Source of the DNA: Mytilus trossulus
Lineage: Eukaryota
Reading direction: 5' to 3'
DNA: 64,000 bases
NCBI RefSeq assembly: GCF_036588685.1
Contig: NC_086381.1
Coordinates: forward strand, 61,566,001 to 61,630,000
Shown: positions 1-64,000 of the stretch, piece by piece
Position numbering within the stretch: position 1 is the first letter of the stretch
Layout: every line of letters starts with the position of its first letter
Program-made: the position numbers and the translations under genes
The notes under the pieces: model-generated
What the model was told of the DNA's origin: nothing
The model's database searches: none
What the model saw: only the letters and a program-made list of their open reading frames with translations

Positions 1-774
1 CTTACGTTCTCGCACATGTAATTGTTTACCTTTGTTTTTGACCAATCCACTTAATGAGTAACAATGCATGATGGACTACTACGTGTTTACAATCAACGAA
101 GAACACGTGTTATTTGATGAATTACTACACATTTTTTCGTGCAATGCTAGATGCATAATTTCACTTAGTTTTTCATTTTGTGTATCCTCATTTTTAGTTC
201 GTGATATAAAGTATTACTTCCATGCTCAGATTAACGACGAGTTGTTTCTATGCGGAGAAAAATGTGTTTGAATAACCCGAAATATAACCATTAACATGTT
301 TGATGATGGCACAGAGATTTCATGTATTTGTCCACCAGACAGCAACAAAACAACAGCGAAAAAATACAACTACCCATGATACAAACTTACTAGTGTAAAA
401 TAAGCCGTCGATAACAGCCGGTGCTGACATTCACGAGTACAACAATGTTCGTATAGATAACTAAAGGCAAATGTGGGATCCTGGAAATTTGTGTTCGTAA
501 AAATTGCGAAGAAATATTTACATACATGGCAGTGTTAACAAAATCTATTTTGTTGTTACATTTCAGTATATGGGACTTCCAAACTGTTCCTTTGATTTGA
601 AGGTAGTGAAGTCAGCCACTGTAGTTTCAGTTTGTTTGTTTTTTAACGGGCTCGGACATTTGCCAAACTGAATAAAATCATTACAGCTGATTTATTATAC
701 CTGCAAAGTAAAACTTAGTTGCTTTGCTTGTATAATTGTTAATACAAGCTTCGAAAAAAAGATTGACATCGTTA

Positions 775-779
<5 letters not shown>

Positions 780-811
<32 letters not shown>
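780..811. repeat. (TA)n microsatellite
   Basis: Uninterrupted TA dinucleotide run. Confidence 0.95.
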
Positions 812-813
<2 letters not shown>

Positions 814-997
814 CATAGTTAAACTTGTATATTTTATATTTTGTACAATATACAAACAAATCAATCAAGCTAAGCAAAGTCTTGCTCGACATGCATTATG
901 AAATAAGCTGTAATAATTTTATCCATATGTATATGCGACAAGGTGGACAATTTTATATGTTTTGTGAAAATTGCAGCGCTGGATCTATAATAAAAAA

Positions 998-1256
998 AGA
1001 AGATGTGGTATGATTGCCAATGGACCAGCTGTCTAGAAGAGACCAAAATGACACAGAAATTAACTTTTATAGATCACCGTACGGCTTTCAACATTGAACA
1101 AAGCCCATACCGCATAGTCAGCTATAAAAGGCCCCGATATGACAATGTAAAACAATTAAAACGAGAAAACTTACGACCTTAATCATATAAAATAAACGTA
1201 CGAAAAACAAATATGTAACACATAAACAAACGACAACCACTGAAACACATGCTCCT
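998..1256 (+). mobile_element. Abundant dispersed non-autonomous repeat (Helentron/HINE-like family), fragment
   Basis: Begins AGAAGATGTGGTATGATTGCCAAT and continues ...AGCTATAAAAGGCCCC...AAACAAACGACAACCACTG. The same motifs recur at ~34078, ~49483 and ~63358, and in reverse at ~27805-27900. The family assignment is inference. Confidence 0.65.
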
Positions 1257-1704
1257 ATACAATATATCTTTTGTTTCATGGGATAGATTTCTTGTCCTTT
1301 AATATTTAATTGGGCCGGTTTTTTTCTGTTGTTATTTTTTTGTCTGGATTGTTTTACACAAATAATTTTTGGGTCATTAATAGCTTACTTTTCATCATTG
1401 CACCTATGACTGCTTACTTTACTAAATTATGTCTTTGTTGGAAAGATGTCTCATTTGGCACTTATACCTCATCTTCTTATTTCTATATACAAAACACGTT
1501 TTAGAAAGAAAAAAAAGGTAATATGGCACCCACTATGATCCAGAGACTTTTAATATTGGAGATATTTTACATATGTCAACAGGACTGCAGCCGAACGATA
1601 AAAAAAACCTCTGATGTATTGTTTGTGATAAAATTAACAATAAACGGATATTATTGATGGATGAAACTATAAAAAAATGTATTGAGCTATATACCGTACT
1701 CGCG

Positions 1705-1855
1705 CAGTGGCGGATCCAGGGGGCGGGGGTTCCTGGGGATGGACCCCATTCTTTTTGGAAGATCAGTGCATTTGGATGGGGACATGTAGTTGGAACTCCC
1801 TCCCCTTTTGTCCGGGCTAGGACCCCCCTTTTTAAAATGGCTTGATCCGCCCCTG
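1705..1855. mobile_element. GC-rich MITE with imperfect TIRs
   Basis: CAGTGGCGGATCCAG at the left end, CTTGATCCGCCCCTG at the right end (rc CAGGGGCGGATCAAG). No clear TSD. Confidence 0.7.
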
Positions 1856-2405
1856 ATATTAACGCTAAAGTCAAATTTGAGGTATACATGCAAGTCTTTA
1901 AATGAGACAAAAAACGCTGTGTCTGTTTTCTGTAGTACTGGACGGTACATTAAAGTTTGAACAATAAATTAAAAGAACATAAAAACGTATAACATTAATT
2001 ACATATTGAACTCCAATGCTAATAAAAAAGAGGAAATTTCCATGAAAATAGACAAAATTAAACGCCTTGTTTGCACGTGTTTTTTTTTATGTTTACTATT
2101 ACATATCTATATCGTACTATCAACAACAACTATGTCTTTAGTGGTTTTTGATTACAAGCTTATAAACTTTCTAACTTGTTACAAAATTTTCCTCATAGTG
2201 ACTTTGATAAACAATAGAACAGAGCACGTTGAAAGCGTTACAGATAAGCGACATGACAGATCCACAACATTTGTTTTTATTCTTATATGACAATCTATTG
2301 TTATTAACCTTATCATGCTTTTTGGGGGTAAAGCGGAACAACCTGAACAGTATTGTGAATAATGTAAGGTAAACCCAATTATCGAATCGACCCATTAAAA
2401 TCGAA

Positions 2406-2550
2406 ATATTTCATGTCAGCCGTAGATTTGTTTTTATTCAGTCATGGATGGGGCAGTTATATAAGTATTTTACCCCTCGCTAACGCTCATGATGAAATAG
2501 TCCAACCCATGGTTACTGAAAACAAATCTACGGCTGCCAGGAATTATAAT
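2406..2550. repeat. Foldback/palindromic non-autonomous element
   Basis: CAGCCGTAGATTTGTTTT (2417) and AAAACAAATCTACGGCTG (ends 2536) are perfect inverted arms around a central CCTCGCTAACGCTC motif. Confidence 0.65.
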
Positions 2551-4506
2551 ACATATATTACTTGATTTTCCATGCGTTCCCATTTGTTTACGTGAAAGTT
2601 GGTAACTATGTTGTATTGAATGTGTTCTTTAATATGTCTAAGTATCAGTCATTTCTATTCACCTTCAAGCTAGAATACGTGTGTTTACAATCACAGTTTT
2701 CCTCTTGTACATTTGTGTAGTTTGCCGACGTTATGTAGCTAAGGTCAATACTAATTGAAAAATATATACGATTTAGTGTATGGGATATTTATAATTCAAT
2801 ATCTGTACATTTTTTACTATTTCGATTATAAGAGAAAAATGACGTTTACTTCTACAGGTCTATTTCAGTAAACCTTAACCATCTAAGTATCTTGAACATT
2901 TTCACCTTGTTCTATAAATTGAAGTTTTATATGACTTTAACTGTACTGGGGACCTTGCAATCTATTTTGTATTCTATATTTTTAAGGTGATATTTAGATT
3001 TTTTGGAAATGCCCAATGTTCAGTCATCAAGAATATGATCAGTATGTATTACAATATTTCCCATGCCTATTAATTACATAAAGAAGTCATTAATATCATT
3101 TCATCAATTACCAAGTCAAGTGTTGTGTTATTTGAAAGCAAATCACTGCAGACATCTACGGAAACATGGTAGGAAATAGATAGCAATCTTAAAACATTCC
3201 CATTATAACTAGATGTTTCTACATACAAAAGAGGAAGATGCTTACAGTTTATGTATCTTTGCCCCAATCAAATGCTTTTCTTTGAAACCACTTGTACGCC
3301 TATAAATAGCTAAATGATATATAAACCACTAATATAAATCGTTTGCATGTGAAGGTCCAGTTGTTAATTATAAAAAGAAAGAAAGAAAAAAAAACCATCT
3401 TTATAACTGAGGATTACTTTTTGGGGTAAGTATATTAAAAATAAGTTCAAAACCGCCGCGAAAAGTTGTGTAAACAGGGTGCATGACTGGCAATAGACGT
3501 TCTATTGGTAGTTGTTACTTCTTCACCACGCAGGTCTCTTAAGAGTAAGAGCAACTACTGGTTGTCTCGAAGTCATATCAGGTTCTATGAAGTGTAATAC
3601 GTGTTTTTCTAGCTTATTTTTAGTCCGGCTCATAGTGTTAAATACACAGTAGGGTTCAATTGTATAACGCATTTATATGTGCTTGTTTATTATATACATT
3701 GTATTACCATAGTACATTAAACAGCAATTCCAACATCGTAACAACAAATTGTCAAATGATTGATAGAACTACAAAGAGAGCCACTGTGGTCAGTTTCCTA
3801 CACAACATACATGTACATGCGACTCTTAATTTTTATATTAAGTCCTACTTGCCTTCCTTTCCTTTTAAACTAAATTTAGATGTGTTTAATGTTAAGATAA
3901 TTGGAATTCAATGAGCAGAAATGAATAACAATTTAGCATTTAAATAAATGTTCATGACATCAACTCTGTGATACTCATAATTAACCGTCTTGATTATGAA
4001 GTTGTATCATGCACGCTACGAGTGCGAATGGCTGTGAAGTTCATCAACAACATGACCAAACGAAGTCATATAGAGTTTGTAAGCTCTGATTAAACGCTTA
4101 TTGAACTGAATAAAGTAGAGATAGCAACACTTTTGTGTTAGGAGTCAGAATAATGTGTCCATGTAAGGTGACATGTTCTCGTACTCACTGTTATATTGTA
4201 ATGTGTACGTGAATTAGGGGACATGCGTACATGGTTTTCATAATAATTTTCTACTTTATCATCAATCATATATGCAATTAGGTTATAACCGTGACAAATC
4301 ATTATTAAAATTATAATAAATAACTATTTAATTGGCAATTTGGTGTAAGCGTCATATATTTTAAATCGCGACCCTTCTGTTCAAACAAGAATATTCCTAT
4401 ACAAATCAGACTGAAAATTAAGATAAAAACAAACTCATTATTTTTAATGATTTGGCAAACAATGCAACATATATGCAATTTATACAGATATCTTTGTTAA
4501 TTTCAG

Positions 4507-4662
4507 GTTTGACCATGAGAGTAAATATTTCCAATATCATGTGGCGTGGCCATCAAGATACCACAGACAGCTTGACCCTTATGCACTGTATTAAAACTGT
4601 GCCAACGGTCATGAACAATACCATCACAACACCATTTTGGAGTATCAAAACAACGACATCAG
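4507..4662 (+). CDS. XK-related protein, exon A (Ser/Thr-rich N-terminal segment; ATG at 4515, or continues from an upstream exon)
   Basis: tttcag| acceptor and |gtgag donor. Phase-1 join gives TTTS-D-TSSSINESSEVKT, in frame with the next exon. Confidence 0.65.
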
Positions 4663-5310
4663 GTGAGTAGATATTTCATTTTAATTGTTGATATCAAATA
4701 CATGTAATAAGTCATATTTATTCTGACCCTAACAATACTACACACGAAACAATTTGCAATCCAGACAACCAAACAAATCATCAGATATCTTCATGGTTAT
4801 CTTACTTTTTGATTGACATGGGTGTAAGAGTTTCTGCATGAATAATCTTAGACATGGATCTTTAAAAAAAAATGGGTGAACATACCAATCCTAAATTCTT
4901 TTAAATCAGTAAATTGATTGCAATCCAATTTTCACCGGTACGGCAAACCACAGAATTCGCCCTTTCATTTTAAAAGTGATGTATATCCCCAGTATGCGAC
5001 ACGTTCTAAAAGAACTACGGTTGATCTCAAACAATAATATCTGTTTGCAGATTTTGAATGGCATACTCGTATTGTGCACTGAAAGGTACTACTTTTGAAT
5101 AGTTTAACGCGTTTAATTACAAAAAGACGTGTTAACATCTCATTGGCATTTCATGCAATTCTTTAAGATGGTGTTAAATGTTCAATACGCAAGGTTCTTA
5201 GTTACAAAAAGAAATTTTATAAAAAAAATAATTATTAACACATCCGTTTTAAAAGGGGATTATTATGCTATAAACTTATACTATTAATTTACACTAAAAT
5301 ATATTTACAG

Positions 5311-5773
5311 ACACATCGTCATCGATAAATGAATCGTCAGAAGTAAAAACAATGGTTATTATGATATTTGTTATGGTCATGCTGGTTATATTGTATGCAG
5401 CTGGTTATCGACTGTGCTCCAAGGAAAAGTACATTCAGCATGAGTCTTTGAAGGAGGCCGCACTCCATATTGCACTTACTTTGTTGACATATTTCTTTTA
5501 CCTTTTTGATACTATTTCTGATGTGTTCCTGCTCATACATTACGCAAAGATTGGAGAATTATCATCTTTTTTCGTAGTTTTGGTTTTCACCGTCTTGCCA
5601 GTGCTCTTTATAGCGGCGTATTTTTATACGCAAGTATCCGGAAAAGTCATCACGACGTATTTTGAAAATTGTTGTGCAACATGTGTAAATAAATGTCGAT
5701 GTTGCGGCGTGGCAATCAAGATACTATCAGGATTCCTGTTGAGTCTATATGCAGTATTTTTGCCAACATATAC
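5311..5773 (+). CDS. XK-related protein, exon B (extra TM helix plus first XK helices)
   Basis: tttacag| acceptor and AC|gtatgt donor. Contains LLTYFFYLFDTISDVFLLIHY, matching the XK TM1 DxxS/TD motif, followed by further hydrophobic helices. Confidence 0.85.
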
Positions 5774-6687
5774 GTATGTTATGTAATGTTAACATATGTT
5801 TATTGTAAAGAAAACACAAACACACATCATATGTATTTAAACACGTTTTACATAATCAATAAGAAAAAAATTGTAAATTTCAAATGTCATAATCAAGGAA
5901 AGATAGGACTCAGTTACACTGTTATGTTAATAACAATTGTCTATTAAAAGTGTCTTTGAGTATATATCTTGAATGAAAATTGGTACTATTTAATAAATTT
6001 TGGGGGAATTCAACAAAAGCAAAACATGAGCTAAAAGAAAAAAATATTAGATGATTGATCAAAGACAATGAAAAGTATGGCTCTCTGGGATCATTCAGAG
6101 TAATATCTTCTAGAAGGGTCACACATGTAGAAGAGGTCGAAGGGTCAAGATCAGACTTAAAATATCTAAAACAGATTTTTCATTTTAATATCTTCTTTTT
6201 TTTAAATGTGGTGCAAGATCTGTTCACAAATTAGATCTGAGAAATGCATTAAAAACCGTTTGACACTTCATACTGTACACTACCAGCTCGAATTGTTTAT
6301 AACATAAATGTTCCGATTTCAAGTGTCAAGTACAGCATGTACAATAGGCTTACAATTAAATAGTCAATAAAATATGTATTGCATTGACTTTGTTGGTATA
6401 CTTAATTGCAAATTGAGGTATCATACCACCAATCACTTACATATCCTTGTAGAATGGCGAGTTGCGGTATTAACTACTAGTAAGATGTACTGTTTTTGTG
6501 TAATTTAGTCAACGTATGGTGTTCTTCTCAAAACCCTGAAATTTCGCAGATAAATATACACGCGTAGCAGAATAGTTCCATATTAATACGAAAAACAAAT
6601 GTTGCATGTCAAATGTGTAAACGTTCAATGGTTCCATCTTTTCATGGTTTCGTAGTTGAATATTTATTGTAATACTTACAATAACAG

Positions 6688-6848
6688 GCATGCTCAAGCA
6701 CTCGCACAAGGGAAACAACCAGATAGAAAATTGGAATATACTCTAGCTTACCTTACTCTCGTCGAAGCTACAGTAGAGTCAGCTCCACAGCTAACAATAC
6801 AAATATACCTGTCAATTACGAATACGCTCACTGCCACTACTCAAACAA
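6688..6848 (+). CDS. XK-related protein, exon C
   Basis: aacag| acceptor and A|gtaagt donor. Encodes LVEATVESAPQLTIQIY, the XK/CED-8 signature (EAxxESAPQxxxQxY). Confidence 0.9.
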
Positions 6849-7919
6849 GTAAGTAACTGTAGAAATTAAACTAAAGCGAAGAGGGAAAGACAATTAGTTT
6901 CATTTTACCCGTAGGCAAAGATAAAGATAACACTATATGACGCAACAATGCAAAGTATTAGTCGAGAAAAAAGACATGTCAAAAGCAATTAAAAGCACCC
7001 CCAAATATCAGACCTCTTCATTGAATTAGTAAATATCGCTTTAACTTATTAAAAGTGTTTTGTATTTCTATTTAATGAAATTTTATTTTCTAATAAATAA
7101 CTTGTGTTAATGATTTACCAAACGAGCATTTGTGTTTTGCCTTTCAATATGTGTACTTTGTTCATTTTTTTTTTATTTTTGTAAGATCATTTACATACAC
7201 ATATTCAAACACACATAACATTTTGTATGGAATCCGATGTGGTTGTTATCAACGTAATTTGACATTTTTTTATTGGAAAAGCCTGGAGAAGATTCTAAAA
7301 ATTTCAATATAGTTTTTTTTTAATGTAATGAATCGATGTCCTATTTAATTCAAATGTCTTAGAAATTATTGTTCAATGACATATGCCCTTTGTTTAAAAA
7401 AAACATATGATAAGTCTCCTCTGTTTGTTTTGTTGCATTACCTAATTTGCTGGTTATCTTCCGATCGATTAAAAATAGGGGTCTATGCCATTTTAGTCGT
7501 TCATATATGTTTTCAGAACACCTCGTAGCATGTTCTGTGGAACATGATATATACCTACACACGAACTTCATTTTTTAGCATATTTGAAAATAAAAAGGTA
7601 ATACTTTGGATAAAAAATATCAACATCAACTATATGAATAAGGTGTTCATCAGAAATTATAATATTATAAATATTTATTGTGTATTTTTTAAGTCGTAAT
7701 TAAAAATATCAGTTCTTCAAGCCCTATGCAATATGACTTGCTGCAAATTTGTTGAGTTGGCATAAGAATACATGCAATTGTTTTCCGAAAAGTATATTGT
7801 GGCTGTACACTTTAAATGACTGTTAAGTTCAGTCACAATGTATACATGTAGCATACCAAATCATTATGGTTAACTTTTAACATATAGTAACACCAGTAAC
7901 ATTCTGATTTTTGTTGCAG

Positions 7920-8530
7920 AGATACTTCGTTATATGAATATAAGTGCATCTTCCTTAGGATTGGCTTGGTCTTTGAATGCCTTCAAACATCAATATCGAA
8001 AGACGAAACAGAACCAAGAAGATGGCATTTTAATAAAAGTCATTCACTGGATATCACGGTTTGCTGAAATTGTGCCACGTATCATCTTAATTGCGCTTAT
8101 TATGGCTGAATATAGCTATTATGTTTCATTTTTTATAGCTTATCGTCTTCTACATGGACTGATGTACATCTGCAGTAAAGGAAACAATGTTCTGGACTTA
8201 TTGTTGGGAATATTTGGCAACATATTTTGCTTTTCTGTTTCTCGCATTTATCGGTGCCACAAGAAAGAACACTGTGGGAGAATATTCTTTCCATTTTACT
8301 ACATTTTATTTTATTTTGAAAACGCTTGCATGTTGTATCTATGGTACAGTGATGATTTGGTTTTACTTTCGATAAAGATTGGGGGCGCGTGTTCAAACCA
8401 TACAGGGATTGTGCCTTATGTATTCATTGTTGTCATTTTGGGGTTCATTGTTCAACCGTCGTGTCTGTTACTTTACTATCGGTTACGTAAAAAACAGCAT
8501 ACACCAAACGATACAAACACATCTGAATAG
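7920..8530 (+). CDS. XK-related protein, terminal exon D
   Basis: ttgcag| acceptor, in frame (K-ILRYMNISASSLGLAWSL). Contains XK motifs SRFAEIVPRIILIAL and YYILFYFENACM; stop at 8528-8530. The spliced CDS from ATG 4515 is 1383 nt (460 aa) with consistent phases. Confidence 0.9.
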
Positions 8531-10740
8531 AAACTATTTCGCAATCAAGCATGATTATAGCAACTGATAGGTTTCATAGTTGTAACCATAATCTTGACTA
8601 CCTTTTAGGCGTTATTAAATTTGCACTTTTAAAAAAAATAAGCAGAATTTATCTTTGTTTCAAATAAAGAATTACTTGGCATGACTATCTTTATCCTGTC
8701 CAGTACTATAGAAATAATTTCACATAACCAGTCATTGCATATAAGAAAATAACCATCATTGGAAGTTAACCAATCTCATTTATACCATTATTTCATCTGT
8801 GTACTAGGTTTAGTCACCATGTAACCTCAAGATTCCGAAATATTCTATAGAAATCCCAAATCAAAAGTAATGGTGTTTTGAAATACCCAAGAAATATGTT
8901 TATGACACAGAAATGTTTTACTGCAATTTAATGTAGGATTAATTACCAACAACTGTCAAATTCAATGGAATATTTTGTTATGACCTGTTTTTGTATACAA
9001 CCGGATGTGACGTACCATGACTTGGTGGCATTACACCTTAATCGTTTGAACATCTACGAACGATAGTATTAACTTTACACGATTAAATTGATTGCGAAAC
9101 ATTATTATGTCACTGCTAACACTATACACTCACTTTAGATCATCGAAAGATTTTGCTGTGCCTCTTGTTTCTCAATCGTCTTTCCCTGTACTGTCATCTA
9201 TGTTTTGTTGAAGGGAATGTATATTGTCGCTTTTTGTCAATTTTTGTCACATTGTTCCCCACACATTTTTTACTTTTATGCTTTCAATGTTTCTTTGGTA
9301 TTTTCATTATCACTTGCAATTAGGAAAATTGTTGTTTAAACCGTTGTTTAAACTAATTATGCGATCAATTAAGCAATTTGCTATTTAATGACACAGACAT
9401 TATAAAAAATTGAAGTAATAGAGGTATGTACATATATGAAGCGTGTATTCTTTTGAAAGAACTCAACAATATTATGTTTTTTCAGTCTCAGAGGAGATTA
9501 TCACAAGGACAAATAATAGATTTTACCAGACTTAAATCTGACAAGCAGCCTCATGGATGTTAAGACAATCGGAAATAAAGTTTGTCGAAATTTTGTTTGC
9601 ATTCGGATGAAAAACTAAGCTCTAAAAAAATCATATAAAGTTAAGTTCTCAAATAATTTTCATGTAATTGAAGGAAACATTTGTGAAAATACTTTTTTTT
9701 AATCAATATCATGACACTTTAAGTGTTGACCAGGTTTCTTACACTGATTTACAAAGTATTTATAAATCAATTATGGAAACAAGAATCGATTGCAGGTTCG
9801 TTCAATGTCCACTCCTGCATCCAATCGTTTGATCATGTATATATTTTACTAATTGCTAGACCTGTATATCAATAATGTACACATTGGTGCATTTTTTTTT
9901 TATGTATTTAAAAAAAAAATGTGGTTTTGTTCAGCCAAACATAATTTGTAATTTCAATTTAGAGACAGGCAGCTATAGGTTTTACGATGTAAATAGAAAA
10001 ATTTGCCCTGCAGAAGCAATTGTTTTGAACATAACATATAAATTTTCATTTTAAATTATGTTATACATTGCTGTATACTTATGAATATAAAACCATTTGT
10101 TTGTGTATATAAGTGTGATCAACAAATAATTTAGGAACATATTAAATATTGTCAAAATCTTTAATTTGTTGGTTTTTTTTTCTTTATCTATTATATCATT
10201 ATAGTCATACCGACCTACAGAAGGATATTGACAAAATCCACGGCCGATATGCTTCTCAATGTGAAAATAAAGTCATATTTACATCAGCCAAAGGCTTCAA
10301 ATGATATATTATTAATCAACACCTTTGGCATGGCCACACACAATTAGTGGTGTCTATAACTGTTTGTCCTAAGCTAAGCATAACAGTATGGGCGTGCAAA
10401 TTGAGTAAACACAAATGCACATGTAATCAGTATATGAAAATTAAGTATAGCCCCTACCGTTAGTAGTTTTACAATCATAAAAATATGAAAGAAACATATT
10501 CATATCATGTTACCAACTGTTTTTCTTGACGGTTATCGTGTGGACAAGCACGTTTGAAATCCGGAACAACTTGTCGTTTCGTTACAAAACAGGGTTAATT
10601 TTCATATTGCGTTAACGTGTATTTTTTCCTTTAGAAAGTGTACATGTATGTGTATACCGCCATCACGAATTGTACAATCACAGTAAATAATCTGTCTAGT
10701 TCTTTGCACAAATCTGCAATTTTGGAGACAGATATACAAT

Positions 10741-10903
10741 ATATTGGTTACACTCTTTGGAATTTTGGATCCTCAATGCTCTTCAACTTTGTACTTGTTT
10801 GGGTTTAAAAATATTTTTGATTTGAGCGTCACTGATGAGTCTTGTGTAAACGAAACGCGCGTCTGGCGTACTAAATTATAATCCTGGTACCTTTGATAAC
10901 TAT
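10741..10903 (+). mobile_element. Retrozyme/Penelope-type short repeat fragment carrying a hammerhead ribozyme
   Basis: Homologous (in reverse) to 28838-29151 and to the degenerate copy at ~55059-55172. Ends ...ATCCTGGTACCTTTGATAACTAT. Confidence 0.75.
10826..10869 (+). ncRNA. Minimal type I hammerhead ribozyme
   Basis: GCGTCA-CTGATGA-GTCT TGTGT AAAC-GAAAC-GCGC-GTC^TGGCGT. Complete core (CUGAUGA, GAAA, GUC). Stem I GCGTCA/TGGCGT, stem II with one mismatch, palindromic ACGCGCGT stem III. Predicted cleavage after 10863. Confidence 0.85.
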
Positions 10904-12238
10904 TTAACTATACATGTTATATAAAGAAAACTTATTATTTATTTCATTATCGGTTTTTGTTAGTAAATACCAAGTATTTGTGCTTTTATGGTCATCTTTT
11001 CAAACAAACAATCTAAGGGAAGTTATTCTTTTAGTACACAATCTATGCTGGACTATTTTCATTTTTACTTATAATATATTATTAAACCTATCTTCTCATA
11101 TTTTATTTAAGGATTTTGTCTCATAATTTACTTTTTATGCACAACAATATATGTTTTTTTCATAAATAATCTAAGCAAGTTTTGGCAATTGTCGTTGTTC
11201 TCCTCTTATATTTGATGCGTTTCTCTCACTTTTAGTTTGTTACCCCGATTTGTTTTTTCTCCATGAATTTATGAGTTTTCAACAGCGGTAAATTACAGAT
11301 GCCTTTATTTTAATGATTTTTGTTATGTCCCTGAACTACTTTAAAATGCATTTAATTTGACTCTGGACGTTAAACAATCATTCATCATCGTGATGAACAC
11401 AAAATTAATGAGTATTTGCAACCAATCAGTTGTAACTTTTAATAAATATATACATACCGTAATGAAACAATCAGATAAGGCTGGAAATGTATTTACAAAT
11501 AATGCAAATTCTTTTAGTTGAATAAATATCTTAAGCCAGAAATAATTCCCTACTAAATTAATAAGACACACTTTGATTTCTTTGTTAATTTAGTTAAATG
11601 GTAAGGGATATTGAATAAAATTTCTGTAATTCATCTATCAAAATTCATTATAACAATTAAAAAAACAATAATATGTGAATGAACTCAATTTCATGATACC
11701 TATTAAAGTTTGATATGTTTAAGGCGACTTGAATACTAATGCCTCTTATGATGCAGTAAACAGACCAACTTCCCCTCTTCTTGTGTGTAAACTTATTAAG
11801 TAGAATTGTCGTTATTCTTAAATTATGAGCGCCAATTCTCAAGTATGTCATGTATTCTTTCCTTATTTCAAGTACGCGTACTTATATTTTCATGATTTTA
11901 TCTACATGTAGTGTGAAACAAGGAAGACATAGTTTATCACACTGTTTTGATCATATTTTACTTGTATGACCTTGTAAATAAAAGGCGAAAAATATCGAAG
12001 GAACATTCAAAGTCATTAGTAAGAAAAAAAGAACTGACAAGGCCTAAGCAATTTTGCATCTGTCTTGAAAGATAGCAATCAACACCACCTGGACATACGT
12101 TTGTTATTTTAGTGACATGTCATAATTAATTCAAACCATTCAAACTTTAGTATTTTTCTGCCTAATAGCATCGATTATAAATCTTTATATATAGTGAACT
12201 GAAACCGACTTTTCACGGTTTGGATACCCACATAATAC

Positions 12239-12579
12239 TATAACGTCAAATATACTCCGTCAATACTAAGAAAGAGGAATCCTGAATACTCCGAACTTCA
12301 GAACTTTATTAAACAAATTCAGACGCAGTAACTGCGCTACATGAGCATCAATTAAACATGATAGAAAAATAAAATTATGTAGTACCGCGGGGTCGTCGGT
12401 GGTGCTCCACTGATGGGGGAGACAGATCCGGAAGACGAAAGAGCCTCGCTTCGGATCTGTCAGTTGTAACCTAGAACCAGAACTAGAAGCATCAACGCTG
12501 ATTCTAGCCGATTCCAAATAGTAGTACCAAAGTAGTATATCCTTCAGATATCGTCACGGTAAGTTTAACAAAGCTTACA
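12239..12579 (+). repeat. Putative 5' LTR (start uncertain)
   Basis: Ends ...AAGCTTACA immediately before the PBS. TATAAC at 12239 could be a mutated TGTAAC start. No second copy in the window to confirm it. Confidence 0.4.
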
Positions 12580-12580
12580 T

Positions 12581-12594
12581 TGGCGCTGCGAGCA
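12581..12594 (+). promoter_or_regulatory. Primer binding site, tRNA-Ser type
   Basis: TGGCGCTGCGAGCA is complementary to ...UGCUCGCAGCG-CCA, resembling the 3' ends of animal tRNA-Ser(CGA/UGA). It sits 1 nt after an ACA terminus. Confidence 0.7.
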
Positions 12595-13152
12595 TTTGTT
12601 TTCGAACCAATTCACTCAGGGAGTTGAATTTTACATCGAAATTGCAATTTTCAAGGGGCCAAAACAGCACCTTCATGTTGTTTTTATGGATCCCCGACAG
12701 GTCACCTATTTTCAGTTTTCGCTAACCATAGTTTAGCTAGGTTAGTTTAATTGGGAGGGAGAGTTAAAGCACCGGGAAGGGAACCTTGTGTGGCTAAGTT
12801 TAAGTCACCGTTTTTTTTATTTTTAGGGATTTTTTCATTCCGAGCGGTTTGCGGTGCCCTTGTAGGAACAAGTGTGAACCCCTTACTTGTTCTGCAAAAC
12901 CCTTGTAGAGAATTGTAAACCCCAATCCAATTTCCGCCGCGTATTGCACTCAGTTGACCTACGCAGTTTAACTTCCATTTGCAACCAAAATTAGCAAATC
13001 TTCCAGTTGTAGACAGAAAAAAGAAATTTTAAGTGTCAAATTAAAAACAGCCCATACACATACACTTGCCATTTTATATACACTCCTCTGGGGTCAACTT
13101 ATAAGCTTGATCCCCAATTAAAAAAAGTAGTGTTATTATAAAACCATACAAA

Positions 13153-13280
13153 AAAAGTAAAATCACAAAAATACTGAACTCAGAGGAAAATCAATTTGGA
13201 AAGTCCATAATCACATGGCAAAATCAAAAAACAAAACGCATCAAAAACGAATGGACAAGAACTGTCATATTCCTGACTTG
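13153..13280 (+). mobile_element. 128-bp Helentron/HINE-like terminal fragment inserted in the Gypsy leader
   Basis: Identical to 23361-23488. Confidence 0.85.
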
Positions 13281-13391
13281 TTCTATAACAGTTCTATATT
13301 ATAAATACCCCTTTTCAGTAGATACCCCTGCCCAAGCCCTAAATTTAACCTAAATTGTTTATTGTTTATTTATTGTGTTCCAAGTGTAAAC

Positions 13392-15089
13392 ATGACTAGA
13401 GTCCACATAAACTCTGCCACTTTTGAAGAGTTGTTATCAATTCCAGGGGTGGGGGCTAAAATTGCAGCAAAAATCTGGAAATTGAGGGAGGATAATGGGA
13501 TTCTAGAGTTGGAGGACCTACAGGAGGTCCCTTATATGAGAATCACTGAGGCAGCTCTAGAATCTATGGATTTTAGTACCTCTTTGTCACCCAACAGGTG
13601 GTCTAATAAATTTTGCAAGGAGGAGATAGGGCATCAGGAAAAGTTGCAGCGGATTGATAGCCTCATACAGGCAAGGGGTAGGGGGCAAACTGCGAATGAG
13701 TATCCCAGTCAAACAGTAGAAACACCCAGAGCCAGGGAGGCAGTGTCCACATCTCCATCCCAGCATCTCAATTTTCAAGAGGGTGGGGAACTTAACCGGG
13801 GGTTCAGGGAAAACATTGGGACGCACCAGGACCAATGGGACAGGCCCATGAGTGCTTATGGGGGTACGAGAGATTACAGGTATGAAGGGGAACACCTCGA
13901 TCTCGATATAACAATGCCGGGGATACAGGAAGGGAAAGAGGGGGTTTTCAAAACCGGTATACTGATAATGAGGGCCCAAGGCTTATAGATGCCCATATGG
14001 AGAGTGCGGCTCCAGCATAGAAGCACACCAGTAGCATGGGGTACCCCACAGGGTCAGGGGAACCTAGACGGGTATATGTGTACCAAAGAAGCTCTCATCG
14101 GGATGCATATGACCACCAGGGGAACATGGGAGGGTCAGATAACCAAAGGCAAAGGGGGTCTACGGGGGTTAGACCTCCAATCCGACAAAAGAGCCTCAGG
14201 TATATCTGTTGGGAAAACTAATTGGCAGGCTTTCTATGCCAAATTTTCCCGATTATGCCAGGTCAGTGGGTGGTCTTCAGGGGAGTGCAGGTCCCTTGAT
14301 GAGAAACCGAGTGAGTTTTATGCCTTGCTCGTGGAAAGAAGGCATGACTTGTCTTATGAGGACTTGGTGGGTAAGTTGGCCAAACAGTTTGGGTTCAATG
14401 AGTTGCCAGAAACAGCCCAAGTCCAATTTAACATTGCCAGGCAGGGTGGGGCCGAAACCTTAGAGGACTGGGCCGACAGGGTCCAATCCCTTGCCACAAA
14501 AGCCTTCTGTCACCTTCATGAGGATCATATGTACCAACAAGCCATCATGAGATTGTGTCAGGGGGCCTCAGATAAGGAGAGGGAATGTTGGCCTCCAATG
14601 CCAAACCTAAAAGTATTGATGAGGCGGTGGATAAAATTCGTTGGCATCAACATAACCACCAAGCCATATATGGCTGCAGTGCTCGAAAGGAAGTCAAAAG
14701 TGTAAGCCCGGAGACCAGAGGCAGGACAGGGGACCACTATACTGTATGTTTCACTTCAGGTCCCGTCTCCCAAAATGCTTCTCCCAAAATTCCCTCTAAA
14801 GAACATCCCCCTAAATATGTCCAGGATTTAAAGAACCAATTTCATGCCTTCAAAAGGGGGGGATGGGGGGGGGGGGGGGGGGGGGGTAAGTGGAACCCTT
14901 TGCAATATCATGTCTGAAATACAAAAGCTATCTTTTGCTGTCCGAAATAATGCTAGGCCCCCATCCAGAAGCCCCTCCCCTCGGGCTGGTAATGGTGGTT
15001 GTTTCCATTGTGGGGAGGCAGGTCACTTTAAAAGGGAATGCCCAAAGTTCCAAAGGTCTAATTATCCTAGACCTGGGGTGAAAAAGTAA
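13392..15089 (+). pseudogene. gag: gag (frameshifted) with N-terminal ComEA/HHH_3-type helix-hairpin-helix and C-terminal CCHC zinc knuckle
   Basis: N-terminus MTRVHINSATFEELLSIPGVGAKIAAKIWKLR. Capsid-like FNIARQGGAETLEDWADRVQSLA. Knuckle CFHCGEAGHFKREC at 15000-15041. Confidence 0.85.
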
Positions 15090-15590
15090 GCTTCCAGGAC
15101 AACAAGGGTCCGTTAAACTCCAACGGGTTGACTCAAGAGGTCTGAGTCTAGCCCCTAAACAACGGAGTATAAAGGACCTCGTGATAAGCCAAAAACCCTC
15201 TTACATGAATATGGAGGGTACCATCAGTCAGATAGAAATACCGGGGGGTCATTTCAGAGGAAGTAATTTTCCAACGTGTGCAGGAACGCCAATAGGAACA
15301 GTCCCATCCCAAAGAACTAGGGGTCACTAAATCATTTTCTCCCGTCCCACTAGACCAAACGTCCACAAAAGATATAGACTTAGCTCGAACAGAAAACCTA
15401 ATAGAAGGGCCTAAGAGGGAACCCATCATTGTCCTGGACATGTCTGAGTCGGGGTCACAAGACGAAGAGTCTGGGGAGGAAGGGGAACAAACACTGTGCG
15501 ATAGCTCAAACAGTGATGGGGAAGCTTAAGGGGACTTGGTGACAGAAGGGGAAAGAGAAATGATAACCATTAGACAGTAACGGGGGGACT

Positions 15591-18500
15591 ATGTATCGGG
15601 TGCCTGTGGTAGTCCAGGGTCAAAGGGTCGATGCTGTTGTGGACACAGCAGCTCAGGTTAACCTAATATCAGAGGAAACGTACAAAAGTTTAAAAGAGCC
15701 ACCTCCTATTCTTAAAGAGGTGGTGATGAACACTGCAGGGAAGGGCCTACAAATGATGGTTTTGTTGCTCGGCCTTTTTATATTAAGTTGGGGAAACAAG
15801 AATTCACATGGGACATATATGTAGCACCAATTGGGGATCAGATGCTATTGGGGATAGACTTCTTAAGGAAGCAGGGCATCTCACTTGACTTACATAGGAA
15901 TCAATTGTCCATTCACGGAGAGGTCATCCAAATGTCACTGGGTCAGGCGAGTTTATTGCCCCAAACAACTGAGGTACGGGAGGGAAAAAAATCACCCAGT
16001 CCCAGCAAATTCAGTTCAAAGAGTAATAGGGGTGTTGGCCAAACCCATGGGCCGAGAATACATCATTGAGGCAAAGGCTGAGGGCTGTCTGCTCATACCC
16101 AGAACCTTACGTGATGTGGGTCAAGATCCGGTGATGTGTCTGATAAACCTCACTGGCAGTCCCCTGGTTATCTCAAAGGGGGACTTACTTGCCTAAGCTC
16201 AGGAAGTCGACATGGGGGAACCCCCGGGCCCTAAAGTGTGCAAATTGAGGGTTGCTGGAGATGTTAATGAAAAGTCGTTGCCCCAACACTTACAAGAGAT
16301 GTTCACTAGGTCCTGTGAGGATTTGTCCAAAGGGGAGGAGGAGACCTTGTGTTCCCTGTTACAGGAATTTCAGGATGTCTTTGCTAGCAGTGACTTGGAC
16401 CTGGGCCATTTCACAGCCTTGGAACATGGCATTGACACCAGGAATCACCCCTATTAAACAGCGAATGCGGCGTACACCCTTAGGTTTTGCCCAAGAAGAG
16501 GAGGCCCATTTGGAAAAAAATGTTAGAGTCTGGGGTAATTCAGCCATCCGTATCGGAGTGGGCTTCTGCCCCAATCCTCATACGGAAGAGGGATAGTAGA
16601 GTTAGGTGGTGTGTTGACTATAGGAGGGTCAATGGGGCCTGTTCCCGCACAATCTCTGCACTCCCCTTAGCATAAGAGTGCCTAGACGCCCTAGCAGGAA
16701 ATGTGTGGTACTCCAAGTTGGATGCCAATTCAGCGTATTGGCAAGTCAAAATAAAAGAGGAGGACCGGTCAAAAACGGCCTTTATCACCAAATATGGGCT
16801 TTTTGAGTTTGCACGCATGGATTTTGGGCTATACAATGCCCCAGCTACATACGCCCGGGTTACAAGCCTTGTACTCCGGGGTTAACATGGCGGGTAGTGT
16901 TGACTTTCTTGGATGACATATTAGTCTTGCGAAGGGATTTTGGGGACCACTTGACAAACCTGAGGGTGGTATTTGAAAGGTTTAGGACGTACGGGCTCAA
17001 ACTAAAACCAAGGAAGTGCGATTTATTTTGGGAAGAAGGTAGAATTTTTAGAGAGGGTGGTAGGTCCCGAAGGGATGGAAATTGACCCGAGATATGTAAG
17101 AGATGTAAAAATCTGGCAAAAAACCCGGAACTCAAAGGAAGTTGAACGGTTTTTGGGGTTCGCAAATTATCACAGGGCCTTTATAAAAGACTATACTAAT
17201 ATAGCTTTACCCCTTCAAGCCTCAACCGGAAAACGCCCCTATTCCTGGGGAAACGAGCAACAACAGTCTTTCGACAGACTCAGGGAAGCCATGGTGCCAG
17301 CCCCTGTCCTGTCATTGCCCAATGCAACTGATCATTTTATCTTAGACACGGATGCCTCCGACAAGGCTATTGGGGCGGAATTATTGCAGGTTCAGGGGGA
17401 CAGGAACGGGCCACGTCCGATGCTAACTTTACCCTTACCCCAGAACAGCAGAAATATTGTACTATTCGAAAGGAGCTGTTAGCCATTGTCAGGTTCACTA
17501 GGCCATTCAGACATTACTTGCTTGGGCGGAGGTTTACGGTTCGAACAGATCATAGTAACCTCAATTGGTTAACCAATTTCAGAGAACCCCAGGGACAATT
17601 AGCCCGGTGGTTGGAAGAAATCAGTCAGTTAGATATGGAAATCAAACACCGGCGCCAGGGGCTAAACAACCTAATGCAGACGCTTTATCTCGATTGCCTC
17701 AATATGGACCCTGTCCTGAGTTTCAAGTAAGGTTCTAGCAGATTTGCCCTGTGGGGATGAACATACTGTGCCCCAGCTCAACAAAATTGGGGACAGTTCA
17801 CAGAAAATGTCAATAATATCATACCCTTGGCAAAGAGACCCTATGGTATTCCACAAACCAGAGACACACGAGAACCAGTGGTGCAAACATCCCGGGTGTC
17901 AGTGTCTAAGATGGGGGACGAATTAGCCATATGGTCAGAGGGGGGGGGGTGACATCTGGGTGCAGGAAGTAGGAGGGGATACAGTCTGGAGGAATTAAAA
18001 GAAAATCAAAGTAAGGGCCTGGAATTAAAATGGGTGGTTCAATGGAGGAAAACAAAAGGGTAACTCTCTGAGGAGGGAATCTTCCTTAGCGGTCCCGCCA
18101 CCAGGAACTATTGGTTAAATCGGGAATTATTTGTCCTTAATGGGGATAATATCCTGTACAAGAAAGGGTCTAACGAAGATGTAGGCAGGGTGGTTATCCT
18201 CCAAGTATCACGAAAGAAGCTTATGGAGTTGTGTCATGATATTCCTGCAGGGGGACCGAACCTATCAAAGGATCAAGTCAAGGTATTATTGGAGAGGGAT
18301 GAAGAAAGAGATTGAACAGTATTAGCAAGTTGTGCTCTGTGTAGCCAAAACAAAAAGGCTACCCGTCCAAACCGCCACCCTATGGTAAAACATCATGCCG
18401 GGGCACCAAGGGAAAGGGTTCATTTAGATTGTGTGGGGCCCCTTCCAAAAACGGAACGAGGAAATGAACATATCCTCATGATGATCGATCAGTTTACCAA

Positions 18501-19490
18501 ATGGGTGGAATGTATCCCTCTTCCCCGCCCAGGGCGCTGAATTAACAGCCCGTACAGCAGTGAAGGAATTTTTCTCCCATGTCGAGAGTCCCTTTCAAGT
18601 ATTCACTGATCAGGGGTGGAACTTTGTATCCCATCTGTTTAAAGCCATGTGTGACCTGCTTCAAATACACAAAAGTAGAACCACCCCATACCGCCAGTCC
18701 TCCAATGGTCAATTAGAGCGTTGCTATCGAACACTGATGGCTTCAGTGCGATGCTTTGTTGGGAAAAAATCAAAAGTCCTGGGATCTTTTCCTTCCGCAA
18801 TTGGCTGGTGCGTTCCGTGCGTCAGTCAGTAAAAGCACCGGGTTTACTCCTTATCATCACATGTTGGGCAGATATGTCAATCAGCTTGCTGAGTTGATGG
18901 TCAGGGGGCCACAGGGGGAGGGAATTCAGGATAAAGAAAAATATGTATCGGACCTAGATGAAGCCATCCAAGGGGCACATGAGCTGGCCAGGGCCAATCT
19001 ACAAACGGCACAAGAACGCATCAAAAGGCATTACGATCTCAAGGTGGTAGTCAAAAGGTTTAAAGTGGGGGATCTAGTGTATCAATTGGATACGGCCCCC
19101 ATCAAGGGAAAATGTCGAAAATTGACACCAGCCTGGAAGGGCCCCAGGGTGGTGGTGGAAAGTCTCACTCCATACCTTTACAGGGTCAAAATGAAAACAG
19201 CAATGGTAGTGACCCATCATGACCGGATTAAGTTTTGTAAGGATAGGGAAGTCCCAAATTGGTGCAAAAAAACCTTCAAGCCCAAGTAATAAGTAAAAAT
19301 TGGAAAGAAAAAGAGGAGTTGGAACCCAAGGGAAAAAAAGGGAAAATACATTTTTTTTATCATGCCGGGGATGATGAGGGTCTCATGATCAGATGTGACG
19401 AGTGCAGGGAATGGTTCCATGGACGATGTGTGAACATCACTCCTAGGGAGGCTGACATGATGGACGCTTATCAGTATCTGGGATGTTCGG
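15591..19490 (+). pseudogene. pol: pol (frameshifted): aspartic protease, RT, RNase H, integrase with GPY/F-like tail and degenerate C-terminal PHD finger
   Basis: AVVDTAAQV (15642); SEWASAPILIRK..VRWCVDYR; KTAFITKYGLFEF; FLDDILV (16906); FILDTDASDKAIGAEL; HLDCVGPLPKTERGN..IDQFTKW; FTDQG; SNGQLER; AWKGP; MIRCDECREWFHGRCV. Confidence 0.9.
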
Positions 19491-19549
19491 TCTCCACAGG
19501 AGTGCACGTGTCTAGGATCTCCCTGCACTCTAAGGTAAAAAAAATTCAG

Positions 19550-21605
19550 ATGAACAATAAACAGAACAAGCAGGACAAGACCCCAGGAGATGAAAACCAG
19601 CCATCCTCTCCAATGCAGTCCTCCGTCACGGAAATGGTGGAGGAACTGGTGGTTTGTGTACCAGAGGAGGAGCTGAGGCAGCTAGACCCTGAGGTACAGG
19701 GGAACCCAGGGGCTTCGTTAGAGGTAGGTAGGTGTCAGAAGGGGGGGTTTGAGGGCGCCACTGAGGATGAGGCGAAGGGGGAAGTGAAGAGCAAGAAGAA
19801 GAGAAAGAAGTCCAAGCCAAATAAAAGGAGTAGAGCTGCCAAAAAGAAGGCCATGGCAGCGGCCTCACCTCTCCAGACAACCTCACCTCAGGGGGTCCAG
19901 GGAATGGCTCAGGGTCAGGAGAGGTGTCGGGACCAGTCTGGCTCCCCAGCTCCCTGTGAGGTGGCAAGACCTCACTATGGAGTGCAGGGTGGATCAGTTG
20001 GCACTGGACTGTCTTGTCCAGTGTCTGGCTGTGAAGCCCGGGGACCAGGCCTGGAAGGGCACATCCTAGCGGAGCACGTGGCCGAGGTGTTCCGGGACCT
20101 GGGAGTTTCCGACCCAGGGTTAGCCCGGGTGCGCCTCACGTCGTTGAGCACACTCTTCAGGGCCCTAGGGGGGGCTGCTGTGGGGGACCCCATCCATTGG
20201 GTGATAAGCCAACTGGAGACTTTAGGATTGACTCCAGAGGACTTGAGCGCTGAGTGGGGAGCCATGGCAACAGTGTGCCAATTGGCGCAGTGGGAGGTTC
20301 CGCCAACCTTCACGCTGTCGCCAATCAACTCGCCTGCAGTCCTCGTGTTGGAGTTGATGGCTCTGTTACAGGGGCATCAACGTCACGCCTTTCTGGGAAA
20401 AGTCAACCTCAGCTCCAGTGAGCCTTCCCGGGCGAGCTCCTCTATTGAGCAGGGGAGTCCACCAGCCAAGGCAGGAGTTTTCAGAAGGCTGGGGGCCCCG
20501 GTTTGCACACAGGGACTCACAGGCCCTTGGGGCAGGTTGGGGTGTTCAGTTCCACATGACCCTCTCCAAGGTCCATTCCCTCCCTCATGTCCCTCCCTCA
20601 TGTCCCTCCCTACCCGGCCTGTACCCTCCCTCATGTCTCTCCCGTGTCCCAGTCCAAGCAGGTCACTTCCGGGTCTAGGGTCACGAGGCTCATCCTCGTC
20701 TGTGGGGGCACAGGGATCAAAGCATCGGGGGAATCCCTCAGGGAGTAGGGGAGTGGAGTCCCAATTGTGCAGGGACCTTCCAGAGGCATTCGACAGTCAC
20801 ATGCATCTGGATAGGTCGCTGAGCAAGATGGGGCTGCCTTCCCGGACATCTTTGGGTGATTTTCCTAGGGTGCGGTTGGACCCTGCCCCTTTGGACCCAG
20901 TCAAGCTGGCTGGAGGGGTTTCAGTTTTCTGTGACCCGAATACTTGGCCCCAGGTACCTTTGAGGCTGGAACCGGGGTGGGTCGGGGCAGAGGGGGATCC
21001 ACCCCAAGTGCTGGGTAGTTTGAGGACGCCACTCAGCACCGGTTCCACCAACTGGTGTCTCATCCGAGTGTGTCCGCCCTTGAAGAGGTGGGAGTGGACT
21101 TCATCGTGGAGGATAAATTGCACGCCCGTCAAATCTCTACCTTGCGATGGGCACTCCAGTCTTGTCGTTTTGACCAGCCTGTGGTCCTGCACATTCGAGA
21201 TGACAGACTGGATAGGGTTCACGCCCGGGCCTATCGTGATGTTTTGGGAGTCCTGAAGAGCGTGGCAGTGACCCCCCTACAGTTGATCCATCTCCATTGC
21301 TTCCAGGGGGGATGACTCAGATGCGGGAGTGGCAGGACTCGTACTGCAATGCGTACTTCGGGTTTGGGATGGGTGTCAGGTCCTTCAACTCCAAGCAGAA
21401 GGATGTCTTAAGGTCGGTACCTCCCTACAGGATCCTCTTGGAGAGTGATGCCCCTTACTTTTTCCCGCCAAATGCACGGCATGGCCACCCTCATTACCTG
21501 TATGAGGTGGCAAAGGTGGTGGGAACAGTGAGGGCAACCTCACCAAGGGAAATTGTACGGGTGGCCCACCTCAATGGAAGCCGTCTGTACGGAGTTAACC
21601 CGTAG
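19550..21605 (+). pseudogene. Third (env-position) ORF: basic/NLS-like segment, C2H2-like finger, Pro/Ser-rich linker and TatD DNase domain
   Basis: KSKKKRKKSKPNKRSRAAKKK; CPVSGC-x9-H-x4-H; then TatD motifs across frameshifts. The ATG at 19550 is the inferred start, although the ORF track reads through from the PHD region. Confidence 0.75.
20789..21605 (+). pseudogene. tatD: TatD-family metal-dependent nuclease domain (about 3 frameshifts)
   Basis: FDSHMHLD (HxH); GIHPK (restored by removing one G of the 20992-20996 run); LEEVGVDF; PVVLHIRD; IHLHCFQG; YFGFG; RILLESDAPYF; HPHYLYEVAKVV. Order and spacing match the TatD TIM barrel. Confidence 0.9.
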
Positions 21606-22196
21606 GTGGGCAACTCACATGTAAATAGCGACATAAGGGCCCGCGTCGCCAGGTAAACTAAATTTGCTACAGTAAAACTAGCGATGAACGTCCTTAAAGC
21701 TTCAAATACAATACAGTTATCTCGTAAAGGTAATACAAAAGTGGATAAGACTCCTATATGTGAATGTTACATTGGTGAGTATTCTACGTGCGCTACGACA
21801 CATTTATTTGATTGTATCAGAAATTAAATTAAAACTCCAAACAGATATAGAAAAAATCGATTCAGGTGGAATGAGTCTTACGCTTGAATTAAACAATTCG
21901 GAAGATATGTAAGCACAATCGTCTTGCAAACATTTGGAATTAAATACCCTATACACAAGTATTCCTCATTTAAATGTCACCTAAAATTTACATTCACCGC
22001 TTCTGATTAATACACATTAGAGGAATACAAAATAACAAATTTCGCTATCCTATAAACATTGGAAATTAGTATGTGTGTCCTACAAATGTAGTTTCAGTTT
22101 CACCTATAATTCTTAATTTAGATTTGATTTCACTATGAATTGCGGACGGAATAGAAAACAGTTGCAAATGACAGTTGAATGACATTAAATAAACTG

Positions 22197-24844
22197 TTTT
22201 TAAGATAAATGTTTGCAAGTAAATGCATAGTTTCTGTGTTATATTTTCTAAACCAAATCTGGTGTTGTTTTTGTTTGTGGCATTATTCTTAAATTTTTAG
22301 ATAATGGTAGTTAAATTACTTACGTTGTTTCTTAAAATTAGGTAGAACAAAATAACTGCATAACATGCGAACATGTCTTCAACACATACATTCACATGTC
22401 ATATCATTTAGCCTTAACTTTAAAGTCACTGTGTGTATTTGATTTAAGACTACAGTAAAAGATCTTATTGGTAAAATTTTGTTAATCAATTTGATACGAG
22501 TTTAAGCATAGTTGTCACCTGTTGTCGTTTATTTGCTCGTTTAACTGCTTAAAATTTCTAAAGTTAACTTGGAAAGTGTGCTTCGTGTTTACCTTTGTAC
22601 ATGTTAGGGCTGTACCTAGCTGTAGGTATTTATTCCTGCTGATAAATCTTGGTTTTCGAAAGTGGTGATAGAGTCCGACTGTCAATGAACAATAGGATAA
22701 TCTGTTTCATTCAAATAATTTGTTTAAGGTTTTGTGACAGCAAAGGCAGACTTAGTGGGTTTCGTAATCATTTTTTTTTTCTGGGGTAAAGAAATAACTT
22801 TGATAACTAACGACACACGTTTTATATCTGAATTCCACTTGAAGCATGCAACAACGCACAGTTCGAACTTAGCTGTAAAACATTTATGTGTACTGCTAAA
22901 GTCAACACAGTTCTGCTTAAAGAGTCTTTTTCTACTGTTAATAAATCAAAAGTATGTTATACCTCATAACTATGTCATGTCTGCACTAGAACAATGTTTT
23001 TGATTTGGATTTTGAAATAAATTGGAAGCTGTTCCCATACGAATCCAATTCAAGAGTCAAATAACATATAGCTACTTCTTATTTAAGATTAAATATACTT
23101 TTTTAAGATAAATGTTTGCAAGCAAATGCATAGTTTCTGTTTTATATTTTCTAAACTAAATCTGGTGTTGTTTTTGTTTGTGGGATTATTCTTAAATTTA
23201 TAAATAATGGTGGTTAAATTACCTACTTTGTTTCTTAAAATTAGGTAGAACAAAATAAATGCATAACATGCGAACATGTCTTCAACACATACATTCACAT
23301 GTCAAATCATTTAGCCTTAACTTTAAAGTCACTGTGTGTATTTGATTTAAGACTACAGTAAAAAGTAAAATCACAAAAATACTGAACTCAGAGGAAAATC
23401 AATTTGGAAAGTCCATAATCACATGGCAAAATCAAAAAACAAAACGCATCAAAAACGAATGGACAAGAACTGTCATATTCCTGACTTGGTACAGGCATTT
23501 TCAAATGTAGAAAATGGTGGATTAAACCTGGTTCTATAGCGCTAACCCTCTCACTTTAATAACAGTCTCATCAAATTCCGTTACATTTACATGATGCGTT
23601 AAATAAACAGTCACAATCAATAAAATAGTCAAAATATGGGAACATCAGTCATCATCGTATAACAATTTAACAGGACACAACAACATCTACTATCTACGAA
23701 CACATGGATTGATTTGAGTGTCTGACGTCAGAAAAATTATATACGTCACATAAATTTGTCGTTCAATGTGCATACAATAGTTATCCAAAGTACCTGGATT
23801 ATAAACAATTTTAAATATGAGCGCAGACAGGGTTAAAAAATCAAAAGTATGTAAGAATAAATTACAGAAATCAAACTAGTCCAAAAGATATACATAGAAT
23901 TTATGAGAATCCAAAACTTTTAAAAGGAACAATTTAACAGGACACAAAAACCTATCCACGAACACATGGATCTACTTGAGTGTCCGACGTCAGAAAAATT
24001 ATATACGTCACATAAATTTGTCGTTCAATGTGCATACAATAGTTATCCAAAGTACCTGGATTATAAACAATTTTAAATTTTACATAGGCAATGAGCGCAG
24101 ACAGGGTTAAAAAATCAAAAGTATGTAAGAATAAATTACAGAAATCAAACTAGTCCAAAAGTTATACATAGAATTTATGAGAATCCAAAACTTTTAAAAG
24201 ATCTTATAAGTAAAATTTTTGTTATTCAATTTGAAACGAGTTTAAGCATAATTGTCACCTGTTGTCGTTTATTTGCTCGTTTGTCTGCTTAAAATTTCTA
24301 AAGTTAGCTTGGAAAGTCTGCTTCGTGTTTACCTTTGTACATGTTAGGACTGTACCTAACTGTAGGTATTTATTCCTGCTGATAAATCTTGGTTTTCGAA
24401 AGTGGTGATAGAGTCCGACTGTCAATGGACAATAGGATAATCTGTTTCATTCAAATATTTTTTTTAAGGTTTTGTGACAGCAAAGGCAGACTTAGTGGGT
24501 TTATTTTTTTTTTCTTTCCTGGGGTAAAGAAATAACTTTGATAACTAACGACACACGTTTTATATCTGAATTCCACTTGAAGCAAGCAACAATGCACAGT
24601 TTGCACTTAGTTGTAAAACATGTATGTGTACTGCTAAAGTCAACACTGTTCTGCTTTAAAAGTCTTTTTCTACTGTTACAGTAAATAAATCAAAAGTATG
24701 TTATATCTCATAACTATTTCATGTCTGCACTAGAACAACTTTTGTTTTTATTTGGATTTTGAAATATATTGGAAGCTGTTCCCATACGAATCCAATTCAA
24801 GAGTCAAATAACATATAGCTACTTCTTATTTAAGATTAAATATA
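22197..24844. repeat. ~900-bp tandem duplication; second unit interrupted by an ~840-bp insertion
   Basis: 22197-23097 matches 23099-23360 plus 24197-24844 with scattered substitutions. Confidence 0.9.
23361..24196 (+). mobile_element. Helentron/HINE-like insertion with an internal ~270-bp tandem duplication
   Basis: Absent from the first duplicate unit, whose empty site is CAGTAAAAGATC. Inserted in an A run (TT on the other strand) without a clear TSD. 23661-23930 is repeated at ~23930-24196. Confidence 0.8.
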
Positions 24845-25669
24845 ATTTATGTACTGCATTGACTTTGAAAAAATATGTATTTCGATTTATGTCGTAATTT
24901 ACAAACCATCACAAACTGGCTTATCCATGTAAAAAGTGTGATGTCAGGCAGTGTGCCGGCCTAAATAAAAATGGTGCTCAATTTGTAGTGTTTAGTCAGA
25001 CTATGGTTTTCAACCAAAATACCGGAAACGTCAAAGACAAAATGAAACACACATAGAATTATAATATGCTTGTGTTTATCTTTCAATTTTTGAAATCGAT
25101 TTTTGTATATTATTTTAACATCAATTTCCTTTTTTTTTTCTTCTTTTTAAGTAAACTCCGTTGAAAAACTAGCACACTAAATAGCGTGTGTGGGTGTTTC
25201 TTAAGTAAACTTTTGAATATTGACAGATAAAAAGAACACACAATCCGCATTAATTTAGAAAATTTACCACAAATTTATCTTAATAAAAAATATCATCACC
25301 ATGTAAAGACATATTCAGCTCCTGTACAATGTAGAACTTAAAACTGGTGTCGAAAAGAAGGTAAACTTTTGGTTTTCTGTAATTGATTAATATTTAGAAT
25401 TGGTCTCATTCGAACGCCATGCATATGTCATTTCAGATTCCAACAATTAGCATGGTACTTTTAATGAATGTATTTTAAGCATGCTTTTGATGTTCATGTT
25501 TTGGATTACAGATACGCTCCCAAATAAAATAAGACTTAACTTGTAATATTGTGATATTTAAATATTTGTCTATCATAGGAAAACGTCTGCATGACTTGAA
25601 CATAACTGTTGGACCAACAGAGAATGAAATGAAAGTGTGTGCTCATTACGTAGGACCGGCTAAACTCTT

Positions 25670-26785
25670 AATAGTAATAATAGTAACAATTTCTATAGCG
25701 CCCTATATAACAATAAAATCACTCTAAGGCGCTTTACATATATATATATACATGATAAAAATATAATAAGTTAACCACAAAACAAAATGAAATAAAAAAT
25801 GTTATGTTTAAAAGAACTAAAAACGTATATATGAAAGATATATGAACATAAATTATTATATTGATAGAAAAATAAAAGAATTAAAATCAATAATAAGTAC
25901 CAAAAAAGATATTAAAACATAGAAAGCGAAAATATATTTAAAATTTAGCAGAAAGATTATAATAAATAATTGAAATGGTCATGAAAACTTTTGCTAGAAT
26001 AAAAATTGTACGAAGAAAACAAAAAACAGAAATCACAGCACATTTTCAAATAAAATTAAAGGAATAAGAATTAAGATAACAGCTTATTAAACGCAAGTCT
26101 GTAAAAATATGTCTTCAATTGTTTTTTAAAACACTGAACAGATTTAGAGTGACGAATTTGTACAGGTAGACTGTTCCATAGGGTAGCGGCAGCACGATTA
26201 AATTGTCTTTCACCGTACGTTTTTGTTCGGACATGTGGCAGTTTAAGTCTAAGGCTGCCCTCTGATCGTAGTGCCTTAGTTGTTGTTTGGATATGTAATA
26301 GTTCCTGTATATAGTCCGGGGCAGTTCCTTGCAGTGCCGTGTACGTATAGACAAGGATTTTGAACTTTGGCCGGAATTCAACAGGGAGCCAGTGCAGTCC
26401 AGCGAGAATAGGTGTAATGTGTTCTCTTTTCCTAGTTTTCGTAACAAGACGGGCTCCAGTGTTCTGAACTCTCTGTAACCTTTCAATTTGACACTTGTTA
26501 ACGCCGAGGAGTAAACTATTTGCGTAGTCAAGTCTGGAAGTTACAAGGGAATTAACCAGAGTTTTAAAAGCATCCGTAGAGATGAAATGTCGGATTCGTC
26601 CAATGTTGCACAGATGGTATTTACACGATTTTACGATAGACGCAACTTGTTTTTCCATGGTAAGACGGCTGTCAAAATAAACACCAAGATTACGTACCGA
26701 TGTGACACTATTGATTACATTTTCACCTACTTTAAGTTGGAAAACAGGCATGTTCTTCGACTGATGTTTCGATGAAAAGACGAGT
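25670..26785 (-). mobile_element. 5'-truncated L2/Crack-type (CR1 superfamily) LINE: RT C-terminus, 3' UTR and tail
   Basis: ORF 26071-26751 encodes VRNLGVYFDS..LVTSRLDYANSLL..HITPILAGLHWLPV. The 3' end has an AGCGCC...GGCGCT stem followed by a TAT/TAC short-repeat tail. Confidence 0.9.
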
Positions 26786-28837
26786 TTAAATGCTTACATG
26801 ACGATATACGTTATGTGAAATTGATGATTAAAGACAAAGAAATATTGCACATTGTAGAAGTCAAAGTATATGCATGGTAAATAAGTCGAAAGCAAATGTT
26901 TTTGTCTATTTATAGCATGTTGATGTTTTGTTTTCAAAATTTATGATATCAAATTAAACTAGTAGAATTGGTTAACTAAGTTCTGTAATAGTTATCCCCC
27001 AAGGACGCAGTGTGTCAGTGTAAGATCACCCCAATGGCCAGCTGTTTTAGATTAAACGAGAAACCATTTACATTTCATAAAATCTAGTTTAGAACAACAC
27101 ACAACCATTAGAATATACTTTATATATTACTATATAATGTATACCCCTTATGACCTCCAAACACGATGATCAAACAATGTCAAATGGCCCCACTTGCCAC
27201 ATTTGTTCGTATCCAGTCATTCTGGTGTAATGGTATGTGTCGTGGCTTAAAATGCTAAAGGTCTTGAGTTCGAATTCCAGCATATACACTGGATTTTATC
27301 CTCATGAATTTTGATAGATAGTCTTTTCCGTATAATTAATTATAAGGTTTATAGTGGATTTGACATTCCCGCCAAAATATTACAGAACAAAGGAAAGCAT
27401 GCATAAAAAAGAAACTTAAACTGGGGTAATCTGGTAGGGGTGATCCGGCTCAAATCAACCCTGTTAGAACAAAGGAGCTGGGATGTAATCTGTTTGCTCA
27501 ATGTTAGATAATTCTGGTTAATTTTCACAACATTTGATCATTATTGGGAGATAATATAATTCCCTCTAAATCATTTGATATAAGTTTGAAGTTTTTGAAA
27601 TGAAGTTTTGGTTATGGTTTTCTGTTTTTTTTTGTGGATGTTGGTACATGTATGTACATCGGATGCGTGTGTTTGTGTTTGTGTTATTGATTATTAAACA
27701 TAAGACATTTATTTGTTTTCTGTTATTATCATATACACACGTTTAATACATTAAATACGTTCGCAAGTAGCAGGATAAAAGCAATTGGAGTTATTGATTG
27801 TTGAAGGCCGAACGGTGACCTATAGTTGTTAATGTCTGTGTTATTTTGGTCTTTTGTGGGTATTTGTTTCATTGGCAATCATACCACATCTTCGTTTTTA
27901 TATTCCCTCATGTTTACGCATGCTGTGGCATTTAGGTCCTCCGTAAACCCTCTTATGGTCATTGCGAATCAAAATATAGCTTTAGTATCAACGGTCATTT
28001 TTTTTCATATTTATTTCACTATTCACCGCTTCAATTTGAATAATGAAACATAAACATGATAAACTATTTCATTATTGATTATTCATATTTTGATATTGAA
28101 TAATGAATAGTGAACTATTTCATTATTCATTTTTGAATAATGAACTATGAATAATGGACGTACTTCAGCGCGGTAAAATATTCATCTACCAATATTGACA
28201 CTTTGCTGTTTTAGAGCATATAACAATCAGCTTATAACATGTATAAAGCGAAATAATTACATAAAAAAACAAGAGCGAATCTCGAGACAAATTTATTCTG
28301 ATGATACATAGCGACAATATGAAATCACAAAAATGTAATCAATGACTCCTATGTACACTTCATTTTAAAGATGTTTACAAGTTCTGATAACAAGATAATT
28401 GCATTTAAATTAATGTCACGAAAGGCGATATATTACAATAATTGCGACTTTTAATCCATTTTTCATTTTCATTCATACGTACATGTAAACTATTATCCGC
28501 TATCAAGTTTTTCTCCTATCACATATCTTCGCGCATTATCTCCCGCTACGACATTCAATATGGAGTCAGAATCCAACTTCAAGGTAGCTACATCGGTGTT
28601 GGTGGGATAGGATACATGTACCTATACGATTCAAAAATAGAAAAACATGTCAAATTAAATAAAAATGCATTTGCTAACCATCTAACAAAGCTTTAATCGA
28701 TAAAATTATGTTAAAAATCAATATAAATTGCAAAATTTAAAAATGACTAAAGACATGTCTGTATGAAAAGTAGTACATAATCTAATGCAATGTTCTTCTT
28801 GTTTTCAAACAAAAGCTCATGTTCATGAACAAGGACA

Positions 28838-29151
28838 ATAGTTATCAAAGGTACCAGGATTATAATTTTTAGAATTCGCCAGACTCGCGTTTCGTCTACA
28901 TAAACTCATCAGTGACGCTCAGATCAAAATAGTTATAAAGCCAAATAAGTACAAAATTGAAATGCATCGATACCCAAAATTCCTTAAAATGACTGTATGG
29001 CTAATGTAATTTATACCTGGGAGAAGAACATCCTTAGTTTTTTTTCGAAAATACAAAGTTTTTTAACAGGAAATTTATGAAAACGACTATATAATTGATA
29101 TTCGTGTCAACACCGAAGTGCTGACTACAATGTACTACTGGGCTGGTGATA
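28838..29151 (-). mobile_element. Retrozyme/Penelope-type repeat, near monomer length
   Basis: Reverse-strand homologue of 10741-10903 that extends further 5'. Confidence 0.75.
28877..28918 (-). ncRNA. Minimal type I hammerhead ribozyme
   Basis: The minus strand reads GCGTCA-CTGATGA-GTTTATGTAGAC-GAAAC-GCGA-GTC^TGGCG. Core intact, stem II fully paired. Confidence 0.85.
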
Positions 29152-29416
29152 ACATGATCACTTACTTAATAATATTATTTTCTAAATATAGTATTTCCGG
29201 ACAGTGAAATAGTCTTGACTGAATTAAGACTTTGATATCACTAGAGAATTATGTCTATATTTATAATACTATACTTTCAATGTGAATCATTGCAAATACC
29301 TGTATCACATACATGTATTTTCTTAGATGACCTAAAATTACCATTGAACCTGACCTAGATGATTCACCTTAAGCAAATATATAAGGTCTAAACCAATGAC
29401 TTAAACAAATATATCT

Positions 29417-29880
29417 AACAAGAATGTGTCCACAGTACACGGATGCCCCACTCGCACTATCATTTTCTATGTTTAGTGGACCGTGAAATTGGAATAAATT
29501 TTTAATTTGGCATTAACATTAGAATTATGTTATCAAAGGGAACATGCACACTAAGTTTCAAGTTGATTGGACTTCTACTTTATCAAAAACTACCTTGACC
29601 AAAAACTTTAACATGAAATTTGCACTATCATTTTCTATGTTCAGTGAACCGTAAAATTGGGGTCAAAACTCTAATTTGGCATTTAAATTAGAAAGATCAT
29701 ATCATAAGGCACATGTATACTAAGTTTAAAGTTGATTGGACTTCAACTTCATCAAAAACTACCTTGACCAAAACTTTAACCTGAAGCGGGACAGACGGAC
29801 GGACGCACAGACGGACGAACGAACGGAGGCACAGACCAGAAAACATAATGCCCCTCTATTATCGTAGGTGGGGCATTAAA
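29417..29880 (+). mobile_element. HINE/DTC84-like non-autonomous element with two ~168-bp internal repeats
   Basis: AACAAGAATGTGTCC head, duplicated GCACTATCATTTTCTATG unit, GGAC/GACG microsatellite and terminal ATGCCCC...GGGGCAT hairpin followed by an A run. Confidence 0.8.
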
Positions 29881-30119
29881 ATAGGAAAACAATAAACTTA
29901 CTCTCTTTTTTCAAAGTAATTGTCATAGCATGGATTCCTGTAAATAAAATATATTTTTTTGTGAAGAAAGTGAAAAAAAGTCAAAATACTTGTAACTATT
30001 CTTTTAAAATTTGAACTTGAAAACAATCCTTTAATTTATTAGTAAATTTAACGAAAAAAGGCAAAATCTAGAAATGGAGTGATCATTTTGGGCGTCATTT
30101 ACGGAATAACTGTAATATT

Positions 30120-30242
30120 TTTCTCTGTCTAGTATGAAAATATAACATAACAAATGTGGTGCACACATAATTACCAGTGAAGCGGGTTATTTTTAATGTG
30201 TGCACCACATATTTGATATTCTTTCGAATAGACAGGAAAAAC
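30120..30242. repeat. Foldback element fragment
   Basis: TGTGGTGCACACA ... TGTGTGCACCACA inverted arms, with further outer pairing (CTGTCTA/TAGACAG). Confidence 0.55.
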
Positions 30243-31096
30243 AAATAATTTTAAGGCGCGGTAATTCATGAGAAAAGGTTGGTGACGTTACAGTCACATG
30301 GCAGACTTATGTTTATGAGATGATAGATAAACACTTTCAGCCATTCAAATGATGTATTACATCCAAAATTAAATTATATTGCTATCATAGTCAAAATAAC
30401 TTTAAAAATTGATTTGTACACCGTTTACATCTTTACAAAATGGTTTTCTTTTCTTGAGAAGTATGGGCATATATACACATATAGATCATATAATTTTGCA
30501 ACTTAAATATCTAGATTAGATCATTTTGCAACCTGAATATCTAGATATATATCATTATTTTTATTTTTTTGGAATAAGCAATGATTGAATTTGACGAATG
30601 TTCCCCGACACTGCACTATGTTGTTAGTGCTCTGAAACCAGCGACAATAGGGTTTTGATTGAATTTCAATCAATTTTTACCCAGAAAAAATAACTTGCAA
30701 TTCTAGCTAAGACTTATCAAAATCAAATACAATTTTATCAAAGCATACTCAGTAGTTTTTTCTGAAAAGAATAGAATGATTCTATTTTGGATATTTTCTA
30801 GCAGAAATCCAACTGGAGGTACTCGTAAGAGCACACAAAACTGATAAATTACATGTTATAACTGAAATTGAATGGATAAGTATTTTAGTGTATGTGGACT
30901 TCCTTGTATAGGAATACAAATGTACTGCTATCAAACAATTGTCTTCCCTTACTCTTAATACACCAACATTTTTTCGAACGTAGTGACCTTAACTAATAGA
31001 CATTCCCTTAAAATATTAGCCGCTGTAAAGCAAACTCAAGAAGAAAAAAAAACATGACGAAAGAATGTATACAAAGTAACATGCACTCACAAACAT

Positions 31097-31382
31097 GTTT
31101 AACCCCGCCGCATTTTTGCGCCTGTCCCAAGTCAGGAGCATCTGGCCTTTGTTAGTCTTGTATTATTTTTATATTAGTTTCTTGTGTACAATTTGAAAAT
31201 TAATATGGCGTTCATTATCACTGAACTAGTATATATTTGTTTAGGGGCCAGCTGAAGGACGCCTCCGGGTGCGAGAATTTCTCGCTACATTGAAGACCTG
31301 TTGGTGACCTTCTGCTGGTGTTTTTTTATTTGGTCGGGTTGTTGTCTCTTTGACACATTCCCCATTTCCATTCTCAATTTTA
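31097..31382 (-). mobile_element. Abundant dispersed non-autonomous repeat (HINE-like)
   Basis: Contains CCTGTCCCAAGTCAGGAG, the reverse complement of the CCTGACTTGGGACAGG-type motif shared by several repeats in this window. Confidence 0.6.
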
Positions 31383-33516
31383 CTAAAAGGTTAATTATAA
31401 TAATTATTGGTTATTAATTAAAAAGACCAATTCATTTTACAACTGTTTTTGGAAAAGTTTTATTAACAAATGGGAAATCATAGATAGCTCTAAATAAGAT
31501 TAAAACAACACTCAAATTTAAACTTCAATGCATATGTTATGAAAGGATTTAGGACACTTTTAGAAATAATTAAAATTTGAAATAAAATAGAGCTAATTAA
31601 AATAAAAATTGTATGTTTCAAATTTATTAAGTCAGTTAAAAGTAAACAGAATATAAAGTCAAATAATTCATTGGCACAAGAAAATATAACAAAAAGAAAC
31701 TACAATCAAAAGAATTTATGATTCATAAGAGTAACAGACATTAGATAAGATACAAGATCATGCTTAAAATAGAAGTCAAGAATCTTGATTAAAGGTTAAG
31801 TAACAGCCTTTAGAAGTTGATAGGTCGACGGACAGATGTATGTCGAATTGATTTTACAGCCAAGGTTATAACCATACTCACAGAATGTGTAGATACTACA
31901 GCATCATGAATATTCAGTAATACATTTAGGCACACAAGATTGTATAAATAACCAATCAAAAAGTTTAGATACGAAGATTGGCGTACACAAGATATTAATT
32001 AAAATTTAACAAATCTTTAATTATCAATTATAATGAAGATCAAAAATTGAAATTCTTCCAAAAATATTATTTTATTTAATTTAAGAAATAAAAGTCCAAA
32101 TGCTTTTCAAAAACAAATAAATACATTTTGCATATTATGAAGCAATAAATGTTTTGGCAACACATTCCATCATTACAAAAGAGGCTCAATCTTGTCTGGG
32201 GAACAGGAATGTCGGGTAATGAGTAGTGACTATAAAAGCAAATATAAGTCTACTGCCCGTACATTACATTATAATCCTTGTTCCAACCAGCAAATTGAGT
32301 TGTCTTATTTATTTCATTAAAAAGGTAAGTTATATAATGTTAATTAAAGTAATTTAATAAAATAAATTAATAGCAAATTTATAGGAAATAATTCAATAAA
32401 TATAATAAGTTTAATTCGAGCAATATTTGAAATAGAAATATATTTGTTATTGTCAAATGATAATCTTATTGTTAATCTGTATGATTTATGCACTGTAATA
32501 TTTTACGATCAAAAAGAAAAAGAAACATTACATTACATTACATTACAATCCTTGTTCCAACCAGCAAATTGAGTTGTCTTATTTATTTCATTAAAAAGGG
32601 TAAGAAGGCGCGAGTCCCACTCTCGCTGCCAAGCAAGTCCACAACAACGACATGTAGTCCCCAAATGTCCAAACATCCTTCTACCTTAGAAGAACTCAGA
32701 AAACGAGAGAAGGCAAAACAACATCGTGTTATCAATAAAGAAAACAACAAAGACAACCCATAATCACAACATCGTAACAAGTGACAACCATGTTCAGTTT
32801 TCAACAACAATATAAGAAAATCACGTCACAACACATACAGTGGTTTTGAAAGAAATGTTATCAATTCTCCTTTCAATGACTAACTACTATCACAACAGGT
32901 AAAGTGTCCGGCTAGGATCTTGTTTTTCAGAGTGATTTGGTCCTTTTTTGTCGAGTGTAGTTCGGGCTTTTTCGGGTGATAAGACATGCGATAAGTTCAA
33001 TTAACGGATATTTTGTAATTATAAGTGTTTTTAACATTACTACCCATCTTATATTGAATACTTTATATGTTTTGAGCAACAAAGAAGCACAATTTCCTGG
33101 TATTTAATCAAAACAACCATTGTTTGTTATTGTACGGGTTCTTTCGAGAACAGCTTTGAAATCGTCCGGGTTTTTAGACAAATGGTCCGGGTTTTTTTTA
33201 CAGAAAATTTAAATAAGAAAAAAGGTATTCTAGACTTTTAAAGATGTCTTTTTTCTAAGTTTTAACTGTAATTAAGTGAAGGACAATATCATATATTCCC
33301 AATAAGTTATCAAAAGCATATCAAATGGATCTTCTTTTCAATTTGATGCAAATTTTCTGTTTGGAAAGCGTTATACAACAACTTGCCAGTGTTCATTTAG
33401 AAATTACATGATCCTTAACAAAACGGTGTCTAGAAAATAATGCAGGCCACTCATATTCATTCTAACTGCATTTCATGCTACTTTAGATTTTACAGTTAGT
33501 GATATTTCTTGTGGTG

Positions 33517-33661
33517 AACTCTAGAAAATTAATAAAAGAAACCTATTAATAAATAAACTCCGGTAATTAATAAAAAACACCTATTAATAAATGACCTCCG
33601 GAAATTAATAAAGAAACTATTAATGAATGAACTCCGGAAATTAATAAAATAAACCTATTAA
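33517..33661. repeat. ~38-bp minisatellite, about 4 copies
   Basis: Unit approximately AACTCCGGAAATTAATAAAGAAACCTATTAATAAATG. Confidence 0.75.
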
Positions 33662-35227
33662 CAAAAAAAAACTAAAAAAAACACCACACACACCTAATTC
33701 ATCCTATTTAAATCAAATCAACAATGAAATGAATAGTTCATTGGCCTAAATATGATAATTTAGCAATGATAGACAAATAAAAAATGTGTATATTATATGC
33801 TATCACCAGCTAACGCATAATCAGACTTCTCCTCACAGTTGTAGCATTTAGTAATTTTCAGTTTCCATTTCGTAAATAAAAAAATAAATAATACAAGATA
33901 CAAGAAAAATAATAAATGAAATTATACTCTTTTAAAAACAAACATATAACTCATCTCATATTACGTTTCAATTCGAATTATCTATGCGTGTGTTCCGGAC
34001 CATATGAGAAATATGACCATATGCGTATACTCATATGGTATAAACTGTACACGTATGGTCGGACCATATGATAGATATAGGAAGATGTGGTATGACTGCC
34101 AATGAAACAAGTCTCAATCCAACTAACAATTCATAAAAGTAAACCATAATAGGCAAAGGTACGGCCATCAACACGGGGCATTGGCTCATAACGAACAACA
34201 AGCTATAAAGGGCCCCTAAAATTACTAGTTCAAAACCATGCAAACGGGAAAACTAACATTATGATATATATATAAACAAGAGGCTTTGAAGAACTGAGAA
34301 GATTTTTAAATCATCGTTAGCAAACATGATGAAACAAATGTGTAAAATTGTCTTTAAAGAGCAATAACTCCTTAAAGGGTCAATTCACAATTTTTTGTAG
34401 ATACTAATTTGCTGAACATCATTGTTGCCTACAGTTTATGAAATGTAATAATTTTATAGTTCAAAGGCTACTCAAAACAGCACAAGTTACAAGTTGAGAC
34501 ACATTGACTTTCAATTAATTGTCTTAATATGGGTGTATCTGTTTTTGTATGTTGCTAGTATTAATTTTAAACTCTTTATTATATTTACATGTTTTTGTTA
34601 GTTAGTAAAACAGTTGAACTCTCGTTTAGCAGTTTATTAAGACATTTTTGGAAGTTATCTTCCAAGTCGACATTTTGCTATTCAGTAAAAGTTATCCCAT
34701 GAGGTCCAAATACTTATATGGTTTGGAACAGTCACATTATATTGTTGACATCACGGATATATACTTTACATGCATTTTTTAAGATGTGAAAAAACTAATA
34801 TACACAAATGAACGGTATGTTTATAAAAAGCAAGTGTTGATACACCATGTGCCTTGAAAGTACTTAATTTGACCCTTTATTTTATAGTTTTTAAACGTAA
34901 ACACATAATATTTTTAGCTATTAGAAATGTGTAAAATCACTTGATAAAAAAAAGAACTCATTCGAAAAAGCCCGGACCGCTCTCGAAAAAACCCGGACAT
35001 GAAAAATTGAATTTAGTCTCTAAATGTCGTTTTCAGTGCAATAACTATAGTTGTTTTTATTAAAGTGTCTGTATATCTAAGAATATATAGATTCTATTTA
35101 TGCATTTTTGTCGACATTTGCATTGGTATGTGTAAGAAAACGGTTCTCATCTGTATTTTGGAACAAAAGCATTTTAAGGCTAAATTTAACTATTTTAACG
35201 AAAAGCAATGTCAGAATGATACTATCT

Positions 35228-35462
35228 TTATATCTCAAATACTAACATATCATGTATAAGTGGTGCTCCATAATAGTACTCTGGAGGGGGTCTTACGTGT
35301 GGTACTCTTTCTCTCATAAATGAATGCTTTGGAACTCTTGCAGGTGGCAGAGGTCGTCTTTCATAAGGATTTGGATATGTTCTCAATCTGTATCTATCAA
35401 AAACCCGTATTCCCATTGGTGGTGGAGGCAGGTATTTAGGTCTTGATCTTTCGTTATACATC
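35228..35462 (-). CDS. Chimeric gene exon 6: Pro/Tyr/Arg-rich, Lark/RBM4-tail-like
   Basis: tatatag| acceptor, phase 2, in frame. Encodes PPPPMGIRVFDRYRLRTYPNPYERRPLPP..RPPPEYYY. May instead splice at AT|gttagt (~35246) to a further exon. Confidence 0.65.
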
Positions 35463-36084
35463 CTATATACGCAATCAATTAATAGCAAATCTTTAATTCA
35501 ATCTTTTGTAAACACTTTTGAATTATACATGTGGTTTTAAATGGTGGCTTAAGTGTGTAGTGTCTTGAAATTTCCGTAAATTGAGTATGCAAAAAGTAAA
35601 CAGTAAAAAGTAAAAGTAAAAATATGTGCTATAAGATACTTTTTTTTATTATTTTATGGTCTTTTCTTGTCAATATTTCTGTTTACATTTTCATAAATCA
35701 CATCAAATTATTAATGTTCTTTGGAACTACAATTTCAATTTTAGTCCTTTTTTCTTCTACTCTTATACAATTTCTTATGAATTCAAAGTATGTCGGCTGT
35801 TATGATTTGATTGTACTTTATGTGTGTTATCATAACTAGAAACTTTCATTTATGTTAACTTTATTGCCTTTTCTACTAAATACACATATAAATATCATAC
35901 AAATTCACACCAGGTCACAAATAAATCCACATTTTATCTAACATGTAAAATATCTTATTGATGAATAAATAAACAAATGTCTTTCTTTTTTATCCCTGCT
36001 GAACACAATAATGAGTTTTGCTCAATCTATTTTTCAGATGTACTTCAATTCAGTAAAGTTAAACATTTCTATATCAGTGCACTA

Positions 36085-36735
36085 AGACTGTACATTGAAT
36101 GTATGGACTGTACATTGTGTGTATGGACTGTACTTTGTATGTACAGTGGAGATCATTTCTAACCTCTCATTAAATCTGTCAGGAGAACTGTTCTAGAACA
36201 GTACGTAGAACTGTCAGCCTGACACCTTTTAGTCAGTTCTAGGTTAGAACTAATCTAGATAGAACTGATTTGGTCTGATTTGGACAGTTCTACCTAAAAC
36301 TGATCCTGACAGTTCTACCCTAGAACAGTTATAGACAGTTCTAGCTAGAACTGACCAAATATTTGGTCAGTTCTACGGTTAGAACTGATGTATAGATTCT
36401 ACGTCTAAAACACTTTTTTCATTAATATCCCATAATTCATCCACTGTACAATTTTCGTTTGAACATTTGTCAAAACAGAATCTTAAATGAATGTTTATCC
36501 AATGCAAACAAGGCGAACTTCGAACAGTTCTAGGGTAGAACTGTTCTAGGAAAGGTTAGAACAGTTCTATGACAGATATTCTGACAGTTCTAATGAGAGG
36601 TTAGAAGTGATCTCCACTGTATGAACTGAACATTGTATGTACGGACTGTACATTGTATGTACGGACTGTACATTGTATGTATGGACTGTACGTTGAATGT
36701 ATGGACTGTATATATGGACGGTACATTGTATGTAT
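36085..36735. repeat. 20-bp minisatellite (TATGGACTGTACATTGTATG), split by a MITE; further copies at 38059-38156
   Basis: Tandem units on both sides of 36144-36619. Confidence 0.8.
36144..36619. mobile_element. Tc1/mariner-type MITE with 28-bp TIRs, TA TSD and internal AGAACTG/CAGTTCT subrepeats
   Basis: TA|CAGTGGAGATCATTTCTAACCTCTCATTA ... TAATGAGAGGTTAGAAGTGATCTCCACTG|TA. Confidence 0.85.
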
Positions 36736-37754
36736 CATTTATAATCGTTATGGATAATTCTGGCTAAATTGACGAGATGGTGCAAACGTATATGTCTTTT
36801 TACGTTTATATAATACAACACTTTTTTCATTAATACATCATAATTCATCCACTGTTCAATTTTCGTTTGAACATTTGACAACATCTCGTCAATTTAGCCA
36901 GACTTATCCATGACGATTATAAAGGTCTGTTCTTGCTAAATCCTGTGTCGCTTTGAAGGTGTCATGATCCTCAGCCTACGCAATGTGTTACTGTAATTTG
37001 AATTTCAAAATGACTGAGAGACGTTTAATTCGACACACTGCAGGTCAACTCCACCATATAGAATCACATGACTTTGATAATCAGTAAATTCCAGCGAAAA
37101 ATATCTTATAAGTCCAGAATTGTCGTATAAAAATTAAATAGTAGTACACAGGAAATGGCAAAGGTCACCATATTCACGAAGTCTAGTCTGATTAATCATT
37201 TAAAAAAAAAAAAGTCCGAGCAAAAGGCGTTTTCTTTTATTAATCATTCAATATTCATTATATTTTTAGACCACCCATTTCTCTCATCTCTATTTTTTTG
37301 GCCCATTATTCTCTAATCTTCATTTGTTAAGGGCATTATTCTCTAATCATTTAACCCCATCCAAACCCTCATAATACAACACTTTTTTCATTAATATGCC
37401 ATAATTCATCTACTGTACAATTTTCGTTTGAACATTTGTCAAAACAGAATCTTAAATGAATGTTATTCCAAGGCAAACAAGGTAAAAAACGATTAAAATT
37501 CCATAAGTTAAAAGCATAGTTATAATTATGAAGAGACAGTTAAAAACGGGGAACGAAGAAACATAAACAATGATGTTTCCTATGCAATCTTATAAAAATG
37601 TTCTCCGATGAGTTGGATAACCTCCTATTCACTTCGATATTTGTACATTTAACGTTTGATCCGTAAAAAATATAGAAAATCTGCTATCATATAGCAAAGT
37701 AATTGGAAATGATTTTATTTCATCTAAATTCTAAAGTGTCCTTACTGCAGAGAC

Positions 37755-38058
37755 GTCATTTAGAACTGTTTTACAGTCCTGACTGATTTAGTCAGTTCTG
37801 CAAACAGTTCTACGGTTAGAACTGATTTGTACAGTTCTACCTAGAACTGATTTAGACAGTTCTACCCTAGAACTGATCCTGACAGTTCTACTTAGAACTG
37901 ATTTAGTCAGTTCTACCTAGAACTGATTTAGTCAGTTCTACCTAGAGCTGATTCTGACAGTTCTACTTCGAACAGTTCTAGTGTAGAACTGTTCTAGGAC
38001 AGGTTAGAACAGTTCTATGACAGATATTCTAATGAGAGGTTAGAAGTGATCTCCACTG
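37755..38058. mobile_element. Right half of a second copy of the same MITE
   Basis: Same subrepeats and right TIR ending CTCCACTG|TA. No left TIR. Confidence 0.75.
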
Positions 38059-38162
38059 TATGGACTGTACATTGTATGTATGGACTGTACGCTGTATGTA
38101 TGTACTGTATGTATGGACGGTACATTGTATATATGGACTGTACATTGTATGTATGTACTTAC

Positions 38163-38186
38163 AGACCCTTGTTATAATCTTCTAAC
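38163..38186 (-). CDS. Chimeric gene exon 5 (24-nt micro-exon)
   Basis: ctcacag|GTTAGAAGATTATAACAAGGGTCT|gtaagt, phase 2-2. Completes the knuckle-like segment as W-LEDY. Confidence 0.65.
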
Positions 38187-38580
38187 CTGTGAGTAAACAA
38201 AAAAAACATTTGTTATTCAATTGACATTATTTTACATTTTCTTTTATGTTCAAAGTGTCATTTTTCTTGTCTCTTATTTGCATGTGAATTCAACTTATAT
38301 TTACTTTCAATTAAAAGTATTAAAACCTTAAAACTGAGAGAACAAACTGATACATTTGTATATTTTATTGTTATAAATAAGCCAGCTTTTTCACATTTGA
38401 ATATAACACTTTGTTCATGACATGTCCAATACAAGTTATGCTTTTTTATCATTGCTAATGGCTAAAGGGTGATCTTTTAAATGCTTATATACACATCATT
38501 TGAACCCTGGTGATGACAATCTCAATGGATTTTTTTTCAGATCTCCTTATTCTTATCATATGTGTAAATTATAAACATAC

Positions 38581-38660
38581 CATTGGCCTTCTATTTCACA
38601 TTTGTTGCATTTGCCTTTACCATCCATGCCGGGTTTCTGTCGGACTTTACTGTGTGACAA
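38581..38660 (-). CDS. Chimeric gene exon 4: Lark/RBM4-like pre-knuckle linker and degenerate CCHC
   Basis: ttttgtag| acceptor and TG|gtatgt donor. LSHSKVRQKPGMDGKGKCNKCEIEGQW resembles Lark S.[24 protein letters not shown]. Confidence 0.75.
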
Positions 38661-39008
38661 CTACAAAATAAAAATGAAAATTAAAGTTAAGCAAAGATTT
38701 GAGAGCTTAATTCGCCTTTGATTAATACTAAAACAGACCATATTAAACGAAGACAGTTATGAGTTACTGCGGCTTGAATAAATGTGAAAAACACATGTTA
38801 AATATGTTATTTCATTTTCATTTTCAGTATATTTTTAGGAAAGAATTAGTATTAAACTACTTTAACCCCGCTCATTTTGCATGTGCTGTTCCAAGTCAGG
38901 AATACTTTCTTATTGAGTTGCTAAGCATCTTCTTTGTTTAAGAAATAATATTTTTCCCTTGAATCAGAAGGCATGAACCTAGCTATTTGACCAATTGCAA
39001 AGTGAATA

Positions 39009-41155
39009 ATGTAAACCGGGAAATTTTCGCGGTAGTTTAATTTTCGCTATTTTCGCGGTAGCAGTTGGTACGCGAAAATAAAACTACCGCGAATATTTAA
39101 CTGGAAAAGATGTGTTTCCTACCTATATCGAAATATAGTCATTGGCACTCATACCACCTCTTCCTATATCTATGAACAAAATCTACTTAAAGCACATGAT
39201 CGGGAAAAGTATATGTCGACGACAAATGTATACCAACATTTTTTTAATTGACACTTCTTTGCCTACGATTCTAAAAGTTTATATACAAAAACATTTTGTA
39301 ATAAAATATTTGTTAATAATAATGACAATGGATTAAAATTATCTGAAGTCTAATTCCGACACTAATAAAATTGTTATAAAAACAACACACATTACAGTTA
39401 GGTAAAGTACACCTGTAAATCATTTAAATGTCGATTAACACACTGTAGCTGTCACATAGATCAAAGGATTTATTGATTAACTTTTATCCCTGCGGCTTAA
39501 AAAGCGCTACGAATAAGGTCATTCTTTGTTTCTAATTGTTTTTGTGTTTTTACTACCCAGCGGGCGTGCAGTGGTTTAATAACGCTTAATCTCATGTCAA
39601 TTTCAAATTTATCCAGTTTTTTTCTTTTTTTTGAGAAATTTTGCCACTTCGTCTGCATACCAATCTTGGAACTTTGTCCTTAAAATATCTTTATAAACTT
39701 TATTGACACGTAAATCAAGGGGCTGTAACTGGTCTGTACATCCAGCTGGAACATACACTACTTTAATGTTGGCTCTGTGTAGAGCATCTAAAACGGATGC
39801 ATGTCTATGAGCACTAAACACATCAAATATCGCTAAAGCGGGCTGTTTTAAGGGTAAATCAAGTTCATCACGTTTATCCGTTACATACGGCACAAGCAAA
39901 TGTTCTGTGTAATGCAACATAGTGTCAGTATTGCTCCAATGATTTTCCGAATGGTAAATATTCCATGACTTAGGAAACTCATATTTTGGATGACATTGTG
40001 CAGTTGTCCCGGCATAAATAATTTGTGGAGGAAGAACACCAGACTTAGATATTGTTAACAACGCAGTGATTTGACGTTTATCGTTTATGCCAACAATATT
40101 AACCTGCTTACTGCCTTTAGCGTCCATTGTCCAGTCACCACCGGGAATAAGATTTACACCAGTTTGGTCCCAATTGAAAATTAAATCATCTGGAATATTA
40201 TTTTCCTCGACACATTTTTCAATTCTATCAATGTAATCCTGTTTTGTTTTTTCGAAGTCTTCTGGTTGGGACCTTGCTGCCTTCGTTCCCTTCCGTTTTG
40301 TGTATCCCAAACGATTTAACACAGATTCAGACCAAGTCTTGGTTAAATCTAAGGTTTCTAAAAGTTCAGAATCATGATATTTGAGTATTCCTTTAGCAGA
40401 CGAAATAACTATTTGATTATTGACTATTCCACCGAATTCTCGTATACTTTTGATGTAATCCAACAATTCTGCATCGTACTTCCCAAGGAGAAGAGGTCTA
40501 CCGCGATCTTTTTTAGGAAGTTCGGCTGCATTTTCAAATTGTTTATGTAAACCACGTCTCATGTATGAAGACTTTATGCTCCGAATAGTTGATTCGTTCA
40601 CAGGACTACCAAGATCAGTTGTAAATTTCCTTGCAGTATTTTGAACACCATTTTCAATAGCATATTTTGCCATTTTAGCACGAACCTCAGGTGAATAATT
40701 GTTGTAATTTCCCCGTTTACGTTTTGTACCACCTTTAGCAACGGGTGAATTATCTACCAAGATATTTTCAACTTCTGTATTTGCACTTTGAAATACCGGA
40801 TTGTCTGTTTTCGGAAGTAAGGGAGGCCTCGGTGATGAAGTTTTAATCAGAAATTTATACATCTTTCCACTACGATAGCTTAAGAAACAACTAATGCATT
40901 TAGATTTTATTTATATTTACAAATGAAAACTATTAACTCGTCCAAACGATTTATTGATCGATATCAGATTAAGTTACTACCGACATACAAGTATAATATA
41001 GTTCACTAATTAACAGTACATAAACAAATGCGCAGTTTTAAAATTTAAAATATTTTTTCAGGTCATCGGAAAAACGCGAATTTAAAACGACGCGAATCTA
41101 GATTGATTTGGCAAATCGCGAAATAAAGACGGCGCGAAAATTTCTCGGTTTACAG
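39009..41155 (-). mobile_element. pogo-superfamily DNA transposon (DD35D, Passer-like), 2147 bp, with TIRs and TA TSD
   Basis: TA|ATGTAAACCGGGAAATTTTCGCG ... CGCGAAAATTTCTCGGTTTACAG|TA, plus subterminal TTTTCGC repeats. Confidence 0.92.
39609..40862 (-). CDS. pogo transposase (HTH + CENP-B HTH + DDE_1); C-terminus lost by a frameshift in a poly-A run
   Basis: NWDQTG, FDVFSAH and QPLD, with 35 residues between D2 and D3. The conserved tail IDMRLSVIKPLHARWVV...F*AAGI continues in another frame below 39609. Confidence 0.9.
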   Translation of the reverse strand: MYKFLIKTSSPRPPLLPKTDNPVFQSANTEVENILVDNSPVAKGGTKRKRGNYNNYSPEVRAKMAKYAIENGVQNTARKFTTDLGSPVNESTIRSIKSSYMRRGLHKQFENAAELPKKDRGRPLLLGKYDAELLDYIKSIREFGGIVNNQIVISSAKGILKYHDSELLETLDLTKTWSESVLNRLGYTKRKGTKAARSQPEDFEKTKQDYIDRIEKCVEENNIPDDLIFNWDQTGVNLIPGGDWTMDAKGSKQVNIVGINDKRQITALLTISKSGVLPPQIIYAGTTAQCHPKYEFPKSWNIYHSENHWSNTDTMLHYTEHLLVPYVTDKRDELDLPLKQPALAIFDVFSAHRHASVLDALHRANIKVVYVPAGCTDQLQPLDLRVNKVYKDILRTKFQDWYADEVAKFLKKKKKTG

Positions 41156-44100
41156 TAGTCTCATTGCAATGATACAATACTTGTTGTTCTCGGTGAAGTT
41201 CATTCATTAGGAATTTCAAATTTCTCCTTGAAAAAGCAACCGTTCATTGATTATTTCTGCTCCATATAAGCAGGCCACAATTTTGATGGCGAGATGATGA
41301 TAGTATTTGCCAAATAATTTTGAAAATCACTACACTCACCGGCCGACTGAGTATTTAGCGAGGTCAAAAAGCTATCAAAATTCTTATTTGGGAGATAAAT
41401 TGTGATTAGATAGTGATTCTCAAAACAACCAAGGACTTATACTGTTGACTGTTAAATGAAATAAATACAACGGCAACTTTAAACATCCTCGTATTCAACT
41501 TTCAAATCTATCAAAACACTGGGACTGAGCGTCTATTTGAATAATATATTTGCGATGATTTTCAAATATCCTGTACCAAGTCAGGGAAATGGCCAGTGTT
41601 ACATTATAGTTCGTTTCTGTGTGTGTTACATTTAAATGTTGTTTTTCTGTTATGTCGTAGTTCCCCTTTTTATATTTGATGTGTTTCCCCCAGTTTTAGT
41701 TTGTAAACCTGATTTGTTTGTTTTTTCTTAATGGATTTATGAATTTTGAACAGCGATATACTGTTGCATGTTTTCATCTCTAATGAGGTCGTCTGTATTA
41801 CATTAAATTATTATGAATTTATAAAGATTTTCTTAATTCTTTTATTTAGTGTAATAAATAAGTTTTAATTTTAAGGAATCATACATGAGAATGAGGTCAA
41901 GGACAATGGAATATGGCAGACGGAAATTTCATTACATAAGATATCTTTATGCAAAGTAAGAAGCATCCAGGTCTCCTAGCTTATCAAATATTTTCTTTTT
42001 TTAGATTTTTGTACAAGTTAACAGACAAAGGACGACAAACGACGGAGGTCAAGTGAAGAGAAAAGCTCGCTTAGCCCATTGGACCAGATGAGCTAAAAGC
42101 GAAATGTTTCTGGTGATTTTTAACAGATGCCTTCACTTCTTGTTAAGTAGTTAAAATAATATTACACTTTCAAATTTCTAAAATATTTTCATTGAGATCT
42201 GCTTTTATGTGTGCTTCTTTTATACAAAGCATCTTACTATTTGTATCAAAATCAGGGGAAAACTTGAGATCAAATTCATATAAACCAAACAGGAAATACA
42301 TTTACACCTTACAATCATTCAATACACTAAATAAAGTAGACCTATATCATTCAGTATAAGAAAAACAGACCAAAACGCAAAATCTTTACTATAACCACTG
42401 AACCATTAAAATGAGGTCATGTTTCAGATGACACCTGTCAATTGAACTAATACACCTTACAGCTTAGTCCTTCCATACAACAAATAAAAGAGACCTATTG
42501 CTTATAGTATCTGAGATATGGACGTGACAACCAAAACTTAATCTTGTTCACTGATCCATGGAATGAAGTCAAGGACGTGTGAAAACTGTCTGACGGGCAT
42601 TTAGGACCTTGCAAGGTAGGCTTAAACCAAATATAGTTATTCTATTACTCATAATAAGAGAGAAATTAACATAACAAAAAACTAATAACTTGTTTTAAAG
42701 AAGTCACTGAACCATTAAAATGAAGTCATGGACAGTGAACATCTGACAGACGTAAACTTCGTAATACCAGGGATCTATATACAAAGTATGAAGCATCTAG
42801 GTCTTATCTTATGATAATAAACTAATTTCTGTCCAAGTTTGGTAAAAATCTAGAAAAGTTTAAGAAAGTGATTAAAATTTTAAAAACTTTAACAACAAAG
42901 AAAATATTTGAGGACAACCACACCGATGACGGCATGTAGGATCACTATGACTTGCCATTATGAGAAAAGTCGCAGGCTTGACATTTGGTCCTAAAACTTG
43001 GAGGGCAATGCATTCTATGAGAATTCATTCGGGAAAGATAATAAACCTTCTCAGATTCCTGACCTGAATATGATTATATATAGGTCACATAACAGGTCAT
43101 TGATGGTGTTTTTTTATGAAGTCAAAGGGAATGTACAAATGGTTAATATATTACATTTTAGGATATATGTTAAGTGATAAATTGTGTAATAATTCAAATA
43201 AACATAAATGAATCATTCAAAATACAATAATATAAAACATAGAACAAATACCTCAGACAGATTTTACAAAATTGAAAAATACTTTCCCTTCATTGCCTTC
43301 AAAATAATTATAAAAAAGTCAATAAGGGCAATAACTCGTTTTGTTTTAATTTGCTTTGTAGGCCATTTTTGTTGACAGGCTGGATCCATTTTGAAAACTA
43401 AATATTACAAGGAAGATTTTAATCAAGTTTGGTTTTATTTGGCCTTGTTGTTTGAGAATAATTCTGTAAAAGTTAACAGATGACCTATATCATTGATGTC
43501 ATAAGCCAGACGTACTATCTGTTATGGCTGTAAGATTCATATATTAAGTGTTTTCTAAAGGAGGGTCTTCACCGGTTCCAGACTCTTGAATATCATATTG
43601 GTCCACTTCAATCCCATGTGACTTAAATAAAAAAGCTGAATTGTAATTCAAACATTTGTACACGATCATCATGTGCGTTTGATAATATATGTGTCAACAA
43701 TTAATCATTGCCAAATTTTTGTATTTTCTGTAAATGACCAATGATTGGATAAATCTTGAATTATGAATAATGAATCTAAAATCAGACGTATTTCATATTG
43801 ACAAGGTTGGTTTTGTGATCTTTAAAAACAGTATCTTTAAATGCTGTAGATACGTTCTGCTCTTATATGCGTTCAATGTCTCAATATGGCAAAATGAAGT
43901 CCATGACAATTGATTGATTGATTGATTGTTGGTTGCTTTACGCCGCATTAGCACAAAAAGTCATGACAATTGAAAGCCTTTGAATAAAATTGCTTTTCCA
44001 AAATAGTCATCATATATCATGTATATGAACAGCAAGCTCTTACCTAAAAGTATTTGGGTATTTATCTTTGCTATTACTAACTCCTCTTCTATAATTTTAA

Positions 44101-44214
44101 TAGATCTTATTTGCAAGGGCTTAAATGTCATTAAAAAATTTGACACAATATCTCTATATTGCTAAAAAAAAAATCAAAAACATTCATACAGCAAAATACA
44201 AATAAACCGACTAC

Positions 44215-44507
44215 CTTTGCAATGTCATCATTCTGGTCTTTTTCTGTCTTAATCTTTTTTATCAGTCCACCTTTCTCTTCAGTTTTTCGTTTAGATGTTT
44301 TTGCAGTCATTTCATTATTATTGGGATCTCCATCTTCAGCTGAATCAGAATCAGATATAAGAATAACTGTATCTTCTTGTTCCATCTTATTATAGTTCCT
44401 CTCTGTATTCTCTTTATCATCAGATATAAGTATAACTGTATCTTCTTGTTCCATGTTATTAGATTTATTCTCTTTATTCTCTTTATGATTTTGATCTTCA
44501 ACATTAT
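44215..44507 (-). CDS. Chimeric gene exon 3: acidic linker with two SIM-like motifs
   Basis: tttgcag| acceptor and AAG|gtagtc donor, phase 1-0. Encodes duplicated MEQEDTVILISD(D/SDS). Confidence 0.75.
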
Positions 44508-45265
44508 CTGCAAAGACGACATTAATTTAACATGTTTAAAACAGGCTATAATATCAACTTTGATTTTGAATTAATAAATTCATGTTATTCATTTCAATTT
44601 CAGTTGAGACTGGTGAATATTTCTTGTCAACATCTTTACAGCTAGTAAGATAATTGAAAATAATTTGGAATTCAATACCCTCAATTTTGTTCAAGTCATA
44701 ACTGGTTCTTAGTTGATTTTAAACCTCGAATTGCGCCACTTTCAGAACAAGTCATGTAGTAGTGAAACTCGCAGTGTGATTCAATTTTATCTATGAATTT
44801 ATGACCACTACAATGACAGCCAGAAAGATAAGAGGTCATTATGTAAAGTAATGCAACTTGAGCATTCTGAAAATAGATTAGTGTTAGTGATATTTTTATT
44901 GGAACTTGGAAGTAGCAATATAAATAAGTAGCTGCAATAAAAATAAACAATTATATGTTGTAGTTGTATATATGTTTCCCATTCAATGTAAACATTCAGC
45001 AGAGGTAACAACAAATAAAAGAATAAGTGTTTTAATGTCATGTATTTGGTACTTATATTTGGTAAAAGGCTATCAAGAGCTATGTGTGTATTGTTATATG
45101 TGATCTGCATGAATCAAAATGAAATGTGTGTATCAATCACATAACTGGGATGGGGGAAATCAGTTGACGAAGCTATGAACGGTGTATACAAATAAGAATA
45201 AATATGCATATCACTGTATATCTTTATATATTGAAAACATGCATACACATACATTATTATCACAG

Positions 45266-46645
45266 TTAGTTTTCGGTGTCTGATTCTTCATTATCACTTT
45301 CGTCAGAATCCTGAATGATATCATCGTCAAGACCACCATCCTGACCACGATCACAAATAATGTCTATACCTATCTTACCTGATAGAAAGTTACAATAAAT
45401 ATCCCAATGTGTTAAAACAAACGGGTGTGTTTTAGGTTTAAGAACCCTTTCAGGTGTTCGGTTGTGTGTCTGCTGTTCAGACGAAACAGGGCGGTCAACG
45501 TGTTCGTTCCAGTCCAGAATTCCGAGACCTGTCCTGATTTCATATGTTTGTTCACCATAGTCTATCCTTTTGTGTACATATAACAACAGTGTATTATGAT
45601 AGCTTTCAATATAATGTGTGTTCAAACAATGAATATACTTCTGTACATATATAAAGATGTTATTGCGTTATCAAGAAGAACTGCTGCCACACCACTTCGA
45701 ATCATTGTTCGTGATAAAGTATTTCAGATTTCAGTTCTGCACCTTGATGTTGGATGGCATCGATCATGGCTGTTCTTGTAATTGTACTATATTTTCCAAT
45801 GAAGCAATGAATCACTGAACAGATCCATTACAGTTCTTCATTGCCCAATAAGTATAGGTCTTCACCCCAGCAGTTTTGTCAGCCAATTCTGTGTGCCAAG
45901 CTATTCCGTGAATTTTCTTTGGTCCTTTAGCTACCTTTCCGATTGCTTTTCTAACTTCCTTCCCAGCATGTCATGTATCAAGGCAGTCAATTACACCGGG
46001 TTTGTCTTTTTCAATAAAAAGAACTTATCGAGGAATTCTTGTGATGACTGTGAAAACGCACGATGACTGTGAAAACGCACCGTCACATTTTTTGTACCTA
46101 AATCTTCATAGAGTTTTTTCGTTCCGTACAATTTATGCTTTCGTGAACTTCGTTCTTGTCTTTTTGTCACATATTGGTAACTTAAGACTTTGTGTGTTTG
46201 CTAACCCAGGGCAGTTATATCGGAATTGAAACTGTTCTTTCGGCATGTATGCCGTGCATCCGTCATGATATTAACTGAACTGTCATTGACATCGGCATTT
46301 GTCACATTGATAAATTGGACAGTCTTCAACTTTTCTTCAGATATAACATCGCTAATTAATAAATCCCTAAAGTATTTAACGGATTCACCTTATATTACCG
46401 CAGTTTGAATCCGAAAGCGCTTACTTGAAATGTCAATTTCCGAAAAATCGGAAAATCTCTCATATTGAATATTGAGAATTCCACTGCACATGTAGGAATG
46501 GAACATCTTGTATTTAATATAATAATCCCAATGAAGATTGGTTGAAGAACTCCAATACAAATATCGCTAGTATAAGTCCTGTGGCAATAATGTCATCCTT
46601 GATCACAAGTTCAGTCATGTGACCACAATGTTGGTTATGATTGGT
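45266..46645 (-). pseudogene. Decayed DDE transposase, Kolobok-like
   Basis: Fragments YWSSS, IMTDARHTCRKNS (~46249-46266), DT*HAGKEVRKAIGKV..WHTELADK..YWAMKNC and TH YIESYHNTLLLYVHKRIDY..RTGLGILDWNEHVDRP. Multiple stops. The superfamily call is inference. Confidence 0.65.
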
Positions 46646-46712
46646 TGGCCTATTATTTCAAATCAGTTTGAAAACGTGCACAATATTGAAAAGAGTATAA
46701 CATAATTTGTAG

Positions 46713-46971
46713 TCATGGATGAAAATAAGTCTCCACTTTCAGTAGAAAGTTCAGGAGTAAGACAGGAGATATACAAACGTTTTTGGAAAATTATGGATAA
46801 TTTGGGTGTTTGGTACTCATAAGATTATCTTGACAGGAAGAAAATATAGGAGATGGTGAATGGATTGTGTATCAGAGACGGGAAATAATGCCAGCTTGTG
46901 TGTTAGATTTAGCTAGATATAAATACCCTATTCCTAAAGATATCCAAAATATTGGACATCAATGGGAATAA
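46713..46971 (+). pseudogene. Decayed accessory ORF (KolX / P2X7 C-terminal-like) divergent from the transposase
   Basis: RQEIYKRFWKIMDNLGVW...RREIMPACVLDLARYKYPIPKDIQNIGHQW fits the R..hP.CV...hR..YP.P....G pattern. One stop and one frameshift. Confidence 0.55.
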
Positions 46972-48927
46972 TGTAACTGTGACCTGTGATTCTGACAAAT
47001 TATATCAGAAATTGTATTATTGTAACTGTAATAAAAATTCTTTTCTAAACATACAAGGTTAATTGTCTTTTCTGAATCTTTTACTGTTATCAGATGGAAT
47101 TCCATAACATCATCACATCACAGCTTGCAAAGCAATTAACTCTGACCTAAAACCACGTCACACTGTGTCTGCAAGTGATCAACAAAATTCATTCCGGACT
47201 GAAGTTTTCGGGGTTTAATAAAAATAATTTCCAAAAATTGATTTAGACATTTGATAAGGATGGTGATTATGCAGTGAGATAATAGTTGCAAGTTAAGTTC
47301 TTCTGTAATTCCTTGTTTAAAAAAAATGGAATCTTACTTTTGTTGATCAAGAAAGATCCCTGGGACAAAATGAAGGGAAATTAAGAAATAAATTTCCGGA
47401 TCACATGAAATAATATTTTTATTATAAGGGCCAAACCAGTCAAATCATACAATAACTGGCATAACTCCAATTTTAAAAATTACTTTAACATCATTCATAT
47501 TTTAGAACAAATATTAGATTCCTGCACCTTTCACTACATGCACTAATAATGTAATATTCGTGAAAAGTATACCATCATTATGTAAGTTAACGTGAATATC
47601 TGGAAATGTTAATGGATAGGATTATTAGAATGGTAATTTAGATTTCAAGTCAGAAACATAGGGTTTTGATTGCATTTCATGTAATCTTTACCCAAATATA
47701 ACACAACCAAAATTCATACTTGATCTGTGTTGTATGGTAATAAGCAAAGTGTATAAGTTTCATAACATTTGGTTGAAGCAAATTACAGTTAAAGAACAGA
47801 ATCGAAATATTTAGCAATTTATTTATTTGTAAAGGGGCATAACTCTTTAACAGTAAAAGTGACGCCACCAAAATTTGAACTCGATCTGTTTTATGTGTTA
47901 ATGAGTATTGTGTGTCATTTCATTTGGTTGTGAAAATCTAAAGTTAGAGAACGGAAACGAAAAATTCAGCAATCTGTCCATTTGAAAAGGGGCATAACTC
48001 TAGATTGACACCAACAAAATTCGAACTTGACCTGTGTTTTGTAGTAATTAGCATTGTGCATAGTTGTTATAAAATTTGGTTGAGGCAAACTAAAGCTAAA
48101 TAAGGGAAACCAATTGTGGGACGTACGGACGGATAGACGGAAGACGAACAAGGGTAAAACTTAATGCCCTCTGTTACGGCGGGGGCTTAAATTAAAAGCC
48201 ACATATCCCTTACATTATTTACAAGAGATTATAGAAAATCACAAATTCACCACTCTCTCATCCGGTTTAAACAGCAAAATAATTAACAAAAAACTCCAAT
48301 TTTTGTAATAAATACATAAACTTCAAGATATATGGTTGTGTTGTCAAAATGTTCAAATAAACATTATACAATGTAACAACCATTCATTTGGCTTTAAAAT
48401 TAGAAGATCAATTCATAAGGAAAATCATGTACTAAGTTTCAATTTGACTATACTTCAACTTCATCAACAACTATCATGATTAAAATATTAACCTGAAGAG
48501 GTAGGGATGGAAAAATGGACAGACGTTGCGACGGTACCAACACGAACAGACAAAAAATATACTGTCCCTCAACTAGTCAATTAAAGGTGGGGCTTAAAAA
48601 GGCGGACAAACAGGTGTGAATACTGTTTAGACCAAGATTTTAGGTAAAGTTGAAATATAACAACCATACATTAAGGTGATTAAAAAACAGTTCATCAAAG
48701 TAATCAATATTTTTTTGTTAGCAATTTTGATTGATTGATTATTTGTGCTTTTAATTACTTTGACCAAAATTGCAAAATCCTCAAGGACGTATTTCTGTCC
48801 CTTTGGTATCTTTCGTCCCTCCTTCATTGGTAACAGACGCAGGTGTCCCCTGAGAGAACCACAACCTTTACCAGGAAAACTTAAATGACAAGTTCTTTAA
48901 TATTCAGATTCAGTATGCATAGCTCAC

Positions 48928-49203
48928 CTTTTACTGATTCAGTTTTATCATCATTAGGCTCTAACACTTGTTCAGTTTTATCATCATGAGGCTCTTGTTC
49001 ATTGTTATCATCATGAGGCTCTGGTTCAGTTTTATCATCATGAAGCTCTTGTTTGATAGTAAGAGCTTCCCAGAAATCTGATCTACTATATTCTGAACTG
49101 TCACGTTCTTTCTTGACAAGAGGTTTAGTTTCATCAAAGGTGTGTCCCTTCTGATGAGTAATGTGTAAACCTAACTTTAATGATGCATCTCCTGCTAAAT
49201 TAT
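48928..49203 (-). CDS. Chimeric gene exon 2: acidic linker with four EPHDDKTE-type 27-bp repeats
   Basis: tttcag| acceptor and AAG|gtgag donor; 276 nt open reading frame, phase 1-1. Confidence 0.75.
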
Positions 49204-49477
49204 CTGAAATAAATGATTTAAAATAATGCTACAAAAAGAATACAGCATAATGACATTAAGAGTGAGGAAGACTTCATTTAAATAAAAGCACCTCAGTCTA
49301 TGATTATTGTAATTAACTTGTAAATTAATTTTGCTTGAGAGTTTACTCACTGAAAAATAAACAGAGCCAACGAAAGAAAACATCTGGCAATCCAAAACAG
49401 TAGGGCAGTTGTTTGACCAATAATAACAGATTATAAATGTAACAATTTTGAAATCTTTATTCACATAGTATTACATA

Positions 49478-49752
49478 GATATAGGAAGATGGGGTGTGAG
49501 TGCCAATGAGACAAATCTCCATCCAAATAACAATTTAAAAAGTAAACCATTATAGGTTAAAGTACGTCCTTCAACACGGAGCCTTGGCACACACCGAACA
49601 ACAAGCTATAAAGGGCCCCAAAATTACTAGTGTAAAACCATTCAAACGGGAAAACCAACGGTCTAATCTATATAAACAAAACGAGAAACACGTATATATT
49701 ACATAAACAAACGACAACTACTGTACATCAGATTCCTGACTTAGGACAGGTG
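49478..49752 (+). mobile_element. Abundant dispersed non-autonomous repeat (HINE-like), intronic
   Basis: GATATAGGAAGATG...GCCAATGAGAC...CCTGACTTAGGACAGG; homologous to 34075-34272 and 998-1256. Confidence 0.7.
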
Positions 49753-49846
49753 CAAAATGTATATTATGTAGTTCTTGGTTGTCTAATAATAATACAAATC
49801 AAACCAGTTAATATTGTATATTGTATTGGTCAAAGTCTGCACTTAC

Positions 49847-50153
49847 TGCTGATATTAGATTTATGAGATATTCCACAAGAAGGACAGAAGCTGGTACCAG
49901 AAGTCAAAACTGTGTTGCACTTTTCTCCATTATCAGTAGTACCAGAGCAAACTATGTCTACAAAAAGAGCAGGGTCAATTCTCCCTCCACAGCTGCAACA
50001 GTATTTAAATCCTTCCGTTACAATATTTTTACAGGATGGACATAGTGTTGTCTTAATATCAGGAGCTGTCATCTGCACTTCAGTACCACACTCTGTACAG
50101 AATTTGACTCCAGCTGGAATCTCTGCTCCGCATAATTCCTTTTGGCATTTCAT
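49847..50153 (-). CDS. Chimeric gene first coding exon: three zinc-ribbon (DZR-like) repeats, similar to the N-terminus of molluscan RNF213-like proteins
   Basis: ttttcag| acceptor at 50173, ATG at 50153, A|gtaagt donor. Motifs C..C..KFCTECG, CPSC..KYCCSCG and C..C..SFCPSCG. Confidence 0.8.
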
Positions 50154-50703
50154 CTTAAATGGTGACCTTCCATCTGAAAAAACCAACAGATTTATATCTC
50201 TCTTAATCTTTTTTAATTTTTAATATAGTTTCAAGTCTTAGAATGCCGTAACTTATGTTAAGTGTTGATAAAAACTTTCTAATAAAAATATTTCAAGATA
50301 TATGTTAATGAAAAGATTATATAATTAAGAAAATAAATCACTGCAAAAATGGCTAGAAACAACTGAACACTAAAAAGTATGCATAAAAAAAGTAGATTTA
50401 TAGTATTTTTTTTTAATATTACCTTATTTTGTATCAACCTGAGGCCAAAAGAGTCGGTATAACTCGCTATTTTCCAAATGACTCTTAGCCATTTACATTT
50501 TTGTTTCATTTCAATATGCATTAGGCTGGAATGTGTTTGAAAGAAAATAGAATTTGACACCTTACAGATCTTATTTTAACCACCTCAACAATAACTGTTT
50601 CAACATTTTATTTATGTACTATCAAAGTTACAGTGTGTCCTTACAGGAACATATATATTAGGTATACTGTTCCCGGGTCCTTATTAGACTCAAAGCAAAT
50701 CAC

Positions 50704-50734
<31 letters not shown>

Positions 50735-52729
50735 AAAAAAACAACAACAACAACAACAACAAAAAAAAAAAAATTGTTATCATAGATATATGTCTCGCAT
50801 TTAAGTTGTAATTTCGATAATGCAAATGTTGAAATAAAATTAGCAACAATTTAACATGTAAGTTTTGCAAATATTCAAAGTCAATGAACCATGACTGAAG
50901 GTACTTGGCTAAACAATCTCCATGCAATTGAGATGTGTCAAAATGAATGATAATACAACCATTAACGTATCGTAAGAAGTTTACTTTACATCGTTGTAGG
51001 TGTAATACCACTCAATCATGGTAAAAATCCGGTTGTATATAAGAAAATATTTCGAAAAAATATTCCCATGAATTTGACAGTTGTAGGTAGTTAATCCTAC
51101 ATTTTATTGCAGTAAAAAAAAATCTGTGTCAAAAACATATGTCTTATGTATTTCAGGGCACCATTCTTTTTTATTATCTGGGGTATCTATATAATGTTTT
51201 GGAAACTTGAGCTTACGTGGTTACTGAAGCTTGTACACAGGTTAAATAAGAGGAGAAATTTAATTGGTTAACTTCCAGTGATGGTTATTTTCTAACATGC
51301 ATATGCAATGAAATGTTATATGAATATTTTTCTATAGTACAGGACAGGATAAAACTTTACTCATGCCAGGTATTTCTTTATTTGAAACAAATATGAATTC
51401 TGCATAATTTTTTGAAAAGTTCAAATTTTACAAAGACTAAGAGGGAAAGCTGTACATGCACCTTTGACCTTGTGAGTACTCTCATGTGTTAAAATATCTT
51501 GCTATTTGAGTGAAATATTGCAAAAATGAAATATTCTGAGTGGATTAAGTCTCCAAACAAATGTTATTAGAAAATGTCCTTGAAATAGGACTCTACCATG
51601 AATATTCAGTTGACAGAATAAGCCATATTTAGTGTTTTGGGGAGTTTTTTCTCATTATTTCTTATATTCTGCTATGATAGAACATTTTCCTAAGAAATAC
51701 TATAATAAAAATATATTTATAAGTAAATGATTTTTTTAATGCTGTTACGACAAATTATTTACTAAAAGAGAAGCTTTTTATGTCCCTCAAGAACGCGGTA
51801 TACATTTGATTTTTACGTAAGGACTTATTGAAACCTCCTTAAAGGCAGTAAACTTTTATATTGATTGTTCATTCTGCTTGAATACTTTAATTACCGATTT
51901 CTTAAATAATTCTATCATAAATGAGTAAAAGTTACCCAATTATTTTTTATATATTGGCCTGAAAAGATGAAATTTTGAGGAAATGAGAGGTATATTGAAT
52001 AAATTGACAAAAAGAGCTCTAAAAAAGAAGGCAGAGAGGTCCATTAGTGGTATTTATCTTTATAAAATCATATTTTGTGTCATACATGTATTTAACTGTT
52101 TAAAGGCAGATGAGATAAATATTTGATCATGTATAGGTCCACACTATATTCTATCATGATGCGGCTTGGTTTGAATTTGTCGAAGAACTTTGCTCGAATC
52201 GCTGTAGATGTCGTCTTTCATATTTATCATAGGTTTGTTGATAATGACAAAACTTGACAGGAATGCTTAAAATAACCTGTATTACATAGGGGAAAAGTCA
52301 CATTCAAGTTTATTAAACAAAAATGTCTTCTTTAAGTGTACTACCACCAAATCATGGTACGTCACATGACTCAGGGGATGGGGTCAAATAATCTACATGT
52401 AAATAAGATATACCAGTGCTTATACGACTGCATACCAATTATCATTAACTTACTTCTAGTGGTTCCCCATAAACTGACCTAATTACAAATTCAAACATGA
52501 AAACTATGCAAAAATTTTAAGGTAAATAAACCATGACTGAGGTGGCGGGGTCAAATAATCTCGATGGAAATGAGATATGCCAATGCTAATACAACTGCAT
52601 GCCAATTATCATTAACTTACCACTAGTGGTTCCCCATAAACTGACCAAATCACAAACTAATACATGAAAACAAAGCAGAAATTAATTTCTGGTCAAAGAG
52701 CAATTATAACTCAATAACATAATAAAATT

Positions 52730-53204
52730 AACCAGAGTGTCCGGAGAAAACCATCGACCTTCGATAGCAAACCTGACAATCACAGTCAATGAAGATTGGA
52801 GTCGAGTGCACCTGCACGAGCGGGGTTCGAACTAACAACCTCTATGGTCGAGTTCACTTGAAACTCTCGAGTTAACTTTACTTACTCGGGTTTCAACAAA
52901 ACGACTTTACTTGAACCACTCGAGTTAACCCCCTCGTACCCTGGTTCCAATCCTCACCGAGCCAGGGTTAAACTCAAGAAACTCTTGAATGACGTCAAAC
53001 CAATGAGAATATTTTATTTTTTATGCTTGGTCAGGGCCTTACCCCAGAGTTACTTATGGTTGTTCCGAATATCAACTCTAGTGCGTTCACGTGATAATCT
53101 ATTAACTCTGAAGTCGATTGAAGAGTTTCAAGTGAACTCGGCCGCCAGTGTTGACTGGCTTTGATTACAGTAGTAACTACTTGGACCACTCGACCACCGA
53201 GCCC
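52730..53204 (-). mobile_element. tRNA-derived SINE fragment interrupted by a MITE
   Basis: On the minus strand, an A-box GGTGGTCGAGTGG and a B-box GTTCGAACCC lie on opposite sides of the insertion. Confidence 0.7.
52846..53143. mobile_element. MITE (PIF/Harbinger-like GG...CC ends)
   Basis: GGTCGAGTTCACTTGAAACTCT ... AGAGTTTCAAGTGAACTCGGCC, a 22-bp TIR with one mismatch. Confidence 0.8.
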
Positions 53205-56200
53205 TCTTCAAACGACTGAATAACTATAACAACTGTCATAGTAAGGGAGCTACCATTTGATTTTTAGGGGGGGGGGGCTAGGATGACAAATTTTGTCCTG
53301 CATTGTTTTTTAGCTGTAATCTCTGTCCTGCTTTTTTATCCAGTTTTCACTCTATCCGGTCCTGCTTTTTTTTTTTTAGTTTTTGACTTTTTTTACATAA
53401 ATTGTCATCCTAATTTTATTTTTTTTTGCAAGTGTCTCATCCTGCCTTTTTTTTTATTACTCAAAACTCCTGTCCTGTCTATTTTTTTCAAATGTCATCC
53501 TAAAATCGGGAAATAATTCCAAATTGAAAAATGACAAACAGTGTTGAAGCGTGAAAAAATAACACGTAGCTTTATTTTCAGTGGTCACAATGCAAAAATT
53601 ATGTACTTTTAACATGCATGACATGTCAATGTATAAAAAAATACTTTTCAAAAATAAAAGAAGTATTTTTTGCGAGAAAAAAAATGATTTTTGTGACATT
53701 TTTTGATTTTTTTATGAAAATGTTGCCAATTTTCATATTTTTTTTTCATTTCTTATATATTTTCGACTTGAAACCCAAATTAATGATCTTCGTATTATTC
53801 AAAAGTTCATTACTTTTTTAATACATATCGTTATCACTGCATTATTATGGATTTTATACACTTATACACACTCCCCCTTTTCAATCAAATTTCGGAAATC
53901 GCTTTCTCTGTTAATTTCCCTCAAGTTAACGGACCTAAACGCTTCGAAAAAGAGTATGAATAGCAATGAAGGCATTTTTTTCGTTTTTTTTTGTACAAAT
54001 ATAACGCAAAGTATAAACAAAATTAAAAGGACCATAGAAGCTGAGATATCAACGTTTTTTTCTTGTTAGAAAACCAATATCTTATTGTTCTTAGTCAATT
54101 TGCACTTACAAAAGGCAGAGCTAATGAATAACTATTGAAAAATGCTTCTTTTTCAATTGGATCAATGCACATTTTAGTTTTGCAACTAAAAGTACGCAAA
54201 AAGGTGTCAAATCTGATATTTTCCCAATGAACTTGAACGTGAGATATGTCAACCTTTTTTTCCTACCGTTTTAACCATCGCTTACGGTAGACTTATTATA
54301 GAAAAGTGACTCTCAAAAATTCCTAGAACAAGTAGTTTTCAAACTCCGTAAATTGTTTTTTTTTCATTTTCATCACCCACGCAATATTTATATTACGAAC
54401 TGTTCAAAATTATTGCCGTGAAAGCACATTTCTTGTGAACATACCGATTTATTTATGGTATATTTTGATTTTCTTACGGATTCATGCAAGTATTTAGTTT
54501 TTCAAGTTAAAATCGTGAAAATACTTTCAGTTTCATGTACCGTGTATTCTAAAATAGTGCACGGACCGGCATATTTCTGTTTAGATAAATCGATAAGTAA
54601 ATTAATCAACATACCCTTTTGAATTGCAACCGAAATTGATAATCCTTTGCACAGCTACTCTCAAAAGTTAAGCGAAATAGATCGGTTCTAAATTACTGCT
54701 GGTAACTATAGACGCTTTCCTTTTGTACCGGGTTGTCCTAAAAGATGTCTTCTATACTCCGAACCCGCTTTTTCAATTTCCGCAACTTCTTTTCTATGAA
54801 CATGTTTATATATAGAGTGATCAGACAATCTAAATATTTAACATGTCACAAATTAAATAAGTTACTGTAGAATTAAGTTTTTAAATGATTTTTTTTTTTT
54901 ATTTCATTTATTTTATTTTTAATTTTTCACCGGACATCGTTTGACAACAATGCCTCTCTATTCGGTCCACATGCTATAAATACTTTAATATATAGGGATA
55001 TCTATTCATTCAGTTGACAAATTTTGAATTCTTCGTAGATATTTGAAATACAATAAATGTTCTACCTCAGGCGTACATATTACTTAAGCCGTATTTTAAA
55101 TAGGATTACGTGTTTTTTAAATATTCTTCGAATGTTTACTTGGTTTGAGCGTCACCGGTGAGTTTTATGTAGTTTTTGGGTATATAATTAAAATTGTTTT
55201 AGAACGTTTATGGCTTATTATACAGTGTTGGCTATTGCTTCTTGCTTTAGGCCATACGATAAGCTATTATAATAGTTGTTTATCTCAAAGCATTTAGTCT
55301 CTGGTATACAGAGATCATAGTGTCCTTTTTATAATACTTATCTAGGTACCGAGCTTATAATATGATATCATCAGGCTTCTTATTCTAAATACGGATTAAC
55401 AATTAAAGAGGAGTAATGTCAGAGGGTCAACGATGACCTGACACTTCGTTGTATTCTAGACATGTAACAACTGTGTGCTGTTTACGAGTTCTATAACCAG
55501 TGGTAATTATGGTTGGCGATGCACCATGTTCATTGTGTATGTATAGTTTCTCTTATTTAATATATGTCAGTAACAGCGAAGTATCAGGAATTGTTCCAGT
55601 AAAGCAAAAAGCTTCACAGGCTCAGTTTTAAAATATGAATTTCGACTGTCTTATATTGTTAAAATTCACAAACAAAAAACTGCATTATTTGTAATAGATT
55701 AGATTTATTTCTTTTATTTTAAAAGAAATCGATTATTCACGGAAACACCTGCAGAATGACAAAAAAAAACTATATATAGGTTTAGCCGAACTATATCCCG
55801 CAAATTCATATTAGTTGTTAAATATCTATATATATATATCTAAGCTTTGAATACTGGTAAGACATTATTGCTTGCATTTTTAACTGCAAACCTTTTGACT
55901 GCACAAATGTGAGTGAAAATAAATGCAGTCGTAATAAAAAAAAATACGTTAAGAAATTAAAGTGTTTGTAAAGTATATAATCCCAAATGTCAAAATAAGG
56001 GTCACTTTAGTTTGTATATCACCGCATTCTACTTTTGCATCTACGGTCAGTTGGTCGTCAGTCATGAAAAGTTCAGTTTACTTAAGATAAATCTTTTCTT
56101 AAGTTTTTTTTGTGAAACCGACTTCTGTATCTAAAGTTTGGTAAACCTTAGTTTTGCAGCTATATATGTCGCGAATTGCATCCATATCATAGTGACATGA

Positions 56201-57289
56201 TTTTAGTTTATGACCATCCCCTATCATATGATGTATATGCATACTTAGTTTGAAAAAAACAGGTTCAACGGTTCAAAAGATATGGACCGGACACAAACAA
56301 GACAAGCACGAATCAAAGACTGTTTGAAAACTTGACGGCTAAAATGTCAATGTCAATGTCAAAATTAATTTATGAAGAACCACGTGCCATCCCATAATAC
56401 ATCTCTGAACTAAGTGTATCTAACATCAGTTTTATAGTTCAAAGCAATGCATTTTATATTTGAAATTATTGGTTTTTGGATGAACTCTATATCTGTTTAC
56501 ATTCATAAGTGACCTGATTTAATTCGACACGGGCCACAAACAAGTTTGGGACTGATGGACGGACAGACTTAAAAATGTGATTCATATATCCTCTTTAACT
56601 TTGCTTGTGGTTGTATTAAACATGTAAGATAGTGATTTCCGATCTTGACATTGTTTTAGGCTGGTAACAAACAGGAGACTATTGTCACTGTTGCTGTGAC
56701 AAAAAACGTCTACTTGTTACTGTCTTCCCTCCCTTTTACTCGTCCAACATACAAATATTTCATCATATTTTTTTTATTTTGGATGGCACACCATCAATTA
56801 TAGTTAATATTAACACTTTAAAGGTCATATATTTTTTTATTATACGTCGTTTTTGTAGAAATTACCGGTTTACCTTTAGTATAGTAAAAACGTCAAAATA
56901 ACGTCAATTATCGCCAAACCATGAACGATATGCAACTAAGAATCAGAGAGACGTTATCATAGTATCATGTAAAGTAAAATTTGAATTAATTATATTACCA
57001 GCTGCTTCAAATAAGACAATAATACCACGAAAGTGTTATTCTTTCAAATTTTAATGAATGACCTTTGACCCCAATTTAAAAAAAAAAATGCACCATATTT
57101 CACTTTTACGACGGGGAAAAATGGAATCTACACATGTTTTCCTTTCGAATGATATATTAATATAGCTGTGTGTTAGATAGGTGCATTAAAAATATTTTTT
57201 AGGTCTGAATGTCACTCGCCTATCAAGTGTTAAATCATTATGGAAAGGCAGTCAATAAATACAAAATAAATGCAAAATTAAATATTTAA

Positions 57290-57702
57290 GAGGCTGTCCA
57301 AGTAAATATCAGGCAAATCCTATGATATGGGTGGCACAACATAACTTTCCCCCCCACTGAATTTTTGATACCAATGCAATGTTTATATCATACAAAGGAT
57401 ATGAATGTCAAATATATTTTTGAATCAACAGTGGATGGCTCAGAAAAAGATTGTAAAGTTCACTAACAATGCAACAAAATTTTGTACAAAATGAAGAGTT
57501 ATTCAACTTATCTCCCCTTTTCGATGAATTTTCAGTGCTTTCTATGTATTATTTTTCTCTTTATTTGTTGCTTTTAATAAAAAAAAAAAAAAAAAAAAAG
57601 TTTGAGAAAGAATGAATTTGTGATATGAAATAGATAAAAAATAATTTGAAAACAAAATATGTTATGTGCCATCCACTGCCTGGTTTTTCCATGAAAACCC
57701 TC
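57290..57702. mobile_element. Non-autonomous TIR element with TTAA TSD (Kolobok-type)
   Basis: TTAA|GAGG..CAGGCA..TGGCAC..ATAAC and GTTATGTGCCA..TGCCTG..CCTC|TTAA form imperfect TIRs. Confidence 0.6.
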
Positions 57703-58156
57703 TTAAAAGATCTTATATCGGTCTGTTTAATTATTTCTCAATGTTAAATATCTTTTCTCTTTTAAGAAACTAATACCTCAGTCATGTGTCAGTTTGAATT
57801 AAATCCTGAAGCATTATATAAAGTATGCTTTCCTAAAGATTCTCACCTCACTATCTGGCATTTCTATACTTTCATGCCTACCTAACAGTATTATATGAAG
57901 TATGTTTTATTAGGGGGAAAATAAAGTTTTCCTAAAGATTCTATCCTCCCTACCTAACATAAATTTCCATGCCTACCCTAGTAACCTTTGTAATGGACTT
58001 TGTATTAATGCAATGTAAAGTGCAGACATTTTTTGCAAAAGCACAGACTATTTTTCTATAGAGGCTATGCAAAACAAAACAAGAGGCTCCTAAGATTCTG
58101 TATCGCTCACATGTATGTCAAAATTAAAATAAAAAGGCAAATACTGGAAAATTAGA

Positions 58157-58850
58157 CAAACTAGAGGCTCTTAAAAGCCTTTGTCGCTCACCTTGGTCTA
58201 TGTGCATATCATAAACAAAGGACACAGATGATATCTCTATCTATATAATGAACTTGGCCCAGTAGTGTAAAAATTTACAACATTTCAAAAATTATAAATA
58301 TTGTTAAAATTGATTATAAAGGGCAATAACACCTTAAGGGGTCAATGGACTATTTTGATCATGTTGACTTATTTGTAGGTCTTACTTTGCTGTAAATTAT
58401 TGCTGTTTACAGTGTATCACTACCTCTAACAATATTCAAGATAATAACCAAAAGCTGCACAATTTTCTTAAAATTAACAATTCAGGGGCAGCAATCTAAC
58501 AACAGGTTGCCTGATTGGTCTGAAAATTTCAGGGCAGATAGACCTTGACATATAGAACATTTGTATCTTCGTCAGATTTGCTTTAAATGCTTTGGTTTCT
58601 GATATTCAAGCCAAAAACTGCATTTTACCATATGTACTATTTTTAGCCATGTCGGCCATCTTGGTTCTCAGGCATGTTAATTGAACACATTTTTTAAACT
58701 AGATACCCTAATGATGATTGTGGACAAGTTTGGTTAAATTCATATAAGCAGTTTCAGAGGAGACGATTTTTGTAAAAGAAAACAAGAGAATACGAAAAAT
58801 TGTTAATAGGTCAACTGACCATTTTGGTCTTAAAGACTTTATCTCTATCT
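58157..58850 (+). mobile_element. HINE-like element fragments
   Basis: AAACTAGAGGCTC..GTCGCTCACC head (also at 58078 and 59597), with internal GGCCATCTTGG and GGGCAATAAC motifs shared with other copies. Confidence 0.55.
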
Positions 58851-59596
58851 ATAATAATTGCTGATTATTTTATATCATATGGTAAAAAGGAGAAATACAT
58901 TAACATTTCATCGATGTTTCAGGGCCGCTACAATATGCTTTTTGTCATATAAACATTCAGGCGTATTGCTTTTCTGCTAATTTTTCAGAGTAAAAAAAAA
59001 TGCTTTTCTGGAAACTTAAAGTGAACGTTTCCATGTAGAATTTGTAGTATTACTTTCCCGAAATCACATCTTTGAATATGAAATGCATACTACTGTTACA
59101 AAAACATTTCATGCTGCCACAAGCCGTTGTTTCAGGTTTATAAAAGAGAGACAGTCAAACTCCCTTAAAATTAGGAAAAAAATGGTGGGGTAAAATTTAG
59201 TCGATAGCATCAAGTTGCAAGGACAAAAAATCAGTTTTTCGAAAATGGCTGACACATTTCTTTGGTATGGCTTAATTACCAAACAATAAGAATGCTTTGT
59301 AGAACTAATTTCTGATGCTCCATCTGACGACAAATGCATGAAGTTTGCAGATTACACATTGGAAATTTTTATAGATGAAAATTCAAGATTTGATTTCTAC
59401 CAACCATGATGGGCATCACCTCCTGACACTGAGAAAAAAGAGAAAAACGAATGGTGCGAAGTCTTTCCGTGTCCACTTAAACGAGCAGTTTTACGCTTGC
59501 CATTCTAACATTTTTTTCCTTGTCGATGTGCTACTAAAACTGCAAACAACATTAAACATAAAGATGTGATTTAGATTTATTTCAGCATCCATTCCT

Positions 59597-60937
59597 AAAC
59601 TAGAGAATCTCAAGAGCCTGTGTTGCTCACCTGACTCTACTTGGGTTTTAAAAATCATAAAAAAGATAAAAATCATAACAGATACTTAAATAATGATTGA
59701 GGTCGAATTTGGTTTGATATTCCTGTTACTTGATAATAAATCCCTGTGGCCATCTTCAAAAGTAAATCAGCAACAAAGTAATAACACTTCATCAGCACCT
59801 CATATGGAACATTCATGCTATGTTCTCTGAAAGAACACATTTGTATGTATTACCCATAGGGTCCTACATTGTATGTTAAACTAAGTTCCCACTGGCTGCC
59901 ATCTTGGATGATGGATTGGCTATGAGGTAACAACACTTGGTCAGCTCCTCATAAGGAACATCCATGTCATGTTTCGTTCCGTTCCATTCTTTGGTTATCT
60001 GAAGGATGACATTTGTATGTTTTTCCCGTAGGGTCCTCTGTTAAACTAAGACTCCTCTGGTGGCCATCTTGGATGATTGATCGGTTACAAAGTAACAACA
60101 CTTTGTCAGCACCAGGAACATTCATGCCAAGTTTGGTTCCATTCCGTTCTGTGGTTTTCTGAAAGAAGACATGTGTGTATATTTATTTCCAATAGGGTCC
60201 TCTGTTAAACTAAGCCCCGTCTGGTGGCCATCTTGGATGATGGATCGGCTACAAAGTAACAACACTTTGTCAGAACCTCATAAGGAACATTCATGCCATG
60301 TGTAGATTCATTGCATTTTGTGGTTCTCTAAAAGAAGACGTGTGTATGTATATCCCATGGGATCCTATGTTAAACTTAGTCTTCCGCTGGTGGCCACGTT
60401 GGATGATGAATCTACTACAGCGTAACAACACTTGGTCGGCACCTCATAAGGAACATTCATACAATGTTTGATTTCATTCCGTTCTGTGACTCTCTTTAAG
60501 AAGGCATCTTTATGTTTTTCCTATATGGTCCTATGTTAAACTAATTCCCACGCTGGTTGCCATATTGAATGATGGATCGGCTAAAAGTAGCAACACTTGG
60601 TCCGCACCTCATAAGAAACATTCATGCTATGCTTGGTTTCATTCGCATTCAGTGGTTTTCTAAAAGAAAACATTTGTATGTATTTCCCATTGGGTCCTTT
60701 GTTAAACTAAGTCCTCCGTTGGCAGCCGTCTTGGATGTTGGATTGGATAAAAAGTAACAATACTTGGTCAGCACTTCATAAGGAACATTCATGCCATGGT
60801 TGGTTACATTTCATTCAGTGGTTTTCTAGAAGATGTTCAAAATGTAAAAGATAACAACGACGACGACGGACGACGGACGACGGACGTCAAATGATGAGAA
60901 TAGCTCATTTGGTCCTTTGGGCCAGGTGAGCTAAAAA
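59597..60937 (+). mobile_element. HINE-like element with a central array of ~6.5 x ~165-bp tandem repeats
   Basis: Head AAACTAGAG..GCTCACCT. GCCATCTTGGATGA-type anchors at ~59898, 60062, 60226, 60392, 60559 and 60725. GACG microsatellite and terminal AGCTCA..TGG.CC..GGGCCAGGTGAGCT hairpin. Confidence 0.85.
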
Positions 60938-61177
60938 GGAGAAGATTGGCTACCTCGTTGAACAAAACTCAAAACTTGTCAACGGTGACTTTGCTTACGT
61001 TAAACAGGTATTCCTTAATTATTTTCTCGGAAGTAAAAATATTTTTTTTCTGGAATCGTTTCTTTTTTCCTTGAAAAGTATTAAAGGTATTTATTTCCTG
61101 AAACATATTTTTTTTTACCAGAAACGTCATTTTGTATATCCGGAAAAGTAAAACGCCGTCAAATTCTAGTCCTATAA

Positions 61178-61269
61178 TATAAGACTCTGGAGGTTCATAT
61201 CATTTACATTCAACGTTTTGTATCGGATATTTTTTTTTTACTATCAATGTTGAACCCCAGAGTCTTATA
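61178..61269. repeat. Short foldback / mini-MITE
   Basis: TATAAGACTCTGG(A)GGTTCA ... TGAACCCCAGAGTCTTATA inverted arms. Confidence 0.65.
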
Positions 61270-64000
61270 AAATTTGTCATTTTTTCTCGTAGCAAAAATT
61301 TAAATTAATAATCCACTGCCAAAACAAATAAAATTATTAGGAACAACCTAAATATGAATGAAAGTAACTTCTTACCGTATTAATTGTTAAAAATAATGTT
61401 CCTAATCCATCACTTTTATCCTGAGTTGACAAACAATTTTTTCCACGCCATTTTATTTCAAATATATGTGCCGATTCTTTATTTTAAGGATTTCGTGAAC
61501 GAAACGAATTTGACGATAATATTTAGAACCAGTAAAGAACAACGTGCGAAAACACGACCAATTGTAATGGTGTCATGCAATTATTGAGATAACCATAAAA
61601 AGTGCTGAGAGATTACGAATGGGGTTAACAGAATAGAGAACTATCGGCAAAAAACAAAAAGAATAAAAAAATATGGGTTCTATTTTTACCCCCCCCCCCC
61701 CCCCCCCGAAAAAAACGGTATAAGTATATTGTTTACAGTTGAAAAAAACAATGTCCAAAATACAGTTATAATGTATCAACAGATTAGTAAAAAATATGTT
61801 TAAACATTAATTATCAGACTGATGTAACTTATTTATTAAGCGATTCAGTTCGTACCCAAAAACTGTCCAATTTTGACTTTCAAATGCAAATTCGCGAGTT
61901 CAATCACATAACGGGGGCGGGAGGGGGGGGGGGGGCAAACCGTCTTTCACAAAAGGTTCTCTACTCCAAGTTGTTAATTGAGCATCAACAGAAATCATGG
62001 GCGAGTTGTGAGAGTGGGCGAGGTTATAAATGTCTTTCAAAATATGAGTTCGGCATTTAACGGAGGCGTGCGAGCCAAATTCACAAAATAAATGTTCTCT
62101 AGTCAAAAGAACGGGCGATGCGATGGTTTTCTTTTGAAATACCAGTTCAAATGTTCATGAAATCTGCTAGCTGCTAACGGTATGAAGTTGCAATGATCCA
62201 TGAGAGTGCGCCAATGTGAGAGCGAGCGTGGCAATACATGATTTTCCAAGAACAGCTTCATAAAACAGAGGTGCACGAGCCTTCACCAAATGTTCTTTAG
62301 TAAGTTTTTAAGCATCACAAGATATTGATTTCAAGTTGTGATAGCGGGCCATACATGTCCTTCAAAATATGAGTTTATACAACGGAGTGAACAAGCCAGT
62401 TATCTTGTCGAAGCTGTTAAGAATGAACATACCGGTAAATCAATTGCGAGTTGTGAGAGCGGGTGTTTTTAGAAACTCGTCCACACTAAATTTGCTCCTT
62501 TCTCGACAAGTACAGTTTTTTAAACACTCTGCACAACATTTACAAGAAGGACACCGACAGTGCTGAAAATCGCATCCTTCGTCTTTCTTTGTACATGTAT
62601 CTGATTTATCTTCTATGAAGTTGTCTACGGTCAATGCATTTACAATTTAACATCTGATACAACTGCTGGTGCAGTTTATGATATTGCTTATATATTTGCC
62701 GGTGGCTTTAAGCGACAAAGTAAAATTATCATGATAAAATAAAACTGAATCCATCCCTAGCGCATCTGTCAGCTTATTGCCAATATAATAGGACAACACC
62801 AATTTTGGACATTTGATATTTAAACTTTTCATCCATGTATGTTGATCTCGCAATTTTACCTTTATTTTTTTGTGTGACGTCTCATTGAAGGGCTTAAAGT
62901 ATCATTATTGTTTGAATATGACAAGAAGAAAATAAGTTTTTTGGAAATAGTACATGAAGTCGTTTAAAATTATCAATTAGAAAAAGAAAGGGAAAAGTGG
63001 CCGCCAGATTAACAGCACAAGAAACATGAAAGATATTGTAATGCATAAATTCAAATTTATAAAATTATTGGTTTGCGTAATTTGTGTAATATTCAAATCA
63101 TTTGAATCACTTTTTAACATGTTACACAATACTTATAGAATCACATTTTACAGTTCATTTATTTATATTTGACCCCAGACTGCTTATTACCGGTGAGCTA
63201 TATATTAAATGTATAACTAGATATACATATATATTGTATTAATATGTGAATCTTTTTTACAAAGCTTAGGTAGAAGTTTATACAAACAAAGCAAGCAAAC
63301 CGACCAAAGCTTTACTCTACAAGCATTATGCAATTAGCCCTAATCAAAATTGCAAGGAGATGTGGTATTGAAGCCGATGAGACAAAATAATGTTACATTT
63401 ACAAGAGTTTAAATGAAGTTGATGTAAGCAGTTTATACCATATGGCCTTCCGCGAGAGGAAAAAAAAAACCCGCTGTAATGGCAAATCTCCAACATGAAA
63501 AAAAATCTGTAAAGAAAGTAAATCGAGAAAGCCAACTACCTTATTCGTGTATGTAATAATAGTCACCATTTCCAGCTTTGACCATTATTTTCATTACACA
63601 GTTTTTTTTTCTTTCAATAACTCTTTGTAGAAATTTTCACCGTGTAATTCCTGTTATTATCGGGACATAGCATTCATTTATACAACCATCCTTTACCTTT
63701 TTATGAATACTAAATGGTCGCCTCTTAAGGGTTAAGAAAGATTTGATGGTAAGCTTCCTTTTCTATTGATGAGGAAATTAAAATGAATTTAATCATTTCA
63801 TCATTTATAATTATCTTAAAGTCAAAACAAAATTCGTTTTCCAATGTATATTTTGAAATATGTACAACTGATTAACATTCGGAAAGACCTGCGGAACTTC
63901 TCGTACTTGATCCGCTTGACAATTTGAAATAAGGGGGGACAGTTTGAAAAGTGGCCCGAGACCACAATTAATTCTACTATCATTTCTTTATAACGTTTTG

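Follow-up and report, generated by a model that had tools for sequence, protein, structure and literature searches.

Here, we analysed a 64,000-nucleotide stretch of Mytilus trossulus DNA (the window), which carries a decayed, 3′-truncated copy of a Ty3/Gypsy element from an old lineage with a third open reading frame (ORF3) between integrase and the 3′ LTR. All element features lie on the forward strand. The diverged 5′ LTR (12378..12579, 202 bp, ends TG...CA) matches the paired LTR of sibling copies at 78% over 130 nt, and ends TTACA directly ahead of the primer-binding site, as in L031-L049. The primer-binding site (PBS) itself (TGGCGCTGCGAGC, 12581..12593), putatively tRNA-Ser-like, is identical in seven of the ten siblings compared, with one change in L037 and two in L041 and L045. 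A short repeat in the leader (13152..13280) is a later insertion and not part of the element: it is a gap in every sibling match and has a 100% copy at 23360-23488. Both coding regions that follow are split into many short frames. Gag (13392..15145) holds an N-terminal helix-hairpin-helix (HhH), a capsid-like region and a CCHC knuckle at 15000 (Pfam HHH_3 6.7e-10, Retrotrans_gag 6e-4), while pol (15580..19289) holds protease at 15642, reverse transcriptase at 16909, RNase H at 17345, integrase from 18418 and GPY/F at 19134 (RT_RNaseH 3.7e-19, rve 8e-5), the pieces being placed also by tblastn from a sibling. The same order of gag and PR-RT-RH-IN was obtained by Pfam on the pol of L058. A PHD finger lies 3′ of the integrase (19370..19490; Pfam PHD 4.5e-7, and 1.9e-9 in sibling L032).

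Downstream of the PHD finger comes the N-terminal part of ORF3 (19550..20791), delimited by alignment and, through a homolog in a different family, by modelling and fold comparison. It runs through an acidic leader, a basic Lys/Arg stretch, a zinc finger (20015), a helical 'LHW' domain that is partly deleted in this copy, and a low-complexity linker. The TatD nuclease domain, assigned to the TATDN2 lineage and HxH class II, occupies 20792..21605 and is followed by a 3′ UTR remnant (21606..21643). Likeness to the siblings stops at 21643, beyond which they continue for ~330-370 further bases with a G-rich polypurine tract (PPT) and an LTR; in the window the remaining UTR, PPT and 3′ LTR are gone, and no second LTR for this element was found within the 64 kb. 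The window copy is dead.

A sequence-only reading of this DNA had described one long open reading frame ending in a full TatD domain, on the same strand as the integrase and inside a GC-rich island. We found all six of its TatD motifs, namely DSHMH (20792-20806), GIHP (20994-21005), EVGVD (21085-21099), LHIR (21187-21198), HCF (21295-21303) and ESDAPY (21441-21458), and the domain is indeed intronless, on the same strand and 3′ of integrase (GPY/F at 19134) and PHD (19394). Two pieces of the window match Pfam TatD_DNase (8.6e-10 and 6.6e-12), and GC content is 46-61% over 14-22 kb compared with ~30% in the flanks. The single open frame did not hold, since the motifs are spread over four pieces in three reading frames, with two breaks near 20,990-21,010 and one near 21,310. 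These pieces share 82-90% amino acid identity with the open domain of sibling L032.

Searching the genome at the DNA level returned about 12 relatives close to full length, with 82-93% identity (1310 candidates, 30 of them scored), and both ends of ten siblings were compared. Paired LTRs of 194-204 bp with TG...CA ends enclosed TatD in 10/10, with ~370 bp between the TatD end and the 3′ LTR lying inside the element; no sibling lacked TatD or had its 3′ LTR ahead of it. A PBS and a G-rich PPT were present in the siblings. The LTR pairs were 100% identical in four, 97-99.5% in four and 87% in two; the latter two share flanks, leaving nine independent insertions, among which the 4-bp target site duplication was perfect in six, carried one mismatch in two and was absent in one. 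The identical LTR pairs indicate that the lineage is recently mobile. The TatD domain was in a single open frame in five of the ten siblings. In the window family, integrase, PHD and ORF3 have a common frame with no stop between PHD and ORF3 (window ORF 19247-21256; L034); the stop seen in L032 occurs in that copy only, and L048 carries one directly ahead of the ATG. From the frames, ORF3 of this family can be read either as a Pol extension or from the ATG at 19550.

We then considered TatD across the genome, where 140 Pfam matches collapsed to 116 loci (150 of 158 candidates scored). For at least 64 of the 116, an integrase was scored no more than 9 kb upstream in the same orientation, and this also held for 50 of the 69 near-full-length ones; 64 is a lower bound, as the window locus itself was missed and, among the unpaired loci that were read, six show upstream pol or ORF3 sequence. 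When integrases were ranked by likeness to L055 (117 of 118 rows, one duplicate piece dropped), TatD lay 0.9-2.6 kb downstream of all 36 at the top and downstream of 52 of the top 53, compared with none of ranks 54-63 and only five of ranks 68-117. Eight further TatD loci were read, of which two were not Gypsy and six were Gypsy elements with gag, a pol of 1,395-1,500 aa and a separate ORF3 of 491-840 aa. These represent six other divergent families with the same ORF3, consisting of acidic leader, zinc finger(s), helical domain and TatD, and LTR pairs, mostly 100% identical, were present in three of them, the three tested. At least seven families with about 5-15 copies each are present in this one genome, and ORF3 stands apart from pol in six of seven. 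According to PMC8905726, Steamer has another length, PBS and ORF number than the TatD-bearing family. An intronless TATDN3-like ORF (L001) also lies elsewhere in the genome. The claim that a Gypsy lineage captured TatD and passes it on behind pol was supported by paired LTRs around TatD in 10/10 siblings and in three further families, and we regard it as practically certain that TatD is a heritable cargo of this lineage.

Across the families, ORF3 follows one plan: an acidic leader and a basic stretch precede one or two zinc fingers, after which come a helical domain marked by an LHW motif and finally TatD. The AlphaFold (AF2) model of the L052 ORF3 had a pLDDT of 91, and its TatD part formed a TIM barrel resembling TatD/YcfH structures (Foldseek E 1e-14). 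In the fold search of the model, the N-terminal pair weakly resembled tandem C2H2 fingers (Z up to 4.1), while the helical domain found no counterpart in either the PDB (Z>=5) or BFVD (E<=0.001). Atlas features for the helical domain are leads only. No signal peptide or membrane segment was found in ORF3 (maximum 19-residue hydropathy 0.9-1.35), and Pfam matched TatD but no envelope family; the 'env position' of the sequence-only reading holds for the place after pol only. Pfam and fold also both point to TatD rather than to a DEDDy exonuclease. The residues HxH, E, H, HxHC and ExD were found in 28/28 open domains (ten broken copies left out), and the class II ligands (HxH, bridging Glu, two His, ExD) were invariant in 9/9 aligned domains. 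By sequence and model, the domain is a class II (HxH) TIM-barrel TatD, and we consider it quite probable that it is an active nuclease.

A splice-acceptor-like site (ttcag/ATG, 19535..19552) adjoins the ORF3 ATG, and AG/ATG is kept in 9/9 aligned copies covering the site. An AG lay 0-1 nt 5′ of the first ATG in 12 of 14 ORF3s, and a strict pyrimidine rule held for 7/13 ORF3 starts compared with 4/161 pol ATGs, counts that include related families and are not independent samples. A candidate splice donor (GTAAGT, 14371..14376) lies within gag, for which one contig joint is a weak hint: in one of four runs, which are only guessed to be RNA, a contig joined 14370 to 19583 across an unread middle, and with this joint gag and ORF3 would be in different frames at the ORF3 ATG. 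Contigs covered ORF3 in 4/4 runs, and as the runs were chosen with that stretch this gives no gene ranking. From the acceptor-like site we infer that a spliced subgenomic RNA may be the main source of the ORF3 protein, as for env or the accessory genes of retroviruses. Env is made by subgenomic splicing. A 2.6-kb LTR-bounded element on C4 was considered as an integrated spliced copy and rejected, as its first 721 bases just follow the full leader; it looks like an internal deletion.

As evidence against ESSENTIALITY, the sister families L154 and L155 keep the PHD finger and the ORF3 core (HMM E 9e-12 and 4e-7) without TatD. They are the two families read out of about 10 copies at integrase ranks 54-63, and these TatD-less sisters have open pol frames of 2,400-2,500 aa. 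The L154 C-terminus is ubiquitin-like in a low-confidence Atlas model (TM 0.67-0.76); the C-termini of L154 and L155 gave no pairwise alignment with each other and no Pfam match. The sister integrases are 59-64% identical to that of L058, compared with 44-49% for the AT-rich TatD families and <=43% for other Gypsies, and an HhH gag is common to copies of this group. Given this integrase identity and the shared HhH and PHD, loss or replacement of TatD in the sisters would be the simplest reading. Since the sister families keep the ORF3 core without it, TatD is best regarded as accessory.

In a 40-row tree, 14 element-type TatDs formed one clade (100/98), comprising seven from this genome, proteins labelled as Mya, Mizuhopecten, Crassostrea, Saccostrea and Strongylocentrotus, along with two unlabelled ones. 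This clade was sister to the TATDN2 group (94/98), and both together were separated (98/96) from bacterial and TATDN3-like rows; a 138-row quick tree gave the same picture. Pairing the window family with mussel TATDN2, the sole pairing given an AU test, was rejected on the 40 rows (p=7e-77); the element TatD clade is single and old. The element TatDs did not nest within the animal TATDN2 clade and instead formed a sister clade on longer branches, in trees that were both LG+G4 without a mixture model, so that a deeper nested position might be masked by branch length. Introns are present in the genuine TATDN2-like gene of the mussel (L158). Twelve TatDs from metagenome and viral contigs served as bacterial-type outgroups; searches of such contigs returned TatDs of only 22-36% identity (80 and 15 loci), none in an animal context. 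Of 185 long homologs from element searches, 151 carried the ORF3 core, versus 0 of 32 from the host-TATDN2 search; together with the clade, the core suggests an LTR context in the other species as well. The sea-urchin core score is weak (E 0.008), and the lineage appears to range over bivalves and probably echinoderms.

Between families, TatD identity is only 28-51%, and pol and TatD identity are correlated across the seven families (rho 0.79, p=5/5040). As for selection among copies, dN/dS was well below 1, at 0.21, 0.09 and 0.13 when three window pieces were compared with L032 (dS 0.36-0.78) and 0.18-0.37 among young copies, between-family dS being mostly saturated. By these sequence measures, the element TatDs are under purifying selection and diverge in step with pol.

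What the nuclease does was approached through its host relatives. Human TATDN2, as described in PMC10711561, degrades R-loop RNA 3′-5′ through E593/E705, and its binding depends on the N-terminal region; its DNase/AP activity is low, and it acts minimally on plain RNA:DNA duplexes. In medaka, according to PMC12709183, tatdn2 guards primordial germ cells from R-loops and is needed there. TATDN1, TATDN3 and the E. coli TatDs are ssDNA 3′-exonucleases and AP endonucleases, and TATDN2 and TATDN3 belong to HxH class II (PMC10085689). Because the element domain is of the TATDN2 lineage, and TATDN2 is an R-loop RNase with a germ-cell role, we favour the clearance of R-loop or hybrid RNA: ORF3 might encode an accessory nuclease acting on RNA:DNA hybrids or R-loops of the element, a reading that, for role and substrate together, we hold only tentatively, though above the others. 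The ORF3 protein would be a non-membrane, probably nuclear enzyme, recruited to element nucleic acid by its zinc-finger/helical part, and its TatD part would trim RNA 3′ ends in R-loop or RNA:DNA structures, either at the provirus during transcription or on intermediates of reverse transcription and integration. Transcription and transposition of the element would benefit in germ cells, the setting in which host TATDN2 has the same task, and TatD would be helpful to the element without being essential. A role in reverse transcription is weakened by the minimal action of human TATDN2 on plain RNA:DNA duplexes that PMC10711561 reports. Against the R-loop reading as a whole, the element domains form a sister clade and are not TATDN2 orthologs, and may have changed specificity. 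The RNase H of the TatD-bearing elements is intact-looking, an observation that counts against an R-loop or hybrid role.

The core that L154 and L155 retain without TatD, and the low-confidence ubiquitin-like C-terminus of L154, would also fit a protein in which the zinc-finger/helical part is a targeting core carrying a swappable effector, TatD in most families and a ubiquitin-like domain in a sister family, that counteracts silencing or sensing by the host through the destruction of targets such as small-RNA precursors, nascent-RNA hybrids or stray cDNA. An expression like that of accessory genes, as suggested by the acceptor-like site, would agree with such counter-defence, and similar ideas were raised for rotifer DEDDy ORF3s in PMC5408684. 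However, fold searches gave no clear match for the core (Z<5), and copy numbers are modest, at about 5-15 per family, and we consider this reading possible but somewhat unlikely. Less likely again, in our view, is a DNA-processing enzyme, the main idea of the sequence-only reading, in which a 3′-5′ ssDNA exonuclease/AP endonuclease, fused to Pol or packaged alongside it, would trim or proofread cDNA ends or aid integration-gap repair. The ssDNA exonuclease and AP activities of TATDN1, TATDN3 and the E. coli TatDs (PMC10085689) would suit it, as would the window-family ORF3 being in frame with integrase and PHD, so that packaging is possible, and a gag that in the window-family subclade starts with an HhH DNA-binding motif; but the domain clusters with TATDN2, the human form of which shows little DNA/AP activity, and ORF3 is apart from pol in 6/7 families. 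Among the functions the sequence-only reading had proposed, AP or uracil repair would be one of the weaker, because the domain is of the TATDN2 lineage and human TATDN2 has little DNase/AP activity.

We think it highly improbable that ORF3 is kept because the host profits from additional clearance of R-loops in the germline, or that it is a passenger with a nuclease irrelevant to the element. TatD is missing from sister families and many copies are broken, with a single-frame TatD in just 5/10 siblings; yet TatD is conserved across families at 28-51% identity, is kept within recently transposed copies, and has a dN/dS well below 1. Finally, although the window copy is broken and without a 3′ LTR, and an intronless TATDN3-like ORF (L001) exists elsewhere, a processed host TATDN pseudogene or a chance neighbour of the element has virtually no chance of being correct, the one-off pseudogene being ruled out by TatD inside LTRs in many copies and families and by the AU test (p=7e-77).

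To our knowledge, stable enzyme capture by LTR retrotransposons is rare, and the known nuclease cases are without a tested function. The nearest parallel to the TatD ORF3 is the DEDDy ORF3 of rotifer Juno and Vesta elements which, in PMC5408684, is also an intact-looking 3′-5′ nuclease in the ORF3/env position of Gypsy-type elements, without a membrane segment, missing in some relatives and, like the present one, without an assigned function. It differs in having a DnaQ-like fold instead of the TatD TIM barrel of the TATDN2 lineage, and in showing no departure from neutrality within genomes, in contrast to the purifying selection seen here; the joining of a zinc-finger/helical core to the nuclease is found here only. 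The TatD-bearing elements range over bivalves and probably echinoderms, compared with bdelloid rotifers for the DEDDy ORF3. Host TATDN2 shares with the element TatDs the HxH class II site, the E...ExD acidic triad, a long N-terminal extension and the sister position in the tree, whereas the element TatDs are intronless, multi-copy and mobile, with an N-terminal module of their own and longer branches. The AlkB/2-ODD ORF of orchid Gypsy elements (PMC9289625) is likewise a captured nucleic-acid enzyme fixed as cargo, but it is another enzyme, recent and confined to one genus, unlike the old and diversified TatD capture. The multi-domain Burro elements of planarians (PMC6431247) are also Gypsy elements with captured host domains, though with different enzymes. 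Env-bearing errantiviruses have a third ORF after pol (PMC13524379), whereas the TatD ORF3 would encode an enzyme and not a fusogen, without signal peptide or membrane segment. In the bacterial QatABCD anti-phage system, QatD is a class II TatD co-opted in host-parasite conflict (PMC13434339), but it is bacterial and on the side of defence, and the element TatDs score 50-62 bits against a QatD cut-off of 230.

A 3′-5′ nuclease in the ORF3 slot (rotifer DEDDy) and enzyme capture (orchid AlkB) are already known. No TatD-bearing LTR element was found in the full-text literature, taken apart from supplements, Repbase, Dfam and most subscription journals; TatD is unmentioned in the text of PMC5408684, PMC6238403, PMC8905726, PMC13524379 and PMC9289625, and PMC6962438 names TATDN2 only as a Hox-cluster neighbour. 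TatD cargo of Gypsy elements is thus apparently undescribed. Element ORFs are named 'TATDN2', 'tatD' or even bacterial MAG proteins in NCBI/UniRef, and as at least 64 of the 116 TatD loci of this genome sit behind an integrase, their mis-annotation as host genes would inflate bivalve gene-family counts.

The fullest picture would be an ancient mollusc and echinoderm Gypsy lineage with a spliced accessory protein that combines a new targeting core with a swappable effector, here a TATDN2-derived nuclease removing R-loops or silencing RNAs at the element in germ cells. We consider it doubtful that all of this holds; if it does, no earlier R-loop nuclease carried by a retrotransposon would be on record, and transposon cargo would account for most of the 'TatD/TATDN2-like genes' in bivalve annotations. 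Because the TatD cargo is old, diversified, recently mobile and under selection, the TatD-bearing families and their TatD-less sisters offer natural with/without comparisons, and they may connect the biology of retrotransposons with the R-loop pathway by which TATDN2 protects germ cells.

Copies of sister Gypsy families, L154 (G000:C5:52487600-52492100) and L155 (G000:C5:85613500-85618000), carry pol-PHD followed by an ORF3, and when both loci were read, TatD was absent from this ORF3. The zinc-finger/helical core of ORF3 is common to the TatD families and to L154 and L155, while the C-terminus of the L154 ORF3 is a predicted ubiquitin-like domain. Ordering integrases of the genome by their likeness to that of the Gypsy locus L055 placed approximately 10 TatD-less copies of the sister type at ranks 54-63, one of which (G000:C9:61663859) lies close to the window. 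A helix-hairpin-helix motif was detected at the start of gag in the window (13392-13545; Pfam HHH_3, 6.7e-10); its matches elsewhere in the genome include the PHD-bearing families and the TatD-less sisters, and none occurred among the checked copies of four AT-rich or L054-type families. An LTR-bounded 2.6-kb deletion derivative of the TatD-bearing L052 family (G000:C4:35414258-35416824) has retained part of TatD.

Among the database homologues, P0123 is an element-clade TatD in the tree and additionally carries a NADAR domain (Pfam 6.6e-23). P0099 and P0071 are element-clade TatDs with bacterial MAG protein labels, which probably represent animal DNA inside MAG assemblies; P0129, labelled as ostracod, falls in contrast on the TATDN2 side.

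Several other features were recorded in the window: an exon-like frame for an XK-related protein (7874-8530, + strand; Pfam 2.9e-10), a tandem array of 6-7 copies of ~165-bp units (59746-60833), and a 240-aa frame (26071-26793, - strand), which had no match in the Pfam search of the window and which we take to resemble a LINE reverse transcriptase in its C-terminal part. Two repeats of ~800-825 bp, at L006:2827-3652 and in the flank of locus L023, have at least 39 and ~30 copies, respectively. These dispersed copies are nearly identical (90-100%), a pattern that suggests very recent bursts of non-autonomous elements.

The exons at L158 (G000:C1:87779800-87784800) belong to an intron-containing host TATDN2-like gene, and one of them matches a mussel protein of 815 aa at 100% identity. 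The intronless 274-aa open frame at L001:1441-2265 lacks the N-terminal motif, presumably resembles TATDN3, and is possibly a retrocopy or a large exon.

Intronless TatD ORFs were further identified outside Gypsy elements at L056:4851-6795, L057:5888-6850 and L157, all with a short N-terminus rich in Cys/His. In the tree, they branch on the TATDN2 side. At L056 the TatD ORF is preceded by one for an OTU protease (Pfam 2.5e-12), a pair that was found again at G000:C3:58.82 Mb. These non-Gypsy TatD ORFs may be the cargo of another mobile element.

Follow-up and report, generated by a model that had tools for sequence, protein, structure and literature searches.

The Mytilus trossulus genome holds three collinear chimeric copies of a gene, on three chromosomes, in which RNF213-like 5' exons are joined to Lark-like 3' exons; one copy lies in the window, the whole stretch of 64,000 nucleotides analysed here. 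Judged from sequence comparison, the chimera is real and lineage-restricted, a new case of a known process, and its function can be approached by inference only. We have good confidence in the account as a whole, in which a Mytilus chimeric gene family exists and the window holds a damaged allele of it. The window copy is called C9, the further chimeric copies C14 and C5, the Lark-like parent C3 and the RNF213-like relative C1.

Architecture and parental loci

The preliminary description proposed six exons with AG/GT sites and an open 1215-nt frame (404 aa), all of which were reproduced at their coordinates, and none of the exons is a chance reading: each has an orthologue, with identical splice sites, in both C14 and C5 and, further, in C3 or C1. 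As a gene structure the model was incomplete: it missed exon 3b between exons 3 and 4, it started exon 1 at an internal ATG and lacked a coding first exon beyond the window, and it ended on a stop inside a read-through of exon 6, where the annotated gene splices at 35247 to exon 7 and then to exon 8. The features, in window numbering, are:

64823-64790, upstream coding first exon, just outside the window
49847-50173, minus strand, exon 1: RNF213-like N-terminus with three C4 zinc ribbons (DZR); the start first proposed is an internal ATG, at 50153
48928-49203, minus strand, exon 2: acidic linker of RNF213-like type, of low complexity and containing short repeats
44215-44507, minus strand, exon 3: RNF213-like linker with an internal duplication and a basic KRK...KKIK patch
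43512-43621, minus strand, exon 3b remnant: an additional TAA in frame (43546-43544); a deletion at 43512/43511 has removed the 3' half and the donor
41271-41564, unstranded, old dispersed repeat fragment: conserved terminus exactly at the breakpoint; in all three chimeric copies
28174-41270, minus strand, segment of Lark origin, with introns, exons and 3'UTR: collinear with parent C3 and broken up by insertions of later date
39009-41155, minus strand, pogo/Tigger-like DNA transposon: length 2147 bp, with a TA target duplication and TIRs that agree at 21/23 positions
40758-40862, minus strand, first coding exon of the RefSeq 3' model: the first 35 codons of the pogo transposase
38581-38660, minus strand, exon 4: linker that follows the RRM in Lark, then the beginning of the degenerate knuckle; 80 nt at all four loci
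38163-38186, minus strand, exon 5: end of the degenerate knuckle; 24 nt at all four loci
35247-35462, minus strand, exon 6: Lark tail, rich in Pro, Tyr and Arg; a new donor lies at 35246; read-through stop at 35228, the gene end first proposed
29902-29937, minus strand, exon 7: Lark tail; absent from the first model
28588-28621, minus strand, exon 8: last coding exon; stop at 28590-28588, then Lark-derived 3'UTR

The three N-terminal zinc ribbons read from the sequence were borne out by Pfam, exon 1 matching DZR (E 6e-13) and Zn_Ribbon_1 (E 6e-11); in the ESM Atlas the same exon retrieved generic DZR clusters (best score 0.86) and gave no lead. The basic patch of exon 3 is one that we take to be a putative, NLS-like signal. 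C1 carries exons homologous to chimera exons 1, 2 and 3 with the same splice sites, and the downstream same-strand ORFs tested there match mammalian RNF213 in three of three cases (E 3e-10, 0.003 and 1e-14; PDB sequence search); ten ORFs of the C1 body, compared with Pfam, gave sub-threshold unrelated matches only. In the M. edulis model CAG2216925.1 the ribbons lead on to an RNF213 body (E 4e-7), and this model maps along C1 to residue 1290; contiguity of ribbons and body is drawn from this one model and from same-strand order at C1, where RefSeq annotates the 5' part as a separate 679-aa gene. With the Mytilus RNF213-like giant E3 ligases (C1; CAG2216925.1) the chimera thus shares the triple-ribbon exon 1 (69% identity), exons 2 and 3, and the splice sites. 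Unlike C1, it lacks three internal linker exons, and unlike RNF213-like ligases, as far as the consulted portion of PMC7311170 sets out RNF213 architecture, it lacks the stalk, AAA core and E3 module, which are absent from all chimeric models and present downstream at C1. C1 was considered as the direct 5' donor and not supported, since its introns show no homology with those of the chimera and the chimeric ribbons group with another paralogue in the tree; M. edulis CAG2195040.1 is the leading candidate for the donor paralogue. Further mussel models with a ribbon head and unrelated C-termini were also seen.

The 3' exons proved to be Lark-derived, as first described. The Lark tail is present at exactly four loci (C9, C14, C5 and C3) and RRM exons at C3 only, making C3 the single-RRM Lark-like parent of the 3' exons; the search for parental loci proposed earlier thus yielded the Lark parent and an RNF213-like relative, and the true 5' donor was not found. 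The Lark segment consists of the last five exons, with phases identical to those of bivalve single-RRM lark-like genes. Like RBM4 and the bivalve 'RNA-binding protein lark-like' proteins (oyster XP_061172863.1 and relatives, C3), the chimera has the post-RRM linker, the knuckle position and the Pro/Tyr/Arg tail, its C-terminus being a low-complexity Pro-rich tail homologous to Lark; unlike them it has no RRM (no Pfam match in the chimeras, in line with the first reading), its knuckle ligands are degenerate and its tail has been shortened by in-frame deletions. The C-C-H-C ligands now read C-C-Q-Y in C9 and C14, the degradation first reported, and C-W-H-Y in C5, so that no copy retains an intact CCHC knuckle or a zf-CCHC Pfam match. 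Canonical RBM4/Lark proteins carry two RRMs in the N-terminal half (PMC3602429), and the linker was initially labelled post-RRM2; the parent carries one RRM, and that label has to be amended. Lark sequence upstream of the breakpoint was not detected, six of six comparisons falling within the shuffled range (three of three controls above it).

Chimeric proteins were found in M. trossulus and M. galloprovincialis only, in protein searches that were word-limited and cluster-collapsed, so that absence elsewhere is weak evidence. Database names for them are automatic (myb-like protein X, uncharacterized, lark-like), and the accessible parts of the literature on Mytilus RNF213 or zinc ribbons, and on Mytilus chimeric or lark genes, contain no earlier description of an RNF213-Lark chimera that we could find.

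The window allele and its predicted products

Exon 3b has phase 0-0 and is intact in C14 (402 nt), in C5 (210 nt) and in a M. galloprovincialis model. RefSeq has two models at the window locus, one for a truncated protein with the zinc ribbons and one for a Lark tail that starts in pogo. The 5'-half proteins seen (three distinct, four accessions) all enter exon 3b and stop there, one via an alternative acceptor, and AATAAA/ATTAAA motifs lie 105-195 nt beyond that stop. In the 3' models seen, which left out isoform X1, position 40758 of the pogo exon is spliced to 38660 of exon 4; the exon starts with the pogo DDE_1 ORF (417 aa) at 40862. Elsewhere the halves are modelled as one: 4/4 RefSeq isoforms at C5 cross the junction, as does the syntenic M. 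galloprovincialis model VDI11539.1, which has its upstream neighbour in common with the window and agrees with the window models in 310/317 and 129/137 residues, although it is imperfect, having absorbed that neighbour gene. At C14 the fetched DNA contains neither the first exon nor the last, and a search for a database protein found none; this copy appears truncated. Transcripts across the junction are predicted from gene models only, joined at C5 and in M. galloprovincialis and split at the window locus. A search of sequencing runs with a stretch of exon 6 returned 18 rows, from 10 studies and three organism codes, that contain part of it, none recorded as RNA, and bears on the question neither way.

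From these models, the window allele would probably give a truncated ribbon protein of 317-335 aa and a pogo-promoted tail of 164 aa, an exon 3-4 skip product being at most minor. The 404-aa protein first proposed, which ends in the exon 6 read-through, would require skipping of exon 3b, and the same skip followed by exons 7-8 would give 421 aa. That the allele mainly yields such a 404-421 aa chimera, exon 3b being skipped for its lost donor and exon 3 joining exon 4 across pogo, is unlikely but deserves some weight: the phase of exon 3b lets the frame survive skipping, and the exon 3 donor and exon 4 acceptor are canonical, but every distinct 5'-half protein stops in exon 3b, the tail is annotated from the pogo exon, and the polyadenylation-type motifs follow the stop closely. 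The earlier description had taken the lack of transcripts joining exon 3 to exon 4 as telling against a chimera; at the window allele this join may be absent, and the chimera is predicted to be intact in a paralogue and an orthologue.

Breakpoint, spread and selection

A single breakpoint is common to the three copies (window 41271/41270), where the terminus of the old repeat abuts a Lark intron; as stated at the outset, it lies in the intron that holds pogo. The parental loci are unlinked, with the Lark parent on C3 and RNF213-like relatives on C1 (exact donor paralogue not found). Comparison of intron positions, proposed earlier as a check, showed that parental introns and splice phases are retained in the chimeric copies, and the fusion was therefore made at the DNA level, as the earlier reading of a lineage-specific fusion had it. 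The repeat terminus sits at the breakpoint in 3/3 copies, and repeat homology ends at the same base in 17 other loci whose flanks are unrelated, save one four-locus duplicate; the regions of C1 and C3 that were fetched do not contain the repeat, and its other end was not found. With about 3 bp of microhomology at the breakpoint, the chances are roughly even that the fusion owes its origin to the old repeat, through either end-joining or ectopic repair at the end of a transposon.

The terminus at the internal junction looks like that of a transposon, and this, together with intron-containing copies dispersed on three chromosomes, would also suit an element of the Pack-TIR or Helitron-like kind that captured both fragments and carried them to C5, C9 and C14. 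Multicopy Pack-TIR chimeras are known in animals, and in the sections of PMC8277862 at hand genes such as Ssk-FB4 resemble ours as a young multicopy chimeric family associated with a DNA-transposon end. Unlike those genes, our copies have no flanking TIR pair or target duplication that we could find, only a single internal element end. No common outer termini were found, although the outer ends have been eroded by insertions; the copies span 20-45 kb and end at different places; and no convincing inverted partner of the junction terminus occurs within the fetched loci. A candidate 3' boundary at 23354-23651 was rejected as a common high-copy repeat. We consider transport as element cargo improbable.

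Intron identity is 80.5% between C5 and C3, 84.5% between C9 and C5 and 91.2% between C9 and C14. Over this divergence the C5 (471 aa) and C14 (484 aa) frames have acquired no stop and no frameshift; neutral simulation gave a mean of 12.7 stops, with 0 of 3000 runs free of stops, and the expectation for frameshifts was about 35. Most exons differ in length between copies, yet all of them preserve phase, whereas only 43/214 intron indels are divisible by 3; with the indel rate lowered to one tenth of that in introns, P(no frameshift) would still be 0.03. Slippage in codon-periodic low-complexity exons tends to stay in frame; this makes the frame argument look stronger than it is and leaves the stop argument unaffected. 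Across 394 codons dN/dS was 0.55 (p=0.001) or 0.65 (p=0.017), with an omega of 0.43 (p about 0.03) for exon 1; the Lark tail alone gave 0.62-0.65 (p=0.08-0.12), not significantly below 1. Exonic and intronic substitution distances are close (0.066 vs 0.088; 0.134 vs 0.155), and we place no weight on a free-ratio omega of 2.5-3.0 on the C9+C14 stem of the tail, obtained from a low-complexity alignment. These comparisons, in which the neutral simulation was rejected, indicate that the open frame across the junction has been kept by selection in C5 and C14; the window allele, read with exon 3b, does not keep it.

We give little credence to the idea that the whole family consists of transcribed, non-functional duplicates in neutral drift. 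The dN/dS ratios lie only mildly below 1, the chimeras have lost the RRM and the knuckle, one allele (that of the window) is broken and C14 apparently truncated, and mussel genomes contain many dispensable hemizygous genes, according to the portion of PMC7653742 consulted; but the clean C5 and C14 frames, splice sites kept in all copies and constraint on exon 1 speak for frame-keeping selection. Hardly credible is that pogo, though 115 bp from the breakpoint inside the Lark-derived intron, made the fusion, or that the junction is a misassembly, because pogo is C9-specific (its TA site is empty in C14, C5 and C3, and it is therefore later than the fusion, not its cause) and the same junction recurs on three chromosomes, with a joined model in a second species.

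Proposed history and function

The comparisons show a gene assembled by rearrangement of DNA, in which the leading exons of an RNF213-like gene came to stand before the final five exons of a Lark-like gene with a single RRM. The former contributed the three zinc ribbons and the acidic linker, with none of the ATPase or E3 body; the latter was cut in the intron that follows its RRM, both sides of the join being in phase 0. The fusion was then duplicated to three chromosomes, C5 first and C9/C14 afterwards, frames being kept while amino acids drifted and the knuckle decayed; in the window allele, exon 3b gained a stop and lost its donor, and pogo inserted downstream. This sequence of fusion, spread, frame-keeping drift and damage at C9 is very likely. 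The names jingwei and Quetzalcoatl are reportedly attached to chimeric new genes of Drosophila. In that genus, as covered by the available part of PMC2211543, such genes arise by DNA-level, repeat-associated ectopic recombination; ours similarly joins unlinked partial duplicates with their introns, has a repeat at the breakpoint and is a young lineage-restricted ORF under relaxed purifying selection. Unlike them, it has a mollusc host, RNF213-like and Lark-like parents and three dispersed copies, and one allele has been secondarily split by a stop and a pogo-derived first exon.

As to function, AlphaFold2 prediction of the C5 protein from the single sequence was uninformative (mean pLDDT 38.9). 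RNF213 is an immune, antibacterial ubiquitin ligase. The intact protein of ~490 aa could, very tentatively, act as an adaptor or decoy that is non-catalytic and does not itself bind RNA: RNF213-type ribbons, carried on a disordered linker, would bind the partners of RNF213, and the Lark low-complexity tail and basic patch would re-address them to the nucleus or to RNP condensates. A bolder version strikes us as doubtful at best, namely a selected multicopy regulator with RNF213 ribbons on a condensate-targeting Lark tail, a ribbon exon that is recurrently shuffled and transposon-driven fission at the window allele; if true, the regulator would be a decoy or nuclear relay for RNF213 signalling, with window-type alleles splitting back into two separately promoted genes.

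The chimera is a well-resolved molluscan gene birth by exon shuffling: its Lark parent is known, as is a gene closely related to the 5' donor, one common breakpoint is marked by a transposon end, the three copies can be dated, and there is evidence that selection has kept the frame. The window allele is likely a polymorphic loss or fission, in which a new first exon comes from pogo. Should the protein prove functional, it would offer a natural probe of what the invertebrate RNF213 ribbon head binds, and a testable example of how the dispensable genes of mussels arise.

The window locus and its intact relatives

The window holds a broken allele of a chimeric family in which RNF213-like 5' exons precede Lark-derived 3' exons; second and third entire chimeras, collinear with it across exons and introns, lie on two other chromosomes (C14 and C5). 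Re-reading the window sequence upheld the six exons of the preliminary description (between 50153 and 35228), with canonical splice sites and an open 404-aa frame, exon 1 encoding a triple zinc ribbon (Pfam DZR, E 6e-13) and the others being without a Pfam match. The 404-aa protein itself proved to be an exon-skipping reconstruction rather than an annotated product. Database models add exons that it had missed, among them a first coding exon just beyond the window edge.

Features of the window (window numbering)
from 43621, minus strand: exon 3b, from database models, previously missed
35247, minus strand: donor of exon 6, from database models, previously missed
29937-29902, minus strand: exon 7, from database models, previously missed
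28621-28588, minus strand: exon 8, from database models, previously missed
41155-39009, minus strand: pogo element, TIRs 21/23, TA duplication, DDE_1 E 2e-9
44720-47224: intron 2 segment (2.5 kb) missing from C14, which has other sequence at the same place; broken ORFs inside (one tested, no Pfam match)
36141-38061: repeat-rich insertion (intron 5) containing direct as well as inverted repeats, missing at this site in C14 and C5, present elsewhere on C5
26071-26793, minus strand: 240-aa open frame, no Pfam match; we take it to resemble the terminal part of a LINE reverse transcriptase
~12700-21700, plus strand: Gypsy-like LTR retrotransposon with frameshifts; its first ORF contains HhH, and also present are a zinc knuckle, RNase H, and additional ORFs for a PHD finger and a TatD DNase
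5298-8530, plus strand: XK-related gene exons (Pfam XK-related, E 3e-10 for 7874-8527), convergent with the chimera

Compared with C14, C5 and a Mytilus galloprovincialis model, window exon 3b carries a 3-nt insertion that is read as a stop and has lost its 3' half and donor by deletion; RefSeq correspondingly splits the locus into two models. The first is a ribbon protein of 317-335 aa, and all three distinct proteins seen terminate at this exon 3b stop. In the second, XP_063398410.1 (164 aa; isoform X1 lies outside the comparison), residues 1-35 are the N-terminus of the pogo transposase (40862-40758), spliced to exon 4 at 38660. As modelled, it is a transposon-host fusion in which the transposase start and first 35 codons would provide the Lark tail with its first exon. 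The window allele most likely produces a truncated ribbon protein and a pogo-promoted tail.

On C5, the junction is crossed by all four RefSeq isoforms (gene models), and the M. galloprovincialis gene model VDI11539.1 includes the chimera in intact form (496 aa). An esterase-like gene is fused to the front of this model and has its match 10-26 kb upstream on C9, the chromosome of the window, which makes the model the syntenic orthologue of the window copy; the fusion also marks it as an imperfect prediction. This upstream neighbour, a PHB-depolymerase-like gene on the same strand, lies at ~75-91 kb of C9 in window numbering. The C14 copy (C14:53826k-53844k) has an in-frame 99-nt deletion joining ribbons 2 and 3 and an expanded repeat in exon 3b; its 484-codon frame is open.

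Parentage of the two halves

A genome search with exon 6 matched C14 and C3. The C3 locus is an intact Lark-like gene with a single RRM and an undamaged knuckle; its five 3' exons agree with exons 4-8 in splice sites and phases. With an oyster Lark query, the Lark tail was found at exactly four loci of the genome and matching RRM exons at C3 only. The parent search and intron comparison proposed earlier led to C3 and bear out the Lark derivation of the 3' exons, but not the 'post-RRM2' origin, the C3 parent having a single RRM. Canonical RBM4/Lark is described with two RRMs in one report (PMC3602429); the C3 parent belongs to a single-RRM bivalve 'lark-like' type.

Exon 1 matched C5 (81%), C1 (69%) and C14, with nine weaker matches in the genome. 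At C1, exons 1-3 each have a homologue whose splice sites agree, and ORFs downstream on the same strand resemble mouse and human RNF213 (3/3 tested); RefSeq treats its 5' part as a separate 679-aa gene, and one M. edulis model continues from ribbons into an RNF213 body. The suggested search for an RNF213-like parent yielded a relative but not the direct donor: C1 introns show no alignment, and a tree built from residues 1-100 (13 rows) places the chimeras with M. edulis CAG2195040.1 (98/96, long branch), which also has a long linker like the RNF213-type exon missing from the chimeras. RNF213 expansion is reported for some bivalves (PMC9993606). Other Mytilus models share the ribbon exon at their start and have unrelated ends (a doubled ribbon set with a hydrophobic membrane-like segment; HTH_psq; a duplicated linker); such models could reflect additional shuffling or fused annotations. 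From C10:38182936 onward, a further ribbon exon is followed by same-strand ORFs resembling, by eye, the C1 RNF213-like body. Exon 1 also resembles 17 metagenome-derived 111-aa proteins (59% identity, E 7e-26), some named 'ribosomal protein L40E', which we take to be probably host bivalve DNA in metagenomes.

The fusion breakpoint

In all three copies, Lark homology starts at the equivalent of window position 41270, which in C3 is ~550 nt ahead of the linker exon; C3 sequence upstream of this point was undetected in the junction intron (6/6 comparisons within the shuffled range, 3/3 positive controls above it). Directly 5' of the Lark sequence lies an old dispersed repeat fragment. Its homology ends at the same base in 17 non-chimeric loci (14 of 19 matches, picked mostly for reaching the query end, plus three earlier loci), with the same trinucleotide end in 14, and the flanks downstream are unrelated, bar one four-locus duplicate. 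This terminus adjoins Lark sequence in 3/3 chimeras, with ~3 bp common with C3. With a transposon end at the junction, the fusion may have arisen there by end-joining or ectopic repair, similar to the repeat-linked joining proposed in a study of Drosophila chimeras (PMC2211543). We can only infer this mechanism, because the repeat's other end escaped detection and the C1 and C3 regions fetched contain no copy of the repeat. The pogo element is rejected as fusion agent: it sits 115 bp within the Lark-derived intron at a site that is empty in C14, C5 and C3, and it inserted after the fusion and has no connection with it. M. edulis has a near-identical pogo protein on record.

Selection and a possible function

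Intron distances (JC) of 0.093 for C9-C14, 0.174 for C9-C5 and 0.226 for C5-C3 place the fusion shortly before the first duplication. Exon lengths vary widely between copies and phase is kept in all, window exon 3b excepted; among intron indels, 43/214 are multiples of three. Under a neutral expectation taken from intron rates, ~35 frameshifts and 12.7 stops would have accumulated, and 0/3000 simulations were stop-free; the C5 and C14 frames have zero of either. Codon models gave omega (dN/dS) of 0.55 (p=0.001, F3x4) or 0.65 (p=0.017, F1x4) over 394 codons, 0.43 for exon 1 (p about 0.03) and a non-significant 0.62-0.65 for the tail alone. Against frame-keeping selection, in-frame slippage is favoured in exons rich in repeats, substitution distances in exons are near those in introns, and neither the first nor the last exon of the C14 copy was found in the DNA fetched around it. 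We consider this to be a real Mytilus chimeric gene family under frame-keeping selection, and found no description of it in the literature searched.

In the C5 protein all three ribbons are intact, the linker is acidic (net -13) and includes a basic patch, and the Pro/Tyr/Arg tail is basic (net +10) with 22% Pro. The chimeric product retains neither a catalytic nor an RNA-binding domain. The N-terminus of mouse RNF213 is described as disordered and beyond the resolved model (PMC7311170). As the simplest commitment, and a quite tentative one, the intact chimera might act as a non-catalytic adaptor or decoy, in which RNF213-type ribbons would be re-addressed by Lark's tail.
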